Shown: positions 1 through 64,000 of the stretch, piece by piece
Layout: the number at the start of each line of letters is the position of its first letter
Position numbering within the stretch: the first letter of the stretch is position 1
Notes under the pieces: generated by a model
Told to the model about the DNA's origin: nothing
Databases searched by the model: none
Seen by the model: only the letters and a program-made list of their open reading frames with translations
Position numbers and translations under genes: made by a program
Assembly (NCBI GenBank): GCA_947496375.1
Contig: CANMCY010000003.1
Location: 11,568 to 75,567, forward strand
From: Flavobacteriales bacterium
GTDB lineage: Bacteria > Bacteroidota > Bacteroidia > NS11-12g > UBA955
Length of the DNA stretch: 64,000 nucleotides
Direction: 5' to 3'

Positions 1-596
1 CCCGGATGAAACGTGAAAGTGCGGTAAAACGGATCCAGACGATAGCCAAATCCGCTTGCCATCTGGTTTAAATCCTCGTTGGCTACGGGCTGAATGGCCG
101 GAATTGAATTTACAAAGGCCTCTTTGCTGCGAATTAACCGTTTTAACGATTCATACGAAACGGCCTGGGCGAAGGCCTCTTGGCCCAGCCGGTCTATTTT
201 TTGCCTGATTCGCTGAAGCAAATCGCCTTCAGGCAAGGATTTGAGCTCTTGATAATCCGAACCTCTGTAATCCACCGGTTTGGGCGGCTCCGCCTCGTAC
301 ATGGCCCGATAAATTTTAAGATCCCGCTCCTTCAAAACACCCAGATTCCTGTCAAGTTCCGCCACAGCCCTGTCCATCCCTTTCAGCTCGCGTCGCAGTG
401 CTGCATTTTCATCCATCAAGGATTGCTCTCTCGGTGTGGCAAAAATTCTGCTGAAAACCAAGGCAAATATTAGCGAAAGCACCAATATGAGACTGCTAAA
501 ACCAATCCCCCGCCAAAGCATGTAGATGCGGTTATCCCTAACCCGCTCAAAACTCAGACTTTTCGGATTAAAAAAGTATTTAGTTTTTCGCGCCAT
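1..596 (-). CDS. M23/LytM-family peptidoglycan metalloendopeptidase, N-terminal part (gene runs off the left edge)
   Basis: Absent from the ORF track because it stays open to position 1. The reverse-strand ATG at 596-594 gives MARKTKYFFNPKSLSFERVRDNRIY..., followed by one TM helix (GIGFSSLILVLSLIFALVF) and a coiled-coil stretch. It ends ...NQMASGFGYRLDPFYRTFTFHPG at the edge, which resembles the entry into an M23 domain. The catalytic residues lie outside the window. Confidence 0.55.
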   Translation of the reverse strand, partial: MARKTKYFFNPKSLSFERVRDNRIYMLWRGIGFSSLILVLSLIFALVFSRIFATPREQSLMDENAALRRELKGMDRAVAELDRNLGVLKERDLKIYRAMYEAEPPKPVDYRGSDYQELKSLPEGDLLQRIRQKIDRLGQEAFAQAVSYESLKRLIRSKEAFVNSIPAIQPVANEDLNQMASGFGYRLDPFYRTFTFHP

Positions 597-748
597 GCCT
601 AATTATTGCAAGTATAATGCATAACTCTCACACAAAAGATTTTATCCTTTTAAGATTCTGTTATTAACGACCCAATGATTAAAAAAACTGCAATCATGAC
701 TTTCGCAATTGGTAAATACTGAATTATTCGATAATTTCGCATCAATAT

Positions 749-1474
749 TTGTCTATGAAAAAACTGATTTGGATTGCCATTTATCTGATTACGGCGGGTT
801 CAGGCACTGCACAAACAGCCACCCACAAATGGGCGGTTTCCATTAACGGTAACTATAAAGAATACAAAGGGGATTTAGGAAAAACACTGCTGCAATTCAG
901 ACATCCTAACTTTCAGCTTGGTGGCGGTGTTTCTCGCTATGTAAATAAATGGCTGGATTTGAACCTGAATGCCAACTATGGTAAAATGTTTTACACACCC
1001 ACACCCCACATTTTTCAGGAGCAATATCCCAAGCTGAATTTAAAGGGGATCAACACAAACCTGGTAGCCAGGATTAAGTTCAATAACGGAAAATGGCTCA
1101 AAGAAGAGGCGTTTCTGGCACCTTACGCCGTTGTTGGATTGGGTTTATTTTATGGCGACAGACAAAAACCCGATTACACACCGGACTGGCGCAAAGTTGA
1201 ATTTTTCAATTTCCCCGTGGGACTGGGTGTAAATATTCGTTGCACACCCCACCTGAATGTAAATCTGAATTCTACCTGGCTGCCTTCTTTCGATGATCAG
1301 CTCGATGGATATGTAACCGGCAATAACTGGGAACAACTCTGGGAACACCGTATTGGCCTAACCTACAACTTCAATGTCAAAAAAGGAAATGACAAAGAAT
1401 CCAAAGAGGAAAAGGGCAAAGACAAAAAGGTGAAAAAATCAGATAAAGCCCCGGCTTCAGACGTTACCAAATAA
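749..1474 (+). CDS. Outer-membrane beta-barrel protein (porin-like), Lys-rich C-terminal tail
   Basis: Signal peptide MSMKKLIWIAIYLITAGSGTAQ. The body has alternating aromatic/glycine beta-strand patterns (GLGLFYG, VGLGVNI, IGLTYNF). The tail is KKGNDKESKEEKGKDKKVKK. Function unknown. Confidence 0.6.
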   Translation: MSMKKLIWIAIYLITAGSGTAQTATHKWAVSINGNYKEYKGDLGKTLLQFRHPNFQLGGGVSRYVNKWLDLNLNANYGKMFYTPTPHIFQEQYPKLNLKGINTNLVARIKFNNGKWLKEEAFLAPYAVVGLGLFYGDRQKPDYTPDWRKVEFFNFPVGLGVNIRCTPHLNVNLNSTWLPSFDDQLDGYVTGNNWEQLWEHRIGLTYNFNVKKGNDKESKEEKGKDKKVKKSDKAPASDVTK

Positions 1475-1513
1475 TCAAATCTCAATATACGAATTTTTTC
1501 CCGAAAAAACAAA

Positions 1514-2047
1514 TTATTCGGGTGCAGAAAATCCGGCTTCACGATAGGCCTTTGCCTTAATGACATATTCGTCCACATTGTCCTGAATGCGCTGATGCAC
1601 AGTATCGTCCAGCGTTTTCACCACCTTTGCCGGCACGCCCAGCACCAGACTATAGGGTGGAATTTTCATACCTGAAGGCACCAGAGCATTGGCGCCAATA
1701 ATGCTGTATTCTCCTACCTCCGCATTATTCAGCACCGTAGCATTCATCCCCACCAGCACATGATGACTCAGCCGCGCACTATGCACAATGGCGCTGTGAC
1801 CGATAACACAATCGTCACCGACCCAACAAGGATCACCGGGATCCGCATGTAAAACGGCATTGTCTTGAATATTGGTGCGACAGCCCACGGTTATCCTGTC
1901 GCTATCGCCGCGCAAAACCGCCCCAAACCACACATTACTCTCCTCCTGCAAAAGCACGTCTCCAATCACATGTGTGCCCGCTGCCAGAAATACATTGATG
2001 CCTTTTTCAGGTCTTTTTTTCAAACGTTCTGTTAAATCCATGCTCAT
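1514..2047 (-). CDS. Gamma-carbonic-anhydrase-like / left-handed beta-helix (hexapeptide repeat) protein
   Basis: Hexapeptide-repeat sequence VFGAVLRGDSDRITVGCRTNIQDNAVLHADPGDPCWVGDDCVIGHSAIVH...VGMNATVLNNAEVGEYSIIGANALV, typical of the YrdA/PaaY family. I placed the start at the internal ATG (MSMDLTER...). The longer track start at 2110 would overlap hutI. Confidence 0.8.
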   Translation of the reverse strand: MSMDLTERLKKRPEKGINVFLAAGTHVIGDVLLQEESNVWFGAVLRGDSDRITVGCRTNIQDNAVLHADPGDPCWVGDDCVIGHSAIVHSARLSHHVLVGMNATVLNNAEVGEYSIIGANALVPSGMKIPPYSLVLGVPAKVVKTLDDTVHQRIQDNVDEYVIKAKAYREAGFSAPE

Positions 2048-2078
2048 AAGCGGTTCAAATATGCTTTTTTTGCAGGGC

Positions 2079-3314
2079 ATGCGCAAGTTGTTTACCCATA
2101 TAAATACCATTCATGGCATCGAAATCAGCCCCAAAACCCAACTGAAAGGCACTGAAATGGGGCAGATAAGCAGCATACAAGACGCATGGTTGCTGGTAGA
2201 AAACGGTTGTTTCGCGGGTTGGGGCAGTATGGAAAGTATTGACCTGCCTGCGGCAGACCAAACCTTATCGCTGTATGGGCTGGAAGTGTTGCCCGGCCTT
2301 GTAGACAGCCACACACACTGCATTTTTGCAGAACCCCGCAGCAGCGAATGGGAAATGAGACTCAAAGGTGCATCCTATGAGGAGATTGCTGCTGCCGGTG
2401 GCGGCATCCTCAACTCAGCAGCCAGATTGCGCGAAATGGATGAAGAATTGCTCTTTGAGCAGAGTTTATGCCGCGTGCAGCGTATGATAAACCACGGCAC
2501 CACCACCCTGGAAATCAAAAGCGGATACGGCCTTAATTTAGAAAGTGAATTAAAAATGCTGCGTATTGCAAGACGCATTGCAAGCCATGTGAATGCAACT
2601 GTCAAAACCACTTTTTTGGGTGCTCACGCAGTACCTCCGGAGTTTAAAGGCCGACAGGAAGATTACGTGGCGCATATTATCAATGTGATGCTGCCCGCAG
2701 TTTGCCGGGAAGGCCTGGCAGACCACATGGATGTGTTTTGCGACCGTGGCTTTTTCACCCCTGATCAGACCCTTCGGCTGCTCGAAGTCGCATCCAACAT
2801 GGGACTTCCCTCCAAAATTCACGCCAACGAGCTGGGAATTACCGGAGGAGTTCAGGTTGCCGTAAAAGCAGGATCCTGGAGCGCAGACCACCTAGAACAT
2901 CTGGGTGATGAGGAAATCAGCTGCCTGAAAAACTCGGAAGTAATGCCTGTGGGATTGCCCGGCACAAGCTATTTTTTGGACATCCCGTATGCTCCGGCCC
3001 GTAAAATCATGGATGCAGGCCTGCCCTTTGCACTGGCATCCGACTTCAACCCGGGCAGCAGTCCGGTTTGCAACCTGCAAATGGTTTGGAGTCTGGGTTG
3101 CAGCCGCATGAAAATGCTGCCCGCGGAAGCATTCAATGCCATCACCCTCAACGCCGCCCGCAGTCTTAGGATGGAAACAGCAACCGGAAGCATTGCAGTG
3201 GGGAAACGTGCAGATTTCTGGACCACCGATACAAAAAACGCCATACAGGCAATTCCGTATTTCTTTGGCATTAACCACGCCCGGGAAATTTATATCAGCG
3301 GGAATAAAAGTTGA
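2079..3314 (+). CDS. hutI: Imidazolonepropionase (amidohydrolase superfamily)
   Basis: LPGLVDSHTHCIFAEPRSSEWEMRLKGASYEEIAAAGGGILNS, TTTLEIKSGYGL, KIHANEL, SADHL and ALASDFNPGSSP match the HutI signature blocks. The start is uncertain (ATGs at 2061, 2079 and 2157). The track start at 1872 is antisense to the neighbouring gene and I rejected it. Confidence 0.85.
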   Translation: MRKLFTHINTIHGIEISPKTQLKGTEMGQISSIQDAWLLVENGCFAGWGSMESIDLPAADQTLSLYGLEVLPGLVDSHTHCIFAEPRSSEWEMRLKGASYEEIAAAGGGILNSAARLREMDEELLFEQSLCRVQRMINHGTTTLEIKSGYGLNLESELKMLRIARRIASHVNATVKTTFLGAHAVPPEFKGRQEDYVAHIINVMLPAVCREGLADHMDVFCDRGFFTPDQTLRLLEVASNMGLPSKIHANELGITGGVQVAVKAGSWSADHLEHLGDEEISCLKNSEVMPVGLPGTSYFLDIPYAPARKIMDAGLPFALASDFNPGSSPVCNLQMVWSLGCSRMKMLPAEAFNAITLNAARSLRMETATGSIAVGKRADFWTTDTKNAIQAIPYFFGINHAREIYISGNKS

Positions 3315-4193
3315 TTATTTCCCCCCTTCAGGAATCCCGAGCAACGGGGTTTTACCGTCGGTGATGATAACCTTGGAATTACTGCTCTGAGACAGAGACT
3401 TGAATGCCTCTATCTGATTATTTTTTAAGATATCCCCCGTTAAACTTTTGGCAAGCATTTCATTTCCCTTTGCCCTCGCTTCGGCTTCTATCTTAATGGC
3501 ACTGGCCTGACCCTCAGCTTTGATTTTTGCAACCTCTGCCTGTGCATGAGCACCAATAATGGCTGCCTGCTTATCCCCTTCTGCAGCAATGGATTTGCGC
3601 TCTGCTTCCAGTTTCTCACGCTGCTTGGTAAATTCCATTCGCTGCGCCTCCTGCTCGGCTCTAAGTTTTTCTTCAATCGCTGCAGACAACCCAGGGGGTA
3701 ATGAAATAGATTTAAGCAAAACATTCTCTACAATAAATCCCTTGGCTCCCAGTATTTCCATCATGGTATCTCGAATGTTGCGCTCTATCAAGGCCCGCTC
3801 ACCGCTATGCATATCTTTTGCGTAAAACTTAGATGTGACATCGGCAGCCGCAGACCGAAATACCGGCAGTATCACCACCTCTTCATAATTCATTCCGATA
3901 TTTTTAATTACCTCAGGTGCAGACCGCTTCTCAATACGGTACAAGATGGATATTTCTGACTGTATGGTCAAACCTTCGCGGCTGGGCAGCGGCAATTTAA
4001 CTTCCAGATTAACCGTCCTAACTGGAACCCGTAAAATTGTAGATAGAAAAGGATTATAACCCCGAATACCCGGATCAAAAGCGGTATTACCCAACTTGCC
4101 CAGCTTACGCTTTACCCCGGTTTCACCCGGACGAATAATGGTACAGGCACCGAGGAACAGACCCGGTAAGATAACAAACATCAATTTTTTCAT
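3315..4193 (-). CDS. SPFH/Band-7 (prohibitin/HflC-like) lipoprotein
   Basis: Lipobox LFLGAC. The SPFH core is LTIQSEISILYRI...VVILPVFRSAAADV. A charged coiled-coil tail follows (EEKLRAEQEAQRMEFTKQREKLEAERK...). Confidence 0.85.
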   Translation of the reverse strand: MKKLMFVILPGLFLGACTIIRPGETGVKRKLGKLGNTAFDPGIRGYNPFLSTILRVPVRTVNLEVKLPLPSREGLTIQSEISILYRIEKRSAPEVIKNIGMNYEEVVILPVFRSAAADVTSKFYAKDMHSGERALIERNIRDTMMEILGAKGFIVENVLLKSISLPPGLSAAIEEKLRAEQEAQRMEFTKQREKLEAERKSIAAEGDKQAAIIGAHAQAEVAKIKAEGQASAIKIEAEARAKGNEMLAKSLTGDILKNNQIEAFKSLSQSSNSKVIITDGKTPLLGIPEGGK

Positions 4194-4283
4194 ATTTTTA
4201 AGGTTTTGTAGTAATAAGTTAACAAATAATCATGCCAAATGATGGCATTATGGATTTTACCCCTAAATGCACATAAATGGCCT

Positions 4284-4291
4284 TAAATTTG
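4284..4291 (+). promoter_or_regulatory. Candidate Bacteroidetes -7 promoter box TAAATTTG
   Basis: Exact match to TAnnTTTG, 29 nt upstream of the ATG at 4321. Confidence 0.4.
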
Positions 4292-4320
4292 CAGTAGCAA
4301 TCATTAGTAAAATTAACGTT

Positions 4321-4737
4321 ATGCCTTATCCCGAAATGCTGGTAGCGCCCATGCGCGCTGAACTCACCCATAATGGATTTACCGAACTGCGCACCGCAGA
4401 AGAAGTAGAACAAGCGCTCTCAAATAATGATGGAACCACGCTGGTGGTCATCAATTCCGTATGCGGCTGCGCCGCAGGCAGTGCACGCCCCGGGATTTTA
4501 AAAAGTCTGACTGGTGATAAAAAACCGGTAAATCTTTACACTGTATTTGCCGGACAAGACCTCGATGCTACCCAAAAAGCCCGCGAATTCATGGTTCCGT
4601 TCCCGCCTTCGTCCCCGGCTGTAGCCCTTTTCAAAGATGGTCAAATCGTGCACATGGTGGAGCGCCATATGATTGAGGGAAGAACTGCCGATATGGTTGC
4701 CGACAATTTGTCAGGCGCCTACGAAGCTTTTTGCTGA
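4321..4737 (+). CDS. Bacilliredoxin (BrxA/BrxB, YphP/YqiW family)
   Basis: MPYPEMLVAPMRAELT... contains the redox motif VINSVCGCAAGSARP. Size and layout are typical of DUF1094 bacilliredoxins. I chose the internal ATG at 4321 over the track start at 4267. Confidence 0.8.
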   Translation: MPYPEMLVAPMRAELTHNGFTELRTAEEVEQALSNNDGTTLVVINSVCGCAAGSARPGILKSLTGDKKPVNLYTVFAGQDLDATQKAREFMVPFPPSSPAVALFKDGQIVHMVERHMIEGRTADMVADNLSGAYEAFC

Positions 4738-4756
4738 TAATCTAGAAAACAATTCG

Positions 4757-4764
4757 TATTTTTG
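4757..4764 (+). promoter_or_regulatory. Candidate -7 promoter box TATTTTTG
   Basis: Exact TAnnTTTG match, 14 nt upstream of the ATG at 4779. Confidence 0.4.
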
Positions 4765-4778
4765 TCATAACCAACGCT

Positions 4779-7700
4779 ATGCGTGTGCGTATTGACAAAC
4801 TTTTTATCCTGCCGCTTTTCTGGATTTTTCCTGTTTTTGGTCAAAATTCATTACCGATAAACATTAAGCACAGCTATCTGCCTACCCCTTCGTTTTTGGT
4901 ATTTCCCGAAAACAATAAACCATCTTTTAATCAATGGCCTGCAGTTGCCGGGAAAATGGGAAATTACAGCCCTGCCACCCAATGGAAAATTTATGCCACG
5001 CTGAAAGATGAACTGGGACAGACCCATCACCGTGCACAACAATACTACCGGGGGACTCCCTCCGAATTATCTACCCTTATCGTTCATGAAAAAGACGGTA
5101 ATATTCTCAGCATCAACGGTGATCTGGTACCGGAAACCTACTTTGAAGGAACTGCCGCGCTAACTGCTGAAAAAGCCCGAGAGAAAGCCCTTCAGTTTAT
5201 GCCTGCAAGTATTTACTACTGGCAGGATGAGGCTCAAAACAACCTATTGCGTCAGCTTTCCGGCAAACCCGATACATCTTACTATCCACAAGGTTTAAAA
5301 GTATACTGTCCCAAAGATTTTCGACTGGAAGAAAAACACCGGCTGGCCTGGAAATTTGATGTGTTTTCCCTTGAACCGCTGGGAGGAAAAAGCATTTATG
5401 TGGATGCTGAAACCGCAGAAATACTGGCGACTCAGGATTTAATACTGCATGCCGAAGTCAAAGGAACTGCCGTTACTGCCTACAGCGGAACACAGAGCAT
5501 ACAAACCGATAGTACTGCACCCACAACCTTTAGATTGCGCGAAGCCGGCAGAGGCAAAGGCATTGAAACCTACAATATGCGCAAAGGCACATCATACGGT
5601 GCAGCCGTAGATTTTCTCGATACCGATAATAACTGGAACAACGTAAACAGCAATAAAGACGAAACCGCCACCGATGCACACTGGGGAGCTGAAATGACGT
5701 ATGACTATTTTAGCAAAGAACACAGCCGAAATAGTTTTGATGGTAACGGTGCCAAAATCATCAGTTATGTTCATTACGGATCTAACTACAATAATGCTTT
5801 CTGGAATGGTTCGTACATGACCTATGGCGACGGCAACGGCAGTCTTTTCACCCCCCTAACGGCACTGGATGTGTGTGGTCACGAAATTGCCCATGCTGTT
5901 ACCACCTACACCGCCAACCTGGTATACAGCTACGAAAGTGGTGCCCTGAACGAGAGCTTTAGTGATATTTTCGGCAATTCCATAGAAATTTGGGCCAGGC
6001 CGTCCAAGTGGAGCTGGCGTATTGGCGAAGACATGACACCCAGTAAGAATGGTATTCGCAGCATGACCAACCCCAATTTGTTCAATCATCCCAAATTTTA
6101 CAAAGGGGTGAGCTGGTATGCAGGTGCCGGCGATAATGGCGGCGTGCATTACAACAGCGGGGTTCAAAATTATTGGTATTATCTTATCTCCAACGGCAGT
6201 AAAGGAACCAACGAAAAAGGCTGGGCCTTCCAGATAGATTCGCTGGGCATTATCAAAGCCGGAAAAATTGCCTACAGAAATCTTTCGGTTTATCTGACCA
6301 AAAACTCGCAGTATGCGGACGCCCGTACCTTTAGCATCATGTCGGCCGCTGACCTCTACGGACAGTGCAGCAAAGAAGTGATTGCGGTTACCAATGCATG
6401 GTGGGTTTGCGGGGTGGGAAACAAATATGACAGCGGCTATGTAAAAGCCAATTTTACCGGCGACACCATGGCCTGCTACACCGGAAAAACGCTGAATTTC
6501 CTCAACCTGAGCGACAATTATAAATCAAGCCAATGGTATTTTGGCGATGGCAATAGCTCAACCCTCACTAATCCCTCAAACACCTATGGGAGTTATGGAA
6601 AATTCAATGTAAAACTGGTGGTGACCAGCTGTTTCAATAACAAAAAAGACAGCATTACCAAAGTGCAGTTTGTGAAAATAGACAGCACTTATGACATCTG
6701 CAATTCAGTGCGATTGCCAAAAACAGGAACCGACAGCGCCATACGTTGCAATGGATTTGTTTACGACGATGGTGGTGAAGATAACTATGGGCCGCTGAAA
6801 ATTGTCAATTTCAAACTGAAAATTCCGGGCGCAGATTCCATCAGATTCAGGTTCCGGGTATTGGATTACGAGAATGGTTACGATTCTATCGTGCTATTTA
6901 AAAACAGCATTTCATGGGCCAATAAAATCGGCCGATATACCGGTACTGCACTTCCATTTGCCGGAGCATGGCAAACCATTAAAGCAGATGCACTCTGGTT
7001 CCGCCAGTATTCTGACCCTCTTGTGGAAGGCAAAGGATTTAAACTGGAATTTGTGGGCATTCGCAAACCTTTATTCCTTAATGCCGGTAATGATACCACC
7101 ATTTGCTACGGAGATAGTCTGGTACTGAACCCGATAGCAACAGGCGGCCATGTACCCGATTACCGCTTTACATGGGCACATGGAGACAACCGCGCCAATG
7201 CCGTGGTTAAGCCTACATCAAAAACCCGTTATTACGTCACCCTCACGGATATCTGCACCCGCAAAACTGCCATTGATTCCATTTGGGTAGATGTGAGGCC
7301 ACCGCTGAAAGTAACGCTTGGCAAAGACACCGTCATTTGCAAGGGTAAAAGCGTAAAACTTTTGGCCACGGGGGCTGGCGGGGTAACTTCAGCATATCAA
7401 TACAGCTGGAATGAGGGTTTGCCCAACGGTAATAACCATACGGTTTCCCCCTCCGCCACCACCACTTACCGCGCGATACTAACCGATGCCTGCAGCGAAC
7501 GCCCTGATACCGCCTACCGCACCGTTTGGGTGAAACCCGGTCTGCAGGCAAAAATTACAGCAGGCACCACCCCGGTATGTATCGGCAAAACAGTGACACT
7601 TTCTGCCTCCGGCACCGGTGGTGATACAGCCGGATATAGATTTAGCTGGAACCTTGGTCTCGGCGCAGGAACCAACAAATCCATCACCCTGAATGATACC

Positions 7701-9266
7701 CAAAGTGTTATAGTTACACTAACCGATGGCTGTACCGTTTCACCTTCAAGGGATACCATAACCTTATTTACCCATCCGGCGTTAACCCTAAAACTTCCCA
7801 ATGACACGATTATTTGTCGGGGAAGCCAGGTTATGCTTAGCGCCTCCCTCAGCGGTGGTAAGGGATCCGGTTACACCTACAGCTGGGCAAATGGTAAATC
7901 AACCGCTAGCATAACAGAAACGCCGGGTGCAGTGCAGTGGTATGTGATAACCGGTGCCGATAATTGCTCACCCTCAGTGAAAGACAGTGTAAAAATAGAC
8001 CTGCTTCCGGCATTAAACCTCAGTAAGCACCCTGATACTTCGCTTTGTGACGGTCAGACACTCAGCGTAAAGTTAACCTCGGGCGGAGGAAAAATCAATG
8101 CCCATAATGTTTCATGGAACCCCGGTGGACAAACCGGATTAAATGTGGTTTTAAACCCATCAGCAGTGGGCATTACCCGTTATACAGCCGTGTTGACCGA
8201 CGGTTGCACCAAACGGAATGACACTACCTCGTTCAATATCACACGTCTGATGCCGCTCACAGGCAGCATTACAGCCACACCCAATGCGGTTTGTCAGGGT
8301 GATTCACTAACGATTACGCTTTCGCAAACCGGCGGTAAGTCCTCCGGCTACCAGTGGTCTGTGGACGGCTTGCCTGTTACCTGGAAGCAGCTACGAACCG
8401 ATCCGGGCTATACCAGGGCATACAACTATTCATTAACGGATGGATGTTCGGCCCCTTTCAGTGCCTCCGCCAATGTGGTAGTGCATCCAAAGCCCAACGG
8501 GGTGCTCAGCACCGACATTAACGATATCTGCGCAGGTGGCAGGGTTCAGTTTTCATTTCTCAGTGCCGATGCTGCCAAAGCTTTCTGGATATTTGGCCCG
8601 AAAGACTCTGTCAATGCCATGACAGGACCATACACAAGAACTTTCTCAAATGCCGGCAGCTATTTTGCCAAACTTCGAATTACAACTTCAAACGGCTGCC
8701 AAAAACTATTCAGTATCAACGACAGTGTGCGTGTGGCATCCTATCCTACGGCTTCATTCTCTCCAACACCTTCGCTGGCCTCGATCGAACAACCCTTTAT
8801 ACAATTTAATGATAACAGCAAGGGAGCTGCACAGTATCTATGGCTGTTTGGAGACGGCAATACCGATGCTGCCACAGGCAGTACTTCCCATACCTATGCC
8901 GATACAGGCCGCTATAAAGTACAGCTTATTGTAAGCAAACCACCGGGGTGTTCGGATACCGCAGAAGCACTCGTAAGAATTAAGGATGTATATTATCTGT
9001 ACATCCCTACTGCCTTCACCCCGGATGAAAACAACCTGAACGAGGTCTATGCTCCTTATGCCCGTGGATGTGTATTTTTCACAATGAAAATTTACAACCG
9101 CTGGGGTGCAAAAATGTTTGAAACAGATAAGATCGGTAAAGGTTGGAATGGCAAAACACCTGAAGGCAAAGAAGCCATGAATGGCATGTATCCACTGATT
9201 ATTGAAACCATCGACACAGAGGGTTATCGACACGTGGAAAAGGGCGTTTTAATGCTTACCCGTTGA
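4779..9266 (+). CDS. Secreted mosaic M4 (thermolysin-family) zinc metalloprotease with PKD, CUB-like, six Ig-like repeats and a CHU_C (T9SS type-B) C-terminal domain
   Basis: Signal peptide, then a propeptide region, then the M4 active site VCGHEIAHAV...GALNESFSDIFG (HEXXH plus downstream E, nt 5879-5950). A PKD motif follows (WYFGDGNSS), then a CUB-like module (nt ~6695-7060) and six ~79-aa repeats (7080-8501). Two more PKD modules follow (WLFGDGNTD). The terminal CHU_C is IPTAFTPDENNLNEVY...KIYNRWGAKMFE...GWNGK...GVLMLTR. Confidence 0.9.
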   Translation: MRVRIDKLFILPLFWIFPVFGQNSLPINIKHSYLPTPSFLVFPENNKPSFNQWPAVAGKMGNYSPATQWKIYATLKDELGQTHHRAQQYYRGTPSELSTLIVHEKDGNILSINGDLVPETYFEGTAALTAEKAREKALQFMPASIYYWQDEAQNNLLRQLSGKPDTSYYPQGLKVYCPKDFRLEEKHRLAWKFDVFSLEPLGGKSIYVDAETAEILATQDLILHAEVKGTAVTAYSGTQSIQTDSTAPTTFRLREAGRGKGIETYNMRKGTSYGAAVDFLDTDNNWNNVNSNKDETATDAHWGAEMTYDYFSKEHSRNSFDGNGAKIISYVHYGSNYNNAFWNGSYMTYGDGNGSLFTPLTALDVCGHEIAHAVTTYTANLVYSYESGALNESFSDIFGNSIEIWARPSKWSWRIGEDMTPSKNGIRSMTNPNLFNHPKFYKGVSWYAGAGDNGGVHYNSGVQNYWYYLISNGSKGTNEKGWAFQIDSLGIIKAGKIAYRNLSVYLTKNSQYADARTFSIMSAADLYGQCSKEVIAVTNAWWVCGVGNKYDSGYVKANFTGDTMACYTGKTLNFLNLSDNYKSSQWYFGDGNSSTLTNPSNTYGSYGKFNVKLVVTSCFNNKKDSITKVQFVKIDSTYDICNSVRLPKTGTDSAIRCNGFVYDDGGEDNYGPLKIVNFKLKIPGADSIRFRFRVLDYENGYDSIVLFKNSISWANKIGRYTGTALPFAGAWQTIKADALWFRQYSDPLVEGKGFKLEFVGIRKPLFLNAGNDTTICYGDSLVLNPIATGGHVPDYRFTWAHGDNRANAVVKPTSKTRYYVTLTDICTRKTAIDSIWVDVRPPLKVTLGKDTVICKGKSVKLLATGAGGVTSAYQYSWNEGLPNGNNHTVSPSATTTYRAILTDACSERPDTAYRTVWVKPGLQAKITAGTTPVCIGKTVTLSASGTGGDTAGYRFSWNLGLGAGTNKSITLNDTQSVIVTLTDGCTVSPSRDTITLFTHPALTLKLPNDTIICRGSQVMLSASLSGGKGSGYTYSWANGKSTASITETPGAVQWYVITGADNCSPSVKDSVKIDLLPALNLSKHPDTSLCDGQTLSVKLTSGGGKINAHNVSWNPGGQTGLNVVLNPSAVGITRYTAVLTDGCTKRNDTTSFNITRLMPLTGSITATPNAVCQGDSLTITLSQTGGKSSGYQWSVDGLPVTWKQLRTDPGYTRAYNYSLTDGCSAPFSASANVVVHPKPNGVLSTDINDICAGGRVQFSFLSADAAKAFWIFGPKDSVNAMTGPYTRTFSNAGSYFAKLRITTSNGCQKLFSINDSVRVASYPTASFSPTPSLASIEQPFIQFNDNSKGAAQYLWLFGDGNTDAATGSTSHTYADTGRYKVQLIVSKPPGCSDTAEALVRIKDVYYLYIPTAFTPDENNLNEVYAPYARGCVFFTMKIYNRWGAKMFETDKIGKGWNGKTPEGKEAMNGMYPLIIETIDTEGYRHVEKGVLMLTR
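7080..8501 (+). repeat. Six tandem ~79-aa (~237-nt) protein-domain repeats inside the M4 protease gene
   Basis: Each unit carries the motif D-T-x-I-C-x-G-x-x-V-x-L-x-A-x-x-x-G-G...Y-x-(F/Y)-S-W...Y-x-V-x-L-T-D-x-C...(I/V)-x-V. Examples are NDTTICYGDSLVL..GGHVPDYRFTW..YYVTLTDIC and KDTVICKGKSVKLLATGAGGVTSAYQYSW..YRAILTDAC. The repeats have diverged at the DNA level. Confidence 0.75.
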
Positions 9267-10057
9267 TGCATTCTGCATTGCTGTTAGCCACCATGGAAGC
9301 ATGCCGCAGCGCGGGTGAATTCCAGTTAAACCATTTTCAGCACGTTACGTCAGATGCAGTATCAGACAAGGGTTTAAACCAACTGGTGAGTTTCGTAGAT
9401 GTGGAAAGCGAGAAAATGCTGGTGGAAAGATTACAAATAATCAGACCGGATGCAGGGTTTATCACAGAAGAAAACACCGCTCCCAAAGCCACAGAAAACC
9501 CGGTGGTATGGATTATTGACCCGCTGGACGGAACCACCAACTTTTTACATGGTCTACAGGTATTTTCCATTAGTGTGGCCCTCATGGAACATGGTGTAAT
9601 TACCGTCGGCGTGGTGTATGCACCAGCCCTGAATGAGATGTTTTGCGCAGAAAGAGGAAAGGGCGCCTTTCTCAATGACAACCCCATAAGGGTAAGCGGA
9701 GTCTGCCATCTAAGTGCATCGTTGATCGCCACCGGTTTTCCCTACCATGAATTTCAGCAAACCGCCGCCTACCTGAGTTTGCTGGAAGTATTAATGAAAA
9801 AAACCCATGGCCTGAGAAGAATGGGTTCTGCTGCCATTGACCTGGCCTATACCGCATGCGGACGTTTTGACGGATTTTACGAAACCGGCCTGAATGCATG
9901 GGATGTGGCCGCCGGTGCCCTGCTGGTAGAAGAAGCAGGCGGTAAAGTAAGTGATTTTCAATCCCGGTCAAACTACCTGTTTGGCAAACAAATAGTGGCG
10001 GCAGCACCCGGCGTATACAGGGATTTACAGTCAAACACCCTGTCATATTTGGGATAG
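9266..10057 (+). CDS. Inositol monophosphatase family protein (SuhB-like)
   Basis: WIIDPLDGTTNF metal-binding motif and GSAAIDLAYTACGRFDGFYE...WDVAAGALLVEEAGG. The ATG at 9266 overlaps the protease stop (TGATG). Confidence 0.85.
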   Translation: MHSALLLATMEACRSAGEFQLNHFQHVTSDAVSDKGLNQLVSFVDVESEKMLVERLQIIRPDAGFITEENTAPKATENPVVWIIDPLDGTTNFLHGLQVFSISVALMEHGVITVGVVYAPALNEMFCAERGKGAFLNDNPIRVSGVCHLSASLIATGFPYHEFQQTAAYLSLLEVLMKKTHGLRRMGSAAIDLAYTACGRFDGFYETGLNAWDVAAGALLVEEAGGKVSDFQSRSNYLFGKQIVAAAPGVYRDLQSNTLSYLG

Positions 10058-10087
10058 CCGTTTTTCCTTGCTAATTTGCAATCGGAT

Positions 10088-10750
10088 ATGTTTTGGCTCA
10101 CACCCATATTTAAAGGAATTGCGCAGGGGTTTCTGATCAGCATTCTCAGTTTTGGTCCTTCCTTTTTTACCCTCATCAATTCAGGAATTAAAGGCGGAAG
10201 AGCTGAAGGTCTGCGTGTGGCACTCGGGATTTTCCTCAGTGAACTCATCATGGCGCTCATTTGCTTTTTTGGGCTTTCCCGATTTTTTATCCTGCCCGAG
10301 TTTCAACTGGCATTTTCATTTTTTGCTGCATCCGCAATTTCTTATCTGGGTTTAAAGGGTTTTTATAAAAAATATCAGCAATTTTTACGCAGTATTGAAC
10401 AACCTGCTGCAAAAAGCAAATCCTTTTTTAAAGGATTTATATTAAATCTCATAAATCCCTTCGTATTATTTCTTTGGATTGGATTATTGGCAATCGTATC
10501 GGTATATTACGATAAAGCAGACCCCCACTATCAAACATCCATATTATTAAATTTAGTTTCCATACTCTTTACCCTATTTTTAATGGATCTGGGTAAAGTT
10601 TTTCTCAGTGATTTTTTGGGACGTAAACTGAGTAGAAGGGTATACTATTACGTTAATAAATATTTTGGTTTAATACTTATTATTATTGGTATATATTTCT
10701 TTTATCATTTTACAACCCTGCTTATTGATTATTTAGCCGGTGACCATTGA
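10088..10750 (+). CDS. LysE/RhtB-family amino-acid efflux protein
   Basis: About six TM helices. The N-terminus FKGIAQGFLISILSFGPSFFTLINSGIKGG is LysE-like, as is LNLINPFVLFLW. The start is placed at the first ATG; the track start at 10076 is a TTG. Confidence 0.65.
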   Translation: MFWLTPIFKGIAQGFLISILSFGPSFFTLINSGIKGGRAEGLRVALGIFLSELIMALICFFGLSRFFILPEFQLAFSFFAASAISYLGLKGFYKKYQQFLRSIEQPAAKSKSFFKGFILNLINPFVLFLWIGLLAIVSVYYDKADPHYQTSILLNLVSILFTLFLMDLGKVFLSDFLGRKLSRRVYYYVNKYFGLILIIIGIYFFYHFTTLLIDYLAGDH

Positions 10751-11630
10751 CATCAACATACTGCTGAATGTCGTACTCGGCATGATCATGTTCGGATTGG
10801 GTCTCTCCCTTACCAAAGAAGACTTTAAACACTTGTTCGATCAGCCAAGGGCACTCAGTATTGGTCTTGCGTCTCAAATGCTGTTGCTGCCATTGCTTGC
10901 ATGGATTATAGCAAAACAAAGCGCACTGAGCGCAGAAATGCAGGTAGGAATTATGATTTTATCGGTTTGCCCGGGTGGAATCACCAGTAATCTCGTGAGT
11001 TACTACGTTAAGGGAAATGTTGCCCTGGCCATCAGTCTCACGGTTTGTAATGCATTGCTTTCCCTTTTTTCCATTCCCATTATGGTCAATATTTTTCTGC
11101 AGCATTTTATGAACTCCGGCAGAATGATCGAACTCCCTTTTTGGGGAACCCTTTTCGATATTTTTATCGTAACCGTTATGCCCGCTATACTCGGAATGCT
11201 GGCACGATACCAGTTTGGAAAGCATGCCATAAAAATGGAAAAATCACTCAATGTAATTTTGCCCATTCTACTGCTAATGGTTTTTGCATTCAAGTTTCTG
11301 GCAGGCAGTGATAAAGGAGGCACCGCCATGACTTCCCAAGATTTGCGTGTACTTTCCATTTGGATGATTGCCCTTAATATCGGCAGCATGATTACCGGTT
11401 ATGTTGCCGGTGTACTAGGAAAACTGTCGTTTAAAAACCGCATCACCATTGCGGTTGAAGTGGGACTCCACAATACCGCACTCGCACTGCTTATCGCAGG
11501 AGATAAACTTGAAATTCCTGTAATGGAAAAACCGGCCCTGGTTTATGCCTTGTATTCATTTGCCATCACGTTTCTGGTTGCCTGGGCCTTAATGAAACTC
11601 GATACGGCATGGAAAAAAGAAACACGGTAG
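10740..11630 (+). CDS. Bile acid:sodium symporter (BASS) family transporter
   Basis: GMIMFGLGLSLTKEDF and ILSVCPGGITSNLVSYYVKGNVALAISLT are characteristic of the family. The start is GTG and overlaps the upstream gene by 11 nt. Confidence 0.8.
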   Translation: MTIDINILLNVVLGMIMFGLGLSLTKEDFKHLFDQPRALSIGLASQMLLLPLLAWIIAKQSALSAEMQVGIMILSVCPGGITSNLVSYYVKGNVALAISLTVCNALLSLFSIPIMVNIFLQHFMNSGRMIELPFWGTLFDIFIVTVMPAILGMLARYQFGKHAIKMEKSLNVILPILLLMVFAFKFLAGSDKGGTAMTSQDLRVLSIWMIALNIGSMITGYVAGVLGKLSFKNRITIAVEVGLHNTALALLIAGDKLEIPVMEKPALVYALYSFAITFLVAWALMKLDTAWKKETR

Positions 11631-11638
11631 TAATTTTG
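11631..11638 (+). promoter_or_regulatory. Candidate -7 promoter box TAATTTTG
   Basis: Exact TAnnTTTG match, 24 nt upstream of the ATG at 11663. Confidence 0.4.
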
Positions 11639-11662
11639 ACCTCGATTCCATAAACCTATTTT

Positions 11663-13057
11663 ATGTATCCAAAAAACGTACTTTCTTACCTCTATTATGT
11701 GGGTTTTATCCTATTATTGGCCAACTGCGGGGGTATTAAACCCAAGGCACCCACGGCCGCGAATCAAACCCTTCCACCCAAACCGTTACCCGCGGTGATT
11801 TCCAATATTCATATCCCCATAAAAGTGGAAATGAAGCCCTTCTTTAAAATGGCAGATGATGCCTTTGATAAAGAATTCAAGGGCAGCGACAAACCCTGTT
11901 CTGGGCTGCGTTATGATTACAAAGTAAAACGCGAATCCTTACAGATTGAAGGAAGCGGAAAAACCGTAAATCTCAATCTGGATATGGCTTATGGATTTAA
12001 GGGCGAATATTGTGCTGCCTGCCTGTTTGATGCGTGTGTAAACCCACCTATCCCTTTTTCCTGCGGCTGGAATGAAAAACTAAGAAGGGTCAACGTAAAG
12101 CTGGCTTCAGACATAGAAATCATGCCCAACTACCGGATAAAATCATCATCCCGTTTCACCGATATCAAAACCATCGATCCCTGCGAAGTAACCTTTGCTA
12201 ACATCAATATTAACAGCATTCTCCAAAGTCAGCTGAAACCCCAGCTGGGTAAGTTTGCAGGCATTATTGATGCCGAAGTTGCCAAACAGGATTTGAAACC
12301 CTATATCAAACCCGTCTGGGATGCGCTACAGGGGGATATTAAGATAGACAGGGTTGGCTACCTGAGATTTCAGCCCAAAGAAATCTCCCTCGGTGAAATC
12401 AACATGAATGGTTCTCAACTTAGCTTTTCTGTGGGATTGAAAGCAGCCCCTATCATAGCTTCTGCCTCCTCTGCTGCCTCGCCGGCCGTTCTGCCCAATT
12501 TATCTGCATACAAAAAAAATACAGGATTTGAAGTCTACACGGATTTGTACCTGAATTACGATTCACTCTCAGCCCAGGTTTACAGTACCATAAAAGACCA
12601 GGTGTTTGAAATGGGCGGAAAAAAAATCAAGGTTACTTACCTGAAACTTTTTCCCGCCAAAGAAAAACTGGGGGTGGAAGTGGGCTTTACAGGCAGCAAT
12701 AAAGGGACTTTTTATCTGCTAAGTGTTCCTGAGTTTAATGCCAAAACATCTCAACTGCGGCTCAAACAGGTGGAATACGATATAGAAACCAAAAATGTGC
12801 TCATCAAATCTGCCAAATGGCTGCTGGATGAAACCATCCGAAAGAAAATGGAAGAACAAATGGTTTTCGACGTGTCCGACCTTATGAAACTGACCCGGGA
12901 ATCCATACACGCTTCCCTCAACCAGAAAATGGACTTCGGCGTGCGGCTGCAGGGCAGTTTACAAGACCTCGATATCAAAGACTACAGCATACAGCCCGAT
13001 GCATTGGTGGTGCGTGCACTCACAAAGGGTAATCTTCAGGTATTCATCAATCAATAA
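11663..13057 (+). CDS. Hypothetical lipoprotein (possibly DUF4403-like)
   Basis: Lipobox LLLANCGG. It is a 464-aa soluble-looking protein with no catalytic motif I can name. The DUF4403 label rests only on my memory of size and pattern. Confidence 0.55.
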   Translation: MYPKNVLSYLYYVGFILLLANCGGIKPKAPTAANQTLPPKPLPAVISNIHIPIKVEMKPFFKMADDAFDKEFKGSDKPCSGLRYDYKVKRESLQIEGSGKTVNLNLDMAYGFKGEYCAACLFDACVNPPIPFSCGWNEKLRRVNVKLASDIEIMPNYRIKSSSRFTDIKTIDPCEVTFANININSILQSQLKPQLGKFAGIIDAEVAKQDLKPYIKPVWDALQGDIKIDRVGYLRFQPKEISLGEINMNGSQLSFSVGLKAAPIIASASSAASPAVLPNLSAYKKNTGFEVYTDLYLNYDSLSAQVYSTIKDQVFEMGGKKIKVTYLKLFPAKEKLGVEVGFTGSNKGTFYLLSVPEFNAKTSQLRLKQVEYDIETKNVLIKSAKWLLDETIRKKMEEQMVFDVSDLMKLTRESIHASLNQKMDFGVRLQGSLQDLDIKDYSIQPDALVVRALTKGNLQVFINQ

Positions 13058-13116
13058 ATCTGTCCAAAGAATTGAACGTGTTAACAAGCCGAAAACACGT
13101 TACTTATCGCGTTGGG

Positions 13117-13124
13117 TACTTTTG
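13117..13124 (+). promoter_or_regulatory. Candidate -7 promoter box TACTTTTG
   Basis: Exact TAnnTTTG match, only 5 nt upstream of the ATG at 13130 (near-leaderless geometry). Confidence 0.4.
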
Positions 13125-13129
13125 TGTGA

Positions 13130-14092
13130 ATGAAATACGCGTGGCTGTTGCTGGCAGGCCTGATGATGACTGCCTGTGTTACCAAGAAAAAATACCAGGA
13201 TCTGGAAAATTCAAAAAAGGAACTGGAAGAAAAACTCAATAAAAAAATTGGTGATTGTGAGAATCAAAGTGCTGAATACCTGGGCCGTATCAGTGAACTA
13301 GACGGCAATATTGCAGCGCTGGACAACCGCATCGGTAAATTGCATGATTCTTTGGGAAACTGCAGGGTAAGATTATCTGAAAATCAGGATTACATAAGAA
13401 GTCTCGGTGACCGCCTCGATGAACAGAAAAAAAGACTGGCAGCAGAACTTGATACAAAAAACAAAACGCTGCAAACCAAAGAGCTGGAACTGAACAATGC
13501 ATTGGCCAAAGCAGAGGAAGAACGCATAATGCTGGAAAACCTGCGCAAGGAATTGGAGAAAACCGTTGCCCGGGTTAGGGTTCTGGAAAATGAACTCAGC
13601 CGAAAAGACAGCGCCGTTAAGGCCCTTAAGGATGAAATCGCCAAGGCACTGGCCGGATTTGACGAACTCGATATCAAGGTAGAATACCGAAACGGCAAGG
13701 TTTATGTGAGTCTGGCAGAGAAATTATTGTTCAAAAGCGGAAGTACCTCCGTCGATCCCAAAGGTCAGGAAGCCCTGCTGAAACTGGCTGCAGCCCTCAA
13801 TAAAAAACCTGATGTTACCGTAACCGTAGAGGGCCATACCGACAACAAACCCATGAATGGGGAGAAAATCAAGGACAACTGGGATCTGAGCGTGCTGCGC
13901 GCCACCAGTATTGTGCGCATTATGACTGAAGATGGCAAGATGAGCGCCAAAAGGGTCACCGCCAGCGGCCGCGCAGCAAATGCCCCTATCGCTGATAATG
14001 AATCTGCAGAAGGCAGGGCCAAGAACCGCCGCACTGAAATCATCCTCACACCCAAACTGGATAAGATTTTCGAAATCCTGAACAACAACTGA
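13130..14092 (+). CDS. OmpA-family lipoprotein with long N-terminal coiled coil
   Basis: Lipobox LMMTAC, then ~170 aa of heptad-like charged sequence. The OmpA_C peptidoglycan-binding domain follows (VTVEGHTDNKP...NWDLSVLRATSIV...NRRTEIIL). Confidence 0.85.
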   Translation: MKYAWLLLAGLMMTACVTKKKYQDLENSKKELEEKLNKKIGDCENQSAEYLGRISELDGNIAALDNRIGKLHDSLGNCRVRLSENQDYIRSLGDRLDEQKKRLAAELDTKNKTLQTKELELNNALAKAEEERIMLENLRKELEKTVARVRVLENELSRKDSAVKALKDEIAKALAGFDELDIKVEYRNGKVYVSLAEKLLFKSGSTSVDPKGQEALLKLAAALNKKPDVTVTVEGHTDNKPMNGEKIKDNWDLSVLRATSIVRIMTEDGKMSAKRVTASGRAANAPIADNESAEGRAKNRRTEIILTPKLDKIFEILNNN

Positions 14093-14097
14093 TTGCC

Positions 14098-14559
14098 TTG
14101 AGCATACTGATTGCAGCCATCGAAAACCACAAAGACCCTGCTATCGATGCGCTCTGTGAAAAATACCTGCAACGGCTAAACGGGCCCTGGAAAACCGCTC
14201 TGCATCGGCTTCCCGCAGCACGAATCAAAGATGCTGACAAACAAAAACAGATTGAAACTGAAACCCTGCAGAAAATCATCAGACCCGATGATGTAGTACT
14301 GCTCTGCGATGAACATGGAAAAACTCATGACAGCAAAGCATTCTCTACCCTAATACAGACCAGACTCGATACGCTGCGCGGAAGACTCATCATCGGCATT
14401 GGTGGTGCATACGGCTTCTCCCCCGATTTTATGAAAATTTACCCCTGCATTCGTTTGTCGGATATGACACTGCCGCACCACCTCGCCCGGCTGCTGCTTT
14501 GCGAGCAATTGTATCGCGCCATGTGCATCCAAAAAGGCAGCGCTTACCACCATGCCTGA
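14098..14559 (+). CDS. rlmH: 23S rRNA (pseudouridine1915-N3)-methyltransferase
   Basis: SPOUT-type C-terminus IGGAYGFSPDF...LSDMTLPHHLARLLLCEQLYRA....GSAYHH. The start is TTG. Confidence 0.85.
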   Translation: MSILIAAIENHKDPAIDALCEKYLQRLNGPWKTALHRLPAARIKDADKQKQIETETLQKIIRPDDVVLLCDEHGKTHDSKAFSTLIQTRLDTLRGRLIIGIGGAYGFSPDFMKIYPCIRLSDMTLPHHLARLLLCEQLYRAMCIQKGSAYHHA

Positions 14560-14583
14560 GTTTTTACCTATTTTCGCGGTAAA

Positions 14584-16356
14584 ATGAATATTGAGCAGGA
14601 AATATCGCTGCAGATTGATCGCGCCATAACAGAACTGTACGGTGAAAATCCCACCACCGCAAAGCTGGAAAAAACCAATAAGGACTTTACGGGTAACTAC
14701 ACGTTCGTTGTTTTCCCCTTACTGAGAATCAGCAAAAAAAAACCGGAGGAAACTGCCGCTGAAATTGGAGAAAAACTCATACAAATCGGGCATCCGGTTG
14801 TGGCGTACAATGTAGTAAAGGGCTTTCTGAACCTAAGTGTATCCGATACACTATGGCAGAATTTACTGCACAAAAACTGGAATAATCCCGGTTATGGTAT
14901 TCAGCACAATACGGCAAATCGTGTGATGGTGGAGTATTCCTCACCCAATACCAACAAACCCCTTCACCTGGGCCACATACGCAATAATCTGCTCGGTTAC
15001 AGCATAGCAGAAATCATGAAAGCCGGTGGCTATGAGGTAATCAAAGCCAACCTTATCAACGATCGTGGCATTCACATCTGCAAAAGCATGCTGGCCTGGC
15101 AGCTTTTTGGAAATGGAGAAACCCCCGAAAGTTCCGGCACGAAAGGAGATCATCTGGTGGGCAAATACTATGTGGCATTCGATAAGGCCTACAAAGCTGA
15201 AATTGACGAAATGGTGGCCGGTGGAATGGATAAAGAAGAAGCAGAAAAATCGGCTCCGTTGCTGCTGCAAACCCAGGAAATGCTGAGACAATGGGAAGCC
15301 GGAGACCCCGATGTAATCGAACTATGGAAAACCATGAACGGATGGGTTTACAAGGGCTTTAATCATACCTACAATCGTCTTGGAGTCGATTTTGATAAGT
15401 TCTACTACGAAAGCAATACCTATACCCTGGGAAAAGATATCGTGTCAGAAGGGCTTGAAAAAGGGGTTTTCTATCGCAAAGATGATGGCTCCGTATGGAT
15501 CGATCTGACTGCGGAAGGCCTGGACCATAAACTGGTATTGCGCAAAGACGGCACATCCGTTTACATCACCCAGGATATTGGCACAGCCGATGAAAAATTC
15601 AGGGAATTCGGCACAGAGAAGAGCATTTATGTGGTGGGTAACGAACAGGATTACCACTTTAAAGTACTATTCCTCATCATGCAGAAACTGGGCCGTAAGT
15701 ATGCATCGGGAATGTATCACCTGAGCTACGGAATGGTGGATTTACCCAGCGGTAAAATGAAAAGCCGCGAAGGCACCGTGGTAGATGCCGACGACCTGCT
15801 GGATGAAATGCATGATACTGCCAAAGCCAAAACCCTTGAACTGGGTAAAACAGAGGGAATGGCAGACGCCGAACTCGATACCCTGTATGAAAAACTGGGA
15901 CTGGCAGCCCTCAAGTTCTTTATCCTGAAAGTAGATCCCAAAAAGCGCATGTTGTTTAACCCGGAGGAGAGCATCGATTTTCAGGGTGATACAGGACCAT
16001 TTGTACTGTATACCTACGCCCGCATTCAAAGCATGCTCAAACAGGCCGGCAACGATTGGCAAACCCCGTCCGGAGAATCACCTACGTTGCTGCCCGCTGA
16101 AAGAGATGCTTTGGAATGCCTGTATGCTTTTCCCGAAGCGGTTAGCATGGCCTGCCGCGATTATAACCCTGCGGTGATTGCCCACTATAGTCTGGACCTG
16201 GCGAAGTCATTCAACAGACTCTACAATGAACTGTCTTTTCTTAAAGAAACAGACCCGGCAAAGCGGGCTGCCCGTCTTCAGATAGCGGCATTTACCGCCA
16301 ACACGCTCCATAATGCCTGCCGATTACTCGGCATAGAAACGGTGGACCGAATGTAA
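14584..16356 (+). CDS. argS: Arginine--tRNA ligase
   Basis: Class-I motifs SSPNTNKPLHLGHIRN (HIGH-type) and SGKMKSREG (KMSKS-type). The anticodon-binding tail ends ...GIETVDRM. Confidence 0.95.
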   Translation: MNIEQEISLQIDRAITELYGENPTTAKLEKTNKDFTGNYTFVVFPLLRISKKKPEETAAEIGEKLIQIGHPVVAYNVVKGFLNLSVSDTLWQNLLHKNWNNPGYGIQHNTANRVMVEYSSPNTNKPLHLGHIRNNLLGYSIAEIMKAGGYEVIKANLINDRGIHICKSMLAWQLFGNGETPESSGTKGDHLVGKYYVAFDKAYKAEIDEMVAGGMDKEEAEKSAPLLLQTQEMLRQWEAGDPDVIELWKTMNGWVYKGFNHTYNRLGVDFDKFYYESNTYTLGKDIVSEGLEKGVFYRKDDGSVWIDLTAEGLDHKLVLRKDGTSVYITQDIGTADEKFREFGTEKSIYVVGNEQDYHFKVLFLIMQKLGRKYASGMYHLSYGMVDLPSGKMKSREGTVVDADDLLDEMHDTAKAKTLELGKTEGMADAELDTLYEKLGLAALKFFILKVDPKKRMLFNPEESIDFQGDTGPFVLYTYARIQSMLKQAGNDWQTPSGESPTLLPAERDALECLYAFPEAVSMACRDYNPAVIAHYSLDLAKSFNRLYNELSFLKETDPAKRAARLQIAAFTANTLHNACRLLGIETVDRM

Positions 16357-16364
16357 CAATCCTA

Positions 16365-17165
16365 TTATTTTTCTTCGGTCAGTTTAAAAATTAGACCGGC
16401 CTCCAGCCCAAACTGAGGAATGAAAACGGTTTGCGCTCCGGTTGCCGATGGTAGCAGCGGAACCCGAAGTCGTCCATGAATAAATGCATTGGTCTTCTTA
16501 AACATGATATAGTCGGCCTTATACCCGGCATTCAGCCAGATATTGGCCGGAAACCCTTTAAGCGCATCATCCTGCACCGCAATTCGGGAATCCCCATTGT
16601 TATGAGAAAATCCCAGGGTTTCTACCATCACCCGGTCACGAACCAGCACACCTGCAGACAAACCATAGGTCCACCACAAATCAAAATCTTTCAGATTGCG
16701 GCTATAACCCTCCGCGCTCTGGGCTTTTAAGTAGGAAAACTCCAGGTAGTGATACCTGAAATCCTGATTGATTTGCAAGTGTCCCGAACCCACAAGCCCC
16801 GCTACAATGCCAATCTTGGGATGAATGGTGTCTCCCAGCCGAACCTGTGTAATGGCACGTCTGAAGCCTACAGAAGTATATCCCAGGCCCATGGTAACCG
16901 ATTCCAAAGCATTTTTTTTTCTTGTATAGGCAATCCCCAGATTGATATTCTGACCGGGCCTGTCTGACGAATTCAAAGAGTCCTTAAAGAAACTCTTCGA
17001 TGCATAATATTTTTCCGGCGGCTTAAATCCTGTCATTACCCTAAAACCCAGATTGGGTGCTATGTAAACACTAAGGGTTTGCTCATCCTTATTGCGCTGT
17101 GCAAAAGAAGCATTACCGACAGCCGTCAGCAAGAAAGTCAACGTAACTAAGTGCCTTATTCCCAT
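16365..17165 (-). CDS. Hypothetical outer-membrane beta-barrel protein
   Basis: Signal peptide LLTAVGNASFAQ and alternating beta-strand pattern. The terminus is GLEAGLIFKLTEEK. It overlaps the MATE gene's stop by 10 nt. Confidence 0.55.
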   Translation of the reverse strand: MGIRHLVTLTFLLTAVGNASFAQRNKDEQTLSVYIAPNLGFRVMTGFKPPEKYYASKSFFKDSLNSSDRPGQNINLGIAYTRKKNALESVTMGLGYTSVGFRRAITQVRLGDTIHPKIGIVAGLVGSGHLQINQDFRYHYLEFSYLKAQSAEGYSRNLKDFDLWWTYGLSAGVLVRDRVMVETLGFSHNNGDSRIAVQDDALKGFPANIWLNAGYKADYIMFKKTNAFIHGRLRVPLLPSATGAQTVFIPQFGLEAGLIFKLTEEK

Positions 17166-18535
17166 TGTAATGATTTTAATTTATGATAGAAACGCCATAC
17201 ACCGAAACCTGCAGCTACAAACAGCCCCAGGGTAAAGCCGGTCCATACGCCAAACACTTTGCCATCCAGGATGATACCCAGTATGTAGGAAGCCGGCAGT
17301 GAAACTACCCAATAGGAAATCACAGAAATGATGGATGACCATTTCACATCCGTTATCCCCCTGAGCAGATTCATGGCACCGGCCTGTACTCCGTCTGCCA
17401 GCTGAAACGCCGCTGCTAGGAAAAATAAAGGAAGAATGATGGGCATAACATCCGCTTCTACCCCATACCAGCCCGCTATCTGCTTATTAAACAGTACAAA
17501 AATTAATACGTTCACCAGTTGAAAGACCACTATAATAAAAAACGTGGCATGGGCCACTTTTCGTATGGTTTTTACATTTTTTTCTCCGTATGCATTGCCA
17601 ACCAATATGCTTCCCGCCACAGCCAGTCCACTCACAACCATATAGGCCACGGATGCCACATTCAAAGCTACGGCATGTGCCGCCACCTGCGCTGTACCCA
17701 GCCACCCTACCATTAATCCTGAAATACTAAAACAGGCCCACTCGGCAAAGGTTTGAAGCCCCACCGGCAATCCCAGCTTCCAAAGTGCAGATAGCTGAAT
17801 TTTTATCTGCCCCCAGGGCGGCATTTGCTGCGGCCTGTAGGAGGCAAGAAATCCCGAATAGCGAATATACCAGATACCGGCCAGTGCCATGCCTACGCGG
17901 GCTATCAACGTAGCCCAGGCAGCTCCGCACATTCCCATTTCCGGCATGCCCATGTTTCCATAAATCAAACCATAATTCAGCAATACATTGAGGGCCAGCC
18001 CACCGAAGGTGATTGACATAGCCACTTTGGTATGTCCAAGTCCGTCCGTGTACTGCCTTGATGCCGCAGATAAGAGCATGGGCAAGGCCGAATAATTGAT
18101 GATGCGCAGAAAATCGGGGGTAAGCTGATTGATACTTTGCGCCTGCCCCAGCCACTCAAAGTTTTGAATGATAATTTCAAGCATGGTAAACTGACAGGCA
18201 AACAGCAATATGGCCGCAACCTGCCCTGCCCGGTAAGTGGTAAAAGTTTCCTGCCTCAAACCCTCGCCAAACTGTATGCTAACGCGGGAACTGATGGCAA
18301 ACATTACCCCAAATGTTACACTGGAAACCATGAAAAAGATGCTGTTGGCCTGATTGGCCGCCGCCAGCACATCCTTACCCAGTCGTCCTACCATTAAGGT
18401 ATCTGCTACCCCCATCAACACAATTCCCAGCTGTCCCATAATGATGGGAATGGCCAGGGTGAAGGTTTGTTTTAGAGTTGCCCGATGGGGAGAGAAGAAA
18501 CGTTTCAAGTGGAGCAAAAATACGGCATTAAACAC
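17156..18535 (-). CDS. MATE-family multidrug/sodium efflux transporter
   Basis: 12-TM protein whose N-terminus TLAIPIIMGQLGIVLMGVADTLMVGRLG is typical of the NorM/DinF family. Confidence 0.85.
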   Translation of the reverse strand: MFNAVFLLHLKRFFSPHRATLKQTFTLAIPIIMGQLGIVLMGVADTLMVGRLGKDVLAAANQANSIFFMVSSVTFGVMFAISSRVSIQFGEGLRQETFTTYRAGQVAAILLFACQFTMLEIIIQNFEWLGQAQSINQLTPDFLRIINYSALPMLLSAASRQYTDGLGHTKVAMSITFGGLALNVLLNYGLIYGNMGMPEMGMCGAAWATLIARVGMALAGIWYIRYSGFLASYRPQQMPPWGQIKIQLSALWKLGLPVGLQTFAEWACFSISGLMVGWLGTAQVAAHAVALNVASVAYMVVSGLAVAGSILVGNAYGEKNVKTIRKVAHATFFIIVVFQLVNVLIFVLFNKQIAGWYGVEADVMPIILPLFFLAAAFQLADGVQAGAMNLLRGITDVKWSSIISVISYWVVSLPASYILGIILDGKVFGVWTGFTLGLFVAAGFGVWRFYHKLKSLQWE

Positions 18536-18591
18536 TTAAACACGGTAATGGATGAGGTTTTAAAAAAGTCATCCATACCCAAATCCTACAC

Positions 18592-18879
18592 TTACAAATG
18601 CTGCAAATAACTTTTTATGACGGTTGCATATTCACAAAACGCCTTCTTTCCACTTTCAGTGATATGGCATTTTGTGACCGGATATTTCCCTTTAAAACCT
18701 TTTATGATTTTAATATACCCTGCCTCTTCAAGTTTACCCATTTGCAAACTTAAATTTCCCGCAGTAGCACCTGTTTTTTCTTTAAGGAATGTAAATTCAA
18801 CCTCTTCTATACCAATCAAAACAGACATCACTGCTAATCTTAACTGCGAATGAAGCAAAGGATTTAAATCTTTATACAT
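18592..18879 (-). CDS. Winged-helix transcriptional regulator (HTH_34/ArsR-like small regulator)
   Basis: LHSQLRLAVMSVLIGIEEVEFTFLKEKTGATAGNLSLQMGKLEEAGYI is a wHTH pattern. It overlaps the upstream membrane-protein gene by 8 nt. Confidence 0.7.
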   Translation of the reverse strand: MYKDLNPLLHSQLRLAVMSVLIGIEEVEFTFLKEKTGATAGNLSLQMGKLEEAGYIKIIKGFKGKYPVTKCHITESGKKAFCEYATVIKSYLQHL

Positions 18880-19456
18880 TTTTTACTTGTTTCATAAACA
18901 GTCCGGGTAAAACACAGCAGATAAGAGATGCTAAACTGCACAGCAGGTATTGCCATTCTGTTCCCAGAATTAACGTGAACAAAGAAATTATCATTCCAAT
19001 ACTTCCACCAACAATGGATAATTTATAGCCTGTAATTCCACCTGTAACAAACACCGTAAAACCTAACAGCATAGGATACAGAGATGTTTTGAAATCTACG
19101 TGGGTTTTGATTTCTACAAATCCAAGTATAGCATAACAAATGGCAAAGCCAACAAATCCAAATGCGTACACTTTTTCAAGTTTAGTAACCAGATTCTCAG
19201 TTTGCGCATCTTTATCTTTTCTTATAAATGACAATATTCCTCCAATTGGAAAGACCCCGTAAATAATCAAATCAATGTAATAGTCACTCAAAAGCGGATA
19301 TACAATTTTACAATACCTTAGAAAGAAATGAATCATCAAAATTAAACCCCAAAGAATGTAATAATAATAAGCGCCTGTCTTCTCGTTGCGAACATGGCTG
19401 AGTGCCTCATCAATGATTTTTGCAGAATCTGACGGATTAAGATTGTCTTGTTTCAT
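18872..19456 (-). CDS. Hypothetical polytopic membrane protein (co-operonic with the wHTH regulator)
   Basis: Five or six hydrophobic helices. AT-rich codon usage. No recognisable family. Confidence 0.55.
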   Translation of the reverse strand: MKQDNLNPSDSAKIIDEALSHVRNEKTGAYYYYILWGLILMIHFFLRYCKIVYPLLSDYYIDLIIYGVFPIGGILSFIRKDKDAQTENLVTKLEKVYAFGFVGFAICYAILGFVEIKTHVDFKTSLYPMLLGFTVFVTGGITGYKLSIVGGSIGMIISLFTLILGTEWQYLLCSLASLICCVLPGLFMKQVKNV

Positions 19457-19461
19457 GGTTA

Positions 19462-19469
19462 CAAAAATA
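19462..19469 (-). promoter_or_regulatory. Candidate -7 promoter box (TATTTTTG on the minus strand)
   Basis: The plus strand reads CAAAAATA, 5 nt upstream of the minus-strand ATG at 19456. A 15-bp palindrome lies just upstream at 19475-19489. Confidence 0.35.
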
Positions 19470-19568
19470 ATTTAGTTAATATTATTAACCTAATTAAGAA
19501 ATAACAAAACATATTAAAATTGAAAACACACAGATAAAATCGCAACAGTAATGCTGTGCAGTTAACCG

Positions 19569-19576
19569 TAACTTTG
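19569..19576 (+). promoter_or_regulatory. Candidate -7 promoter box TAACTTTG
   Basis: Exact TAnnTTTG match, only 2 nt upstream of the ATG at 19579. This geometry implies a leaderless mRNA or a slightly downstream start codon. Confidence 0.35.
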
Positions 19577-19578
19577 CC

Positions 19579-20250
19579 ATGTTGGAACCAACCGTACTCT
19601 TTGAAGACAATCACCTAATTGCCGTTAACAAACCGGCTGGGCTGGCTGTGCAGGGAGATATTACCGGAGATGTGCACCTACTGGACATCGTTTCAGACTA
19701 CCTCGCAACCAAATACCATAAGCCGGGAAAGGCCTTTGTTGGCCTGATACATCGCCTGGACCGACCTGTAAGCGGTGTGGTATTACTGGCCCGAACCTCA
19801 AAAGCCCTGGCTCGTATGAATGAACAGTTCCGCGATAAAACCACCCAAAAAAACTATCGGGCACTGGTAAAACAATTGCCACCAAAAAATTCAGATACCC
19901 TCATCCATTACCTGGGAAAAGACAGTAAAACCCACCGCGCACTTACCTACCTGAAACCGAAAGCCGGTGCAAAGGAGGCCGTTTTGCAGTACGAGTTGCT
20001 GAAACACGCGCATGAAGGTTATCTGCTCGACATAAAACTGGAAACCGGTCGCTTTCACCAAATTCGTGCTCAGCTTGCCAAATCCGGCATGCCCATTTTG
20101 GGCGATGTAAAATATGGAGCCGGCACTCCCCTGCCCGACAGGAGTATTGCCCTGCATGCCTTTTCACTGGAATTTAACCACCCGGTTACGGCCGAAAGAA
20201 TCTGCATTAACGCACCCTACCCAAAACAACCCTGGTGGAAAGGTTGCTAG
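19579..20250 (+). CDS. RluA-family pseudouridine synthase
   Basis: Catalytic block GLIHRLDRPVSGVVLLART and C-terminal GRFHQIRAQLA. Confidence 0.85.
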   Translation: MLEPTVLFEDNHLIAVNKPAGLAVQGDITGDVHLLDIVSDYLATKYHKPGKAFVGLIHRLDRPVSGVVLLARTSKALARMNEQFRDKTTQKNYRALVKQLPPKNSDTLIHYLGKDSKTHRALTYLKPKAGAKEAVLQYELLKHAHEGYLLDIKLETGRFHQIRAQLAKSGMPILGDVKYGAGTPLPDRSIALHAFSLEFNHPVTAERICINAPYPKQPWWKGC

Positions 20251-20588
20251 TATTGGATTTCCCGCAAAGGATCCCAGTATAATCGCTCAAAATCAACAAC
20301 CCTGTCATGTTCAATCCTCACACCCTCTGCCTCCAGCAGTCGTTGCATGGCTTTTTCATCCCCAAAATGGGCCTTCCCTGTCAACATTCCTAAACGATTC
20401 ACCACCCTATGCGCCGGTACCGGGATTTCAAGTCCGTGACTGTTGTTCATAGCCCACCCCACCATACGGCTGCTTCTGCCGGTTCCCAGATACCTTGCTA
20501 TGGCTCCATAGGATGTAACCCTTCCACACGGAATGAGCCGCACAACTGCATATACATCCTCAAAAAAATCATTTTTATCGCGATTCAT
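20247..20588 (-). CDS. Alkyltransferase-like (ATL) protein: MGMT DNA-binding domain without the acceptor cysteine
   Basis: IPCGRVTSYGAIARYLG...VPAHRVVN: the canonical P-C-H-R active site reads P-A-H-R. The start is placed at ATG 20588; the track start at 20621 is a TTG. Confidence 0.75.
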   Translation of the reverse strand: MNRDKNDFFEDVYAVVRLIPCGRVTSYGAIARYLGTGRSSRMVGWAMNNSHGLEIPVPAHRVVNRLGMLTGKAHFGDEKAMQRLLEAEGVRIEHDRVVDFERLYWDPLREIQY

Positions 20589-20645
20589 CGCAGAGTTGGA
20601 GTTTTGGAACAAAATTTGCAAATTATTTGTTCAATTGCAAATCCC

Positions 20646-22184
20646 ATGAGAATGCTAAGAACCCTCACCCTTTTTTCAGTGCTTGCAGGCACCGCATCCC
20701 TGACCGCGCAAATCACACCCTATCAGCGCACTGCACCGGTGAAGATAAACAATATCGGCGTTTACCCTAAACTCACCAATACCAAAAACTGGGATGGACG
20801 TGAGGCCGGAACATACAGTTTGCGTTTTAAAATCCGGGGATTGAAACCCGGGGATACTGCCTACATCGCAGATTATTACCTCGACAACAAATACCTGCGC
20901 GACACCGCAGTCGTTGACAAGAAAGGGTTAATCTCATTCACCGGAAACAAGAAACTTCAGCGGGGTATGTACCTGTTTGTTATGCCCAAAAAAGCTGACT
21001 TTTTCGAGTTCATCGTAGATGATGACCAGGATTTTACCATCAGCACCGATACACAGTTCTGGAAACGCGAATACTACAAAACCATGAAAGTGGAGGGATC
21101 TGACCAAAATGCGGCGTTCGCTGCCTACCAGAATGGACGCGTTGACCTCGGTATCGAAATTGCCAAGCTTGATGAACGCATTAAAGGCGAAACCGACGAA
21201 ACCGCCAAAAAATTGTTGGAAACCAAACAAAAATCCCTGTACGAAAAGAAAGAAAACTATGACAAGGATTACATTGCTGCCCATCCCGACCACCTGCTCT
21301 CACGCTTCCTTTATGCCATGATGGATGTGGACGTTCCCAGCGAATTACCCGCAAAACCCGATGGCACCAAAGACAGCTCATTTCCCTACAACTATTACAA
21401 AGCCCATTATTGGGATCATGTGGATTTTGGCGAAGACGGACTGGTGCGCATGCCCGTAAATTTTATCAAGCAAAAACTGAATTTCTATTTCGATAAACTG
21501 GTGAGCCCGGATCCGGATAGCTGCATTAAAGAATGCAACATCATTCTGGACAAAGTAAAAAACACCATCGATATGGAGCACTTTGTCATTTACCATCTCA
21601 CCTACAAATTTGAAACCAGTAAGATTATGGGTCAGGATGCGGTTTTTGTGAATCTGGCAGTCAATAATTATTGCACAGGAAAAGCATGGTGGACCGACAG
21701 CACAACCATCGAAAAAATGTGTGAAGCCGCCGTACGTAAATCATCAACCCTGGTTGGAAGAATTGCTCCCCCGCTGGAACTGCTAACCCCCGACAGCACA
21801 TGGGTGAGTACCGCTTCTGTGAATGCACCCTACACCCTGATGATTTTCTGGGACCCAACCTGTGGTCATTGCAAAGAAGTGATGCCCAAACTGGCGAAAG
21901 TGTATGAAAAAAATAAAGACAAGGGCTGGAAGGTGATTGCACTGGCAAGCAGCGATAAAAAAGCCGAATGGCTGCAATACATCGCTGAACATCCCGAAGT
22001 GAAAGAGTTTGTACACCTGAGAAGAGGAATCGTGCGTTCTGAGGAAATGGCCCACAACATGCAGTCATATTACATCGTAGCCAACCCTACCATCTTTGTT
22101 CTGGACAAGAACAAGAAAATACTGGCCAACCGTATAGACAGCGAAAAAATCGAAGAGTTTATCGGCCACTTCGATAAGGATTAA
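20646..22184 (+). CDS. Thioredoxin-fold (TlpA/AhpC-TSA-like) thiol:disulfide oxidoreductase with long N-terminal domain
   Basis: Signal peptide MRMLRTLTLFSVLAGTASLTAQ. The C-terminal redoxin domain is YTLMIFWDPTCGHCKEVMPKL (CxxC). I placed the start at 20646. The track start at 20409 runs antisense through the ATL gene. Confidence 0.75.
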   Translation: MRMLRTLTLFSVLAGTASLTAQITPYQRTAPVKINNIGVYPKLTNTKNWDGREAGTYSLRFKIRGLKPGDTAYIADYYLDNKYLRDTAVVDKKGLISFTGNKKLQRGMYLFVMPKKADFFEFIVDDDQDFTISTDTQFWKREYYKTMKVEGSDQNAAFAAYQNGRVDLGIEIAKLDERIKGETDETAKKLLETKQKSLYEKKENYDKDYIAAHPDHLLSRFLYAMMDVDVPSELPAKPDGTKDSSFPYNYYKAHYWDHVDFGEDGLVRMPVNFIKQKLNFYFDKLVSPDPDSCIKECNIILDKVKNTIDMEHFVIYHLTYKFETSKIMGQDAVFVNLAVNNYCTGKAWWTDSTTIEKMCEAAVRKSSTLVGRIAPPLELLTPDSTWVSTASVNAPYTLMIFWDPTCGHCKEVMPKLAKVYEKNKDKGWKVIALASSDKKAEWLQYIAEHPEVKEFVHLRRGIVRSEEMAHNMQSYYIVANPTIFVLDKNKKILANRIDSEKIEEFIGHFDKD

Positions 22185-22214
22185 GCCCTATTTGATTATA
22201 CAAGGAGGTATTAG

Positions 22215-22829
22215 TTACTTTCTGAACCACTTTTTGGTATCACGATACATGGTTCCGGTGAAGTAGGTGAGTCCATACGACCAGTAAGGTCCGGTAAATC
22301 CTGTAGTCTGCAAACCTGACAGACGCACACCTACACCGGCATAAAAACCAAAATAGCGCAGAAACCTGACGGTACCACCAATACCGGCCTCTACCGGAAT
22401 GATGGTTCCAATGTTGGCTCTTTTAATATCAGCTCCACTTTTACGGTATTCCCAACCATTCCCTATGCCGGCCTGTAAGGAAGTTACGACCTCAAACCGC
22501 CAGCTCTGATGAACATAGTATTCCAGGGTAGAACTAATGTATTCAAAGCCCTGATTGAGCGTATCTTTTTCCAGACTCTGCAATAAACGACTATTGTAAT
22601 AACCGGTCCAGACGGCGGTCTTACCAAAATCCAGACCATAACGCAAACCATTCACATCCACCGGCACTCCGCCCATAATAGACTTGCGACTGTCGAAACC
22701 CACACGCAATCCGGGCGTTTTCATAAAGGAAAGCCTGACCGTATCCACAGGATTCCACCTGATACGGGCAGTATCCTGGGCATGCAGACTTAGCGCAATC
22801 ATGCACAACGGGTAAAAAACTATGCGCAC
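22215..22829 (-). CDS. Hypothetical outer-membrane protein
   Basis: Signal peptide CMIALSLHAQ and a Gly/aromatic-rich beta pattern (GFYAGVGVRL, YWSYGLTYF). No family recognised. Confidence 0.5.
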   Translation of the reverse strand: MRIVFYPLCMIALSLHAQDTARIRWNPVDTVRLSFMKTPGLRVGFDSRKSIMGGVPVDVNGLRYGLDFGKTAVWTGYYNSRLLQSLEKDTLNQGFEYISSTLEYYVHQSWRFEVVTSLQAGIGNGWEYRKSGADIKRANIGTIIPVEAGIGGTVRFLRYFGFYAGVGVRLSGLQTTGFTGPYWSYGLTYFTGTMYRDTKKWFRK

Positions 22830-22932
22830 GCAGCGAAGTTAGGGGTAGTTTCCGGAATATTTATTTTCAATGTTCCGGCAGATGTTAATAAGCGCCCCCA
22901 GCCACAAAATTTACCCTATTTTCGCATTAAGC

Positions 22933-24861
22933 ATGTCGTTTCCCTACCAGATAAAAACCCTTGACCAGTATCACAATGCCTACCGTCAAAGTCGCGAAGA
23001 AACTGAATCTTTCTGGGCAGGCATTGCTTCACATTTCACCTGGCACAAACCCTGGCACAATGTGGTGCAATCAGACTTCCATTCCGCCACCCAGCGATGG
23101 TTTGAAGGCGGTAAACTGAACATTACGGAAAATTGTTTGGATCGCTACGCGGCCACCCAGCCCGATACAACCGCCATTCTGTGGGAACCGAACAACCCCG
23201 CTGAGCCCGCCATTACTTATACGTACTCCCAGCTTTTGGCCGAGGTGATGCTGTTTGCCAATGTGCTGAAACACCGCGGTATCGGCAAGGGCGAAAGGGT
23301 GTGCATATACATGGGTATGGTGCCCGAACTGGCCATAGCCGTGCTCGCCTGTGCCCGCATCGGTGCCATTCACTCCGTCATTTTTGGCGGGTTCAGCGCA
23401 CAAAGCATTGCTGATCGCATTTTAGATGCAGGGGCATGCGCTGTAATTACCTGCGACGGGGCCTTCAGAGGAGCCAAAACCATACCCCTCAAGGAAGTGG
23501 TGGACGAAGCCCTGTTAACCTGCCCTTCGGTTCATACCACATGGATTTTGAAACGCACCCATACCCCTGTGAGCATGCAGGCGGGTCGGGATTTTGACTG
23601 GCACACCGAGACCGAAGCCATGAAAAGAAATGGTCATACAGATTGTGCTGCCGAAAGTATGGACTCAGAAGACCCCCTGTTTATTCTCTACACCTCCGGT
23701 TCCACCGGTAAACCCAAGGGAGTGGTCCACACCACTGCCGGCTATATGGTATGGGCGCATTACACATTTGTAAACGTATTTCAGTACCAGCCCTCGCAAA
23801 TCCATTTCTGCACTGCAGACATCGGTTGGATTACCGGCCATAGCTATATTGTGTATGGTCCGCTTAGTGCCGGAGCCACCACCCTTATGTTTGAAGGCAT
23901 CCCTACATGGCCCGATGCAGGTCGTTTCTGGGATATTGTTCAAAAACACCGTGTTAACATTCTGTATACTGCACCTACCGCCATCCGCAGTCTCATGGCT
24001 TTTGGCGAAGAGCCCATTCAAAACAAGGACCTGAGTAGCTTGGAAGTGCTGGGCACCGTGGGCGAACCCATCAATGCCGAGGCATGGCACTGGTATGATA
24101 AAAATATCGGCAAAGGGAAAGCGCCAATCGTTGATACCTGGTGGCAAACCGAAACAGGGGGTATTATGATCAGTAACCTGGCGGGTGTTACTGAAGCCAA
24201 ACCCACCTTTGCCACCCTGCCCCTACCGGGCGTTTTTCCTGCACTGCTGGATGAAAATGGCTGTGAATTGGAGGGAAACGCCGTATCGGGCAATCTGTGC
24301 ATTAAACAATCCTGGCCGGGGGCAATACGCAGCACCTGGGGCGATCATGAGCGTTGCAGACAAACCTATTTCTCTGCTTATCCGGGGTTGTATTTTACGG
24401 GTGATGGCTGCCTGCGCGATGAACAGGGCCACTACCGCATCACGGGGCGTGTGGATGATGTACTGAATGTATCGGGGCACCGCATTGGCACTGCCGAAGT
24501 GGAAAACGCCATCAACATGCACAGCGGTGTGGTAGAAAGCGCGGTGGTGGGCTTCCCTCACGATGTGAAGGGACAAGGCATTTATGCCTTTGTGATTTGC
24601 GAGAGCATGCCCGCAAACCCCAATGAAATACACAGCGATATCTTACAAACCGTAACCCGGGTGATTGGCCCCATTGCCAAACCCGACCAGATTCAATTTG
24701 TGAGTGGGCTACCCAAAACCCGCAGCGGTAAAATCATGCGGCGCATTTTGCGCAAAATCGCCGAAGGCGAAACCGAAAACCTGGGCGACACCACCACATT
24801 GCTTGATCCCGGCGTGGTAGAAGAGATTTTGAAAGGAAAAATCATGATAAATTCACTTTAA
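22933..24861 (+). CDS. acs: Acetyl-CoA synthetase (AMP-forming)
   Basis: MSFPYQIKTLDQYHNAYRQS, AMP-binding motif LYTSGSTGKPKGV, and TWWQTETGG, YFTGD, LPKTRSGKIMRR. Confidence 0.95.
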   Translation: MSFPYQIKTLDQYHNAYRQSREETESFWAGIASHFTWHKPWHNVVQSDFHSATQRWFEGGKLNITENCLDRYAATQPDTTAILWEPNNPAEPAITYTYSQLLAEVMLFANVLKHRGIGKGERVCIYMGMVPELAIAVLACARIGAIHSVIFGGFSAQSIADRILDAGACAVITCDGAFRGAKTIPLKEVVDEALLTCPSVHTTWILKRTHTPVSMQAGRDFDWHTETEAMKRNGHTDCAAESMDSEDPLFILYTSGSTGKPKGVVHTTAGYMVWAHYTFVNVFQYQPSQIHFCTADIGWITGHSYIVYGPLSAGATTLMFEGIPTWPDAGRFWDIVQKHRVNILYTAPTAIRSLMAFGEEPIQNKDLSSLEVLGTVGEPINAEAWHWYDKNIGKGKAPIVDTWWQTETGGIMISNLAGVTEAKPTFATLPLPGVFPALLDENGCELEGNAVSGNLCIKQSWPGAIRSTWGDHERCRQTYFSAYPGLYFTGDGCLRDEQGHYRITGRVDDVLNVSGHRIGTAEVENAINMHSGVVESAVVGFPHDVKGQGIYAFVICESMPANPNEIHSDILQTVTRVIGPIAKPDQIQFVSGLPKTRSGKIMRRILRKIAEGETENLGDTTTLLDPGVVEEILKGKIMINSL

Positions 24862-25013
24862 AAGAAATTTTTTACATTTGTTTTTATTTTCAAATTAAAC
24901 CCTTAGATACAAAAACTAATAATGAGTTCAATAATTGAAATACTTTATGTTTTTTAAACATAAATATTGTTTTTAGGAAGGGACCATTCCGCACATAATA
25001 CACATATTTTTTT

Positions 25014-25403
25014 ATGAGTAATAATTTAACTATTTATATATCTATTAAAATCAGTTTTCTCGATAAAGAATTGGCAGAAATTGCAGCTCAAGACGGAATT
25101 GGAGCTATTGTATCAACGGAAAATGTTTTTTTGGTTATCCCTGATAAAAATCGTCCAGAATTATTTATGAATTGCATAAAGAAATTTAAATTTAGTACAT
25201 TAAATAAATTCAGTGAATCAAAAGAAGTAAATTCAATGTTATTACCAATTGATGTTGATTATGTGGATGAAAAAGCAATAAAATGGATTTTCTCATTTAT
25301 TGAATTTGCAGAGGAACCACGTGATAAAACACATTATATAGTTACTAATATACAACGTAGTTTTGACAGTCTAAATACTGGTATTCAGAAATTCGAGGTT
25401 TGA
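25014..25403 (+). CDS. Orphan hypothetical protein in an AT-rich islet
   Basis: 129-aa ORF with no signal peptide and no motif I recognise. Composition is sharply AT-rich compared with its neighbours: my hand count is 12 G+C in the 60 nt at 25021-25080, against 35 in the 60 nt at 24421-24480 inside acs. Confidence 0.4.
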   Translation: MSNNLTIYISIKISFLDKELAEIAAQDGIGAIVSTENVFLVIPDKNRPELFMNCIKKFKFSTLNKFSESKEVNSMLLPIDVDYVDEKAIKWIFSFIEFAEEPRDKTHYIVTNIQRSFDSLNTGIQKFEV

Positions 25404-25450
25404 AGATTGGCTTAACATTATTGGATGAAGTCTATGCTGCCAAAAGACTT

Positions 25451-25529
25451 AGCTCCCCGAAGTCTCCTGACTTTGGGCACAAAAGGCCTTGTCGTCCTGA
25501 GCCTGTCGAAGGGGGACAAGGCCTTGCCT
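25451..25529. repeat. Hairpin-containing intergenic repeat, copy 1
   Basis: agctccccgaagtctcctgactttgggcacaaaaggccttgtcgtcctgagcctgtcgaagggggacaaggccttgcct. It contains the 11-bp inverted repeat aaggccttgtc/gacaaggcctt. Confidence 0.85.
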
Positions 25530-25550
25530 TTCCATCACACTGCCTATTCC

Positions 25551-25630
25551 AGCTGCCCGAAGTCTCCCAACTCCGGGCACAAAAGGCCTTGTCATCCTGA
25601 GCTTGTCGAAGGGGGACAAGGCCTTGCCTA
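25551..25630. repeat. Hairpin-containing intergenic repeat, copy 2 (exactly 100 bp after copy 1)
   Basis: agctgcccgaagtctcccaactccgggcacaaaaggccttgtcatcctgagcttgtcgaagggggacaaggccttgccta. It ends 8 nt before the stop of the GIY-YIG gene. Confidence 0.85.
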
Positions 25631-25637
25631 TTGTTAT

Positions 25638-25922
25638 TTATTTACTTTTTGAATTTTCCTTTAACGCCTTCAGGTTCCCCGCAATCAGCGCCTCTTTTTT
25701 CACCCTCGACCAACCTTTAATTTGCTTTTCTCTAGCAATGGCATCCCATACCCATTGGTAGCTCTCGTAATAAAGTAACTTAACAGGACGTCTAGAGTAT
25801 GTATATGACTTAATCCATTCACCCTCTTGATGTTGACGAATGCGATCGTCCAAATTAGATGTTAATCCGGTATAATAACTTGCATCAGCACATTTCAGAA
25901 TATAAACACAATAAGTCTTCAT
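25638..25922 (-). CDS. Small GIY-YIG nuclease-domain protein (UPF0213/YhbQ-like)
   Basis: CVYILKCADASYYTGLTSNLDDRIRQHQEG...YYESY....AIAREKQIKGWSR matches the GIY...YIG...R...E...N-type core. It is only 94 aa, with no extra DNA-binding domain. Confidence 0.85.
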   Translation of the reverse strand: MKTYCVYILKCADASYYTGLTSNLDDRIRQHQEGEWIKSYTYSRRPVKLLYYESYQWVWDAIAREKQIKGWSRVKKEALIAGNLKALKENSKSK

Positions 25923-26000
25923 AATTTAATTAAATATAATCTACAATTATAGTGAATTATTATCTTTATTAAGGTATAATATAAAATGTAACAGCTGCCT

Positions 26001-26022
26001 GCTTCGACAAGCTCAGCATGAC
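26001..26022. repeat. Inverted partial copy of the repeat core
   Basis: gcttcgacaagctcagcatgac is the reverse complement (20 of 22 positions) of the core gtcatcctgagcttgtcgaagg found in copies 1-3. Confidence 0.7.
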
Positions 26023-26041
26023 AACCGTTACATTTTAAGGC

Positions 26042-26122
26042 CAGCAGCCCGAGGCCACCCAACTCCGGGCACAAAAGGCCTTGTCATCCTGAGCTTGTCG
26101 AAGGGGGACAAGGCCTTGCCTA
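26042..26122. repeat. Hairpin-containing intergenic repeat, copy 3 (abuts and includes the mnmE stop codon)
   Basis: The last 58 nt are identical to copy 2 (ccaactccgggcacaaaaggccttgtcatcctgagcttgtcgaagggggacaaggccttgccta). Its final cta is the reverse-strand TAG of mnmE. Confidence 0.85.
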
Positions 26123-27502
26123 TTTACCGATACAAAACTTGCTAAATATGCTATCCAAAAGGTCATCCGTGGTGATTTCACCCGTAACCTCACCCAGCGC
26201 TGCCAGCGCCTCCCGCAGGTCAAATGCCAGCAATTCTTTGGATATGCCACTTTCAATGGCCCCTATTACGCGTTGCAATGCCTTCTCTGCGGTTAAGAAT
26301 GCGTGGAAGTGCCGTTGATTGGTTATAAGCGTTTGATCGCCTGATACGGGCTCAAAAGCTGTATTTTCATATAAAAACAATCTCAATGCATGTCTGTCTT
26401 CGACTATTTTACCGGATACCGCCAGAAATCCACCCGCACCCCCTGCCATCGCAGCAGCACCCCATGCCTCTGAACCCCATTCACCGGGCAAATCGCGCTT
26501 ATTACCCAACACCAGCAGGTGCTGTGTTTTGCCGGCCAGGGCCTTCAAATCCTCAGTCAGCACATCCGGGTTACTTTCTGCCATATCTGCCACATACAGT
26601 GTCATAGCACCGCCCTCCAAGTATTTATAGGTACGTTCTATCCCCAGCTTCTCAATGGTATCTGTGGCCTCGCGTATGCCGGCCGTATCAATCAGCCGAA
26701 AACGCAGCCCTTCTATCGTGATAATATCCTCCAGTGCATCACGCGTGGTACCGGCTATCTCTGACACAATGGCTCTGTCCTCTTGCAACAGCAAATTAAA
26801 CAACGTGCTTTTACCGGCATTGGGCCTGCCTGCCAAAACTACCTGCACCCCTTCTTTTACCGCATTGCCCTGGGCAAATGTCTGCAACAGCATCTGCACC
26901 TTCTGCAATGTTTCATTCAGGGAACGCATCAGTTCATCACGCTTGGCAAATTCCACATCTTCCTCACTGAAATCCAGTTCCAATTCAATCAATCCGGCAA
27001 AGTCAATCAGTCGGGTTCTTAACACGGCTATCTCAGATGAAATGCCACCCCTTAGTTGCCCCATAGCTGCCTGATGAGAGGCCGCAGATTCAGAGGAAAT
27101 AACATCCGCCACCGCTTCGGCCTGCGCCAGGTCAAGTTTTCCATTTAAAAATGCCCTTAGCGTAAACTCTCCCGGTTCTGCAGGTCTCGCTCCCGCTGTG
27201 CAAAGTGCCTGAATCAACCTATCCACAATATACGGCGAGCCATGAGTACTGATCTCTACCGTATCGTCACCTGTGTAACCGGTGGGTGCCCTGAAAACGG
27301 TAAGCAATGCTTCATCCACTATACCCTGTTCATCCCGGATAGCCCTAAAATGAACAGTATGGCTGGGCACATCCCGGATACTTTTTTTCAGCAATCCATC
27401 CATGAGTTCTATGCAGCCGTGCCCACTTACGCGCACCACTGCTACAGCACCAACCCCTGCCGGAGTGGCCCTGGCTACAATGATATCCTGCCTTGAAAAC
27501 AC
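26120..27502 (-). CDS. mnmE: tRNA uridine-5-carboxymethylaminomethyl modification GTPase
   Basis: N-terminal DIIVARATPAGVGAVAVVRVSG, G-domain GRPNAGKST / DTAGIRE / NKRD, and the diagnostic C-terminal FCIGK. The start is GTG. Confidence 0.95.
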   Translation of the reverse strand: MFSRQDIIVARATPAGVGAVAVVRVSGHGCIELMDGLLKKSIRDVPSHTVHFRAIRDEQGIVDEALLTVFRAPTGYTGDDTVEISTHGSPYIVDRLIQALCTAGARPAEPGEFTLRAFLNGKLDLAQAEAVADVISSESAASHQAAMGQLRGGISSEIAVLRTRLIDFAGLIELELDFSEEDVEFAKRDELMRSLNETLQKVQMLLQTFAQGNAVKEGVQVVLAGRPNAGKSTLFNLLLQEDRAIVSEIAGTTRDALEDIITIEGLRFRLIDTAGIREATDTIEKLGIERTYKYLEGGAMTLYVADMAESNPDVLTEDLKALAGKTQHLLVLGNKRDLPGEWGSEAWGAAAMAGGAGGFLAVSGKIVEDRHALRLFLYENTAFEPVSGDQTLITNQRHFHAFLTAEKALQRVIGAIESGISKELLAFDLREALAALGEVTGEITTDDLLDSIFSKFCIGK

Positions 27503-27520
27503 TGCTGCAAAGGTACAAAC

Positions 27521-27550
27521 AAAAAGCCCCGACCAATGGCCGGGGCTTTT
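27521..27550 (-). terminator. Rho-independent terminator after the giant CHU_C gene
   Basis: aaaaAGCCCCGACCaatGGCCGGGGCTttt forms a 10-bp stem with one mismatch and a 3-nt loop. It is flanked by an A-run and a T-run, so it could work in both directions. It lies 17 nt past the stop at 27568. Confidence 0.6.
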
Positions 27551-27567
27551 ATGGATTTACGATTTTA

Positions 27568-30500
27568 TTAGTTCGCTCGTATCAGGTTAACAGAGCCGGA
27601 TACATATTTCTGCTGCTTGCCCTTAAATCTGTAGGTAAGCTGATAGAAGTAAGTACCTTCCGGAACCTCAGGACCATCGTTGTTCACCTGTCCGTTCCAA
27701 CCAACTTTGGCATTCTCTGTCTGGAACACACGCTCACCCCAGCGGTTGAAGATTTTCAGCTCGAAGAGGTCATGACCCTGAATGGGTACACGGTAGGTGT
27801 CATTCTTGCCGTCATTTTTACCTGGAGTAAATACGTTGGCCAGGTATATGAACAAGTCTACAGTAACGGGCTTACAAATTGTATCAACGCAACCGGTGGC
27901 ATTCTTAACAATCAGACAAACCCAGTAGGTACCGCTGCTGTCATAAGACCATTTCACTGACTTGTCATCCGATTTCAAATTCTCAATGAAATCTATTGGC
28001 AGTGTATTCTTGATATCATTCTGGTGACCAAAGCCCCAGCGCCATTCTGTTCCGTTCACATCCGTGCGGGTAAAGACAAAGTCAGGTTTACCACTGGAGT
28101 CAATGTCGAAGTTGGCAATTACACTATCTACCAGGAAAGTATCAATCACGGGAGGAGTCGGACACCAAGGCCTTGGATGGTTACTTCCGTAATCAGCCAG
28201 GTGCGTTACCCTGTATCTACCGGGCACTGTAAACTGCCGTTTATAGTTTTTGGTGGTTACAGTCACGGTGTCTACAGAACCTGTGCTCAGGTTTTCAAAG
28301 CGCCATTTATAGGATTTGAACAGCGTATCTGAATTATCAACAAACTCATTGGTATCGCCGGGACAAATGGAGGGCTTCACTATGAATCCACGAACCGTAT
28401 CACGCTTGATTACAGTCACTATGAATGCACGCTGTCCACCGCCGGTATCAGGATACGTGGCAGGACAGAAACGCTTCAGATTGGGTGGAATAAACAGGGT
28501 GTCGTACTGCTCAAGGAAAACATAGTACTTACCGGGTTTGGTATACACGTGGTTAACAAAGGTATCTTTCTTGTTATCCAATGCTCCATCACCATAGAAC
28601 CAGGTCCAGTCAGCACCTTTGGTCGCTGTATCTGTGAGGTTCTTGAACCGCACTGCTTCGCCTTCACAAATGGTGATATCAAATCCTGCATAATCAGCGT
28701 ATTCAAACTTCGGACGAGGTCCTGGTATCTTGATCCAGCGTTTGATGGTATCAGCACAACCCTGATCTGTTTTGGCAAAGATGGTAATCTGGAACCAACC
28801 GTTGCGGGTGTATTTGTGTGCTAAGCTGGGCGGCAAAAGTTCATCTGAAGATTTTCCACGGGTGAAATAGTTGGTTTTACTGTCTCCCCAGTCAATGAAG
28901 TATTCTCTGATGAAGTCACACTCAATGGGAGTAGGACCGTTACAATTTCGGATAGCCCAGTTACATGGATCAAACAACTTCGTGCTGTCAAACAACTCGA
29001 TGATGGAGTTACATGAAGGTATTTCCAGATTTAAACCAAAGTTAACATCAAGACGGCTGATGAAGAGTCGCTTGCTGATGGTATCGCGGCAACCTGTTGA
29101 GTCACCTACTGCCACGCGGAACTCATAAACACCGGAGTCGTTCTTGTAGTAGATAGTCTTGGGATCGTTGGGTCCGCCACCAAGCTGGAACCAAGGAGAT
29201 CCTACGCCGGTAGCACCATAGGGAGCACCGCCAAATTTGGTAACAGGATTATTGGGGTCGTCATCGCGCTTATTCCAGTCCCAGCGGGTGAAAGGTTCAC
29301 GATTTTTGACACCGGCAAATATGTCGGCCTGTCGCTGTGCATCACGCCAGTAATCATAGGGATCCCATGTACCGAAGTTTAGCGGATCGGGATGGAAGTA
29401 ACGCAGATCCAAACGTGCCTGCAGATTGGTAGCCTGATCCTGACAAATAGTAGAGTCAGGCAATTCTATCATGGCAGCAAAGCCCACAATCACAGGATAC
29501 GCAGCAAATTCATCACACTTACCATTGGCCGATGTCATGCTGATGCTGGCCAGGTGATAACCCGCCCAAGGTGAACGGAATGTATAGGCCCGTACTTTTT
29601 TATTGCCTACAATAGCCGAATCCAAAGGCCTGATATTGGTATCACGCTCATGAATAATCTTCTTAGAGGCAGGATCAGGGCGCAGATAGAACTTAATGAA
29701 GCGGCCAAAACCGTTGGTATCAATACATCCCTTAGCACCGGTCAGCGGCTGTCCTATGATACCGGTATTATTCCATATCATACGGGTAATCTGGGCAGGA
29801 TCAATGGCAAATGGATCAAAACCTCTGGCTTCAAGACGTTCTTTAATTCTATCCCATACCGCAGAAACGTCTGCAGCAGTATCCCATTTGCTAATGATAG
29901 CCGTTACAATGGTATCAGGCGTTTTGTCGAGTTTACCACCATGCTTGCCGTCATTCCATGCAACAGAGCGGTCTGTGCGGGAGTCATCCTGCCATTCGGT
30001 AGAACAAGGCAATTGCTCAGGGCGCGTTTCATAGCGGCTCTGAACCATCAGGTTATAGATTCTCTTGGTACCTGAATCTTTCAGGTAAACACCACGGTAG
30101 TAGTCTTCCTGAATCTGATAACCCCACTGCTTGCTGTAAGCAGGGCTGGCATTACCGGTAGCAAATTCCCAGCGCAGGTTTTTCAGGTCATCGTTTTTGG
30201 TTTTGTTTGCACCAATTGGTCGAACTACAACAGGATCATTTTTACAAATCTTGCGAATGCCCGCAGGGTTAGGAGTAGGGGTAACCACCTCGAATGAAGG
30301 ATCTATCAGAGGGAAACAGGCAAACTTGTCATAGTACTGGGTATCGGCACACAAGGGTGGATCACCCACAGTTCCGCCTTTTTTCACACCATTACCTACA
30401 ATAATTCCCACGGTGATACAGCCATTGGGGTTACATACCTCCGAAGCACTATACTGTTTGGAGTAACGTGAAGGTGGGTTATTGGCTATCTGATAACCCA

Positions 30501-32913
30501 TGTAAGGCATACCGGGAGGACGATTACCGGGTACTAAACCACTGGTAAGGGTAGTCCAGGTGGTAGGCTTACAGAATGTATCGTAGTTGATGCCCACATA
30601 AGAAAAGGTACAACCGGGTTTCAGATCACTCAGGATAAACGTGATACCATACTGAGGGTTTTTACCTCCCAGACATTCTATCGCATCTTTCACCAAACCG
30701 GAACCTACACCACCGGCATTGGCATGCAGCATCGATAGCTGTTTAATATTTTCCGAGGTACAAGCCAGTGGGTGACAAGTATCACCGTGCCATAACCTTA
30801 CGTTGTTACACTGAGGTATTTGAGCATAATACAATTCTCTCCAGCGCTTGTAATCTACTTTATAGTCTAAGCCGGCAGTTCCGGGGAAGGTACGCTTGAT
30901 GAAACCAATAATTCTGGGGTTTTCACCTTTTTTGGTACGAATACGCAGCAACGGCGCTGGCAAGGTATCTTTCTTCAGGAATACCGTAAACAGGAATCGG
31001 AAAGAATCTGTTGGACTTTTCAGCTTGATAATCTGCTTGGGTGAAAGACTGATGGTTTTGGGACCCACCTGCAGCGTGAAAGGACCGGTTTCAGGGCCAA
31101 TATAAGCCGAGTCGCCTGCCTTCAGCAACACATCCACATTATCGGTAATGTAGCGTTCTGCAGGTCCTTTTATGCCTTTTTCCCATAAGTAGGTTTTGGT
31201 TTTGTTGAGTGCATATTTAGACTGGTCAGCCAGCAAACTGTCAGCTTTGCTTTTGGGAATCACCAGCATGGTATCTTCTATGATCCAGTTGGTATCTGAA
31301 GGCCACACATTGATTTTCTTACAAAGTCTGGTGCTTTCAATAAAAATGGCATCCTCCATAGGCGCATTTTTGAAGTCGGAAAGCATGACCAAATCCCAGC
31401 TTTTGTAGTAGTGGGTGGGCAGTGAATCGTGGCTATACTGACAATTAACATTTACGTTCTTGTTGTTCAGGCGATCTGTGGTACACTTTGGCGCATAGTT
31501 ATCACCAAAATTCCACAAACGCACTGCACACACTCGCTGACGGAACAACGGATCCACAAAACCCTTGGGCTTTACCCATGTCTGGTTGTTGTCGAATACG
31601 TGACCGGGATGATAATTACCGGGCCACTTCTTGAACGTGCTGTCATCGTTCCACATGTTCTTATCGTTGTGATAGAACTTAGAGAAGTTCTTAAAGTGAA
31701 CGGTATCCTGAACATCTTTAGGACACTGGAACACTTCAAATTCAGCAATTCGGTTAAAGGGTATTTCGATCGTCGATTGTGGGCCAATAATCAATACAGT
31801 ATCGTAAGCAACCTTCTTGCGGGTAATACCACCGCAAACGATATCATAGGTGAACTTAACCTGGTATGGACCAAGGCCTGTGAAACTGTGAGGAGGTGCC
31901 AATGACCTGTTATTGGTATTCTGATTGCCTGAGGGTGGATCACCAAAATTCCACAGGAAGCTGGAAATACCTACCACGGGCTGAGGTGTGAGACTGAATT
32001 TAATTTCAGGATCTGAAATACAGGTAGAGTCCTTATCAGCCACAATCTGGTATTCGCCTTTCAGCACCTGTGCTGCAGCTTTCATCTCAAATGAGTCTTT
32101 ACATCCATCAATCGTTTCAATGACCATTTTGATGTCATAAACACCCGGTTTGTAAAACTTCTTGGTGATGTTGGGGCCCCACTGATTGCCGGTTGTGCCG
32201 TCACCCCAATACCAGGTGATGTTTTTAACCTTATTCTGGGCAATTCTGGAAATATTGCGAATCAGCGCGGTTACAGAATCACAGTCTACAGGTTTGTTGC
32301 TGGTAAATGCCGGGCCTATCGCTTCGCGTACTTTAGCAGCGCAGATGATGGTATCACTGGCCGCACATCCGTTTGCGTCTGTATATTCCACATACAAATC
32401 AAAACAGCCCCCACGAACGTCCTTAATGTTGTAGCAAAAAGGGTTTACTACGCTGCTGTTCTGGAAGAACTGACCGTCACCCACCACATATTTGGCTGAA
32501 CGAATGGCTGAACCGTTGGGGTTCTTGGTTGAGTCACTAAAACAGAACAGGTTGTCTTTAAAACACTGCTCAGGCGCTGTGAGCAACTTAAGCTTCGGAA
32601 CCGGACTGGTCTTGATGGTAATCTGAATGTTCGACGTACACTTTGTACCATTGATGGTAGTGATGTAGCGAATGTTCTTTACACCCGGGCTTTTGAATGC
32701 ATAATTCAAGTTTTTCTGCCCTGAAGACGTGTTTTCACCATTAAAATCCCAGTCATGGGTAGTACCTGTGCTGGCACCCAGAAACTGAATGGGAGATCCC
32801 ACACACTCTGCTCCACTGTACTGAATGGTGCATTGCGCCGCAGCGTAATTTCCTGCAAAAAGCAGAAACATCACCGGCACAATCCTGTTTAAGATGGCTG
32901 TATAACCTTTCAT
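27568..32913 (-). CDS. Giant PKD-repeat-rich secreted protein with CHU_C (T9SS type-B) C-terminal domain
   Basis: Signal peptide MKGYTAILNRIVPVMFLLFAGNYAAAQ; I placed the start at the internal ATG 32913. At least seven PKD-like W-x-F-G-D modules are visible (HDWDFNGE, WYWGDGTTG, WNFGDPPSG, WNFGDNYAP, IDWGDSKTN, WFYGDGALD, WRWGFGHQ). The terminal CHU_C is ANVFTPGKNDGKNDTY...KIFNRWGERVFQ...GWNGQ...GTYFYQL...GSVNLIRAN. Confidence 0.85.
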   Translation of the reverse strand: MKGYTAILNRIVPVMFLLFAGNYAAAQCTIQYSGAECVGSPIQFLGASTGTTHDWDFNGENTSSGQKNLNYAFKSPGVKNIRYITTINGTKCTSNIQITIKTSPVPKLKLLTAPEQCFKDNLFCFSDSTKNPNGSAIRSAKYVVGDGQFFQNSSVVNPFCYNIKDVRGGCFDLYVEYTDANGCAASDTIICAAKVREAIGPAFTSNKPVDCDSVTALIRNISRIAQNKVKNITWYWGDGTTGNQWGPNITKKFYKPGVYDIKMVIETIDGCKDSFEMKAAAQVLKGEYQIVADKDSTCISDPEIKFSLTPQPVVGISSFLWNFGDPPSGNQNTNNRSLAPPHSFTGLGPYQVKFTYDIVCGGITRKKVAYDTVLIIGPQSTIEIPFNRIAEFEVFQCPKDVQDTVHFKNFSKFYHNDKNMWNDDSTFKKWPGNYHPGHVFDNNQTWVKPKGFVDPLFRQRVCAVRLWNFGDNYAPKCTTDRLNNKNVNVNCQYSHDSLPTHYYKSWDLVMLSDFKNAPMEDAIFIESTRLCKKINVWPSDTNWIIEDTMLVIPKSKADSLLADQSKYALNKTKTYLWEKGIKGPAERYITDNVDVLLKAGDSAYIGPETGPFTLQVGPKTISLSPKQIIKLKSPTDSFRFLFTVFLKKDTLPAPLLRIRTKKGENPRIIGFIKRTFPGTAGLDYKVDYKRWRELYYAQIPQCNNVRLWHGDTCHPLACTSENIKQLSMLHANAGGVGSGLVKDAIECLGGKNPQYGITFILSDLKPGCTFSYVGINYDTFCKPTTWTTLTSGLVPGNRPPGMPYMGYQIANNPPSRYSKQYSASEVCNPNGCITVGIIVGNGVKKGGTVGDPPLCADTQYYDKFACFPLIDPSFEVVTPTPNPAGIRKICKNDPVVVRPIGANKTKNDDLKNLRWEFATGNASPAYSKQWGYQIQEDYYRGVYLKDSGTKRIYNLMVQSRYETRPEQLPCSTEWQDDSRTDRSVAWNDGKHGGKLDKTPDTIVTAIISKWDTAADVSAVWDRIKERLEARGFDPFAIDPAQITRMIWNNTGIIGQPLTGAKGCIDTNGFGRFIKFYLRPDPASKKIIHERDTNIRPLDSAIVGNKKVRAYTFRSPWAGYHLASISMTSANGKCDEFAAYPVIVGFAAMIELPDSTICQDQATNLQARLDLRYFHPDPLNFGTWDPYDYWRDAQRQADIFAGVKNREPFTRWDWNKRDDDPNNPVTKFGGAPYGATGVGSPWFQLGGGPNDPKTIYYKNDSGVYEFRVAVGDSTGCRDTISKRLFISRLDVNFGLNLEIPSCNSIIELFDSTKLFDPCNWAIRNCNGPTPIECDFIREYFIDWGDSKTNYFTRGKSSDELLPPSLAHKYTRNGWFQITIFAKTDQGCADTIKRWIKIPGPRPKFEYADYAGFDITICEGEAVRFKNLTDTATKGADWTWFYGDGALDNKKDTFVNHVYTKPGKYYVFLEQYDTLFIPPNLKRFCPATYPDTGGGQRAFIVTVIKRDTVRGFIVKPSICPGDTNEFVDNSDTLFKSYKWRFENLSTGSVDTVTVTTKNYKRQFTVPGRYRVTHLADYGSNHPRPWCPTPPVIDTFLVDSVIANFDIDSSGKPDFVFTRTDVNGTEWRWGFGHQNDIKNTLPIDFIENLKSDDKSVKWSYDSSGTYWVCLIVKNATGCVDTICKPVTVDLFIYLANVFTPGKNDGKNDTYRVPIQGHDLFELKIFNRWGERVFQTENAKVGWNGQVNNDGPEVPEGTYFYQLTYRFKGKQQKYVSGSVNLIRAN

Positions 32914-33063
32914 AATGTTGTTTTTCCTAGTTTGGGAAGCCTCAAAAATATTGTTTTTGAAGCAAATTACCGCATTTTCTGTGTTATTTTTTCTTTTCAT
33001 ATACGGGTTGAATTCTATCATTTTCTCATTTTTAATGTTTACGCTCGTCCTTTTTTTCCTGTG

Positions 33064-34119
33064 TTATCGGTTAAGAAGTATAGATTTTGAAAAGACCACT
33101 GCAGACTTTGCTGAGGGTGTTTTGTAGGTTATAAAAACCTTATATGTACCTGACATACAATCTATTGAGGCACATTTTCCATTCCAGCGCTGCAAAGGAT
33201 TATTGCTTACAAACACCTGCTTACCATAGCGATCTGTTACTATCTGGTTAAATTGGGTCACTTCAGGCAGGGTGATGATGAGTTCATCATTAATTCCATC
33301 CCCATTGGGTGTAAATACATCCGGCACACTCAAGCCCGGGTGGCGCTGACGAACCGACACCTTACAAATGCCTGAATCCATACAATTTGCAGATCTAAAC
33401 ACCATTGCTTTCACAACATATTCTGCATTTTCATCAGCATATACATGATGGGAAGGATTTCCGGATCCGATCTCCCCGTCTCCAAAATTCCATGAGCAAT
33501 ATGCACCTGCCGGTGCGCCATCCAACGAAAACGTCCAGCTATTATCGATGACAGCAACTGCTGCACTCACTTTCAGACTTCTGCCACAAGGCGCGGCACT
33601 TACCATGCCGTGGTCTTCTATCACCAATCGGCGGGATTCTGTCCCGGACAGCTTCCCTCCGGATTGATTTTCCTCCTGTTTTGCAGTGGATTGACTAACA
33701 ACTGAGCCTTCTGATCCGACCTGAGAAACTGCCGCTGATTCAGCAGGATGTGTATAATCACCGGGCTGTACCGTTGCACCGCGCTGATTGGCATTGAATA
33801 CCGCTTTATCCGAAGCGGTCTTTGGCGCAGCTTCTGTTGCGGGATATTTTGTTTGGTTCTCCGCTATGGCGGGTATCTGCGGCTGATCAGCGGTTACCGC
33901 CTTGTTGGTCGGCAAATTTATCACCACCGCTGTTACTCCCAATCCCGCAACTGCCACCCATGTCCACATTGATTTAAAAATGGCCGTAAAAACCCCGTTT
34001 GAGACAGTAGGGCTAAGTCCGGCAGAAACTGACTCCCATACACCCGGAGGCGGGGTGATACCGCTGTCTTTCAGACCGCTGCGAAAAATATCGTCTATGG
34101 AATTTCGTTCGTTTGCCAT
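33064..34119 (-). CDS. Membrane-anchored anti-sigma-like protein carrying a PKD module and a CHU_C (type-B T9SS) C-terminal domain
   Basis: It starts 3 nt after the ECF sigma gene. The N-terminus MANERNSIDDIFRSGLKDSGITPPPGVWESVSAGL is followed by one TM helix (WTWVAVAGLGVTAVVINL) and a low-complexity linker. Then come a PKD motif (CSWNFGDGEIGSG) and CHU_C (VPDVFTPNGDGINDELI...RWNGK...GTYKVFITY...SILLNR). Confidence 0.7.
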   Translation of the reverse strand: MANERNSIDDIFRSGLKDSGITPPPGVWESVSAGLSPTVSNGVFTAIFKSMWTWVAVAGLGVTAVVINLPTNKAVTADQPQIPAIAENQTKYPATEAAPKTASDKAVFNANQRGATVQPGDYTHPAESAAVSQVGSEGSVVSQSTAKQEENQSGGKLSGTESRRLVIEDHGMVSAAPCGRSLKVSAAVAVIDNSWTFSLDGAPAGAYCSWNFGDGEIGSGNPSHHVYADENAEYVVKAMVFRSANCMDSGICKVSVRQRHPGLSVPDVFTPNGDGINDELIITLPEVTQFNQIVTDRYGKQVFVSNNPLQRWNGKCASIDCMSGTYKVFITYKTPSAKSAVVFSKSILLNR

Positions 34120-34122
34120 GCT

Positions 34123-34668
34123 TTAACGCTGATGGGTTAATTTAATTTGCAACATCTTTCTTGCCTTGAACAGCTGAGTCTTACTGGTGTTCTCACTAAT
34201 GCCCATCAATTCTGCAATTTGACCGTGGTTATATCCTTCAATGGCATAAAGATTAAACACTGTTCGGTAACCTACCGGTAAGCTTTGCAATAGGGCGAGT
34301 AAATCTTTCATGGCCAGCTGAGGATAAACTGTATCATCTGCGCTGATTTCGACATGTTGATCAAGCTCATCGGCAAATGGCTCTTTTTTCAATTTCTTAA
34401 TAAAATCCAAACAGGTGGTTACGGCTATGCGCTTACTCCAGCCCTCAAAAGAGCCCTGAAATCTGAAATTATTCAGACTTTCGAATAGCTTGATGAAGGA
34501 TTCCTGTAACATATCTTTGGCGTTATCTGGGTTTCCGCAATACCGCAGGCAAATGGCGTACATCACCGGTGCATACTTTTGATACAATGCCTGCTGGGAT
34601 TTGGCATTCCCATTCAAACAGGCCTTGACCAGCTCGCTCTCCGTGATGTCCGCATTCAATGATGCCAT
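34123..34668 (-). CDS. ECF-type RNA polymerase sigma-70 family factor
   Basis: Region 2 is YQKYAPVMYAICLRYCGNPDNAKDMLQESFIKLF. Region 4 HTH is LPVGYRTVFNLYAIEGYNHGQIAELMGISENTSKTQLFKARKML. Confidence 0.85.
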   Translation of the reverse strand: MASLNADITESELVKACLNGNAKSQQALYQKYAPVMYAICLRYCGNPDNAKDMLQESFIKLFESLNNFRFQGSFEGWSKRIAVTTCLDFIKKLKKEPFADELDQHVEISADDTVYPQLAMKDLLALLQSLPVGYRTVFNLYAIEGYNHGQIAELMGISENTSKTQLFKARKMLQIKLTHQR

Positions 34669-34743
34669 GCAGGTAATTCATAGACCCTGATTAATCCATA
34701 GAAGACTTTTTCAGTCAAAGGGTTGCTCAGCTATGAAAATTTT

Positions 34744-35841
34744 TTAAAAGGTTTTACTGATTTTGAAGGACATATCGGTGAATATCATTTTCAGATTGCC
34801 GTTTCGCTCCACTTCGTAAATGGCAGCATCCAGCACTTCAAATATTCCGGTAATCTTTTTGGTTGTCATCAGCTTTCCCAATTTCATGACAAATTCTTTC
34901 TCATTATGATTCAGTCCGTTTCGCTCTCCCAGGTGTTCCATCACCGCAACAGCCCTCATTATTTCAATACCGTACAGTAACAACCCTTTTATGTATTCAC
35001 GGCCTTTTCCGCTTATTTCTTCTGCCCACTTAGAGGATTGGTGTAAATTCTTTTTGTAGCAATAGAGCATCCACTGCCGGAAAGGTTCCAGATAAGGGCT
35101 GTCTGTATTAGAAACCAGCTCATTGGCCTTCAGCAGATCACCGCCGGACATCATGGCAAAACGGGCTGCCTCTTCGGTAGGAATTCCCAATTGTCCCGTT
35201 AGGTGAAGGGCTAAATCCTGCTCATCGATGGGCGGCACCCGAATCATTTGAGTGCGGGAAACAATGGTACTCAGCAATTTATCCGGTTGGCTGCAAACCA
35301 ATAAGAACAGCGTGTCGGGTGGTGGCTCTTCCAGAAACTTCAACAACACATTTCCCTCTTTACCCAGATATTCGGGCAGCCAAAGCAACAGAATCTTGTA
35401 TCGGCTTTCATACGCTTTCATGGAGAGGGTTCGAATAATGGCATGACATTCGTCAATCGGAATATTACCCTGCTTATTCTCGGAACTGAGTTGCCTCATC
35501 CAGGATTCATAATTCAGGTAGGCATCGGTCTGAAGCACCTTTCTCCATTGAGGATATAAATCAACACAAACATCTCCCAGACTTGAAGGAAAAGGAAATG
35601 TGAAATGGAGATCCGGATGGGTTAAGGATTGCATTTTCCTGCAAGAATCACATACACCGCAGCTATCATCCGGCAAGGGGCTTTTGCAAAGCAGATACCC
35701 CGCAAATGCCAGGGCAAGGGGCAGGTTACCTGCACCCGATTGACCCAATACGAGCTGCGCATGGGGAATTCGGCCACTGCCTGCCATGGAAGTGAGCTTT
35801 TGCTTTAGGTGGGATTGCCCCACAACTTGTTTAAACTGCAT
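34744..35841 (-). CDS. holB: DNA polymerase III delta-prime subunit (clamp-loader AAA+ protein)
   Basis: RIPHAQLVLGQSGAGNLPLALAFAGYLLC, a zinc-module-like CGVCDSCRK, and LLKFLEEPP and SRTQ motifs. Confidence 0.8.
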   Translation of the reverse strand: MQFKQVVGQSHLKQKLTSMAGSGRIPHAQLVLGQSGAGNLPLALAFAGYLLCKSPLPDDSCGVCDSCRKMQSLTHPDLHFTFPFPSSLGDVCVDLYPQWRKVLQTDAYLNYESWMRQLSSENKQGNIPIDECHAIIRTLSMKAYESRYKILLLWLPEYLGKEGNVLLKFLEEPPPDTLFLLVCSQPDKLLSTIVSRTQMIRVPPIDEQDLALHLTGQLGIPTEEAARFAMMSGGDLLKANELVSNTDSPYLEPFRQWMLYCYKKNLHQSSKWAEEISGKGREYIKGLLLYGIEIMRAVAVMEHLGERNGLNHNEKEFVMKLGKLMTTKKITGIFEVLDAAIYEVERNGNLKMIFTDMSFKISKTF

Positions 35842-36613
35842 TGGCTTTTCGGGTTTTTACATATCGCCATACAAACACAGTCAAACATACCAAAAACACG
35901 CCTACGGCTATGGCCTGACTATGGCTTAGCAGTCCGTTCATTACAAACCCCCGTTCCTCATCACCCCGATATTTCTCTGTGATAAACCTGCCTACTGCAT
36001 ATACCAGACCGTACATTAAAAACAATTGACCATCAAAATATTTCCTTTTTTTCATCAGGAACATCAACCCAATGGCTGCGAACAGGATCAGCGCATCCCA
36101 AATCTGGGTGGGATATAAAGGCGTATTTAGGGGAGATGCATGGCTATTGGGATTATCGAACACAATTCCCACCGATTCATTACATACTTTTCCGTGGCAA
36201 CAACCGGCCATCAAACATCCCAATTTTCCGAATGCATGTACTGTGGCACCGGCTATTCCGGCATAATCAAAGGCCACCCACGGGTTGATGCCTTTTTTTC
36301 TGAACCACCACACCAATACAGGCACTGTTAGCAGAAAAGAACCATAAAAAACAAACCCATTCCCAAAGGATTTCAGCATCAACGAAGGGTTCTCGACATA
36401 CAATTTAGGGTCTTCCAGCCAAAAAAATATTTTACCTCCAACCACAACGGATGCAAAGCACCATAAAAACATTTCACTAACATCCTCAGATTGCAAACCG
36501 TGATGTTTCAGGTTTTTCAACATAAACAGGTAGGCCAATAAAACACCAATAAAAATCATCAGGCCATACCCCTGAACAGATATAGAACCCAGCGAAAAGA
36601 CCTCGGGATACAT
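35831..36613 (-). CDS. lgt: Prolipoprotein diacylglyceryl transferase
   Basis: ISVQGYGLMIFIGVLLAY, LYPTQIWDALI and GRFITEKYRGDE blocks, about 7 TM helices. Confidence 0.85.
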   Translation of the reverse strand: MYPEVFSLGSISVQGYGLMIFIGVLLAYLFMLKNLKHHGLQSEDVSEMFLWCFASVVVGGKIFFWLEDPKLYVENPSLMLKSFGNGFVFYGSFLLTVPVLVWWFRKKGINPWVAFDYAGIAGATVHAFGKLGCLMAGCCHGKVCNESVGIVFDNPNSHASPLNTPLYPTQIWDALILFAAIGLMFLMKKRKYFDGQLFLMYGLVYAVGRFITEKYRGDEERGFVMNGLLSHSQAIAVGVFLVCLTVFVWRYVKTRKANAV

Positions 36614-36637
36614 GAAACAAATATAAAAAAGTATGCC

Positions 36638-37048
36638 TTAAGCGGCAGTATATGTGCGTATCTTTTCTGCTACTGCTTCTAATTCTTCCGTTGTAGGACT
36701 CATTTTGGACCTGGTGAAATTGATATCCCCCACTTCGTTCATGGGTACCAGGTGTATGTGTGCATGCGGAACCTCAAGACCGATAACAGCTATACCTACT
36801 CGCTTGCAGGGGATGGCTTGTTTTAACCCCTTCGCCACTTGCTGTGCAAACAACCACAAATCCTGATATTCCTCTGCATTCAAATCAAAAATATAATCCA
36901 CTTCCTTTTTTGGAATGACCAGAACATGTCCGGGTAACAGTGGCATTACATCCAAAAATGCCAGAAAATTATCATTTTCGGCGACTTTATAACTCGGTAT
37001 ATCACCGGAAACGATGCGGCTGAAAATACTGGGCATATTACAGGCCAA
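36638..37048 (-). CDS. HIT-family (histidine triad) nucleotide hydrolase
   Basis: IFSRIVSGDIPSYKV...PGHVLVIPK...VPHAHIHLVP (H-x-H-x-H-x-x triad). Confidence 0.85.
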   Translation of the reverse strand: MACNMPSIFSRIVSGDIPSYKVAENDNFLAFLDVMPLLPGHVLVIPKKEVDYIFDLNAEEYQDLWLFAQQVAKGLKQAIPCKRVGIAVIGLEVPHAHIHLVPMNEVGDINFTRSKMSPTTEELEAVAEKIRTYTAA

Positions 37049-37511
37049 TATCCAGTATTTCGAGCTTTACTATTCCTGCCGGAACGGTAATTTGAACCAC
37101 TTCCCCTTTGGACTTACCCAACAGACCCGCTCCAATAGCGCTTTTTATGCTGATTTTATTTTCCTTCAGATTGGCTTCCGTTTCGCTTACCAGCTGATAT
37201 ACTGCCTCTTTACCTACATTGTGGTTCAGTACTTTCACTTTGCAAAGTATAGACACCTTGCTGGTGTCCAACTGCGAACTGTCAATAACCCGGGCATTGG
37301 CAATCAGGGTTTCCATCTGACGAATCTTGTCTTCGAGGTGCCCTTGGGCTTCCTTGGCAGCATCATACTCGGCATTCTCACTCAAATCACCTTTATCTCT
37401 GGCTTCTGCAATCGCCTGTGTAATTCTCGTTCTTTCTTCTGTCTTCAAAAAATGCAGTTCCTGCTTGATTTTTTCAAGTCCGTCTTTGGTAAAATATTGA
37501 ATTTCGCTCAT
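37038..37511 (-). CDS. greA: Transcription elongation factor GreA
   Basis: MSEIQYFTKDGLEKIKQELHFLKTEERTRITQAIAEARDKGDLSENAEYDAAKEAQ is the coiled-coil finger. The C-terminal FKBP-like domain ends ...IVKLEILDIGL. The start is placed at ATG 37511. Confidence 0.9.
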   Translation of the reverse strand: MSEIQYFTKDGLEKIKQELHFLKTEERTRITQAIAEARDKGDLSENAEYDAAKEAQGHLEDKIRQMETLIANARVIDSSQLDTSKVSILCKVKVLNHNVGKEAVYQLVSETEANLKENKISIKSAIGAGLLGKSKGEVVQITVPAGIVKLEILDIGL

Positions 37512-37524
37512 TGGATTTGTTATT

Positions 37525-37561
37525 AAAAAAAGGTTGCACCCATGTTTTCCAAAGGTGCAAC
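37525..37561 (-). terminator. Intrinsic-terminator-like hairpin between the PorV-like gene and greA
   Basis: The minus strand reads GTTGCACC-tttggaaaacatg-GGTGCAAC-C-TTTTTTT. The 8-bp stem is at 37554-37561 / 37533-37540, the loop is 13 nt, and the T7 run ends 13 nt before the greA ATG. Confidence 0.5.
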
Positions 37562-37565
37562 ACTG

Positions 37566-37573
37566 CAAAGTTA
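37566..37573 (-). promoter_or_regulatory. Candidate -7 promoter box (TAACTTTG on the minus strand)
   Basis: The plus strand reads CAAAGTTA. The box lies 21 nt after the PorV-like stop and immediately upstream of the hairpin, 54 nt upstream of the greA ATG. Confidence 0.35.
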
Positions 37574-37594
37574 GTAATTATTATTCTTTTACGC

Positions 37595-38698
37595 TTAATC
37601 GTCTCCGCCGCCGAGCCCAATTCTTAGACCAAAAGAGTGGGTACCATCAAATGGATTGGTGGCACGGTAGCTATAATCGAGAGAGATTATATTGGACTTG
37701 CTCTTAATATCGTAACTCAGGCCGCCGCAAAGACCGGTGTAGGCACTTGTCCTATTTTCCTCGTCGAATGCGCCCTCCTGGTGAACAAACGCGGTTCTAA
37801 CCGTAATAAAGTTCTTGTAGCTGTATTCCAGGCCCAGTGTAGTCTGGTTAGCAGAGAAGGCATGGTTTGTGAATCCAAATCCAACGGTAAGTCTGTTGTT
37901 GTATGCATCAGGATCACTATCCAGTCTAAAATCGTAGGAACCACTGATATTCAACAGGGAAGGCAATTTGATTTTGTCAACTTTAGGTTGCATGGTTTTG
38001 GAAAAGTCACCATTGGTAATGATGGCTTTGTAGCTAAGACCATCCCCCTGATGACGCATATCAGGTCCGATATTTTTCATGGAAACGCCAAACTTCACAT
38101 CATTCTGCTTCAATTTATTGGCTGTAGGCCTTAGGGTTGTTGTGTACTGCACACCTGCATCAAGACTCATACCCATCGCTCTTGCATCTGGAATGCCCTC
38201 ATTGACTGCCCTTACCACCAATCCGGCAGAAATATTGTTACTAAATGACTTACTGTACGCAAGACCAATATTGGTCATATTAACCCGATAGGTGCCAATT
38301 CCACCATAAGGATTGGATTCTGTAGTAATTTCTATGGGCTTAATACCAAACTGCATTACGCTGATTCCAAAGGTACCCTTATCTCCGTCTTCACCCATTT
38401 TTTGGCTGAAACCAAAGTTGTTGATTGCAATTCCTGACCCTACCAGCCATTGAGTTCTGTGAAAGGCCATTTCGGTTCTGCTGGCACTTCTGTCAAGTCC
38501 TGCGGCATTCATATACATGGCTTCCACTCCGGTGATTCCACCGCCGTTTGCCCAACCCCAGCCACTGCTGCGGGCCCAGCCGTTGATGGACAGTTGCATG
38601 GCTCCCGCCTGCCCTTGTCTTTCGGGATTGCCCGCATGCAATGAGGAAATACCTGTAAGCATGCCTATGCTGATTGCTGCTATAATTTGAGTTTTCAC
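37595..38698 (-). CDS. PorV/PorQ-family (FadL-like) outer-membrane beta-barrel protein
   Basis: Signal peptide ISIGMLTGISSLHA. The N-terminal block GQAGAMQLSINGWARSSGWGWANGGGITGVEAMYMNAAGL follows the G-x-AGA-x-x-L-x-I-x-x-x-AR...NPAGL pattern I associate with PorV/PorQ barrels. The C-terminus is Gly/aromatic-rich (HSFGLRIGLGGGDD). The start is 21 nt after the upstream gene's stop. Confidence 0.6.
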   Translation of the reverse strand: MKTQIIAAISIGMLTGISSLHAGNPERQGQAGAMQLSINGWARSSGWGWANGGGITGVEAMYMNAAGLDRSASRTEMAFHRTQWLVGSGIAINNFGFSQKMGEDGDKGTFGISVMQFGIKPIEITTESNPYGGIGTYRVNMTNIGLAYSKSFSNNISAGLVVRAVNEGIPDARAMGMSLDAGVQYTTTLRPTANKLKQNDVKFGVSMKNIGPDMRHQGDGLSYKAIITNGDFSKTMQPKVDKIKLPSLLNISGSYDFRLDSDPDAYNNRLTVGFGFTNHAFSANQTTLGLEYSYKNFITVRTAFVHQEGAFDEENRTSAYTGLCGGLSYDIKSKSNIISLDYSYRATNPFDGTHSFGLRIGLGGGDD

Positions 38699-38719
38699 TG
38701 TGTTTTTCTTTTAAATTTT

Positions 38720-41700
38720 TTAATAAGTATCCAAATCAATGGCATGCATAATACCATACCAGCGAACAATTTTTTCTCCAAGTCCGGGTGCCTTCACATG
38801 GATAAGGTACAATCCGCTGGAAATGGGTACATTGCTAGCATTTTTCAAATCCCACTCAAAGAAGGTTTTTTCATCTGCCTTGCTGATTTTACGGATGAAG
38901 TTACCCGCCATATCATAAATGGTGATGGTACATGTAGGAGGCAGATTGGTGATTTTAACCCTGGTGTCAATCGGGCTGTTTTCGTATTCACTGTATGCCC
39001 TGTATGGGTTTGGCACTACATTCACCAGATCCAGGCTCTTTTTACCTACTTCTTTACTGATGGTTGGAGCAATATCCGCCGAATTAAAGCTATACATGGG
39101 GCGCGTATTATTGAGGGTACTGCCCGTGTTGAAAGCTGTGTATGCTTTCTGAATATTGATTTTAAACTTCACATCAGTAGGAGGTACACCATTCGTCATG
39201 CTGTAGCCGGCTGTCATGTAGGTAGGAATTACCCACATCGTCTGACTGAGGAATCGGCGTTTTTCAAGCGTTCCGGCAGGGACGTTGGCCAATCCTGTGC
39301 GGAAACGTGCAAAGTTTGCATCGTCCTCACCAAAATAACGATCTCCCTTGATGGCGCGGTTTGGCATAGATAAACCTGTGCCGAACACATAGATGAACTG
39401 CTTACCACCCAGGGCAGGATAATTTCCATTATCATTATAAACCTTATCAGTAGGATTCCAAATCATATCACGACCGTTTTCACCGGCCAGGTAACTGTCT
39501 TCACTAAACGCGATATTCAAGCGCTCACCGGTTTCCATATTAATTGCATAACCCGGGAACCAGCTAAGCCCTGTACTTCCGGACTGTGGGTTCAGATTTC
39601 TGTCTCTGGAAGTACCTGCGCGCATGGAGAACTTGTAGATAGATCCTTCATTGCTATTACGAACTTCATCATCCGACATTTCCAATACTGCGCAGCGGGT
39701 CCATTTGCTTCTGTCCTTGGTTATCACCAGTTCTATACTGGCCACTTCCGCCATTGGGTTATCTGAGGTACCATTACTGGTCCATGCGAAGCCATAGGTA
39801 TTGCGACCATTGCTTGGATTGAATGCTGCTCTGGCTGCCAGGGCATAAGGAGCAATTCGGCCATTCCAGATTCTTTCGTATGCCTGTCCAGGATCCAGAG
39901 CCACACCGCCGGCATCGGTAAAGTCATGCAAATGCGCATCGAAAGTACCGCCGCGTCCATTGGTTCCGGAGCGTATCCAGTTCTGCCAAAGCGCCCCACT
40001 GGTGGCTGTGCTCTGAGCATCGTTGTCAATCACTGCTGTCAGCCATTGTTTACCATTGTCCTCCCATTCCACTGACCAGGAAATCATGCTGTTAGAAGGA
40101 TCGGCTTCTGCATTTTCTCCCGGGTTTTTCACCTGGTTAATCTCAATACTCAGCCCCCAGTCGGCAAGACTTACAGCGGGGTTGGCATTATTGAAAGCCC
40201 GGTATTTTCCAGGTGATGGGTACTCACTGCGACGCCCCTGCAGCGATTCAAATTTAGTTCCGATGGTAGTATCCGCTGCAATCGTATCGCCGCTGGTTTT
40301 ATTCACCAGAACCCAATAAGAATTAGCCGTCATAGAATCACGTAGATTGGCACTTAAACTGGCTGTGCGCTCTTTGAAGTACAATTCAAACTGAGCGTTA
40401 GGAACTTTGAGCGGGTCAATTACTTTCACCGCAACCGGGCCCATTCCACCCATGTATGTTGGGGTATTACTAATACCATCTTTCATAATTTGATCGATGG
40501 TCTCTTTGGTAAATTCAAGTACGTTTCCGCCATTGCCCCTACCTTCAATTCGGGTCAGTTTAGGGCCGCTTCCATACTTGCTGTTCAATTCAGTACCAAA
40601 GTTTTCAGGCTCGGTTTTGTGGGGCACGGCGCGGTAAACCTGGATATTTCTGCGACCCGCAAGAAACTGATTTGGATCGGCCTGCAAGGGATCATCCGCA
40701 ATAATCGAATACGAAAGAACCAGATAATAATACGGTTTAAAGTCTACCAAGTCCGTATTTGAACCCGTTGCAAATAGGTCGGTTTTAATACTATAGCTAT
40801 GCTGTACGCCCTTATCAGCACCATCTACTTTTTCAACGGGGATGAGGGTAGCCAGTTTTGGGTCATAAACTTTATTAATAATCTGGGCTCTGTTATTCTT
40901 GATATCACACTGAAACAGCAGACGTGCTTTATCAATATTATCAAGATCACCCGTATTTACGGTACCATCTTTCAACTGATAAATAAGATACCCTTCAAAC
41001 TTATAGGTTTTAGTTTCGTTGTTAGCGTCTTTGTACGTTTCCTGATACGCTTCCACTTTATCCGAACCTGTATTCAGCATCTTCAGAACCAGTTCCTGAT
41101 TTAATTCCTGAATTTCTACGTCAGGAGCGTTGGGTCCGTCCAATATTTTAAAGTTGTTGTTAAAGAGCGTCTGTGCTTTATCCGAAGCTAATTGCAGCAA
41201 ACGCAGAGAACCGGTACCAAGACAAGGAGAGCCTGCACCACCGCTGGTGGTTCTTGCCCATACTACGCCCACGGTAATGCGCTGCACTTGTCCACGCTTC
41301 AATTCAAAAGGACCTGTACTTTGTATAAACCGACGGTCACCGGGTTTATTGCCGCTTGATTTTTCGTCCCAGCAACTTGACAAATAGTCCGGGTCAGTTG
41401 CAGCGGGAAACATGAATTTTGCAGGCTGACTTCCACCAAATCCGGTACCACCGCGCGTTACGGTCTGTCCACCCAGCCATTTACCCTGTAGCAGGTTATA
41501 GAATTCAGGCGCCAGATTAGGGTTACCTTTGATAGGATCCTGATCGTTGTTGTAGTACATGAAGTGGCTCAGTCCCATTTGGTTTCCGGCAGTATCAGTT
41601 GGTCCTTCAAAATAATCCACTCCCACAGAAGGCGGATTTAAACCATAACCCAAAACACCTTCATCTTCGTCATCTCCATTGTAGCAATATCCAAGACTAC

Positions 41701-42673
41701 GGTTTACATCACAACCCACGTAGTCATCCGCATAGTTACCCAAATCCGCGTCCACCCACTGACCCATGTAACAATCATTCAGGGTCGTAAAACCACGGTT
41801 GATAATTTTGGTTGTGTAGAAGGTCATGTTGTTGACTTCATCATTGGTGGCAAAGGCAAATCCAGTAGTCTGACATTCAACACCAATGGGCTGTCCCTGG
41901 GTTTCAGAGTGAATATTTCCCCGATCATTGAAAACCCACCAAATAAACATATCGGGTTGCTTATCAACACCGTTATCGCTCACAGGGCGTCTTTCGTCCA
42001 ACACAGGATGTTCTCCCAGATCGGGCTCATAAACTCCATCATTGTCAATATCTTTAAATGGTGCCAGATAGCGAGACTCATTACCGGTTTTGGTAGCGCG
42101 GTCTCTTCCGGCAGGCCATTCGCGAATGTCAACGGATTGGGATACATATTTGCTCTCTTCAAATTGTTCCAATTCATCACGAGTTACTTTCCACATGCGG
42201 TTGTAATTCTTACAACGCACGGGATCGGTAGAGGCGGTAGTTGTATCCAGTGGACCGGGCCAGAAGTCGGAACCACGCTGACGGTAGGTCATAGCAGCCA
42301 GTTTCAGACTTCCTCCATTGTCTTTACCACCAATCCAGATAGCACCGGAGAACAGGGCATGCTTACGAACAGCATTAGGGTCTGTTACTTTTGGTATTTC
42401 ATACTTAGGGTTATTCAGATCCCACCACATATCACCGCCATTCAGCAGTTTGGTTCTAACATTGTTTATGTCAAGATCCGCACTGGTAGAGGCGGGTTCG
42501 CAGGTATTAGCGAACATTATGAGGCGCTGATCATCGTTTTGGGCAGGTTTCACCCTTGAAGTACCCAAAACTGGTCTGGCATGGGAAGCCAAAGACATCA
42601 TGGCAGCCGCAATGAACAAAACACTTTTCATTTGATTGGATTTCATTAGATTTCTGTAATTTAAGTAGAGCAT
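38720..42673 (-). CDS. 1317-aa secreted protein of unknown function with a T9SS-type-A-like / FlgD-Ig-like C-terminal domain
   Basis: Signal peptide MKSVLFIAAAMMSLASHA. The start is ambiguous among ATGs at 42673, 42646 and 42631. The first shares one nt with the upstream stop (TAATG). A DxDxDG calcium-type motif is present (KDIDNDGVYEPD). The C-terminal ~100 aa are VVPNPYRAYSEYENSPIDTRVKITNLPPTCTITIYDMAGNFIRKI...WDLKNASNVPISSGLYLIHVKA... Confidence 0.8.
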   Translation of the reverse strand: MLYLNYRNLMKSNQMKSVLFIAAAMMSLASHARPVLGTSRVKPAQNDDQRLIMFANTCEPASTSADLDINNVRTKLLNGGDMWWDLNNPKYEIPKVTDPNAVRKHALFSGAIWIGGKDNGGSLKLAAMTYRQRGSDFWPGPLDTTTASTDPVRCKNYNRMWKVTRDELEQFEESKYVSQSVDIREWPAGRDRATKTGNESRYLAPFKDIDNDGVYEPDLGEHPVLDERRPVSDNGVDKQPDMFIWWVFNDRGNIHSETQGQPIGVECQTTGFAFATNDEVNNMTFYTTKIINRGFTTLNDCYMGQWVDADLGNYADDYVGCDVNRSLGYCYNGDDEDEGVLGYGLNPPSVGVDYFEGPTDTAGNQMGLSHFMYYNNDQDPIKGNPNLAPEFYNLLQGKWLGGQTVTRGGTGFGGSQPAKFMFPAATDPDYLSSCWDEKSSGNKPGDRRFIQSTGPFELKRGQVQRITVGVVWARTTSGGAGSPCLGTGSLRLLQLASDKAQTLFNNNFKILDGPNAPDVEIQELNQELVLKMLNTGSDKVEAYQETYKDANNETKTYKFEGYLIYQLKDGTVNTGDLDNIDKARLLFQCDIKNNRAQIINKVYDPKLATLIPVEKVDGADKGVQHSYSIKTDLFATGSNTDLVDFKPYYYLVLSYSIIADDPLQADPNQFLAGRRNIQVYRAVPHKTEPENFGTELNSKYGSGPKLTRIEGRGNGGNVLEFTKETIDQIMKDGISNTPTYMGGMGPVAVKVIDPLKVPNAQFELYFKERTASLSANLRDSMTANSYWVLVNKTSGDTIAADTTIGTKFESLQGRRSEYPSPGKYRAFNNANPAVSLADWGLSIEINQVKNPGENAEADPSNSMISWSVEWEDNGKQWLTAVIDNDAQSTATSGALWQNWIRSGTNGRGGTFDAHLHDFTDAGGVALDPGQAYERIWNGRIAPYALAARAAFNPSNGRNTYGFAWTSNGTSDNPMAEVASIELVITKDRSKWTRCAVLEMSDDEVRNSNEGSIYKFSMRAGTSRDRNLNPQSGSTGLSWFPGYAINMETGERLNIAFSEDSYLAGENGRDMIWNPTDKVYNDNGNYPALGGKQFIYVFGTGLSMPNRAIKGDRYFGEDDANFARFRTGLANVPAGTLEKRRFLSQTMWVIPTYMTAGYSMTNGVPPTDVKFKINIQKAYTAFNTGSTLNNTRPMYSFNSADIAPTISKEVGKKSLDLVNVVPNPYRAYSEYENSPIDTRVKITNLPPTCTITIYDMAGNFIRKISKADEKTFFEWDLKNASNVPISSGLYLIHVKAPGLGEKIVRWYGIMHAIDLDTY

Positions 42674-45600
42674 TAATTAAAATTCATACGTATACCGATA
42701 CGGGCATTTCTGGGAGCACCAAAGTTGCCTGTTTGAGAATTAAGGAGGATTTTGTACAGATCGGTGTAGCTTTGAGCATCAATCTGGTTGCGCACCAGCA
42801 GCTGTCCGGCCTGAGAATTGAGGAAACCGTCATCCATGGGCTGGCCTGTGAATGGATATACACCCAGTACATTTTGGGTATTGAGTACATTCTGAACCCA
42901 AACAAACACCGTCATAATCAGGGGATTTTCTTTGCCCGAACGTTTCAGGGCAAACCCTTTTTGTATATTGATATCAAGTGTTTGCTGCCATGGCAATCTG
43001 GCACCGAACGGAACACCCTTAATCTGGGCTCTGTCGGTTGCACCGATTTGCACGGGACGTGTTGTTGGAGTGTAGGGTCCACCGCTGTAGGCATTAGCAA
43101 TAATGTTGAAGCTGGTGAACTTGAAAATCTCCTTACCCCCAACGATAGGGCCTTTGTAGAGACTCTTTTTGGTCTTTGGATCTTTTCCTCCGGCCCATTC
43201 CCATGTAGCAGATAACTTAATGTTGTGGCGAATATCCAGTTCACCCAAAGGAATTACATTTCTCAGATTGGGCTGGTTACTTGCAATCAAAGCTGCCTGA
43301 GAATTGATATTGGAACCGGTCCCATCGGCAAACTGCAGCATGTAGCTGGCAAGCAGACTCAAAGGACCAATCTCATTCATTACAAAATTACCACGGAAAC
43401 CGGTGATGGTTGCAAAATCGATGTTACGGAAAGTGTTGTAGGTAACAGGGAAGCCCTGGGCAATCTGATACAAACCGAAATCGCGGCGAATTTCCGAATA
43501 GGAGGCAGACAATTCCAGACCTTTATTCTTCTTACGGCCAAAAATCTGCTTGTATCCCACCTCATAATCTGTTTTAACCCGGCTCTTGAGGTCACCATTA
43601 GAAATGGTGGCTCCCTGACGGTTTTTCAGATAGTACAGTTCGTCAATAGTAAGGAAAGATGCACCATCATTGGGTCTTTGAGCCAAAACATCATAGCTTA
43701 CGTAGAACGTTTTACGTCCGGATTCCAGCGGGAAACTGAACCAGATACGGGGAAGGAAATTCAGAGCAGGCGTAAAGTCGCGTAAAGCTTCTTTGCCCAG
43801 CACAAGACTGTCGGTGTTAGTGGCTACCAGATAAGGCGCTATGCGTCCGTTTGAAGTTTGGTTAGCCAGAAATTCAGGGTTGCGCTGTTCGCTGCCATCG
43901 GCATTATACCAGCGGTCACCGTTGCGGTATCCCACAATTTTGGTTGGAGATTTCAAATCATTTACATACACCGCATAGTTGCTTCCGATGTTATCGGGAT
44001 GGTTGATATCCAAACCGTTGATTTGCTTCACTTCTGCTGCTGTGCGAATGGGATGCAGGGTGTATGGGTCTTTTAGTACAAACTGGTTAGCATCGTAGCT
44101 TTCCATACGCAATCCGAGACGGAAAACCAGGTCTTTGAACTGGAACTGATCCTGCAACCAGGCGGCCATGTATACCGGTCTGAATGCACCAATGGTGCGC
44201 ATGGTAGGATTATTTAAAAACTCTTCAATGGCGGGCTTTCTATACACTTTATTGCCCATGTGGTCATAACCAAAATAACCTACATATCCGTTACCATTGT
44301 TCAGGAGTTCATCCGCAGTGAACATATCTATTGAGAAATCACCGGGTTTGTAGCTGTTAATGTCCACGAATGTGCGCTCGTTAACGGGGTTACCGTACAC
44401 ATCGCGGGCACCCTGTGAAATCAACTTGTTACGGAAGGAGCGATCAAAGTTGCTCTGATCTGCATAATTTATGAGGCGGTTATAACGAACTGTATCAGTG
44501 AATACCCCATTGGCATCATAGCTCAGAATGGGATTATTCCTGTCCAGTTCACTGATATGGCGGTTCATTAACTGCCCCATCAGGATCCACAATCCATTGG
44601 CTCCGAGGTTGTAATTGCGTGAAATTTGCTGTTCGTAATAAATACCAGCCTGCAGGTCATGGGGGGTACGTTCACGGCCACCCACGGTTTTGGGTTTTAC
44701 CTGCATCTGACCTACCGCGAACAATGAAATACGCTGACTTTGGCTTTTGCCATAGTTGCTGGTAATACCGCCCGGTGTACCCCATAGGGAATACACGCTA
44801 TTGGGGTTAAATCCATTCATCAGACCTTGGCTTTGAATCACCTGAGATGAATTTCTGACATTAAATCCACGGCCTGCGTAGTAATCATATACATTTTGGG
44901 TGTAGCGGGCACGCACCGGATTCAGGTTGCTGGGCGTGAATGTCATCAATGTATCGGCATAACCCACCAGCTCCCAATAGTTTCTTAACTGCACAGTATT
45001 TCCGAACTGATCGGTAACGGTACGTGGTTCTTTGTTTGGATTTTGCTGGGCATCATAGTTGGCGTACTGAAAAACCGGCATGGGATAGGACTGGAAGGTA
45101 CCTACATAACCATAATCAAAAATATTGTTGAGGTGGTTAGCGTCGCGCCCCAGCCCATTCACGTCCTGGTATTCCAGACGAGCGGTATAGTAGGCACTCT
45201 TAATACTGCTATTTTTATCCACCTTAAAGTTTTGGGTAAATTGCAAGTAGCTACGGAAGGTCGCATTATCGCCCCGGGCATTGTTCTTGTAATTCATGAT
45301 GGAATTACTGGCTGCAATACCCTGACTGTAGAAGTAGGAGGCATAGCCAGTCACCATGATTTGGTTGTTGGGTCTGAATTCCAGCTTGCCATACATATTA
45401 CCCTGATACAACGGCGAATTGGGTCTGGCTTTTAAACGTTCAAAATCGCTTTCACGCAGATATGCGCCCCTGTGTACAAACCCGTTAGGGGTAAATACCA
45501 GCGGATTCTCTTCCATTTCGCGCAGTTTGTCTTCTTTTACTACATACACACCGGTGCGGGTAGGGTTTGGGTCTTTGAAATAGCCGATGTTACCGTTCAA

Positions 45601-46425
45601 AACAAAACCAAGCTTTACCAACTCTTTGGTGGTACCCGTTTCATCTTTATACTTCTTTTTCCAGATGGGTCCGGAAACATATCCTTCCAACGTGTTGTAT
45701 CCAAAAGGATCCAATCCTTGTGAAGTAACCGCTTCCATGGCTGTCACCAATTTGGCTGTTGCGCCCCGGGAAGTGTAATTGAAAGCACCCCCGGTGAGGT
45801 CACCGTACATGGCCTGAATACCGCCAATATTGGCAGCAATGGCTTCTGTTCCCAGGGTGGGGATAGCACCACCACCAATGGCACGCATACCATCAATGAA
45901 TGTTCCGTTGCCATCCGCGCGGGTACCCCTAACAGAAATACCCTGCCTTGTTGCAACAATGGCTGAGTTGGTGGAAACTACGGCATTTACGCCACGCTGG
46001 CTACCCTGCAAAAGCTGCTTGTTGGATACACCGCGTTCATTTTTCATGAGGTCTACCGGGGTTTTCTTGGCAACACCGGTAATAACCAGCGTACCCATTC
46101 CCTGGGTCATGGCTACTTCCTGCTGATCATTCAAACCCACAGTCAGCGTGAGTTCTCTTTTTACAGGATTGAAGCCCCCTTTTTCCACTTCCATTTCATA
46201 GGTACCGGGATCCAGGGTCTGGAACACGCAATATCCATCACTGTCTGTGGTGTCGGTTTTGGCCAGAATTTCATTTTTTGACATCTTGATAACGGCACCT
46301 GAAACCGGTGCGCCCTTGAATGTCACCTTCACACGAAAATCTGCAAAGCTGGTCTGTGCAACCGCTGCAGCAGCGCTGAGACTGAGGATGGTTACAAAGA
46401 GAAACTTAAGTATAGTTCTGTTCAT
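42673..46425 (-). CDS. Oversized TonB-dependent-receptor-like outer-membrane barrel with CarboxypepD_reg-like N-domain (SusC-like architecture, no SusD partner)
   Basis: Signal peptide LSLSAAAAVAQ. The CarboxypepD_reg-like domain is FRVKVTFKGAPVSGAVIKMSKNEILAKTDTTDSDGYCVFQTLDPGTYEMEVEKGGF. A plug-like block follows (GISVRGTRADGNGTFIDGMRA), then ~1000 aa of barrel ending ARIGIRMNFN. Confidence 0.8.
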   Translation of the reverse strand: MNRTILKFLFVTILSLSAAAAVAQTSFADFRVKVTFKGAPVSGAVIKMSKNEILAKTDTTDSDGYCVFQTLDPGTYEMEVEKGGFNPVKRELTLTVGLNDQQEVAMTQGMGTLVITGVAKKTPVDLMKNERGVSNKQLLQGSQRGVNAVVSTNSAIVATRQGISVRGTRADGNGTFIDGMRAIGGGAIPTLGTEAIAANIGGIQAMYGDLTGGAFNYTSRGATAKLVTAMEAVTSQGLDPFGYNTLEGYVSGPIWKKKYKDETGTTKELVKLGFVLNGNIGYFKDPNPTRTGVYVVKEDKLREMEENPLVFTPNGFVHRGAYLRESDFERLKARPNSPLYQGNMYGKLEFRPNNQIMVTGYASYFYSQGIAASNSIMNYKNNARGDNATFRSYLQFTQNFKVDKNSSIKSAYYTARLEYQDVNGLGRDANHLNNIFDYGYVGTFQSYPMPVFQYANYDAQQNPNKEPRTVTDQFGNTVQLRNYWELVGYADTLMTFTPSNLNPVRARYTQNVYDYYAGRGFNVRNSSQVIQSQGLMNGFNPNSVYSLWGTPGGITSNYGKSQSQRISLFAVGQMQVKPKTVGGRERTPHDLQAGIYYEQQISRNYNLGANGLWILMGQLMNRHISELDRNNPILSYDANGVFTDTVRYNRLINYADQSNFDRSFRNKLISQGARDVYGNPVNERTFVDINSYKPGDFSIDMFTADELLNNGNGYVGYFGYDHMGNKVYRKPAIEEFLNNPTMRTIGAFRPVYMAAWLQDQFQFKDLVFRLGLRMESYDANQFVLKDPYTLHPIRTAAEVKQINGLDINHPDNIGSNYAVYVNDLKSPTKIVGYRNGDRWYNADGSEQRNPEFLANQTSNGRIAPYLVATNTDSLVLGKEALRDFTPALNFLPRIWFSFPLESGRKTFYVSYDVLAQRPNDGASFLTIDELYYLKNRQGATISNGDLKSRVKTDYEVGYKQIFGRKKNKGLELSASYSEIRRDFGLYQIAQGFPVTYNTFRNIDFATITGFRGNFVMNEIGPLSLLASYMLQFADGTGSNINSQAALIASNQPNLRNVIPLGELDIRHNIKLSATWEWAGGKDPKTKKSLYKGPIVGGKEIFKFTSFNIIANAYSGGPYTPTTRPVQIGATDRAQIKGVPFGARLPWQQTLDINIQKGFALKRSGKENPLIMTVFVWVQNVLNTQNVLGVYPFTGQPMDDGFLNSQAGQLLVRNQIDAQSYTDLYKILLNSQTGNFGAPRNARIGIRMNFN

Positions 46426-46614
46426 AGGTCTGTTTTTACTTTAGTCGGTAAAAGCCGTTTTTATATCGGTCTTTCGTTTGCAAGTTTACCCAAAAATCAA
46501 CGATTTAACAAACCCTTAATGAAAGGTGGCAAAAACCTGCTGATTTTGTGACAAAAAGATTGATTTGTAATGCGAAAGCAACAAACCTGTGACAAAAGTT
46601 AAGTCTGATTTACA

Positions 46615-47565
46615 CTACAATGACATTCTGTGGCAAATCTCATCTGCCAGAACCTGTGATATTTTTTGATAACTTTCGTAGCTCCAGCCGCCAATATGTG
46701 GGGAGAGAACGGTTCTCGAATGTTGAATTAACGGATCAAACCATGCATTTTCCATATCGGTAAATTGCTGAATCTGCTCCTTTTCCAGCACGTCTGCTGC
46801 AAAACCCGCGATATGGTTATTATGCAGGGCAGATAACACGTCTTTGGTATTCACCACTTCGCCGCGGCTAAGATTGAGAAGATAAAAAGGCATTTTGCAT
46901 GCGCGAATAAAGGCAGCGTCTACCAAGCATCGGGTTTCTTCAGTCAATGGGATATGCAAACTAATGATATCGGAATGCCGTTGAATGGCTTCCAAATCCA
47001 CCTCTTTTACTTGTTTATTTCCAAAATTTTGCTTATATTTATCGTAGGCAAGCACCGAAACGCCAAAACCCTGGAGTCTTTCAGCCACGGCAGTTCCGGT
47101 ATTTCCATATCCGATAATACCCACGGTCTTGCCTTTCAGCTCTGTGCCCCGGTTTTCTTCTCTGCGCCACAATCGCTTTCGGACCTCTGCATCAGCGCGG
47201 GCCAGGTTGTGCAATAGCGACAGCAGCATACCCAGGGTATGTTCTGCCACAGAATCCGCATTGGCAGCAGCGGCATTAAAAACGTCCACACCCAACCGTT
47301 TTGCTGCCTGAACATCAATATTATCCATGCCTGAGCCGCCCCTGGCTACCCATTTTAATTGTGTTGAAGCCATTAATAGTTCTTCATCCACCGGGGTTTT
47401 GGAGCGAATAACCAACCCTTGACAGCCCTGTTGCAATAACGCTATTATTTCGGCCCTATCGGCCATGGGAACATATAAAAAAGGAATGCCCACCTGTTCA
47501 AAACGCTCCATGAGCGAAGGGTGAAAATCGTCTGCAATTAAAACGGCATGGGAAATCGTATTCAC
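46615..47565 (-). CDS. NAD-dependent D-2-hydroxyacid / phosphoglycerate dehydrogenase family protein
   Basis: Rossmann motif GKTVGIIGYGNTGTAVAERL and catalytic-region SRGEVV...DVL..E...SPHIGG. Confidence 0.8.
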   Translation of the reverse strand: MNTISHAVLIADDFHPSLMERFEQVGIPFLYVPMADRAEIIALLQQGCQGLVIRSKTPVDEELLMASTQLKWVARGGSGMDNIDVQAAKRLGVDVFNAAAANADSVAEHTLGMLLSLLHNLARADAEVRKRLWRREENRGTELKGKTVGIIGYGNTGTAVAERLQGFGVSVLAYDKYKQNFGNKQVKEVDLEAIQRHSDIISLHIPLTEETRCLVDAAFIRACKMPFYLLNLSRGEVVNTKDVLSALHNNHIAGFAADVLEKEQIQQFTDMENAWFDPLIQHSRTVLSPHIGGWSYESYQKISQVLADEICHRMSL

Positions 47566-47576
47566 GCCTGATGGGG

Positions 47577-49082
47577 TTAAGAGAAGTAGCTTTTACGGTT
47601 TTTAAGCCATGTATTGCCGGAAGGTGTTACCCGGGAAGTTTCCACAGCAGATTTGGCTCCCTGGAAGAATGCCACTGCTGCCATGGCAGCTGCATTGCGT
47701 TCTGCTATGGACAAGGGTTCACCGGTTTGTTCTTCGGGGTTGAAGTTTTTGGCAATAAAGTGGGTGTCAAACTTCCCGGCCCTGAAATCGGGGTGATTGA
47801 GTACAAATTTTCCGAAGTCCAGTGTTGTTTCAATGCCGGTAATTCTATATTCATCGATAGCCCTGATAAGTCGTGCAATTGCGGTTTCACGGTCTTCACC
47901 CCATGCAATCAGCTTAGCAATCATATTGTCGTAGAATATGGGAATTTCCATGCCCGGCTCCATGCAATCGTCTACCCTGATTCCGGGCCCTTTGGGTATG
48001 GAATAATCGGTGAGTGTACCCACGCTGGGCAGGAAGTTATTGCGGGGATCTTCGGCGCATACCCTAAGTTCAATTGCATGACCGTTCATTTTCAGTTCAT
48101 CCTGACTGAAACCCAGGGGTAATCCTGAGGCAACCCTGATTTGTTCTTTGACCAGATCCAGCCCGGTAATGCACTCTGTCACCGGATGTTCTACCTGTAG
48201 GCGGGTATTCATTTCCAGGAAATAAAAATTTCCATCATCACCCAGTAAAAACTCTACGGTGCCGGCACCACTGTATTGGCAGGCTTTGGCCACATTCACG
48301 GCCGCTTCGCCCATTTTTTGGCGTAATTCCGGTGTGAGCACAGCACTGGGGGCTTCCTCTACCAGTTTTTGGTGGCGACGCTGTATGCTGCATTCACGTT
48401 CGAAAAGGTGACATACATTTCCATGGGTATCCGCCATAATCTGAAATTCGATGTGGCGAGGACCGCTTACATATTTTTCGATAAAAACACTATCATCGCC
48501 AAAGGCACTTTTGGCCTCACTGCGGGCAGTCTGCACGGCCTGGGCGAATTCATTTTCATCGTAAACCACCCGCATGCCTTTACCGCCGCCGCCGGCACTG
48601 GCTTTAACCAGCACAGGGAATCCCACCTGCTTTGCGATTTGCAATGCCGCTGTATCGTCAGTAATGGCGTCATTGATACCGGGTACCAGGGGAACACCAT
48701 ATTTTTCCACGGCCTGCTTACTGCGTATTTTATCCCCCATCATATCCATGCTTTCCGGGGATGGTCCAATCAGCGTAATCCCATTTTGGCGAAGCAACCG
48801 AGCAAAAGCGGCGTTTTCGCTTAGAAAACCATAACCCGGGTGCACTGCATCGGCACCGGTTTTCTTGATTACCTCCAATATGCGATCCTGGCGCAAATAG
48901 CTATCTGAAGAAGCGGCAGTACCTATGCAAAAGGCCTCATCTGCAAAACGAACGTGGATGGCATTTTTATCGGCTTCAGAATAAACAGCCACTGTGGGTA
49001 TACCCAGTTCTCTGCAGGTTCTCATAACCCTGATGGCTATTTCTCCGCGGTTGGCAATCAATATTTTTTTAAACAAACTCAT
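47577..49082 (-). CDS. accC: Biotin carboxylase (acetyl/acyl-CoA carboxylase subunit)
   Basis: MSLFKKILIANRGEIAIRVMRTCRELGI, ATP-grasp blocks GGGGKGMRVV, EMNTRLQVEHPVTE. It has a ~50-aa C-terminal extension compared with the size I recall for AccC, and no BCCP domain. Confidence 0.9.
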   Translation of the reverse strand: MSLFKKILIANRGEIAIRVMRTCRELGIPTVAVYSEADKNAIHVRFADEAFCIGTAASSDSYLRQDRILEVIKKTGADAVHPGYGFLSENAAFARLLRQNGITLIGPSPESMDMMGDKIRSKQAVEKYGVPLVPGINDAITDDTAALQIAKQVGFPVLVKASAGGGGKGMRVVYDENEFAQAVQTARSEAKSAFGDDSVFIEKYVSGPRHIEFQIMADTHGNVCHLFERECSIQRRHQKLVEEAPSAVLTPELRQKMGEAAVNVAKACQYSGAGTVEFLLGDDGNFYFLEMNTRLQVEHPVTECITGLDLVKEQIRVASGLPLGFSQDELKMNGHAIELRVCAEDPRNNFLPSVGTLTDYSIPKGPGIRVDDCMEPGMEIPIFYDNMIAKLIAWGEDRETAIARLIRAIDEYRITGIETTLDFGKFVLNHPDFRAGKFDTHFIAKNFNPEEQTGEPLSIAERNAAAMAAVAFFQGAKSAVETSRVTPSGNTWLKNRKSYFS

Positions 49083-49301
49083 TGTATTTCAGGCGTGTTC
49101 AGCATTGTCAATTTAACAAAATTCCACCATTCTTTTTTTCTCATCGGTATCTAAGTGGCCATCGGCTCCTGCAATGAGCAAACTTACATGAACGGGCGAT
49201 AGCGTAAAGATTTGTTGTTCATTAGAAATAAGGTGGCTGATGAAATCTAACATTTGAAAGTGGATTGTTTTACCTTCGCGAATGTAAAACAGAATTTCGG
49301 C

Positions 49302-49964
49302 ATGCAAAATGGTATTCAACGGTTTTGGATTTTGGTTCAGGGGGAAATTACAGCTGACCTTAAAAAACCATTTTTTATATCGGCAGCCATGCTTCAGCTG
49401 CTTACCATCGGCATGTTGTGTTATCTGGGTAATCCCAACATTCAGATAAAAACCTGGAACAGTCTGTTTTGGATAGCACTTATTTTTAGCACATTTCAAA
49501 CGATATCGCGAGGTTTTACGGGTATTTCACGAAACCGGTGGATTTATCTGAATCAGCTGGCATCACCCTTTTTAATTGTGATGTCTAAAATTGCATATCA
49601 TGGTTTGCAGATGGCGATATTCAGCACATTAAACTTATTGATATTTTCCTTATTGCTTGGGTATCCGGTACAGCATGGCCTGGTTTATATGACCGCCCTG
49701 ATGCTGACAGGACTGGGTATTTCAACCATATTTACCATGATATCTGCCATTGCCGGCAAAACCCATCAGCCGGGTGTTGTAGCCCCTGTACTATCCCTAC
49801 CTGTTATTTTGCCCATGATTCTGGTGGGTATGCAGGCCAGCCAGAAAGCGTTGCAGCCCATCCTGGTAAGCTCTGTATATAAAGATTTATGGCTGCTGGC
49901 AGCACTCAACTTTCTGGTTTTGGTACTATCGGGTATCCTTTTTACGCCGCTTTGGCGTGATTAA
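49302..49964 (+). CDS. CcmB-like (heme exporter B family) ABC-transporter permease
   Basis: Six TM helices. TWNSLFWIALIFSTFQTISRGF and the terminal LFTPLWRD resemble Bacteroidetes CcmB as I remember it. The start is placed at ATG 49302. No ccmA or ccmC is adjacent. Confidence 0.5.
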   Translation: MQNGIQRFWILVQGEITADLKKPFFISAAMLQLLTIGMLCYLGNPNIQIKTWNSLFWIALIFSTFQTISRGFTGISRNRWIYLNQLASPFLIVMSKIAYHGLQMAIFSTLNLLIFSLLLGYPVQHGLVYMTALMLTGLGISTIFTMISAIAGKTHQPGVVAPVLSLPVILPMILVGMQASQKALQPILVSSVYKDLWLLAALNFLVLVLSGILFTPLWRD

Positions 49965-49968
49965 CAGG

Positions 49969-52059
49969 TTATTTCAGCAAATCCTGCATCATCAGAATCG
50001 CCTGATCAAGCCATGCATCTTTGGCATACATCTTCAGCCATTCCTTGCGCTGGGCTTCGCGAACAGCATCACCTTTCACCGATTCCATATCAGCTGCAAG
50101 CGCATCTATTTTTCTTTCAATGGGCTTGTAAGCGCTGTCAGAATAAAGTTTTTCCTCGTCCTTCAATGCTTTTTGCTGTGCAGCATACTTTTTCAGGTTT
50201 AGACTCCAGATATAGCTATCACGCATGGCGGCCAGGCTTTTGGCCCGTTTCTGAACATTGCTAAAGTGGGCAGACGATGCGATTCTGGATTTGGCGGACT
50301 GCGCTGTAGCTTCAAATCTAGTGGCATGAGGCGCTGAATAAGCGGTGTAGGTTGCCGGCTTAATTTTATCATAAGCCAAATGATGTTTCATTTCCCTTTC
50401 TCCCTGAGGGATTCCGTCATAAATATCCGGAATAATCACATCCGGTGTTACTCCATTCAATTGGGTGGTACCCCCATTGATCCGATAAAATTTCTGTATG
50501 GTTACCTTCAGCTGTCCGAACCCTTTGGGGAAATCTGATGAGCTTCCGCCGCCAATGGGCACAAAGGTCTGTACAGTGCCTTTTCCAAAGGTACTTTTTG
50601 AGCCCACAATAAGGGCACGTTTATAATCCTGCATGGCTGCAGCCAGAATCTCGCTGGCAGAGGCGCTGTAGGCGTTTGTGAGTATCAGCAATGGACCGTC
50701 ATATACAATGTTAGGATCGGGGTCGCCGGGTGCATCTACCATTCCCCTGGGTTCGCGCACCTGCACTATGGGTCCTTCCTTGATAAACAAACCGCCCATA
50801 TCAATGGCATCTGCCAAAGAACCACCTCCATTATTGCGCAGGTCCAGCATAATTCCCTGAGCACCGGCATCCTGCAACCTCAACAACTCCATATACACAT
50901 CCTGTGAGGAGTGACGGCCCCTACCCTTTTCACTAAAGTCTGCATAAAAACTCGGCAGCTGAATAATACCTATCTTTTTACCTTCAAACTCAATGATGGC
51001 GCTGCGAGCATAACTCTCTTCTATCACCACCACTTCACGTATAATGGGTATAATCTTGATGCTTCCATCGGGTTTTTTCACGGTCAGGCGCACCTCTGTT
51101 CCTTTTTTGCCCCGAATGAGCTGTATGGCATCATCCAGTTTCATATCCACCACATCCACGGGCTCGGCGGAGCCCTGTGCTACTTTAATGATAAGGTCTC
51201 CGGCTTTCAATTCACCCTGCCTGTAGCTGGCACTGCCGGGCACTATTCTTTCAACTTTTATATAACCATCGCGTTCTGTGAGTGTAGCACCAATCCCTTC
51301 CAGCTTGCCGGTCATGCTGATATCAAAATTGGCCTTATCCTCCGGTGGATAGTAGTTGGTGTGCGGATCATACAATTCCGTGATGGCGTTTACAAAAAAA
51401 GAAATCTTATCACGCTTATCCATCTTACGCCAGCGTTTAAACCAGTCAGTACAGAACTTACGCGTCTCTTGCCTTGCTTTTAACTCAAGGGTATCAAAAG
51501 GTTTATTGGCGGTTTGAGCAGAATCTTTCGCGATACGGGCGGCCTCTTGTTTGCGATAGAGCCGATCTACCGTCTGGTACTGCAGCCAGAGTGTCCAATC
51601 ATCTTTCAGAGAGTTAACATTGGGCTGGTATTTTTCTGTGTTTTCACGAACGGTGTAGGTTCCGCTATTTTCATAATTAAAGGGCTTGTCCAGGGTCTTA
51701 TTGAAATGTTCCTCCAAAATAACCAATCGGTTCATCAATGTATTCCAGGCAGAATCGAAGAAATCGAATCGCCCGGCTTTTATCTGATCGTCCAGCGAAT
51801 ACTCGTATTTCTGCAATTTTTTGATGTCTTCCTGGGTGAAAAAATGCTTATCATCATCCAATTTCTCCAAGACATTATCATACAATTTTTTAGAAAAATC
51901 GTCATTTATTTTAACAGGAGCATAGTGTTTTTCTGACAATATGCCGGTAACCCTTACCAGCAAAGAATCTCCGGCGGTAAATTTTTTATTGCTGCAAAAA
52001 ACCAGCAATGTCAGGGCAGTACCTACGGTGAAAAAGGAAATCCAGGATTTTATTCTCAT
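49969..52059 (-). CDS. S41-family carboxy-terminal processing (tail-specific) protease
   Basis: PDZ region (GDLIIKV) and the S41 catalytic blocks LDLRNNGGGSLADAI and NAYSASASEILAAAMQDY..ALIVG. Confidence 0.9.
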   Translation of the reverse strand: MRIKSWISFFTVGTALTLLVFCSNKKFTAGDSLLVRVTGILSEKHYAPVKINDDFSKKLYDNVLEKLDDDKHFFTQEDIKKLQKYEYSLDDQIKAGRFDFFDSAWNTLMNRLVILEEHFNKTLDKPFNYENSGTYTVRENTEKYQPNVNSLKDDWTLWLQYQTVDRLYRKQEAARIAKDSAQTANKPFDTLELKARQETRKFCTDWFKRWRKMDKRDKISFFVNAITELYDPHTNYYPPEDKANFDISMTGKLEGIGATLTERDGYIKVERIVPGSASYRQGELKAGDLIIKVAQGSAEPVDVVDMKLDDAIQLIRGKKGTEVRLTVKKPDGSIKIIPIIREVVVIEESYARSAIIEFEGKKIGIIQLPSFYADFSEKGRGRHSSQDVYMELLRLQDAGAQGIMLDLRNNGGGSLADAIDMGGLFIKEGPIVQVREPRGMVDAPGDPDPNIVYDGPLLILTNAYSASASEILAAAMQDYKRALIVGSKSTFGKGTVQTFVPIGGGSSSDFPKGFGQLKVTIQKFYRINGGTTQLNGVTPDVIIPDIYDGIPQGEREMKHHLAYDKIKPATYTAYSAPHATRFEATAQSAKSRIASSAHFSNVQKRAKSLAAMRDSYIWSLNLKKYAAQQKALKDEEKLYSDSAYKPIERKIDALAADMESVKGDAVREAQRKEWLKMYAKDAWLDQAILMMQDLLK

Positions 52060-52071
52060 TAAATTAGTTTG

Positions 52072-53835
52072 TTACTTTTTGTTTAGGCCCAATACATTAA
52101 CTCCCTGCTCGAATATCAGATCTACCGGTATTCCTGCTTTTTCAATACTCACCAAATCTGCTTTCAGGGTTTCGGATATAACGGCGCGGGTGCTCAACAT
52201 ATTGGATACACCGGCTTTATTTCCATCGCCTTGCAAGGTCAGTAACTCGGCGGCCAGATTGCTGATTATCTTTTTCATTTCGGGCACATTCACGAGGTAT
52301 TTGCCATTCTTTTGACGAGAAACAGCACCTTTGGAGAGCAAGGTATTGAAGATTATCATGTTGGCTTTGCCATGGGCGCTGGCAGCGCCAAAACGCACAC
52401 TGCGGAAGGTTCCGGCCACAAAAGTCACATAGAAATCATCGATATTGCCGGTCAGTTCGCCTGTTTCCAGCAGTTTGGTGACCATATACAACCCCAAAAC
52501 ATCTGCTTTACATTCTTCAATGGGTGAAAAATCTGCCCCCAGGGCCTCTCTGACAGTTGCTTTCCCATCTACTGTGTTCTTTACACCCAAACCATGGGCA
52601 ACCTCATGAAACATGACATTGTTGAAAAATGCATCGAAGTTCACTTTTGTCGCCTGCGTTTCAACCAGCATTAAACCGGCAATGGGTTTTACCATATTGT
52701 CAAATTTGGCCTGCATCACATTTTTCAACTGAGAGCGCCGTGTGCCATATTCCTGTTGCAACTTCTCATCATTGGGCAAATTCACGGCAATGGTTTTACT
52801 GCCTGCATTGTTGTGGCCTGCATAATAAATCACATCAAACACGGCGAGTGAGCTTCCGGGTTTGGGACCGTCGGGCGCTCCAGGGAGGGGTGCCTCTATC
52901 ACCACCATCGCGTCTGCATTACCTGCAGGCATGGATGACTGGGGTGAATTCATGGCCAGCGTTGGCTTATAGGCGGCATCTACCGGCAAACTTTGCTGAA
53001 GGGAAGGCAACAGAGAAACATACTTTTCCAGTTTCTGCGTCCAGGTCATATCCCTAACCATTACATAGGATTCAAATGCTGTTCTAATTCCCTGAAATTC
53101 ATCTTCATAATTTTCAATTGGGCCAATGATGATATCCAGACGGTTATTTAGTAAACCCAACCAGTGAATATCACTGCTATTGTATTCACCCTGCATTAAA
53201 CCATTGCATCGCTCAATCAAAAAATTGGCAAACCGCTCATCTTCCTGGCGAATGGTATTGGCTGCCAGGGAAAGGTGTTTCACCATTTCAATCATGTTTT
53301 CCCGATAAGCAGTATGGTAGGGCTCTGAAAATAATTTTCCAGATTCATCGCGCTTAACCACGCTGTAGGGATTATTCTTCTGAGGATTGTTCCATTGATC
53401 CCATTCTGCCTGGGTAATATTGGCCGGATAAAAACCGGCACCTTTGGGCTTTTCGCCCATGCCCTGCACAAAGGGTACATTATTATTGAGGCGGTCCCAA
53501 GGACCATAATTGAGTTCAATAAATCGCTTAAGGGTATCGTTTTTAACGCGATCAAGCAGCAGTTTTTTATCGCCCCATGCCTGTTGCCAGAATATTTCAT
53601 CTGCCACTTTGGCGGCATCAATCAGATGACGCAGGGTTTGTTTTTCAACCTCTGACAGGGAAGAGAGATCGGTGGTTAAGGGCAACGTTTTGTAAGATGC
53701 CAGGTTGCCGGCTACGGGGTAGCCTTTAACCGGAACAAGCAGCGAAACCGGAGACTTACCGTTATTGCTCTTTTGAGCCCATGCACCAAGGGTAAAAAAA
53801 GCTACCGATAAAAGGAGAAAACTGTTTTTCATCAT
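52072..53835 (-). CDS. Secreted zinc metallopeptidase, DPP-III (M49)-like
   Basis: Signal peptide MMKNSFLLLSVAFFTLGAWAQ. The zinc site is FHEVAHGLG with a second motif IEECKADVLG. The start is placed at ATG 53835. It ends 12 nt upstream of the S41 gene start, so an operon is likely. Confidence 0.7.
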   Translation of the reverse strand: MMKNSFLLLSVAFFTLGAWAQKSNNGKSPVSLLVPVKGYPVAGNLASYKTLPLTTDLSSLSEVEKQTLRHLIDAAKVADEIFWQQAWGDKKLLLDRVKNDTLKRFIELNYGPWDRLNNNVPFVQGMGEKPKGAGFYPANITQAEWDQWNNPQKNNPYSVVKRDESGKLFSEPYHTAYRENMIEMVKHLSLAANTIRQEDERFANFLIERCNGLMQGEYNSSDIHWLGLLNNRLDIIIGPIENYEDEFQGIRTAFESYVMVRDMTWTQKLEKYVSLLPSLQQSLPVDAAYKPTLAMNSPQSSMPAGNADAMVVIEAPLPGAPDGPKPGSSLAVFDVIYYAGHNNAGSKTIAVNLPNDEKLQQEYGTRRSQLKNVMQAKFDNMVKPIAGLMLVETQATKVNFDAFFNNVMFHEVAHGLGVKNTVDGKATVREALGADFSPIEECKADVLGLYMVTKLLETGELTGNIDDFYVTFVAGTFRSVRFGAASAHGKANMIIFNTLLSKGAVSRQKNGKYLVNVPEMKKIISNLAAELLTLQGDGNKAGVSNMLSTRAVISETLKADLVSIEKAGIPVDLIFEQGVNVLGLNKK

Positions 53836-53944
53836 CAATGAACTTTCAAATATCGTGCAAATTATTGCGGTTCGAAATCCCGTCTGCATTTTTTGGTTAA
53901 TTGGGTATATTTATTCTATAAAAACCAATAAGCAGCAGTTTTGT

Positions 53945-53952
53945 TAGCTTTG
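53945..53952 (+). promoter_or_regulatory. Candidate -7 promoter box TAGCTTTG
   Basis: Exact TAnnTTTG match, 4 nt upstream of the ATG at 53957. Confidence 0.35.
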
Positions 53953-53956
53953 CGGT

Positions 53957-54955
53957 ATGCCGTTTATTTGCTTTACATTGGCTGCAGCCTGTAAACATTC
54001 CGACAACACAGCGGAACCTGTTTTAGGCCTGAGAGCTAATCATATCAAGCAACAGGACGGTTATCCAGAATTATACATTCCGGAATTCAGCAACCCTACC
54101 GGTAAATATGTATCTCGCCTTTTACTGAGCATTTTCAATGCTTTTTTGAAAAAAGGGAGTCTGGTATTTGCAGGAAATCCCTGCACACCCGGTATGTCGG
54201 TATTAGAGGAAAACCAATTTACCGCAGGACAATCCTTCCTATTACAACCCGGAATTCAAACCGTGGTATGTAACTTTTGGGGAACCCCCAAACCCGATGA
54301 TGGGATTGTATTTCCGGCAGAACCTTACATGCTGCTTGTTTTGAAAAAAGAGTGGAAAAATCTTGAAGATTACAAGCAGGCCATGCACAGCAAATACAGG
54401 ATTAGGGTTAATAAGGCCCTACAGTGCAGCGAACATCTCAAAACGGTATGGCAGGATGGGGATGGCCTTTCAGAACACCAAATTGACTGTATGGCAAAAC
54501 TCCTTGCTGACACCCTGGCCAACAAAACGCTGGCCCTGCCACCGGATTTAAAAGGGCTGATCAGGGGATTTTGTAAAACCTATGGGAATCGCTATCAGAC
54601 AGTATTTTGCCTGGATGAAAACGATCAAATTGTAGGGTTTCTCAGTGCTGTAAAGGCAGGAGAAACGGTATTTGCCATGCATATTGGTTACGACGCAGAA
54701 AAAGCTAAAAACTGGCATTTATACCAGAGACTCATGCTTGATTTAATTGCAAAAAATGTAGGTACGGATATTTTACAGATTCAATTGGGACGAACGGCTA
54801 CCGAAATCAAAAGTACACTGGGAGCCGAACCCATGCCAAACAGCATTGTGATATTTACTAACCGCATCTATCTGAAGTTTGTGTTAAAATTTTACCGGAA
54901 ATATTTCTTTAAACCCAAATCCTACGTGCTTCGCAGGCCATTTCGGGCAGTTTAA
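53957..54955 (+). CDS. Hypothetical protein, possibly GNAT/FemAB-like acyltransferase fold
   Basis: C-terminal half (VGFLSAVKAGETVFAMHIGYDAEKAKNWHLYQRLMLDLI...LGRTATEIKSTLGAEP) resembles Acetyltransf_6-type proteins from memory. This is a weak assignment. Confidence 0.45.
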   Translation: MPFICFTLAAACKHSDNTAEPVLGLRANHIKQQDGYPELYIPEFSNPTGKYVSRLLLSIFNAFLKKGSLVFAGNPCTPGMSVLEENQFTAGQSFLLQPGIQTVVCNFWGTPKPDDGIVFPAEPYMLLVLKKEWKNLEDYKQAMHSKYRIRVNKALQCSEHLKTVWQDGDGLSEHQIDCMAKLLADTLANKTLALPPDLKGLIRGFCKTYGNRYQTVFCLDENDQIVGFLSAVKAGETVFAMHIGYDAEKAKNWHLYQRLMLDLIAKNVGTDILQIQLGRTATEIKSTLGAEPMPNSIVIFTNRIYLKFVLKFYRKYFFKPKSYVLRRPFRAV

Positions 54956-54980
54956 AACCCGGTATTCCGTTCTGTTTTAC

Positions 54981-54988
54981 TACATTTG
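54981..54988 (+). promoter_or_regulatory. Candidate -7 promoter box TACATTTG
   Basis: Exact TAnnTTTG match, 5 nt upstream of the ATG at 54994. Confidence 0.35.
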
Positions 54989-54993
54989 CCAAT

Positions 54994-56178
54994 ATGAGAA
55001 TAACCTCGCTGACATGGCTGTTTTTTTCTTTTACAGCCCTTTTCGCTCAACAGACTGTCACCAATAAATCCGGCAGTAAATATACCTTCAAATACGTGTA
55101 TGATTTGGCCGGTACGGAAGTAAAAGATCAGTGTAAAACAGCTACTTGCTGGAGTTTCAGCACGCTGAGCATGCTGGAAAGTGAGTTGCTGAGGACCGGC
55201 AAAGGCAAACATGACCTCAGTGAAATGTATGTTGTACGCTGGGGCTACGTTGAAAAAGCCATCAACTATATACGGATGAATGGTAAATGCAATTTTGAAC
55301 AAGGCGGCGAAGGCCACGACATACCCTACATCATTGGCAAATACGGCATTGTACCGGAAGAAGTATACACCGGCCTGGAATACGGTCAAAGCCGCCACAA
55401 CCATGATGAGATGCTCGCTCTGTTGCAGGGCATGATGGAAAAACTCAAAAACAATCCCGGCGGCACCTACAGTAAAGTATGGATAAAGGCCGTAGAAGGT
55501 GTGCTGGATGCCTATCTGGGCAAAGTGCCTCAAAAGTTCCAGTATAACGGAAAAGAATACACGCCACAGACTTTTGCCGCATCGCTGGGATTGAATATGA
55601 ATGACTATGTGGCAATGACCAGCTTCACCCATCATCCTTATTACAAGCCCTTTACCATTGAAGTTCCCGACAACTGGAGCATGCAGCAGGCATGGAATAT
55701 CACGCTGGACGACCTGACCCAGGCCACAGTAGAGGCACTGAAAAACGGATACACGGTAGCATGGGCTGCAGACGTGAGTGAAAAAGGGTTTTCTTTCCGG
55801 GATGGTTTGGGTATCGTGCCGGTGAATGATACGCTGGTTAAGAAAAAGGGGGATGATTCACGGTTTTTCAACGATGCAGGTGCTGTGCGCAGCGGATCTG
55901 CCTTCGATCAGCCCTATGCCGAAAAACCCATCACCCCGGAATTGCGACAGGATGAGTTTGACCGACAATTAACCACAGATGATCATGGCATGCACATTAC
56001 CGGCCTGCTGACCGACCAGAACGGAACACGATATTTCAAGGTTAAGAACAGCTGGGGCAGCGCTAACTACTGTGGTGGTTATTTGTATGTGAGCGAGGCC
56101 TATTTTCGGCTCAAGACCATTTCGGTTATGCTGCACAAAAACGGGTTGAACTCATCGCTGAAAGCCCGATTGTTTTAG
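54994..56178 (+). CDS. pepC: C1-family cysteine aminopeptidase (aminopeptidase C / bleomycin hydrolase-like), secreted form
   Basis: Signal peptide. The catalytic Cys block is DQCKTATCWSFSTLSMLESE. The C-terminal His/Asn region is DDHGMHITG...KVKNSWG. Confidence 0.85.
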   Translation: MRITSLTWLFFSFTALFAQQTVTNKSGSKYTFKYVYDLAGTEVKDQCKTATCWSFSTLSMLESELLRTGKGKHDLSEMYVVRWGYVEKAINYIRMNGKCNFEQGGEGHDIPYIIGKYGIVPEEVYTGLEYGQSRHNHDEMLALLQGMMEKLKNNPGGTYSKVWIKAVEGVLDAYLGKVPQKFQYNGKEYTPQTFAASLGLNMNDYVAMTSFTHHPYYKPFTIEVPDNWSMQQAWNITLDDLTQATVEALKNGYTVAWAADVSEKGFSFRDGLGIVPVNDTLVKKKGDDSRFFNDAGAVRSGSAFDQPYAEKPITPELRQDEFDRQLTTDDHGMHITGLLTDQNGTRYFKVKNSWGSANYCGGYLYVSEAYFRLKTISVMLHKNGLNSSLKARLF

Positions 56179-56323
56179 TGGTTTTTAAAATCAGCATGAA
56201 CAGGTGATTCTGATGCCAACCACTTTAATATACTCAATTTTTACAAATTATAGATTTTACGTCAACATTGACATTTTTCAGGTCTGATAAAATGCAATGG
56301 AAGGTTTTATCGTTAAGGTTATT

Positions 56324-56449
56324 ATGAATACGTCATCCACACTCCTACTCTTCATCTTACTGGTTGTTTTCGCTATGAGTGCTTGCGGCACTTCGAGAAG
56401 CAAATGCAACACCAAAGGAAAAATCAGAACAGAAATGGGCTGGATGTGA
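56324..56449 (+). CDS. Candidate 41-aa mini-lipoprotein (below the ORF-track size cut-off)
   Basis: The ATG at 56324 gives MNTSSTLLLFILLVVFAMSACGTSRSKCNTKGKIRTEMGWM, with stop TGA at 56447-56449. The signal peptide and lipobox (F-A-M-S-A-C) are textbook. The ORF fills an otherwise empty intergenic gap. Confidence 0.3.
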   Translation: MNTSSTLLLFILLVVFAMSACGTSRSKCNTKGKIRTEMGWM

Positions 56450-56473
56450 TTGCGCATAGCTAATATTGCGCAA

Positions 56474-56944
56474 ATGCAATTCAAGGTTATGTTTGTTTGC
56501 CTTGGCAACATTTGCCGATCGCCACTGGCCAAAGCCCTGTTTGAAAAACATGTAAATGACAGCGGACTTCAGGATTTATTTCTGATAGACAGTGCGGGCA
56601 CCAGCGGCAACCATGCTGGCGAAAATGCCGATTTACGTACCCTGCGTAATGCGAAAGAAAACGGATTGTTTTTTGACCACACTGCCAAAAAGTTCACCCC
56701 TGAGCACCTTAAAGATTTCGATATGATAGTGGTGATGGACCGCAGCAATGAGCGCAATGTTAAATCCCTCAGCAATGACCCGGCGGACCATAAAAAAGTA
56801 CATCTAATGCGCAAATGGGACCATGAAGGATATGCGGAGGATGTGCCCGATCCCTGGTATGGCGGGCATGAAGGATTTGAAGAGGTTTTTCAGATTCTGA
56901 GCCGCAGTACGGCGAAACTCATGCAGGAACTAGCGTCTGACTGA
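56474..56944 (+). CDS. Low-molecular-weight protein-tyrosine phosphatase
   Basis: P-loop VMFVCLGNICRSPLA and downstream DSAGT and DPWYG. The start is placed at ATG 56474. Confidence 0.85.
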   Translation: MQFKVMFVCLGNICRSPLAKALFEKHVNDSGLQDLFLIDSAGTSGNHAGENADLRTLRNAKENGLFFDHTAKKFTPEHLKDFDMIVVMDRSNERNVKSLSNDPADHKKVHLMRKWDHEGYAEDVPDPWYGGHEGFEEVFQILSRSTAKLMQELASD

Positions 56945-57313
56945 TTGCTTACCGCTGCTTGGAACTTTTGTGTTTTGCGCACCCAGCTTAGCTACAAACA
57001 GAAATAATGCACTAACGACCAAAAAGCCGACCAATTCCCATGAAATTTCCTTTTTAGTGGTCAACACATGGGCAAAAGACAACACTATTAAAGCACCGAT
57101 ATTCAGCCAATACATGCTGCCGATGGAAAGCAGCAAAGCATTTTTACCCAAATACAACAGGCGGAGCGTATTTAGCATGTTTAGTAAGCCGGCCAATACC
57201 ATTAACAGTCCAACATAAAACCAGGTTCCTCGATCGAGTAGGGATATCCCTCCCAACAGCAGCAAAAACCATCCTAGATTAAGGGCATATTTTTGAATCC
57301 AGCCAACGTTCAT
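56930..57313 (-). CDS. Hypothetical small membrane protein (4 TM)
   Basis: Four hydrophobic helices and a basic C-terminal tail. It converges on and overlaps the LMW-PTP gene's 3' end by 15 nt. Confidence 0.45.
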   Translation of the reverse strand: MNVGWIQKYALNLGWFLLLLGGISLLDRGTWFYVGLLMVLAGLLNMLNTLRLLYLGKNALLLSIGSMYWLNIGALIVLSFAHVLTTKKEISWELVGFLVVSALFLFVAKLGAQNTKVPSSGKQSVRR

Positions 57314-57378
57314 AGTGCGAAAATACGCAATATTTTATGGAAGGCATATTGGGTTTGTAGGAGATACCCAAAGCTGAG

Positions 57379-57386
57379 TATCTTTG
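57379..57386 (+). promoter_or_regulatory. Candidate -7 promoter box TATCTTTG
   Basis: Exact TAnnTTTG match, 14 nt upstream of the ATG at 57401. Confidence 0.4.
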
Positions 57387-57400
57387 CGGCACTTTTACTT

Positions 57401-58516
57401 ATGATAATCGGAGTACCCAAAGAGATTAAAAACAATGAAAACCGGGTGGCTTTAACACCTGCGGGAGCCAGCGAACTGGTAAAAAACGGACACACTGTAT
57501 ATGTGCAGGCAAACGCAGGCACAGGCAGTGGTTTTGATGATTCGGAGTATACAGAGGCAGGCGCTAAGCTGTTGCCCACCATTGAGGAAGTATACGGCAT
57601 CGCCGAAATGATCATCAAGGTAAAAGAACCAATCGAAAGCGAATACAGCCTTATCAAGGCCAATCAGCTGCTGTTTACCTATTTCCACTTTGCCAGCTAC
57701 GAGCCCCTCACGCATGCCATGATAAAGAGCAATGCGGTGTGTCTGGCTTATGAAACCGTTGAAAAAGCAGACCGCAGTTTGCCGTTGCTGGTTCCCATGA
57801 GCGAAGTAGCAGGCCGCATGAGCGTGCAGGAAGGCGCCAAATACCTTGAAAAACCCATGGGTGGACGGGGTATTCTGCTGGGTGGCGTGCCCGGTGTTAA
57901 ACCTGCTGAAGTGGTAGTACTTGGTGGCGGAATTGTAGGAACACAGGCAGCCAAAATGGCCGCAGGCATGGGAGCACACGTGACCATTATGGATATTAGT
58001 TTGCCCAGGTTGCGTCAGTTAGACGACATTATGCCGGCCAATGTGGATACCCAATACAGCAGCAGCTACAACATTCGTCAGGCGGTAAAAACTGCCGATC
58101 TTGTTATTGGCGGTGTACTGATTCCCGGTGCTAAGGCCCCCAAGCTTATCACTAAAGATATGCTCTCAACCATGCGCAAGGGTGCGGTTATTGTAGATGT
58201 TGCCATTGATCAGGGAGGTTGTTTCGAAACCAGCAAACCCACCACCCATGCTGAACCCATATATGAAGTAGATAATGTAATCCATTACTGTGTGGCCAAT
58301 ATGCCCGGTGCCGTACCCTATACCAGCACACTTGCACTGACCAACGCCACACTGCCTTACGCAATACAGCTGGCCAATCAGGGCTGGAAAGTCGCCTGCA
58401 GTAAGAGCAAAGAATTGTGCCTGGGATTAAATGTAGTGAATGGCAAAGTCGTTTACCAAGGCGTGGCCGAAGCATTTAACCTGGAATACACTCCTGTAGA
58501 GTCGGTACTGAATTAA
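57401..58516 (+). CDS. ald: Alanine dehydrogenase
   Basis: MIIGVPKEIKNNENRVALTPAG, NAD motif VVVLGGGIVGTQAAKMAAGMGA, and VDVAIDQGGC. Confidence 0.9.
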   Translation: MIIGVPKEIKNNENRVALTPAGASELVKNGHTVYVQANAGTGSGFDDSEYTEAGAKLLPTIEEVYGIAEMIIKVKEPIESEYSLIKANQLLFTYFHFASYEPLTHAMIKSNAVCLAYETVEKADRSLPLLVPMSEVAGRMSVQEGAKYLEKPMGGRGILLGGVPGVKPAEVVVLGGGIVGTQAAKMAAGMGAHVTIMDISLPRLRQLDDIMPANVDTQYSSSYNIRQAVKTADLVIGGVLIPGAKAPKLITKDMLSTMRKGAVIVDVAIDQGGCFETSKPTTHAEPIYEVDNVIHYCVANMPGAVPYTSTLALTNATLPYAIQLANQGWKVACSKSKELCLGLNVVNGKVVYQGVAEAFNLEYTPVESVLN

Positions 58517-58536
58517 TTAAGACAACTTTTTGATAT

Positions 58537-58565
58537 AAAAAAAGCGGCATAAGCCGCTTTTTTTA
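58537..58565. terminator. Bidirectional rho-independent terminator
   Basis: aaaaaaaGCGGCataaGCCGCtttttttt lies between the convergent ald gene and the TM2-domain gene. Confidence 0.7.
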
Positions 58566-58581
58566 TGGGGTTGTTTAACCA

Positions 58582-59196
58582 TTAAATATCTTCATAAATA
58601 CCACAACGTGGCTCAAGTTTCTTCAGGATAATACGCACAAAGTCAATTAACCACCAGATACCAAGACCGCCCAGTGTAAATAACTGTACAAGGCCCTGCC
58701 AGGTGTATCCCAGGTAGAATCGGTGAACCCCGAGAATACCAAAGAAAAAACAAAGAAACAAGGTTAAATACCAGCTTTTGCTCACACCCTGTCTTGCTTT
58801 TACCGCAACCGGTGCATTAAAGACCGTGTGCTTACTTACTTCATGATTCGAAACTATTTTGGCCTTTAAATTCTTAAGAAACGGAGCTGCTACCGCATTC
58901 TCAGAAAGCTTTGTCACAGTTGATTCGTTAATTATATCTGTAACGGTAGGTTTTGCAACAGCCATACCAATGGCAGATTCCTCAATATTAGCTACAGAAT
59001 TATTCTCGTCCTTCACAGCATCGGTTAACGTCTCAATAGAAGTTTTACGATTCTGCTTTTGCGAACCGGAAATTCCTGATCCCACACCAAAGGAAGATGC
59101 TTCTCCGCGGGTAACGGCATTTCGCTCTACAGAGCAGGAAAACATGAACATTCCCAGGGCTAGGTAAACGGTCATGCGGATGGTCAATTTCTTCAT
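58582..59196 (-). CDS. TM2-domain lipoprotein
   Basis: Lipobox MFMFSC. The C-terminal TM2 domain is WYLTLFLCFFFGILGVHRFYLGYTWQGLVQLFTLGGLGIWWLIDFVRI. Confidence 0.75.
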   Translation of the reverse strand: MKKLTIRMTVYLALGMFMFSCSVERNAVTRGEASSFGVGSGISGSQKQNRKTSIETLTDAVKDENNSVANIEESAIGMAVAKPTVTDIINESTVTKLSENAVAAPFLKNLKAKIVSNHEVSKHTVFNAPVAVKARQGVSKSWYLTLFLCFFFGILGVHRFYLGYTWQGLVQLFTLGGLGIWWLIDFVRIILKKLEPRCGIYEDI

Positions 59197-59361
59197 AATT
59201 TAGAATTTGGTTACAATTATATGAAGCCTTGTCCAAGTTTCCATAGATTTTTGAATATTTAATACCTCAGCAGTATAATAACTATGTGAATAACTTGTTT
59301 TGGCTTGTCTTGCACTTTACAATGGCAGTGGATAATATTGTAAGACCATATTTAAAATACT

Positions 59362-59646
59362 ATGAAAAACAAATTTATGACTTTCATGGCACTGGCAGCT
59401 GCAGGCATCTTCATGTCTAACTGCGCGCTCACTTTGCCTGTTAATGCTACCAGCAACCCAGTTGGAAGCAAAGTTGGAACTGCAAAAGCAACCGGCTACT
59501 TAGGTATTTTGTTCTTTGACCAGGATGCTAGTATTGCCAGAGCTGCCAAAAACGGCGGTATCAGCAAAATCTCTACTGTAGACATCAAGCAAACTAGTCT
59601 ATTGAATTTGATTGTTACTTACGAAACCATCGTAACCGGAGAATAA
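59362..59646 (+). CDS. TRL-like small lipoprotein
   Basis: Lipobox IFMSNC. GYLGILFFDQDASIARAAKNGGISKISTVDIK....TYETIVTGE matches my recollection of the TRL-like family. Confidence 0.6.
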   Translation: MKNKFMTFMALAAAGIFMSNCALTLPVNATSNPVGSKVGTAKATGYLGILFFDQDASIARAAKNGGISKISTVDIKQTSLLNLIVTYETIVTGE

Positions 59647-59653
59647 AATCTCT

Positions 59654-59688
59654 AAAAAAACCCCGAAATTAAATTTCGGGGTTTTTTT
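59654..59688 (+). terminator. Rho-independent terminator
   Basis: aaaaaaaCCCCGAAATTaAATTTCGGGGttttttt: a perfect 10-bp stem followed by a T7 run, 8 nt after the stop. Confidence 0.8.
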
Positions 59689-59701
59689 ATGCCTTTTTCG
59701 C

Positions 59702-60202
59702 ATGCGTAATTATCTATACATAATAGTTCTATTTTTATTTTCCTGCAAAGATCAAAAGCCGGATGATATTATGTTATTTAATGGTGTTTCATTTCTTACC
59801 AAAACAGGAGAAACACTTCCAAATATTGATCAGAACATTAACAATGAATATAATAAATATTTAAAAAACAACCAAAACAGCATCCCCTTATTTAAATATA
59901 TTCACCATGAGAAATATGGCATATTTATCGGGTTGCCCTATGGAATTTCAGGTGACTCTCTTTTAAATATCAAACCATCCATTCCCCTATTAAACCAACA
60001 GAAGCAAAGCGTGGATTCTAACACCATGACTTATCGCAGCTATTACACACAACAGGGCTTGCAACTGCACACCCTGGCATGTCAGGTAAATAAAAGTAAA
60101 ATACTCATTATTGGCAGAACTTATACCAACAATCTGCCAGACAGCTTACTCTCTGAAAAAGCACTGAGAGAAAGAATTAAAATCACTACAAACCCTCAAT
60201 GA
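59702..60202 (+). CDS. Hypothetical lipoprotein (AT-rich)
   Basis: Lipobox LFLFSC. Asn/Lys-rich. No recognisable family. Confidence 0.5.
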   Translation: MRNYLYIIVLFLFSCKDQKPDDIMLFNGVSFLTKTGETLPNIDQNINNEYNKYLKNNQNSIPLFKYIHHEKYGIFIGLPYGISGDSLLNIKPSIPLLNQQKQSVDSNTMTYRSYYTQQGLQLHTLACQVNKSKILIIGRTYTNNLPDSLLSEKALRERIKITTNPQ

Positions 60203-60729
60203 AACGCCCTAACCTCTCTATTTTTTTAATTATTCTTACGTTTTTCACATCCGGTTGCATGATGTTGAGGCCCGGGGCCGTTAAATCCGGAAAACATTTA
60301 TATGAATCTTATTTTATGGGAAATGCCGGTATACAATACTTCATTAAACCCATTACATTAAAGTTTAAAAACGAGAACTTTTTTGAGACTGATTTTACAT
60401 TCAAATATTTACGAAACCTCAATGATTCTGCCGTAATGAACTTTTCCATTAAACACGAAAACAACTTATACAAAAGAATAGATACGTTATTATTAGTTAA
60501 TAACAATAGTACAATACATATTATTAGCCCCACATTGCTATATAATGAGAGACTTAATCATCACTATATATCTCGATTTAGTACCAAATTAACCCAAAGA
60601 GAGGTAAGAATGCTGTTTGCCAATCAAAATTGGGTGATACGCTTTGGGGGTGTTTCTTTTATCCCATCCGGAAAGACGAAAAAAAACATCAATAAATTAA
60701 ACGATTCCGTTTTTAAATTATTTGATTAA
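60199..60729 (+). CDS. Hypothetical lipoprotein (AT-rich), translationally coupled to the previous gene
   Basis: ATGA start/stop overlap at 60199-60202. Lipobox FFTSGC. No recognisable family. Confidence 0.5.
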   Translation: MKRPNLSIFLIILTFFTSGCMMLRPGAVKSGKHLYESYFMGNAGIQYFIKPITLKFKNENFFETDFTFKYLRNLNDSAVMNFSIKHENNLYKRIDTLLLVNNNSTIHIISPTLLYNERLNHHYISRFSTKLTQREVRMLFANQNWVIRFGGVSFIPSGKTKKNINKLNDSVFKLFD

Positions 60730-60752
60730 ATTTTCTTTATTTGTAGCATAAA

Positions 60753-61532
60753 ATGCTCCCTAATTACCGCATCTATGGCGACTCAGGACCTTCTGTCTAT
60801 ATCCTTCACGGTATTTTCGGAATGCTCGATAACTGGCATTACGCCGCCGGAATTTTGAGCCAACATTACCGGGTTATCACTTTTGATGCCCGCAATCATG
60901 GTCGCAGCTTTCACCATGAAGATGCAGGTTTTGATGCCATGTGTGAAGATTTACTCGGCCTCATGAACCACCTGAGTGATGACAGTCCTATTGTAGTGGG
61001 CCACAGTATGGGAGGGAAAACTGCCATGACATTCGCAGAACGACACCCGGACAGGATTTCGGGACTGATTGTAGTAGATATTGCACCAAAAGCGTATCCT
61101 GCAGGGCATGGTGAGTATTTCAAAGCGTTTCACGATATTGATTTTGCCCGTGTGCAGAGCCGCAAGGAAGCAGAAACCCTCTTTGAGCCCTACGCCCCCG
61201 ATGCCGGTGTAAGACAGTTTTTACTTAAAAACCTGGAACCCGGACCGGGAGGTGGATATCAGCTAAAAATCAATGCGGCGGCACTGGAAAAATACTACCC
61301 TGAGCTTATCGGCGATCTGCACCTATCACGTGGTTATGCCGGCCCTACCCTGTTTGTTCGCGGAGAAAAAAGCGGCTACATCAAGGATACCGACATGCCT
61401 CATATTCTCAACTTTTTTCCGAATGCAGCCCTGCAAACCATAGCCGGCGCGGGCCACTGGGTGCATGCCGACAATCCATCTGATTTTATATCCTGCATTT
61501 CTGACTTTATTGTTGCACACTCACAATCATAA
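60753..61532 (+). CDS. Alpha/beta-fold hydrolase (YbfF-like esterase)
   Basis: HGIFGMLDNW, nucleophile elbow VVGHSMGGK, and C-terminal GAGHWVHADNP. Confidence 0.8.
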   Translation: MLPNYRIYGDSGPSVYILHGIFGMLDNWHYAAGILSQHYRVITFDARNHGRSFHHEDAGFDAMCEDLLGLMNHLSDDSPIVVGHSMGGKTAMTFAERHPDRISGLIVVDIAPKAYPAGHGEYFKAFHDIDFARVQSRKEAETLFEPYAPDAGVRQFLLKNLEPGPGGGYQLKINAAALEKYYPELIGDLHLSRGYAGPTLFVRGEKSGYIKDTDMPHILNFFPNAALQTIAGAGHWVHADNPSDFISCISDFIVAHSQS

Positions 61533-61554
61533 AAAACGTAGATTCGCAGCATCA

Positions 61555-62328
61555 ATGCGGCTTTTGTCCATCATATCTGTTTTTCTCATTGTTTCTGTTA
61601 TAAACGCCCAGCCCATACAGGGCCCGGCTCCTGCGCCACAATCGCCGGGAAGTGGCTCTTTTCTGCTGCTGCGAGTAGGTGGTGGATTTTATCTTACCGG
61701 TGCAGAACTGGCCAAAGGATTTCCGCAATTTGCCAGCATGCCCGCCGGTCTCTATTACAAATCGGGCAGTAATATCACAGTGGGAATTAATCATACACCA
61801 TTTTGGGGCAACCGCGTAAACTACAGCAATCTGTTTGGTGATGTGTTGGGACCCAGCGGTGAAGTCATTGACCAGAACGGCTTCCCAACCGTTACTCGGT
61901 ATTATATGCGTGGAAACTCCACAACCCTCACCGTGGGCAAACTCCTTGGCGGTAAAGGCGGAAAATCAGGTCAGTTTGAACTGGCCCTGGGTGCAGGATT
62001 TATGCAGCATTACGTAAAAATGCGCTTTGACGTTGGGAGAACTCCACAACTGGAAGGAGAATACGCCAAAGGTTATGACCGACTCACCAATGGATTGCAG
62101 CTGGTACAACACTTTCGCTGGCATTATCTGAATCCGGAAACCATCAGTGTGTTTGCCGGGCTGGATGTTGCACAGGGTTTCACCAAAAATAGGCGCAGCT
62201 GGAATTTTGCAGATGGTGGACCCGACAACAGTCAACATTTTGATTTTTATAGTGGCCTTTCCGGAGGCATCATCATACCCCTGAGTCTGAAGGCACGCAA
62301 GCAGGACAATCCAAAGTATTTTGACTGA
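61555..62328 (+). CDS. Hypothetical outer-membrane protein
   Basis: Signal peptide MRLLSIISVFLIVSVINAQ; I placed the start at the internal ATG 61555. Beta-rich. No family recognised. Confidence 0.5.
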   Translation: MRLLSIISVFLIVSVINAQPIQGPAPAPQSPGSGSFLLLRVGGGFYLTGAELAKGFPQFASMPAGLYYKSGSNITVGINHTPFWGNRVNYSNLFGDVLGPSGEVIDQNGFPTVTRYYMRGNSTTLTVGKLLGGKGGKSGQFELALGAGFMQHYVKMRFDVGRTPQLEGEYAKGYDRLTNGLQLVQHFRWHYLNPETISVFAGLDVAQGFTKNRRSWNFADGGPDNSQHFDFYSGLSGGIIIPLSLKARKQDNPKYFD

Positions 62329-63581
62329 TGGTGTATCCCTTGCTAATCACATTGTACTTGCTGGGTCTTGTTTTGGCCGCTCCATTCCATTCAAAGGCCC
62401 GCAAAATGATTCAAGGCCGGTGGCAGTGGCGCAAAAGGATGCGTCGGGCCCTGCCCAAAAAAACAGGAAAACGAATCTGGTTTCACTGTGCCTCGCTCGG
62501 TGAATTCGAGATGATCAGGCCCTTGCTTGACGCACTCAAGAAAGAACAACCCGAAACAAGCGTAGTTATTTCCTTTTTTTCACCCTCAGGGTATGAGCAA
62601 CGCAAGTCCTACCCTTGTGATGGTGTCTTTTACCTGCCGCTGGATTTTGAGCGCAACGCCAAACTCTGGTATCGTTATGTGCAGCCCGATATGGTCATAT
62701 TTGTTAAATATGAATTCTGGCTTCGCTACATGCAGCAAGGATTAAAATACGGCTGTAAAATGGTAGCAGTGGGATGCTTATTCCGTGAAGAACAATTCGT
62801 ATTTGAACCCTGGGCCAAGGGCTGGAAGCGCTGCCTGCAGGATTTTGACCGGGTTTTTGTGCAAAACGAAACCAGTGCTGAAAAAGCCCGCGCCGAGGGT
62901 TTGCGCAATATCAGCATTAGTGGAGACACCCGATTTGACAGGGTGCTGGATGTAATTCGTGAAACAGCAGCCATGCCGGAGATTGCCCTATTTAAGGGTG
63001 ACAATATCCTTTGCGTAGCAGGCAGTTGCTGGCCCCCGGAAGAAAAGTTGCTGCAAGAATTTTTCATCAATAACGGTATGCCCGTAAATCGGAAGTTCAT
63101 ACTGGTTCCCCACGACATTGGCAAAAAACATATAGCGGATATCCAAAAAAGATTTTCTGAATACCCATGTATAACCTATAGTGAATGGCAAAATGGTGCG
63201 GATATTTCCAAAGCCAAAATACTGATTGTTGATTGCATTGGTGTACTAAACGGCATTTATGCTTATGCGGATATGGCAATTATCGGCGGTGCGTTTGGCA
63301 AGGGTCTGCACAACATGCTGGAGGCCGCATCCAGGGGTATTCCCATTTTATTTGGCCCCAAACACCAGAAATTTCCTGAGGCCCTGGAAAGTATAGAGGC
63401 AGGTTTTGGATATGAATGTGAAGATTACAACATTTTTGAAAAGCACCTGAAAAGTGGTTTAGGGAATCCGGAATTCAGAGAATATGCAGGTAAAAAAGCC
63501 CAACAATATATTACATCCAAAGCGGGTGCTACCGCCCATGTGATGGGATACCTCAACGGTGTTTTACTAAAGAATAATTAA
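62328..63581 (+). CDS. waaA: 3-deoxy-D-manno-octulosonic acid (Kdo) transferase
   Basis: N-terminal membrane anchor, WFHCASLGEFEMIRPLL and SFFSPSGYE blocks, and C-terminal GGAFGKGLHNMLEAA. The ATG overlaps the upstream stop (TGATG). Confidence 0.9.
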   Translation: MVYPLLITLYLLGLVLAAPFHSKARKMIQGRWQWRKRMRRALPKKTGKRIWFHCASLGEFEMIRPLLDALKKEQPETSVVISFFSPSGYEQRKSYPCDGVFYLPLDFERNAKLWYRYVQPDMVIFVKYEFWLRYMQQGLKYGCKMVAVGCLFREEQFVFEPWAKGWKRCLQDFDRVFVQNETSAEKARAEGLRNISISGDTRFDRVLDVIRETAAMPEIALFKGDNILCVAGSCWPPEEKLLQEFFINNGMPVNRKFILVPHDIGKKHIADIQKRFSEYPCITYSEWQNGADISKAKILIVDCIGVLNGIYAYADMAIIGGAFGKGLHNMLEAASRGIPILFGPKHQKFPEALESIEAGFGYECEDYNIFEKHLKSGLGNPEFREYAGKKAQQYITSKAGATAHVMGYLNGVLLKNN

Positions 63582-64000
63582 ATAATTTTTCTTTTTCTGA
63601 ACCAGATAAAAATGGCGATACAAACGAAGGTCATTAGTGTTAATGCATAGTAATAGCCATTTTGCCAGTATAATTCCGGCATGTTTTTAAAATTCATGCC
63701 ATATACCCCTACAATAAAGGTAAGAGGAAGAAAAAATACAGAAAAAATGGTCAGCAGTTTCATTACATCATTTGTTTTTCGGGAATTAATAGACAAATAG
63801 GTATTTAACAGGTTTATTGAATTTTCCATGGTTTCTTCATATCCCATAATTAAACCAAATAACTGATCTTTCACATCCTGAAATGCCGTTTGGTGTATAT
63901 CCTGAAATTTAATTTGATTTAATACACTTTGGGAAATCTGCAATAATTTTTTAATCACCCGGGTTTTGCTTTTATGAAAATATAAATCCTCTAAAGAAAT
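63578..64000 (-). CDS. corA: CorA-family magnesium/cobalt transporter, C-terminal part (gene runs off the right edge)
   Basis: C-terminal TM pair with the signature FLPLTFIVGVYGMNF. The reading frame stays open upstream of the track start at 63958 all the way to position 64000. Confidence 0.8.
   Translation of the reverse strand: MSLEDLYFHKSKTRVIKKLLQISQSVLNQIKFQDIHQTAFQDVKDQLFGLIMGYEETMENSINLLNTYLSINSRKTNDVMKLLTIFSVFFLPLTFIVGVYGMNFKNMPELYWQNGYYYALTLMTFVCIAIFIWFRKRKII

Follow-up and report, generated by a model that had tools for sequence, protein, structure and literature searches.

TonB-dependent transporters that operate with surface partners and T9SS cargo proteins that are held on PorV-like barrels are each well established. 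In the SusC/SusD (RagA/RagB) systems, the transporter combines a CarboxypepD_reg domain, a plug and a large-looped TonB-dependent barrel, and the gene for its large surface partner is located directly next to it; the partner, SusD, is an alpha-helical lipoprotein. In the PorU-PorV and PorZ-PorQ pairs of Porphyromonas gingivalis, the C-terminal domain (CTD) of the cargo is kept and remains docked on a 14-strand barrel of the PorV/PorQ family (that of PorU on PorV and that of PorZ on PorQ), and a protective role against CTD cleavage has been proposed for cognate PorV-like barrels (PMC10202324). Flavobacterium johnsoniae encodes a comparable pair, in which the gene for SprF, a cargo-specific barrel of the PorP/SprF family, lies directly 3' of the gene for SprB, a huge T9SS cargo protein with a type-B CTD. 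Two other systems are relevant as well, namely Oar of Myxococcus xanthus, a TonB-dependent transporter that is required for the secretion of PopC (PMC6434023), and the accessory pair of the Bacteroidota BAM that consists of the FadL-like barrel BamG and the surface lipoprotein BamH, for which structures have been solved (PMC12611786, PMC12578637).

The locus considered here, three minus-strand genes (genes 1, 2 and 3; Table 1) in a 64-kb stretch of DNA that was analysed as a whole (the window), joins the first two of these arrangements around an unannotated protein of 1,300 residues, and no description of such an operon was found in the text of the open-access literature. The tight packing reported in an earlier note on this DNA is borne out by the open reading frames and by the spacer of 21 nt between genes 2 and 3. 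The spacer between genes 1 and 2 amounts to 0-26 nt depending on the start of gene 2: the TAA stop codon of gene 1 (42675-42673) and the first ATG of gene 2 (42673-42671) have one base in common, and two further in-frame ATGs are present at 42646 (MKSNQMKSV...) and 42631. Because the corresponding spacer is mostly 19-31 nt in relatives, the ATG at 42646, which leaves 26 nt, is more likely to be the true start than the overlapping one; thus, the TAATG junction to which the note drew attention does exist but probably does not mark the actual start of translation.

Downstream, between gene 3 and greA, the terminator-like hairpin described in the note (GUUGCACC...GGUGCAAC, then U7) has a folding energy of -17.3 kcal/mol (z = -3.0), which was equalled by none of 200 shuffled sequences; a simple terminator scan did not pick it up. 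In the gap upstream of gene 1, TAAACTTG and a TTTG located upstream of it form a pair that, as judged by eye, is presumably akin to the -7/-33 promoter motifs of Bacteroidota, and a sigma-70 scan found no convincing promoter. One upstream region and one terminator accordingly bracket exactly the three genes. The N-termini of all three products, inspected by eye, resemble Sec type-I signal peptides, as had been claimed. Housekeeping genes (greA, HIT, lgt, holB and 2-hydroxyacid dehydrogenase), not catabolic ones, surround the operon.

Table 1. Coordinates of the three genes and of associated features in the window
Feature	Position	Strand	Basis or remark
Gene 1, TonB-dependent transporter, 1250 aa, oversized conserved extracellular loops	42673..46425	-	fold and family
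CarboxypepD_reg domain of gene 1, residues 32-107	46105..46332	-	Pfam PF13620, 40.5 bits (cut-off 32.3)
TonB-box-like strand (GTLVITG) and plug of gene 1, about residues 112-245	45691..46092	-	family alignment and profile
Gene 2, secreted protein without known fold family, 1317 aa	38720..42673 (probable start 42646)	-	family and PDB searches
T9SS type-A-like CTD of gene 2 with conserved extra tail (...WYG.M..IDLD.Y)	38723..38971	-	family models, conservation
Gene 3, PorV/PorQ-family outer-membrane barrel, 367 aa	37595..38698	-	NF033709; GTG start codon at 38698
Terminator-like hairpin and U7	about 37525-37564	-	3' of gene 3, upstream of greA; closes the operon
Intergenic region 5' of gene 1	46426..46614	-	189-nt gap that separates gene 1 from the 2-hydroxyacid dehydrogenase gene; probable operon promoter region

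By fold and by family, the product of gene 1 is a TonB-dependent transporter, with the predicted architecture of a plug-closed 22-strand barrel. The AlphaFold2 model of residues 108-1250 (pLDDT 88.6, pTM 0.84) found such transporters in 50 of the 50 top Foldseek matches (E down to 2e-25, TM-score with respect to the target up to 0.76), with FptA, PhuR, PfeA, FhuA and FusA as the best ones (E about 1e-25, TM 0.6-0.76). Conserved loops add about 450 residues to the protein, and many residues within these insertions are invariant. The plug-like block that had been noticed in the sequence is real: the motifs IRGxR..DG..YxIDG...GG.PAxYGD.TGG are conserved throughout the family alignment, and the plug of PirA (5fp2, E 3.9e-6) is among the matches of the family profile, as are PqqU and YncD. 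In the window protein itself, the plug is below Pfam detection, with no match to Plug (PF07715) or TonB_dep_Rec (PF00593); both were found in full-length homologs with 30-35% identity, and plug and barrel signatures are also present in the gene 1 orthologs of loci L084, L086 and L087. The plug motifs are preceded by a V/I-rich strand (TLVITG in gene 1, EVIVT in relatives) at the position expected for a TonB box, and this strand is a putative TonB box. The SusC-like character attributed to gene 1 holds for the general layout but does not extend to membership in the SusC/RagA subfamily, which can be rejected given that no NCBIfam match to the SusC/RagA model was obtained at E <= 0.1 and that the downstream gene encodes a beta-rich protein without a SusD match. 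In Oar, the domains follow one another in the same way (CarboxypepD_reg, plug, long barrel), and a TonB-dependent transporter is likewise linked to a secreted protein; however, Myxococcus belongs to another phylum and has neither a T9SS nor a PorV-like partner, and the PopC gene is not known to lie beside oar in a comparable operon.

Outside its CTD, the product of gene 2 (about 1,230 residues) has no match in Pfam or NCBIfam, also when scanned piecewise, and searches of the PDB with the single sequence and with the profile yielded no sequence match. The predicted model (pLDDT 82.3) is multidomain and mostly beta, with about 9% helix, and in Foldseek produced only weak beta-sandwich matches (TM <= 0.24). 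In line with the note, a SusD-like lipoprotein can be rejected on account of the low helix content, the lack of a SusD family match and a signal peptide in which no lipobox cysteine is seen by eye; gene 2 does not fall into a known enzyme family either. The DxDxDG motif to which the note pointed occurs in the window protein as DIDNDG but is not a conserved part of the family consensus, where acidic clusters and GRGNGGN-type motifs are invariant. Compared with SusC/SusD, the trio thus shows the same juxtaposition of a transporter gene and the gene for a large surface partner, and presumably the same logic of capture at the surface followed by import, but the partner is a beta-rich protein of 1317 aa with a T9SS-type CTD rather than a lipoprotein, and a third gene, for a PorV-family barrel, is added. 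No binding or catalytic domain was recognised in gene 2 in the family, PDB and fold searches, and neither the protein nor the housekeeping neighbours give a hint of a substrate, which counts against a role in capture and import. The family is large, with 7382 clusters (at 50% identity) at E <= 1e-3 and 2,457 at E <= 1e-30, and relatives occur in at least 590 species representatives; the organism names seen among the family members that were looked up all belong to MAGs, which would explain why the body of the protein is covered by no Pfam or NCBIfam model.

The T9SS-like CTD proposed for gene 2 is type-A-like in the family, with two of the seven orthologs passing the cut-off of TIGR04183 (P0018 with 26.7 bits and P0015 with 24.2; the other five are below), whereas the window protein falls short of the cut-offs of both TIGR04183 (20.3 versus 23 bits) and PF18962 (15.3-20.4 versus 27 bits) and reaches exactly that of FlgD_ig (27.0 versus 27). 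The domain contains the motifs VVPNPY and SGxY as well as a K-rich strand at the terminus, and CHU_C, the type-B model, gives an E value of only 0.16, which sets gene 2 apart from SprB. By sequence, the CTD is most similar to the retained CTD of PorZ: the PorZ model NF052228 matches the window protein in the CTD region only (26 bits versus a cut-off of 260, E 2.4e-6). Conservation of the CTD is unusual, the fraction of the majority residue in the family being 0.74, compared to about 0.64 in the body, so that the CTD equals or exceeds the rest of the protein in conservation. Taken together, this conservation and the affinity to PorZ's retained CTD support the idea, put forward in the earlier note, of a private PorV paralogue. 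The presence of type-B T9SS cargo genes elsewhere in the window implies a T9SS in the organism and is an indirect indication that gene 2 may be exported by it.

Gene 3 fits this role by family. Its product passes the PorV_fam model NF033709 (107.7 bits, cut-off 90), which is also matched by 35 of 35 orthologs at E <= 0.001 (best 1.8e-43; judged by E value, not by the cut-off). All three equivalog scores are far below the respective cut-offs (NF033710, 48.9 versus 250 bits; NF033711, 32.5 versus 220; NF052325, 27.3 versus 325), so that an ortholog of PorV, PorQ or PorV2 can be rejected and gene 3 represents a separate branch of the PorV/PorQ family. The sole significant match of the family profile in the PDB is F. 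johnsoniae PorV (6h3i_F, E 7.9e-11), in agreement with the PorV/PorQ-type assignment made in the note and against FadL or BamG. The arrangement resembles PorU-PorV and PorZ-PorQ in the nearness of the gene 2 CTD to that of PorZ, in the family membership of gene 3 and in the adjacency of cargo and barrel genes, and differs from them in the failure of gene 3 to match the ortholog models and in the inclusion of a TonB-dependent transporter in the operon. With SprB-SprF it shares a cargo-specific PorV-like barrel encoded directly 3' of a huge T9SS cargo, but gene 3 belongs to the PorV/PorQ family, and no PorP/SprF match was reported. The likeness to BamG/BamH lies in a 14-strand barrel of the FadL superfamily that holds a large extracellular protein and in the conservation of that pair throughout the phylum; however, BamH is a lipoprotein, BAM includes no TonB-dependent transporter, and neither gene 2 nor gene 3 matched BamG or BamH in the PDB profile searches, the chains of which are assumed to be present in the PDB copy used.

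The census of gene neighbourhoods that the note had suggested showed strict synteny across distant genomes. Among 79 GTDB species loci, gene 1 is present in 71 (in 7 others the contig is cut) and gene 3 in 74 (4 others cut), and wherever the contig is long enough, the order 1-2-3 recurs with roughly 20-nt spacers, the sole exception being an orphan gene 2 paralogue (L077), an extra copy in one genome with no barrel genes adjoining. The order is kept at 37-42% identity, and most genomes carry a single copy of the operon. The greA and 2-hydroxyacid dehydrogenase flanks are syntenic in most loci as well, so that part of the conservation of the trio reflects general collinearity. Gene 2 is under strong purifying selection, its mean p-distance (0.43) lying between those of GreA (0.37) and of the flanking dehydrogenase (0.57); such conservation is unusually strong for a surface-exposed nutrient binder and would be no less compatible with a biogenesis or structural machine. 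The distance matrices of the three proteins correlate with pairwise r of 0.95-0.98 (partial r of 0.76-0.89 after removal of the flank signal), a weak sign of co-variation that is confounded by protein length. Of the three findings that the earlier note had named as speaking against its proposal (a gene 2 product that is a known enzyme or SusD-like, a lack of synteny and a generic FadL barrel for gene 3), none was made.

On the basis of these features, it is proposed, with a probability of roughly 45%, that the three products form one outer-membrane surface complex in which the T9SS-exported product of gene 2 is docked on the gene 3 barrel and acts in capture and import together with gene 1. 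All three products would pass the inner membrane via Sec, and that of gene 2 would then cross the outer membrane through the T9SS by means of its type-A-like CTD. The CTD would remain uncleaved and dock on the dedicated gene 3 barrel, as PorU does on PorV and PorZ on PorQ, so that the beta-rich body of 1,230 residues would be held at the cell surface with no lipid anchor. The body might be positioned over or beside the long conserved extracellular loops of gene 1 and would capture, and perhaps process, a macromolecular or scarce substrate, which gene 1 would transport inward with energy supplied by TonB. The result would be a barrel with a surface partner in the style of SusC/SusD, but with T9SS parts, not lipidation, serving to deliver and anchor the partner.

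A rather unlikely alternative is that the operon is a module of surface biogenesis or attachment, not an importer, with genes 2 and 3 as an accessory pair akin to PorZ/PorQ or PorU/PorV that delivers, modifies or anchors surface material (for example LPS or glycan, a surface coat or further T9SS cargo), and with the TonB-dependent barrel as a platform or energised gate. In six of the seven orthologs, the CTD of gene 2 is closer to the PorZ model than to the generic type-A one, gene 3 is roughly equidistant from PorV and PorQ, and the conservation at housekeeping level, the mostly single copy and the housekeeping neighbours are consistent with such a role, as is the location of the trio in L003 and L004, where ompH (skp) and murI lie only a few genes away and, in L003, bamA is present as well, which also recalls the BAM accessory pair. 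However, gene 2 lacks the C25 peptidase (sortase) domain of PorU, and the PorU model NF033707 has no match in the window protein and only a 16-bit match in the CTD of one ortholog; similarity to the body of PorZ is not detectable, and neither PorZ nor PorU appears in the Foldseek list for the PDB or in the PDB profile search, so that gene 2 is rejected as PorU or PorZ itself. Moreover, none of the known T9SS attachment complexes includes a TonB-dependent transporter, and gene 1 retains a plug and a TonB-box-like strand that are typical of importers.

It is improbable that the operon is instead a PUL-like set, in which gene 2 would be ordinary T9SS cargo that loses its CTD by cleavage and, free or loosely attached, degrades a polymer, gene 3 would do no more than shuttle it and gene 1 would import the products, with no stable trio. 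The type-A-like nature of the CTD and the low-confidence linker ahead of it (model residues 1185-1200, with pLDDT under 50) would agree with cleavage, the weak fold matches recurrently involve the beta-sandwich N-domains of GH116, GH94 and GH65-type enzymes, and the invariant acidic clusters and GRGNGGN-type motifs could belong to an active or metal-binding site. Nevertheless, the (alpha/alpha)6 barrel of those enzymes is absent from the model and no catalytic domain is recognisable, a cleaved CTD would not be expected to surpass the mature protein in conservation or to carry an invariant extra tail, and a dedicated barrel would be superfluous, ordinary type-A cargo being handled by the general PorV.

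The converse direction of transport, with gene 1 moving or inserting the product of gene 2 across the outer membrane in the manner of Oar and PopC, gene 3 as the receptor and the core T9SS not needed, can draw on the Oar-like layout of gene 1 (including a barrel that exceeds 1,000 residues), on its position directly 5' of the putative cargo gene and on the precedent of a TonB-dependent transporter needed for protein secretion (PMC6434023), but appears very unlikely given that a folded protein of 1,300 residues far exceeds the lumen of a 22-strand barrel, that gene 2 has a T9SS-type domain in an organism that encodes further T9SS cargo, and that a PorV-family partner indicates the T9SS route. 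Finally, adjacency by inherited gene order without any joint function, to which the syntenic flanks might point, is hardly credible in view of the spacers of about 20 nt that are held across 37-90% identity, the intact trio in L087, where both flanks differ, and in L084, where the downstream flank differs, and the common upstream region and single terminator that enclose just these three genes.

The proposed surface complex has a more far-reaching form, which can be entertained only tentatively: an unrecognised but widespread class of outer-membrane machine, in which a T9SS-exported protein of new fold would be permanently docked on its own PorV-like barrel by way of a co-evolving CTD that is retained, and would join a TonB-dependent transporter in a stable ternary complex. 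If so, this would be the first physical and functional link between the T9SS and the TonB system, and the near-housekeeping conservation would point to a core function in the envelope or in uptake in these lineages. The operon is intact across hundreds of uncultured species of Bacteroidota and appears to be undescribed in function. If the trio indeed constitutes one complex, it would represent a lipid-free way of mounting a partner protein on a transporter in Bacteroidota, would show that the principle of a CTD that stays on its cognate barrel is not limited to the components of the T9SS itself, and would make the surface biology of freshwater and marine Bacteroidia, which are abundant, accessible to concrete tests.

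The three packed minus-strand ORFs recognized in the earlier note (genes 1, 2 and 3, listed in the table with other features of the window) were confirmed. The N-terminus of each product looks like a Sec type-I signal peptide, that of gene 2 lacking a lipobox. A non-coding gap of 189 nt lies upstream of gene 1, and 21 nt separate gene 2 from gene 3. The proposed overlap of genes 1 and 2 holds for the sequence itself, the stop codon of gene 1 and the earliest ATG of gene 2 sharing one base in TAATG, but probably not for the start of gene 2: further in-frame ATGs occur at 42646 and 42631 and, because the spacer between genes 1 and 2 is mostly 19-31 nt in relatives, position 42646 (MKSNQMKSVLF...) appears to be the likelier start. 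The terminator-like hairpin said to close the set, located between gene 3 and greA, is an 8-bp, GC-rich structure followed by U7, and its stability (-17.3 kcal/mol, z = -3.0) was equaled by none of 200 shuffles. The mechanical ORF of greA, with a TTG start at 37568, overlaps this hairpin, and the true start is probably an ATG near 37511 (MSEIQYF...). An Rfam search of the window detected no RNA families.

Features of the window discussed in the text, with nucleotide positions
Feature	Position	Strand	Remarks
Gene 1	42673-46425	minus	ORF, 1250 aa
Gene 2	38720-42673	minus	ORF, 1317 aa
Gene 3	37595-38698	minus	ORF, 367 aa, GTG start
Terminator-like hairpin	~37525-37564
greA, mechanical ORF	37038-37568
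ECF sigma factor	34123-34668	minus
CHU_C type-B T9SS domain protein	33064-34119	minus	351 aa
PKD/CHU_C protein	27568-33021	minus	1817 aa
Thermolysin-like (M4) protease	4779-9266	plus	1495 aa
S41 tail-specific protease	49969-52059
M49-like peptidase	52072-53889
C1-like cysteine peptidase	54994-56178

The three families are syntenic in related genomes. Gene 2 retrieved loci from GTDB species, 79 in number, and their order is gene 1-gene 2-gene 3, with gene 1 present in 71 (a contig end cuts 7 of the remaining 8) and gene 3 in 74 (a contig end cuts 4 of the remaining 5); the spacers at both junctions cluster around 20 nt. The order is kept at 48-55% identity (loci L003 and L004) and in four loci of still greater divergence (L084-L087; 37-42% identity). 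The only true exception, at locus L077, is a second, orphan gene 2 in a genome that carries the full set elsewhere (L075); this paralogue (positions 9878-13708 of OZ244977.1, a complete chromosome of a metagenome-assembled genome, MAG) is 47% identical, lacks an adjoining gene 1 or gene 3, and neighbors histidine kinase and ion channel genes. The flanking genes, for a 2-hydroxyacid dehydrogenase on the gene 1 side and greA/HIT on the gene 3 side, are also collinear in most loci, and general collinearity therefore contributes to the synteny pattern; the triad is nevertheless intact in L087 despite the change of both flanks and in L084 despite a changed downstream flank. Directly upstream of the dehydrogenase gene and the triad, L003 (594-5091) and L004 (2852-4873) contain murI and two copies of ompH (skp), with bamA additionally present in L003.

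In a comparison of 32 genomes, the pairwise p-distance averages 0.37 for GreA, 0.43 for gene 2, 0.50 for each of genes 1 and 3, and 0.57 for the flanking 2-hydroxyacid dehydrogenase. The distance matrices of the three proteins correlate with one another at 0.95-0.98, compared to 0.74-0.91 against the flanks, and partial correlations of 0.76-0.89 persist when the flank signal is removed; because the noise in such distances falls with protein length, these values lend weak support to an association of the three genes.

Gene 1 encodes a TonB-dependent transporter (TBDT), not a SusC: of the SusC-like layout originally proposed, a TBDT with CarboxypepD_reg and plug domains remains, whereas no NCBIfam match to SusC/RagA was obtained. 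In the protein from the window, CarboxypepD_reg (residues 32-107) is the only Pfam match, and the assignment to the TBDT family is based on the Plug (PF07715) and TonB_dep_Rec (PF00593) domains of full-length homologs with 30-35% identity, on the match of the family profile to the PirA plug in the PDB (E 3.9e-6; PqqU and YncD were also matched), and on the canonical plug motifs in the alignment, which are preceded by a V/I-rich strand at the expected site of the TonB box. The best 50 PDB matches of the AlphaFold2 model of residues 108-1250 (pLDDT 88.6, pTM 0.84) are all TBDTs, including FptA, PhuR, PfeA, FhuA, FusA, TbpA, and HasR; the lowest E is 2e-25, and TM scores relative to the target reach 0.76. 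Gene 1 exceeds the matched transporters by about 450 residues, and these additions, which sit between the barrel strands, hold many invariant residues. Some relatives have further CarboxypepD_reg barrel genes on the upstream side of the triad, at a distance of a few kb, namely a gene for a 798-aa protein along with that for a 428-aa partner in L001 (1172-4934), and a paralogue resembling gene 1 in L080 (1253-4951).

Gene 3 is, as suggested previously, a barrel of the PorV/PorQ type and not a generic FadL protein. It scores 107.7 bits against NF033709 (PorV/PorQ family; cut-off 90), a model that, judged by E-value (E ≤ 0.001), is matched by all 35 orthologs. The single significant PDB match of the family profile is PorV of Flavobacterium johnsoniae (6h3i_F, E 7.9e-11), in an alignment that takes in the conserved N-terminal segment; neither FadL-type transporters nor BamG were matched in this search. 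The scores against the ortholog-level models are 49 bits for PorV (cut-off 250), 33 for PorQ (220), and 27 for 'PorV2' (325), the last of which led us to reject the NCBIfam 'PorV2' system, and gene 3 forms a branch of its own within the PorV/PorQ family.

The body of gene 2 is very large, very conserved, and without a known relative. No Pfam or NCBIfam model matches its first ~1,230 residues, searched whole or in six pieces, the six-piece Pfam scan yielding nothing beyond the C-terminal domain (CTD), and no PDB chain is retrieved at E ≤ 1, whether with the sequence or with a profile of 50 members; the view that gene 2 is neither SusD-like nor a member of a characterized enzyme family is thus upheld. 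The DxDxDG motif reported for it is present but is not conserved across the family. The predicted model of residues 34-1233 (pLDDT 82.3, pTM 0.65) is mostly beta, with ~9% helix, and this fold, together with the missing lipobox, rules out a SusD-like lid. Against the PDB, Foldseek returned weak partial matches to GH116, GH94, ExoMA2, and related enzymes; with TM ≤ 0.24, rmsd from above 9 up to 15 Å, and coverage limited to beta-sandwich domains, these were not accepted as homology. The catalytic (alpha/alpha)6 barrel of the GH116/GH94-type enzymes is absent from the model, and a glycoside hydrolase was rejected. Matches in the viral structure library BFVD, to FN3-rich phage proteins, were likewise weak and partial and were not taken for homology either.

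The gene 2 family is widespread: the initial homology search gave 5801 matches, a library clustered at 50% identity and searched with the single gene 2 sequence gave 7382 clusters at E ≤ 1e-3 and 2457 at E ≤ 1e-30, the most divergent full-length members being 37% identical, and relatives occur in at least 590 GTDB species representatives. The organism names encountered among the members looked up are all those of metagenome-assembled Bacteroidota genomes labeled Flavobacteriales, Chitinophagales, Sphingobacteriales, or Bacteroidia; among the homology matches (including those of gene 2 and of a distant relative of it), the cluster members, and 80 genomes, only MAG names and no cultured or characterized carrier were encountered. 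Several relatives (P0307, P0451, P0511, P0264, and others) measure 1,500-1,690 aa and have extra parts, for which the annotation is cadherin-like, Ig-like (PF17963), or 'YCF48-related', and the conserved core therefore tolerates additional surface modules.

[quoted passage not shown] For this T9SS-like CTD of the earlier note, two of seven orthologs pass TIGR04183; the protein from the window itself falls below the cut-offs of TIGR04183 (20.3 bits, cut-off 23) and PF18962 (20.4, cut-off 27) and reaches 27.0 bits against FlgD_ig (cut-off 27). Six of the seven orthologs match the PorZ model, near its C-terminal end (~665-750 of 757 positions), better than the generic model, and one ortholog also touches the CTD of PorU. 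The domain is at least as conserved as the body (majority-residue fraction 0.74 vs ~0.64) and carries an additional, almost invariant tail, WYG.M..IDLD.Y. PorU and PorZ are described in a review as keeping their CTDs uncleaved, bound to PorV and PorQ, and it is hypothesized there that cognate PorV-like barrels protect the CTD of the cargo (PMC10202324).

Three type-B T9SS cargo proteins are encoded in the window, and a T9SS is therefore expected in this organism. The ECF sigma factor gene and the two CHU_C genes that follow it (27568-34668) may constitute a sigma-controlled adhesin module; this block of three genes also follows the triad region in L001. In the M4 protein, a large secreted protease, an FTP propeptide is combined with PKD domains and with a type-B T9SS domain (CHU_C), and a peptidase-rich stretch (49969-56178) adjoins the operon.

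The triad resembles SusC/SusD in pairing a barrel with a surface partner, and PorZ-PorQ, PorU-PorV, and SprB-SprF in the proposed anchoring of a cargo protein that has its own cognate barrel, but at the ortholog level it belongs to none of these systems. Genes 2 and 3 are similar to PorU-PorV in order and size as well, but this pair was rejected, no C25 or PorU match existing in gene 2 of the window. In the Bacteroidota BAM complex, the FadL-like barrel BamG holds the surface protein BamH, a lipoprotein (PMC12611786, PMC12578637); profile searches against the PDB matched neither, and BamG and BamH are proteins different from those of genes 3 and 2. Full-text searches of open-access papers gave no description of the operon. 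The parts, a TBDT, a PorV-family barrel, and a T9SS-type tail, are known as classes, but the combination in which they are conserved is undescribed, as is the gene 2 body.

Our preferred but tentative reading, to which we assign a probability of about 0.45, is that the products of all three genes join in a single surface complex that captures and imports a substrate. The main rival, a role in surface biogenesis or attachment, agrees with the housekeeping-like conservation and neighborhood, but the body of gene 2 is unlike those of PorU and PorZ, and gene 1 has an importer-type plug and a TonB-box-like strand, so that we regard it as unlikely. That gene 2 is a released enzyme paired with a PUL-like importer is less probable still, given its conserved CTD and the dedicated barrel of gene 3. 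Oar-like export via gene 1 seems very improbable, and we give hardly any credence to the three genes being unrelated neighbors. Under the capture-and-import reading, in which we infer the contacts among the three proteins, the retention of the CTD, the direction of transport, and the substrate, gene 2 would be exported by the T9SS and, by analogy with PorZ-PorQ and PorU-PorV, would stay docked on gene 3 through its retained CTD, where, together with the long and conserved loops of gene 1, the TonB-dependent barrel, it could take part in substrate capture and import.
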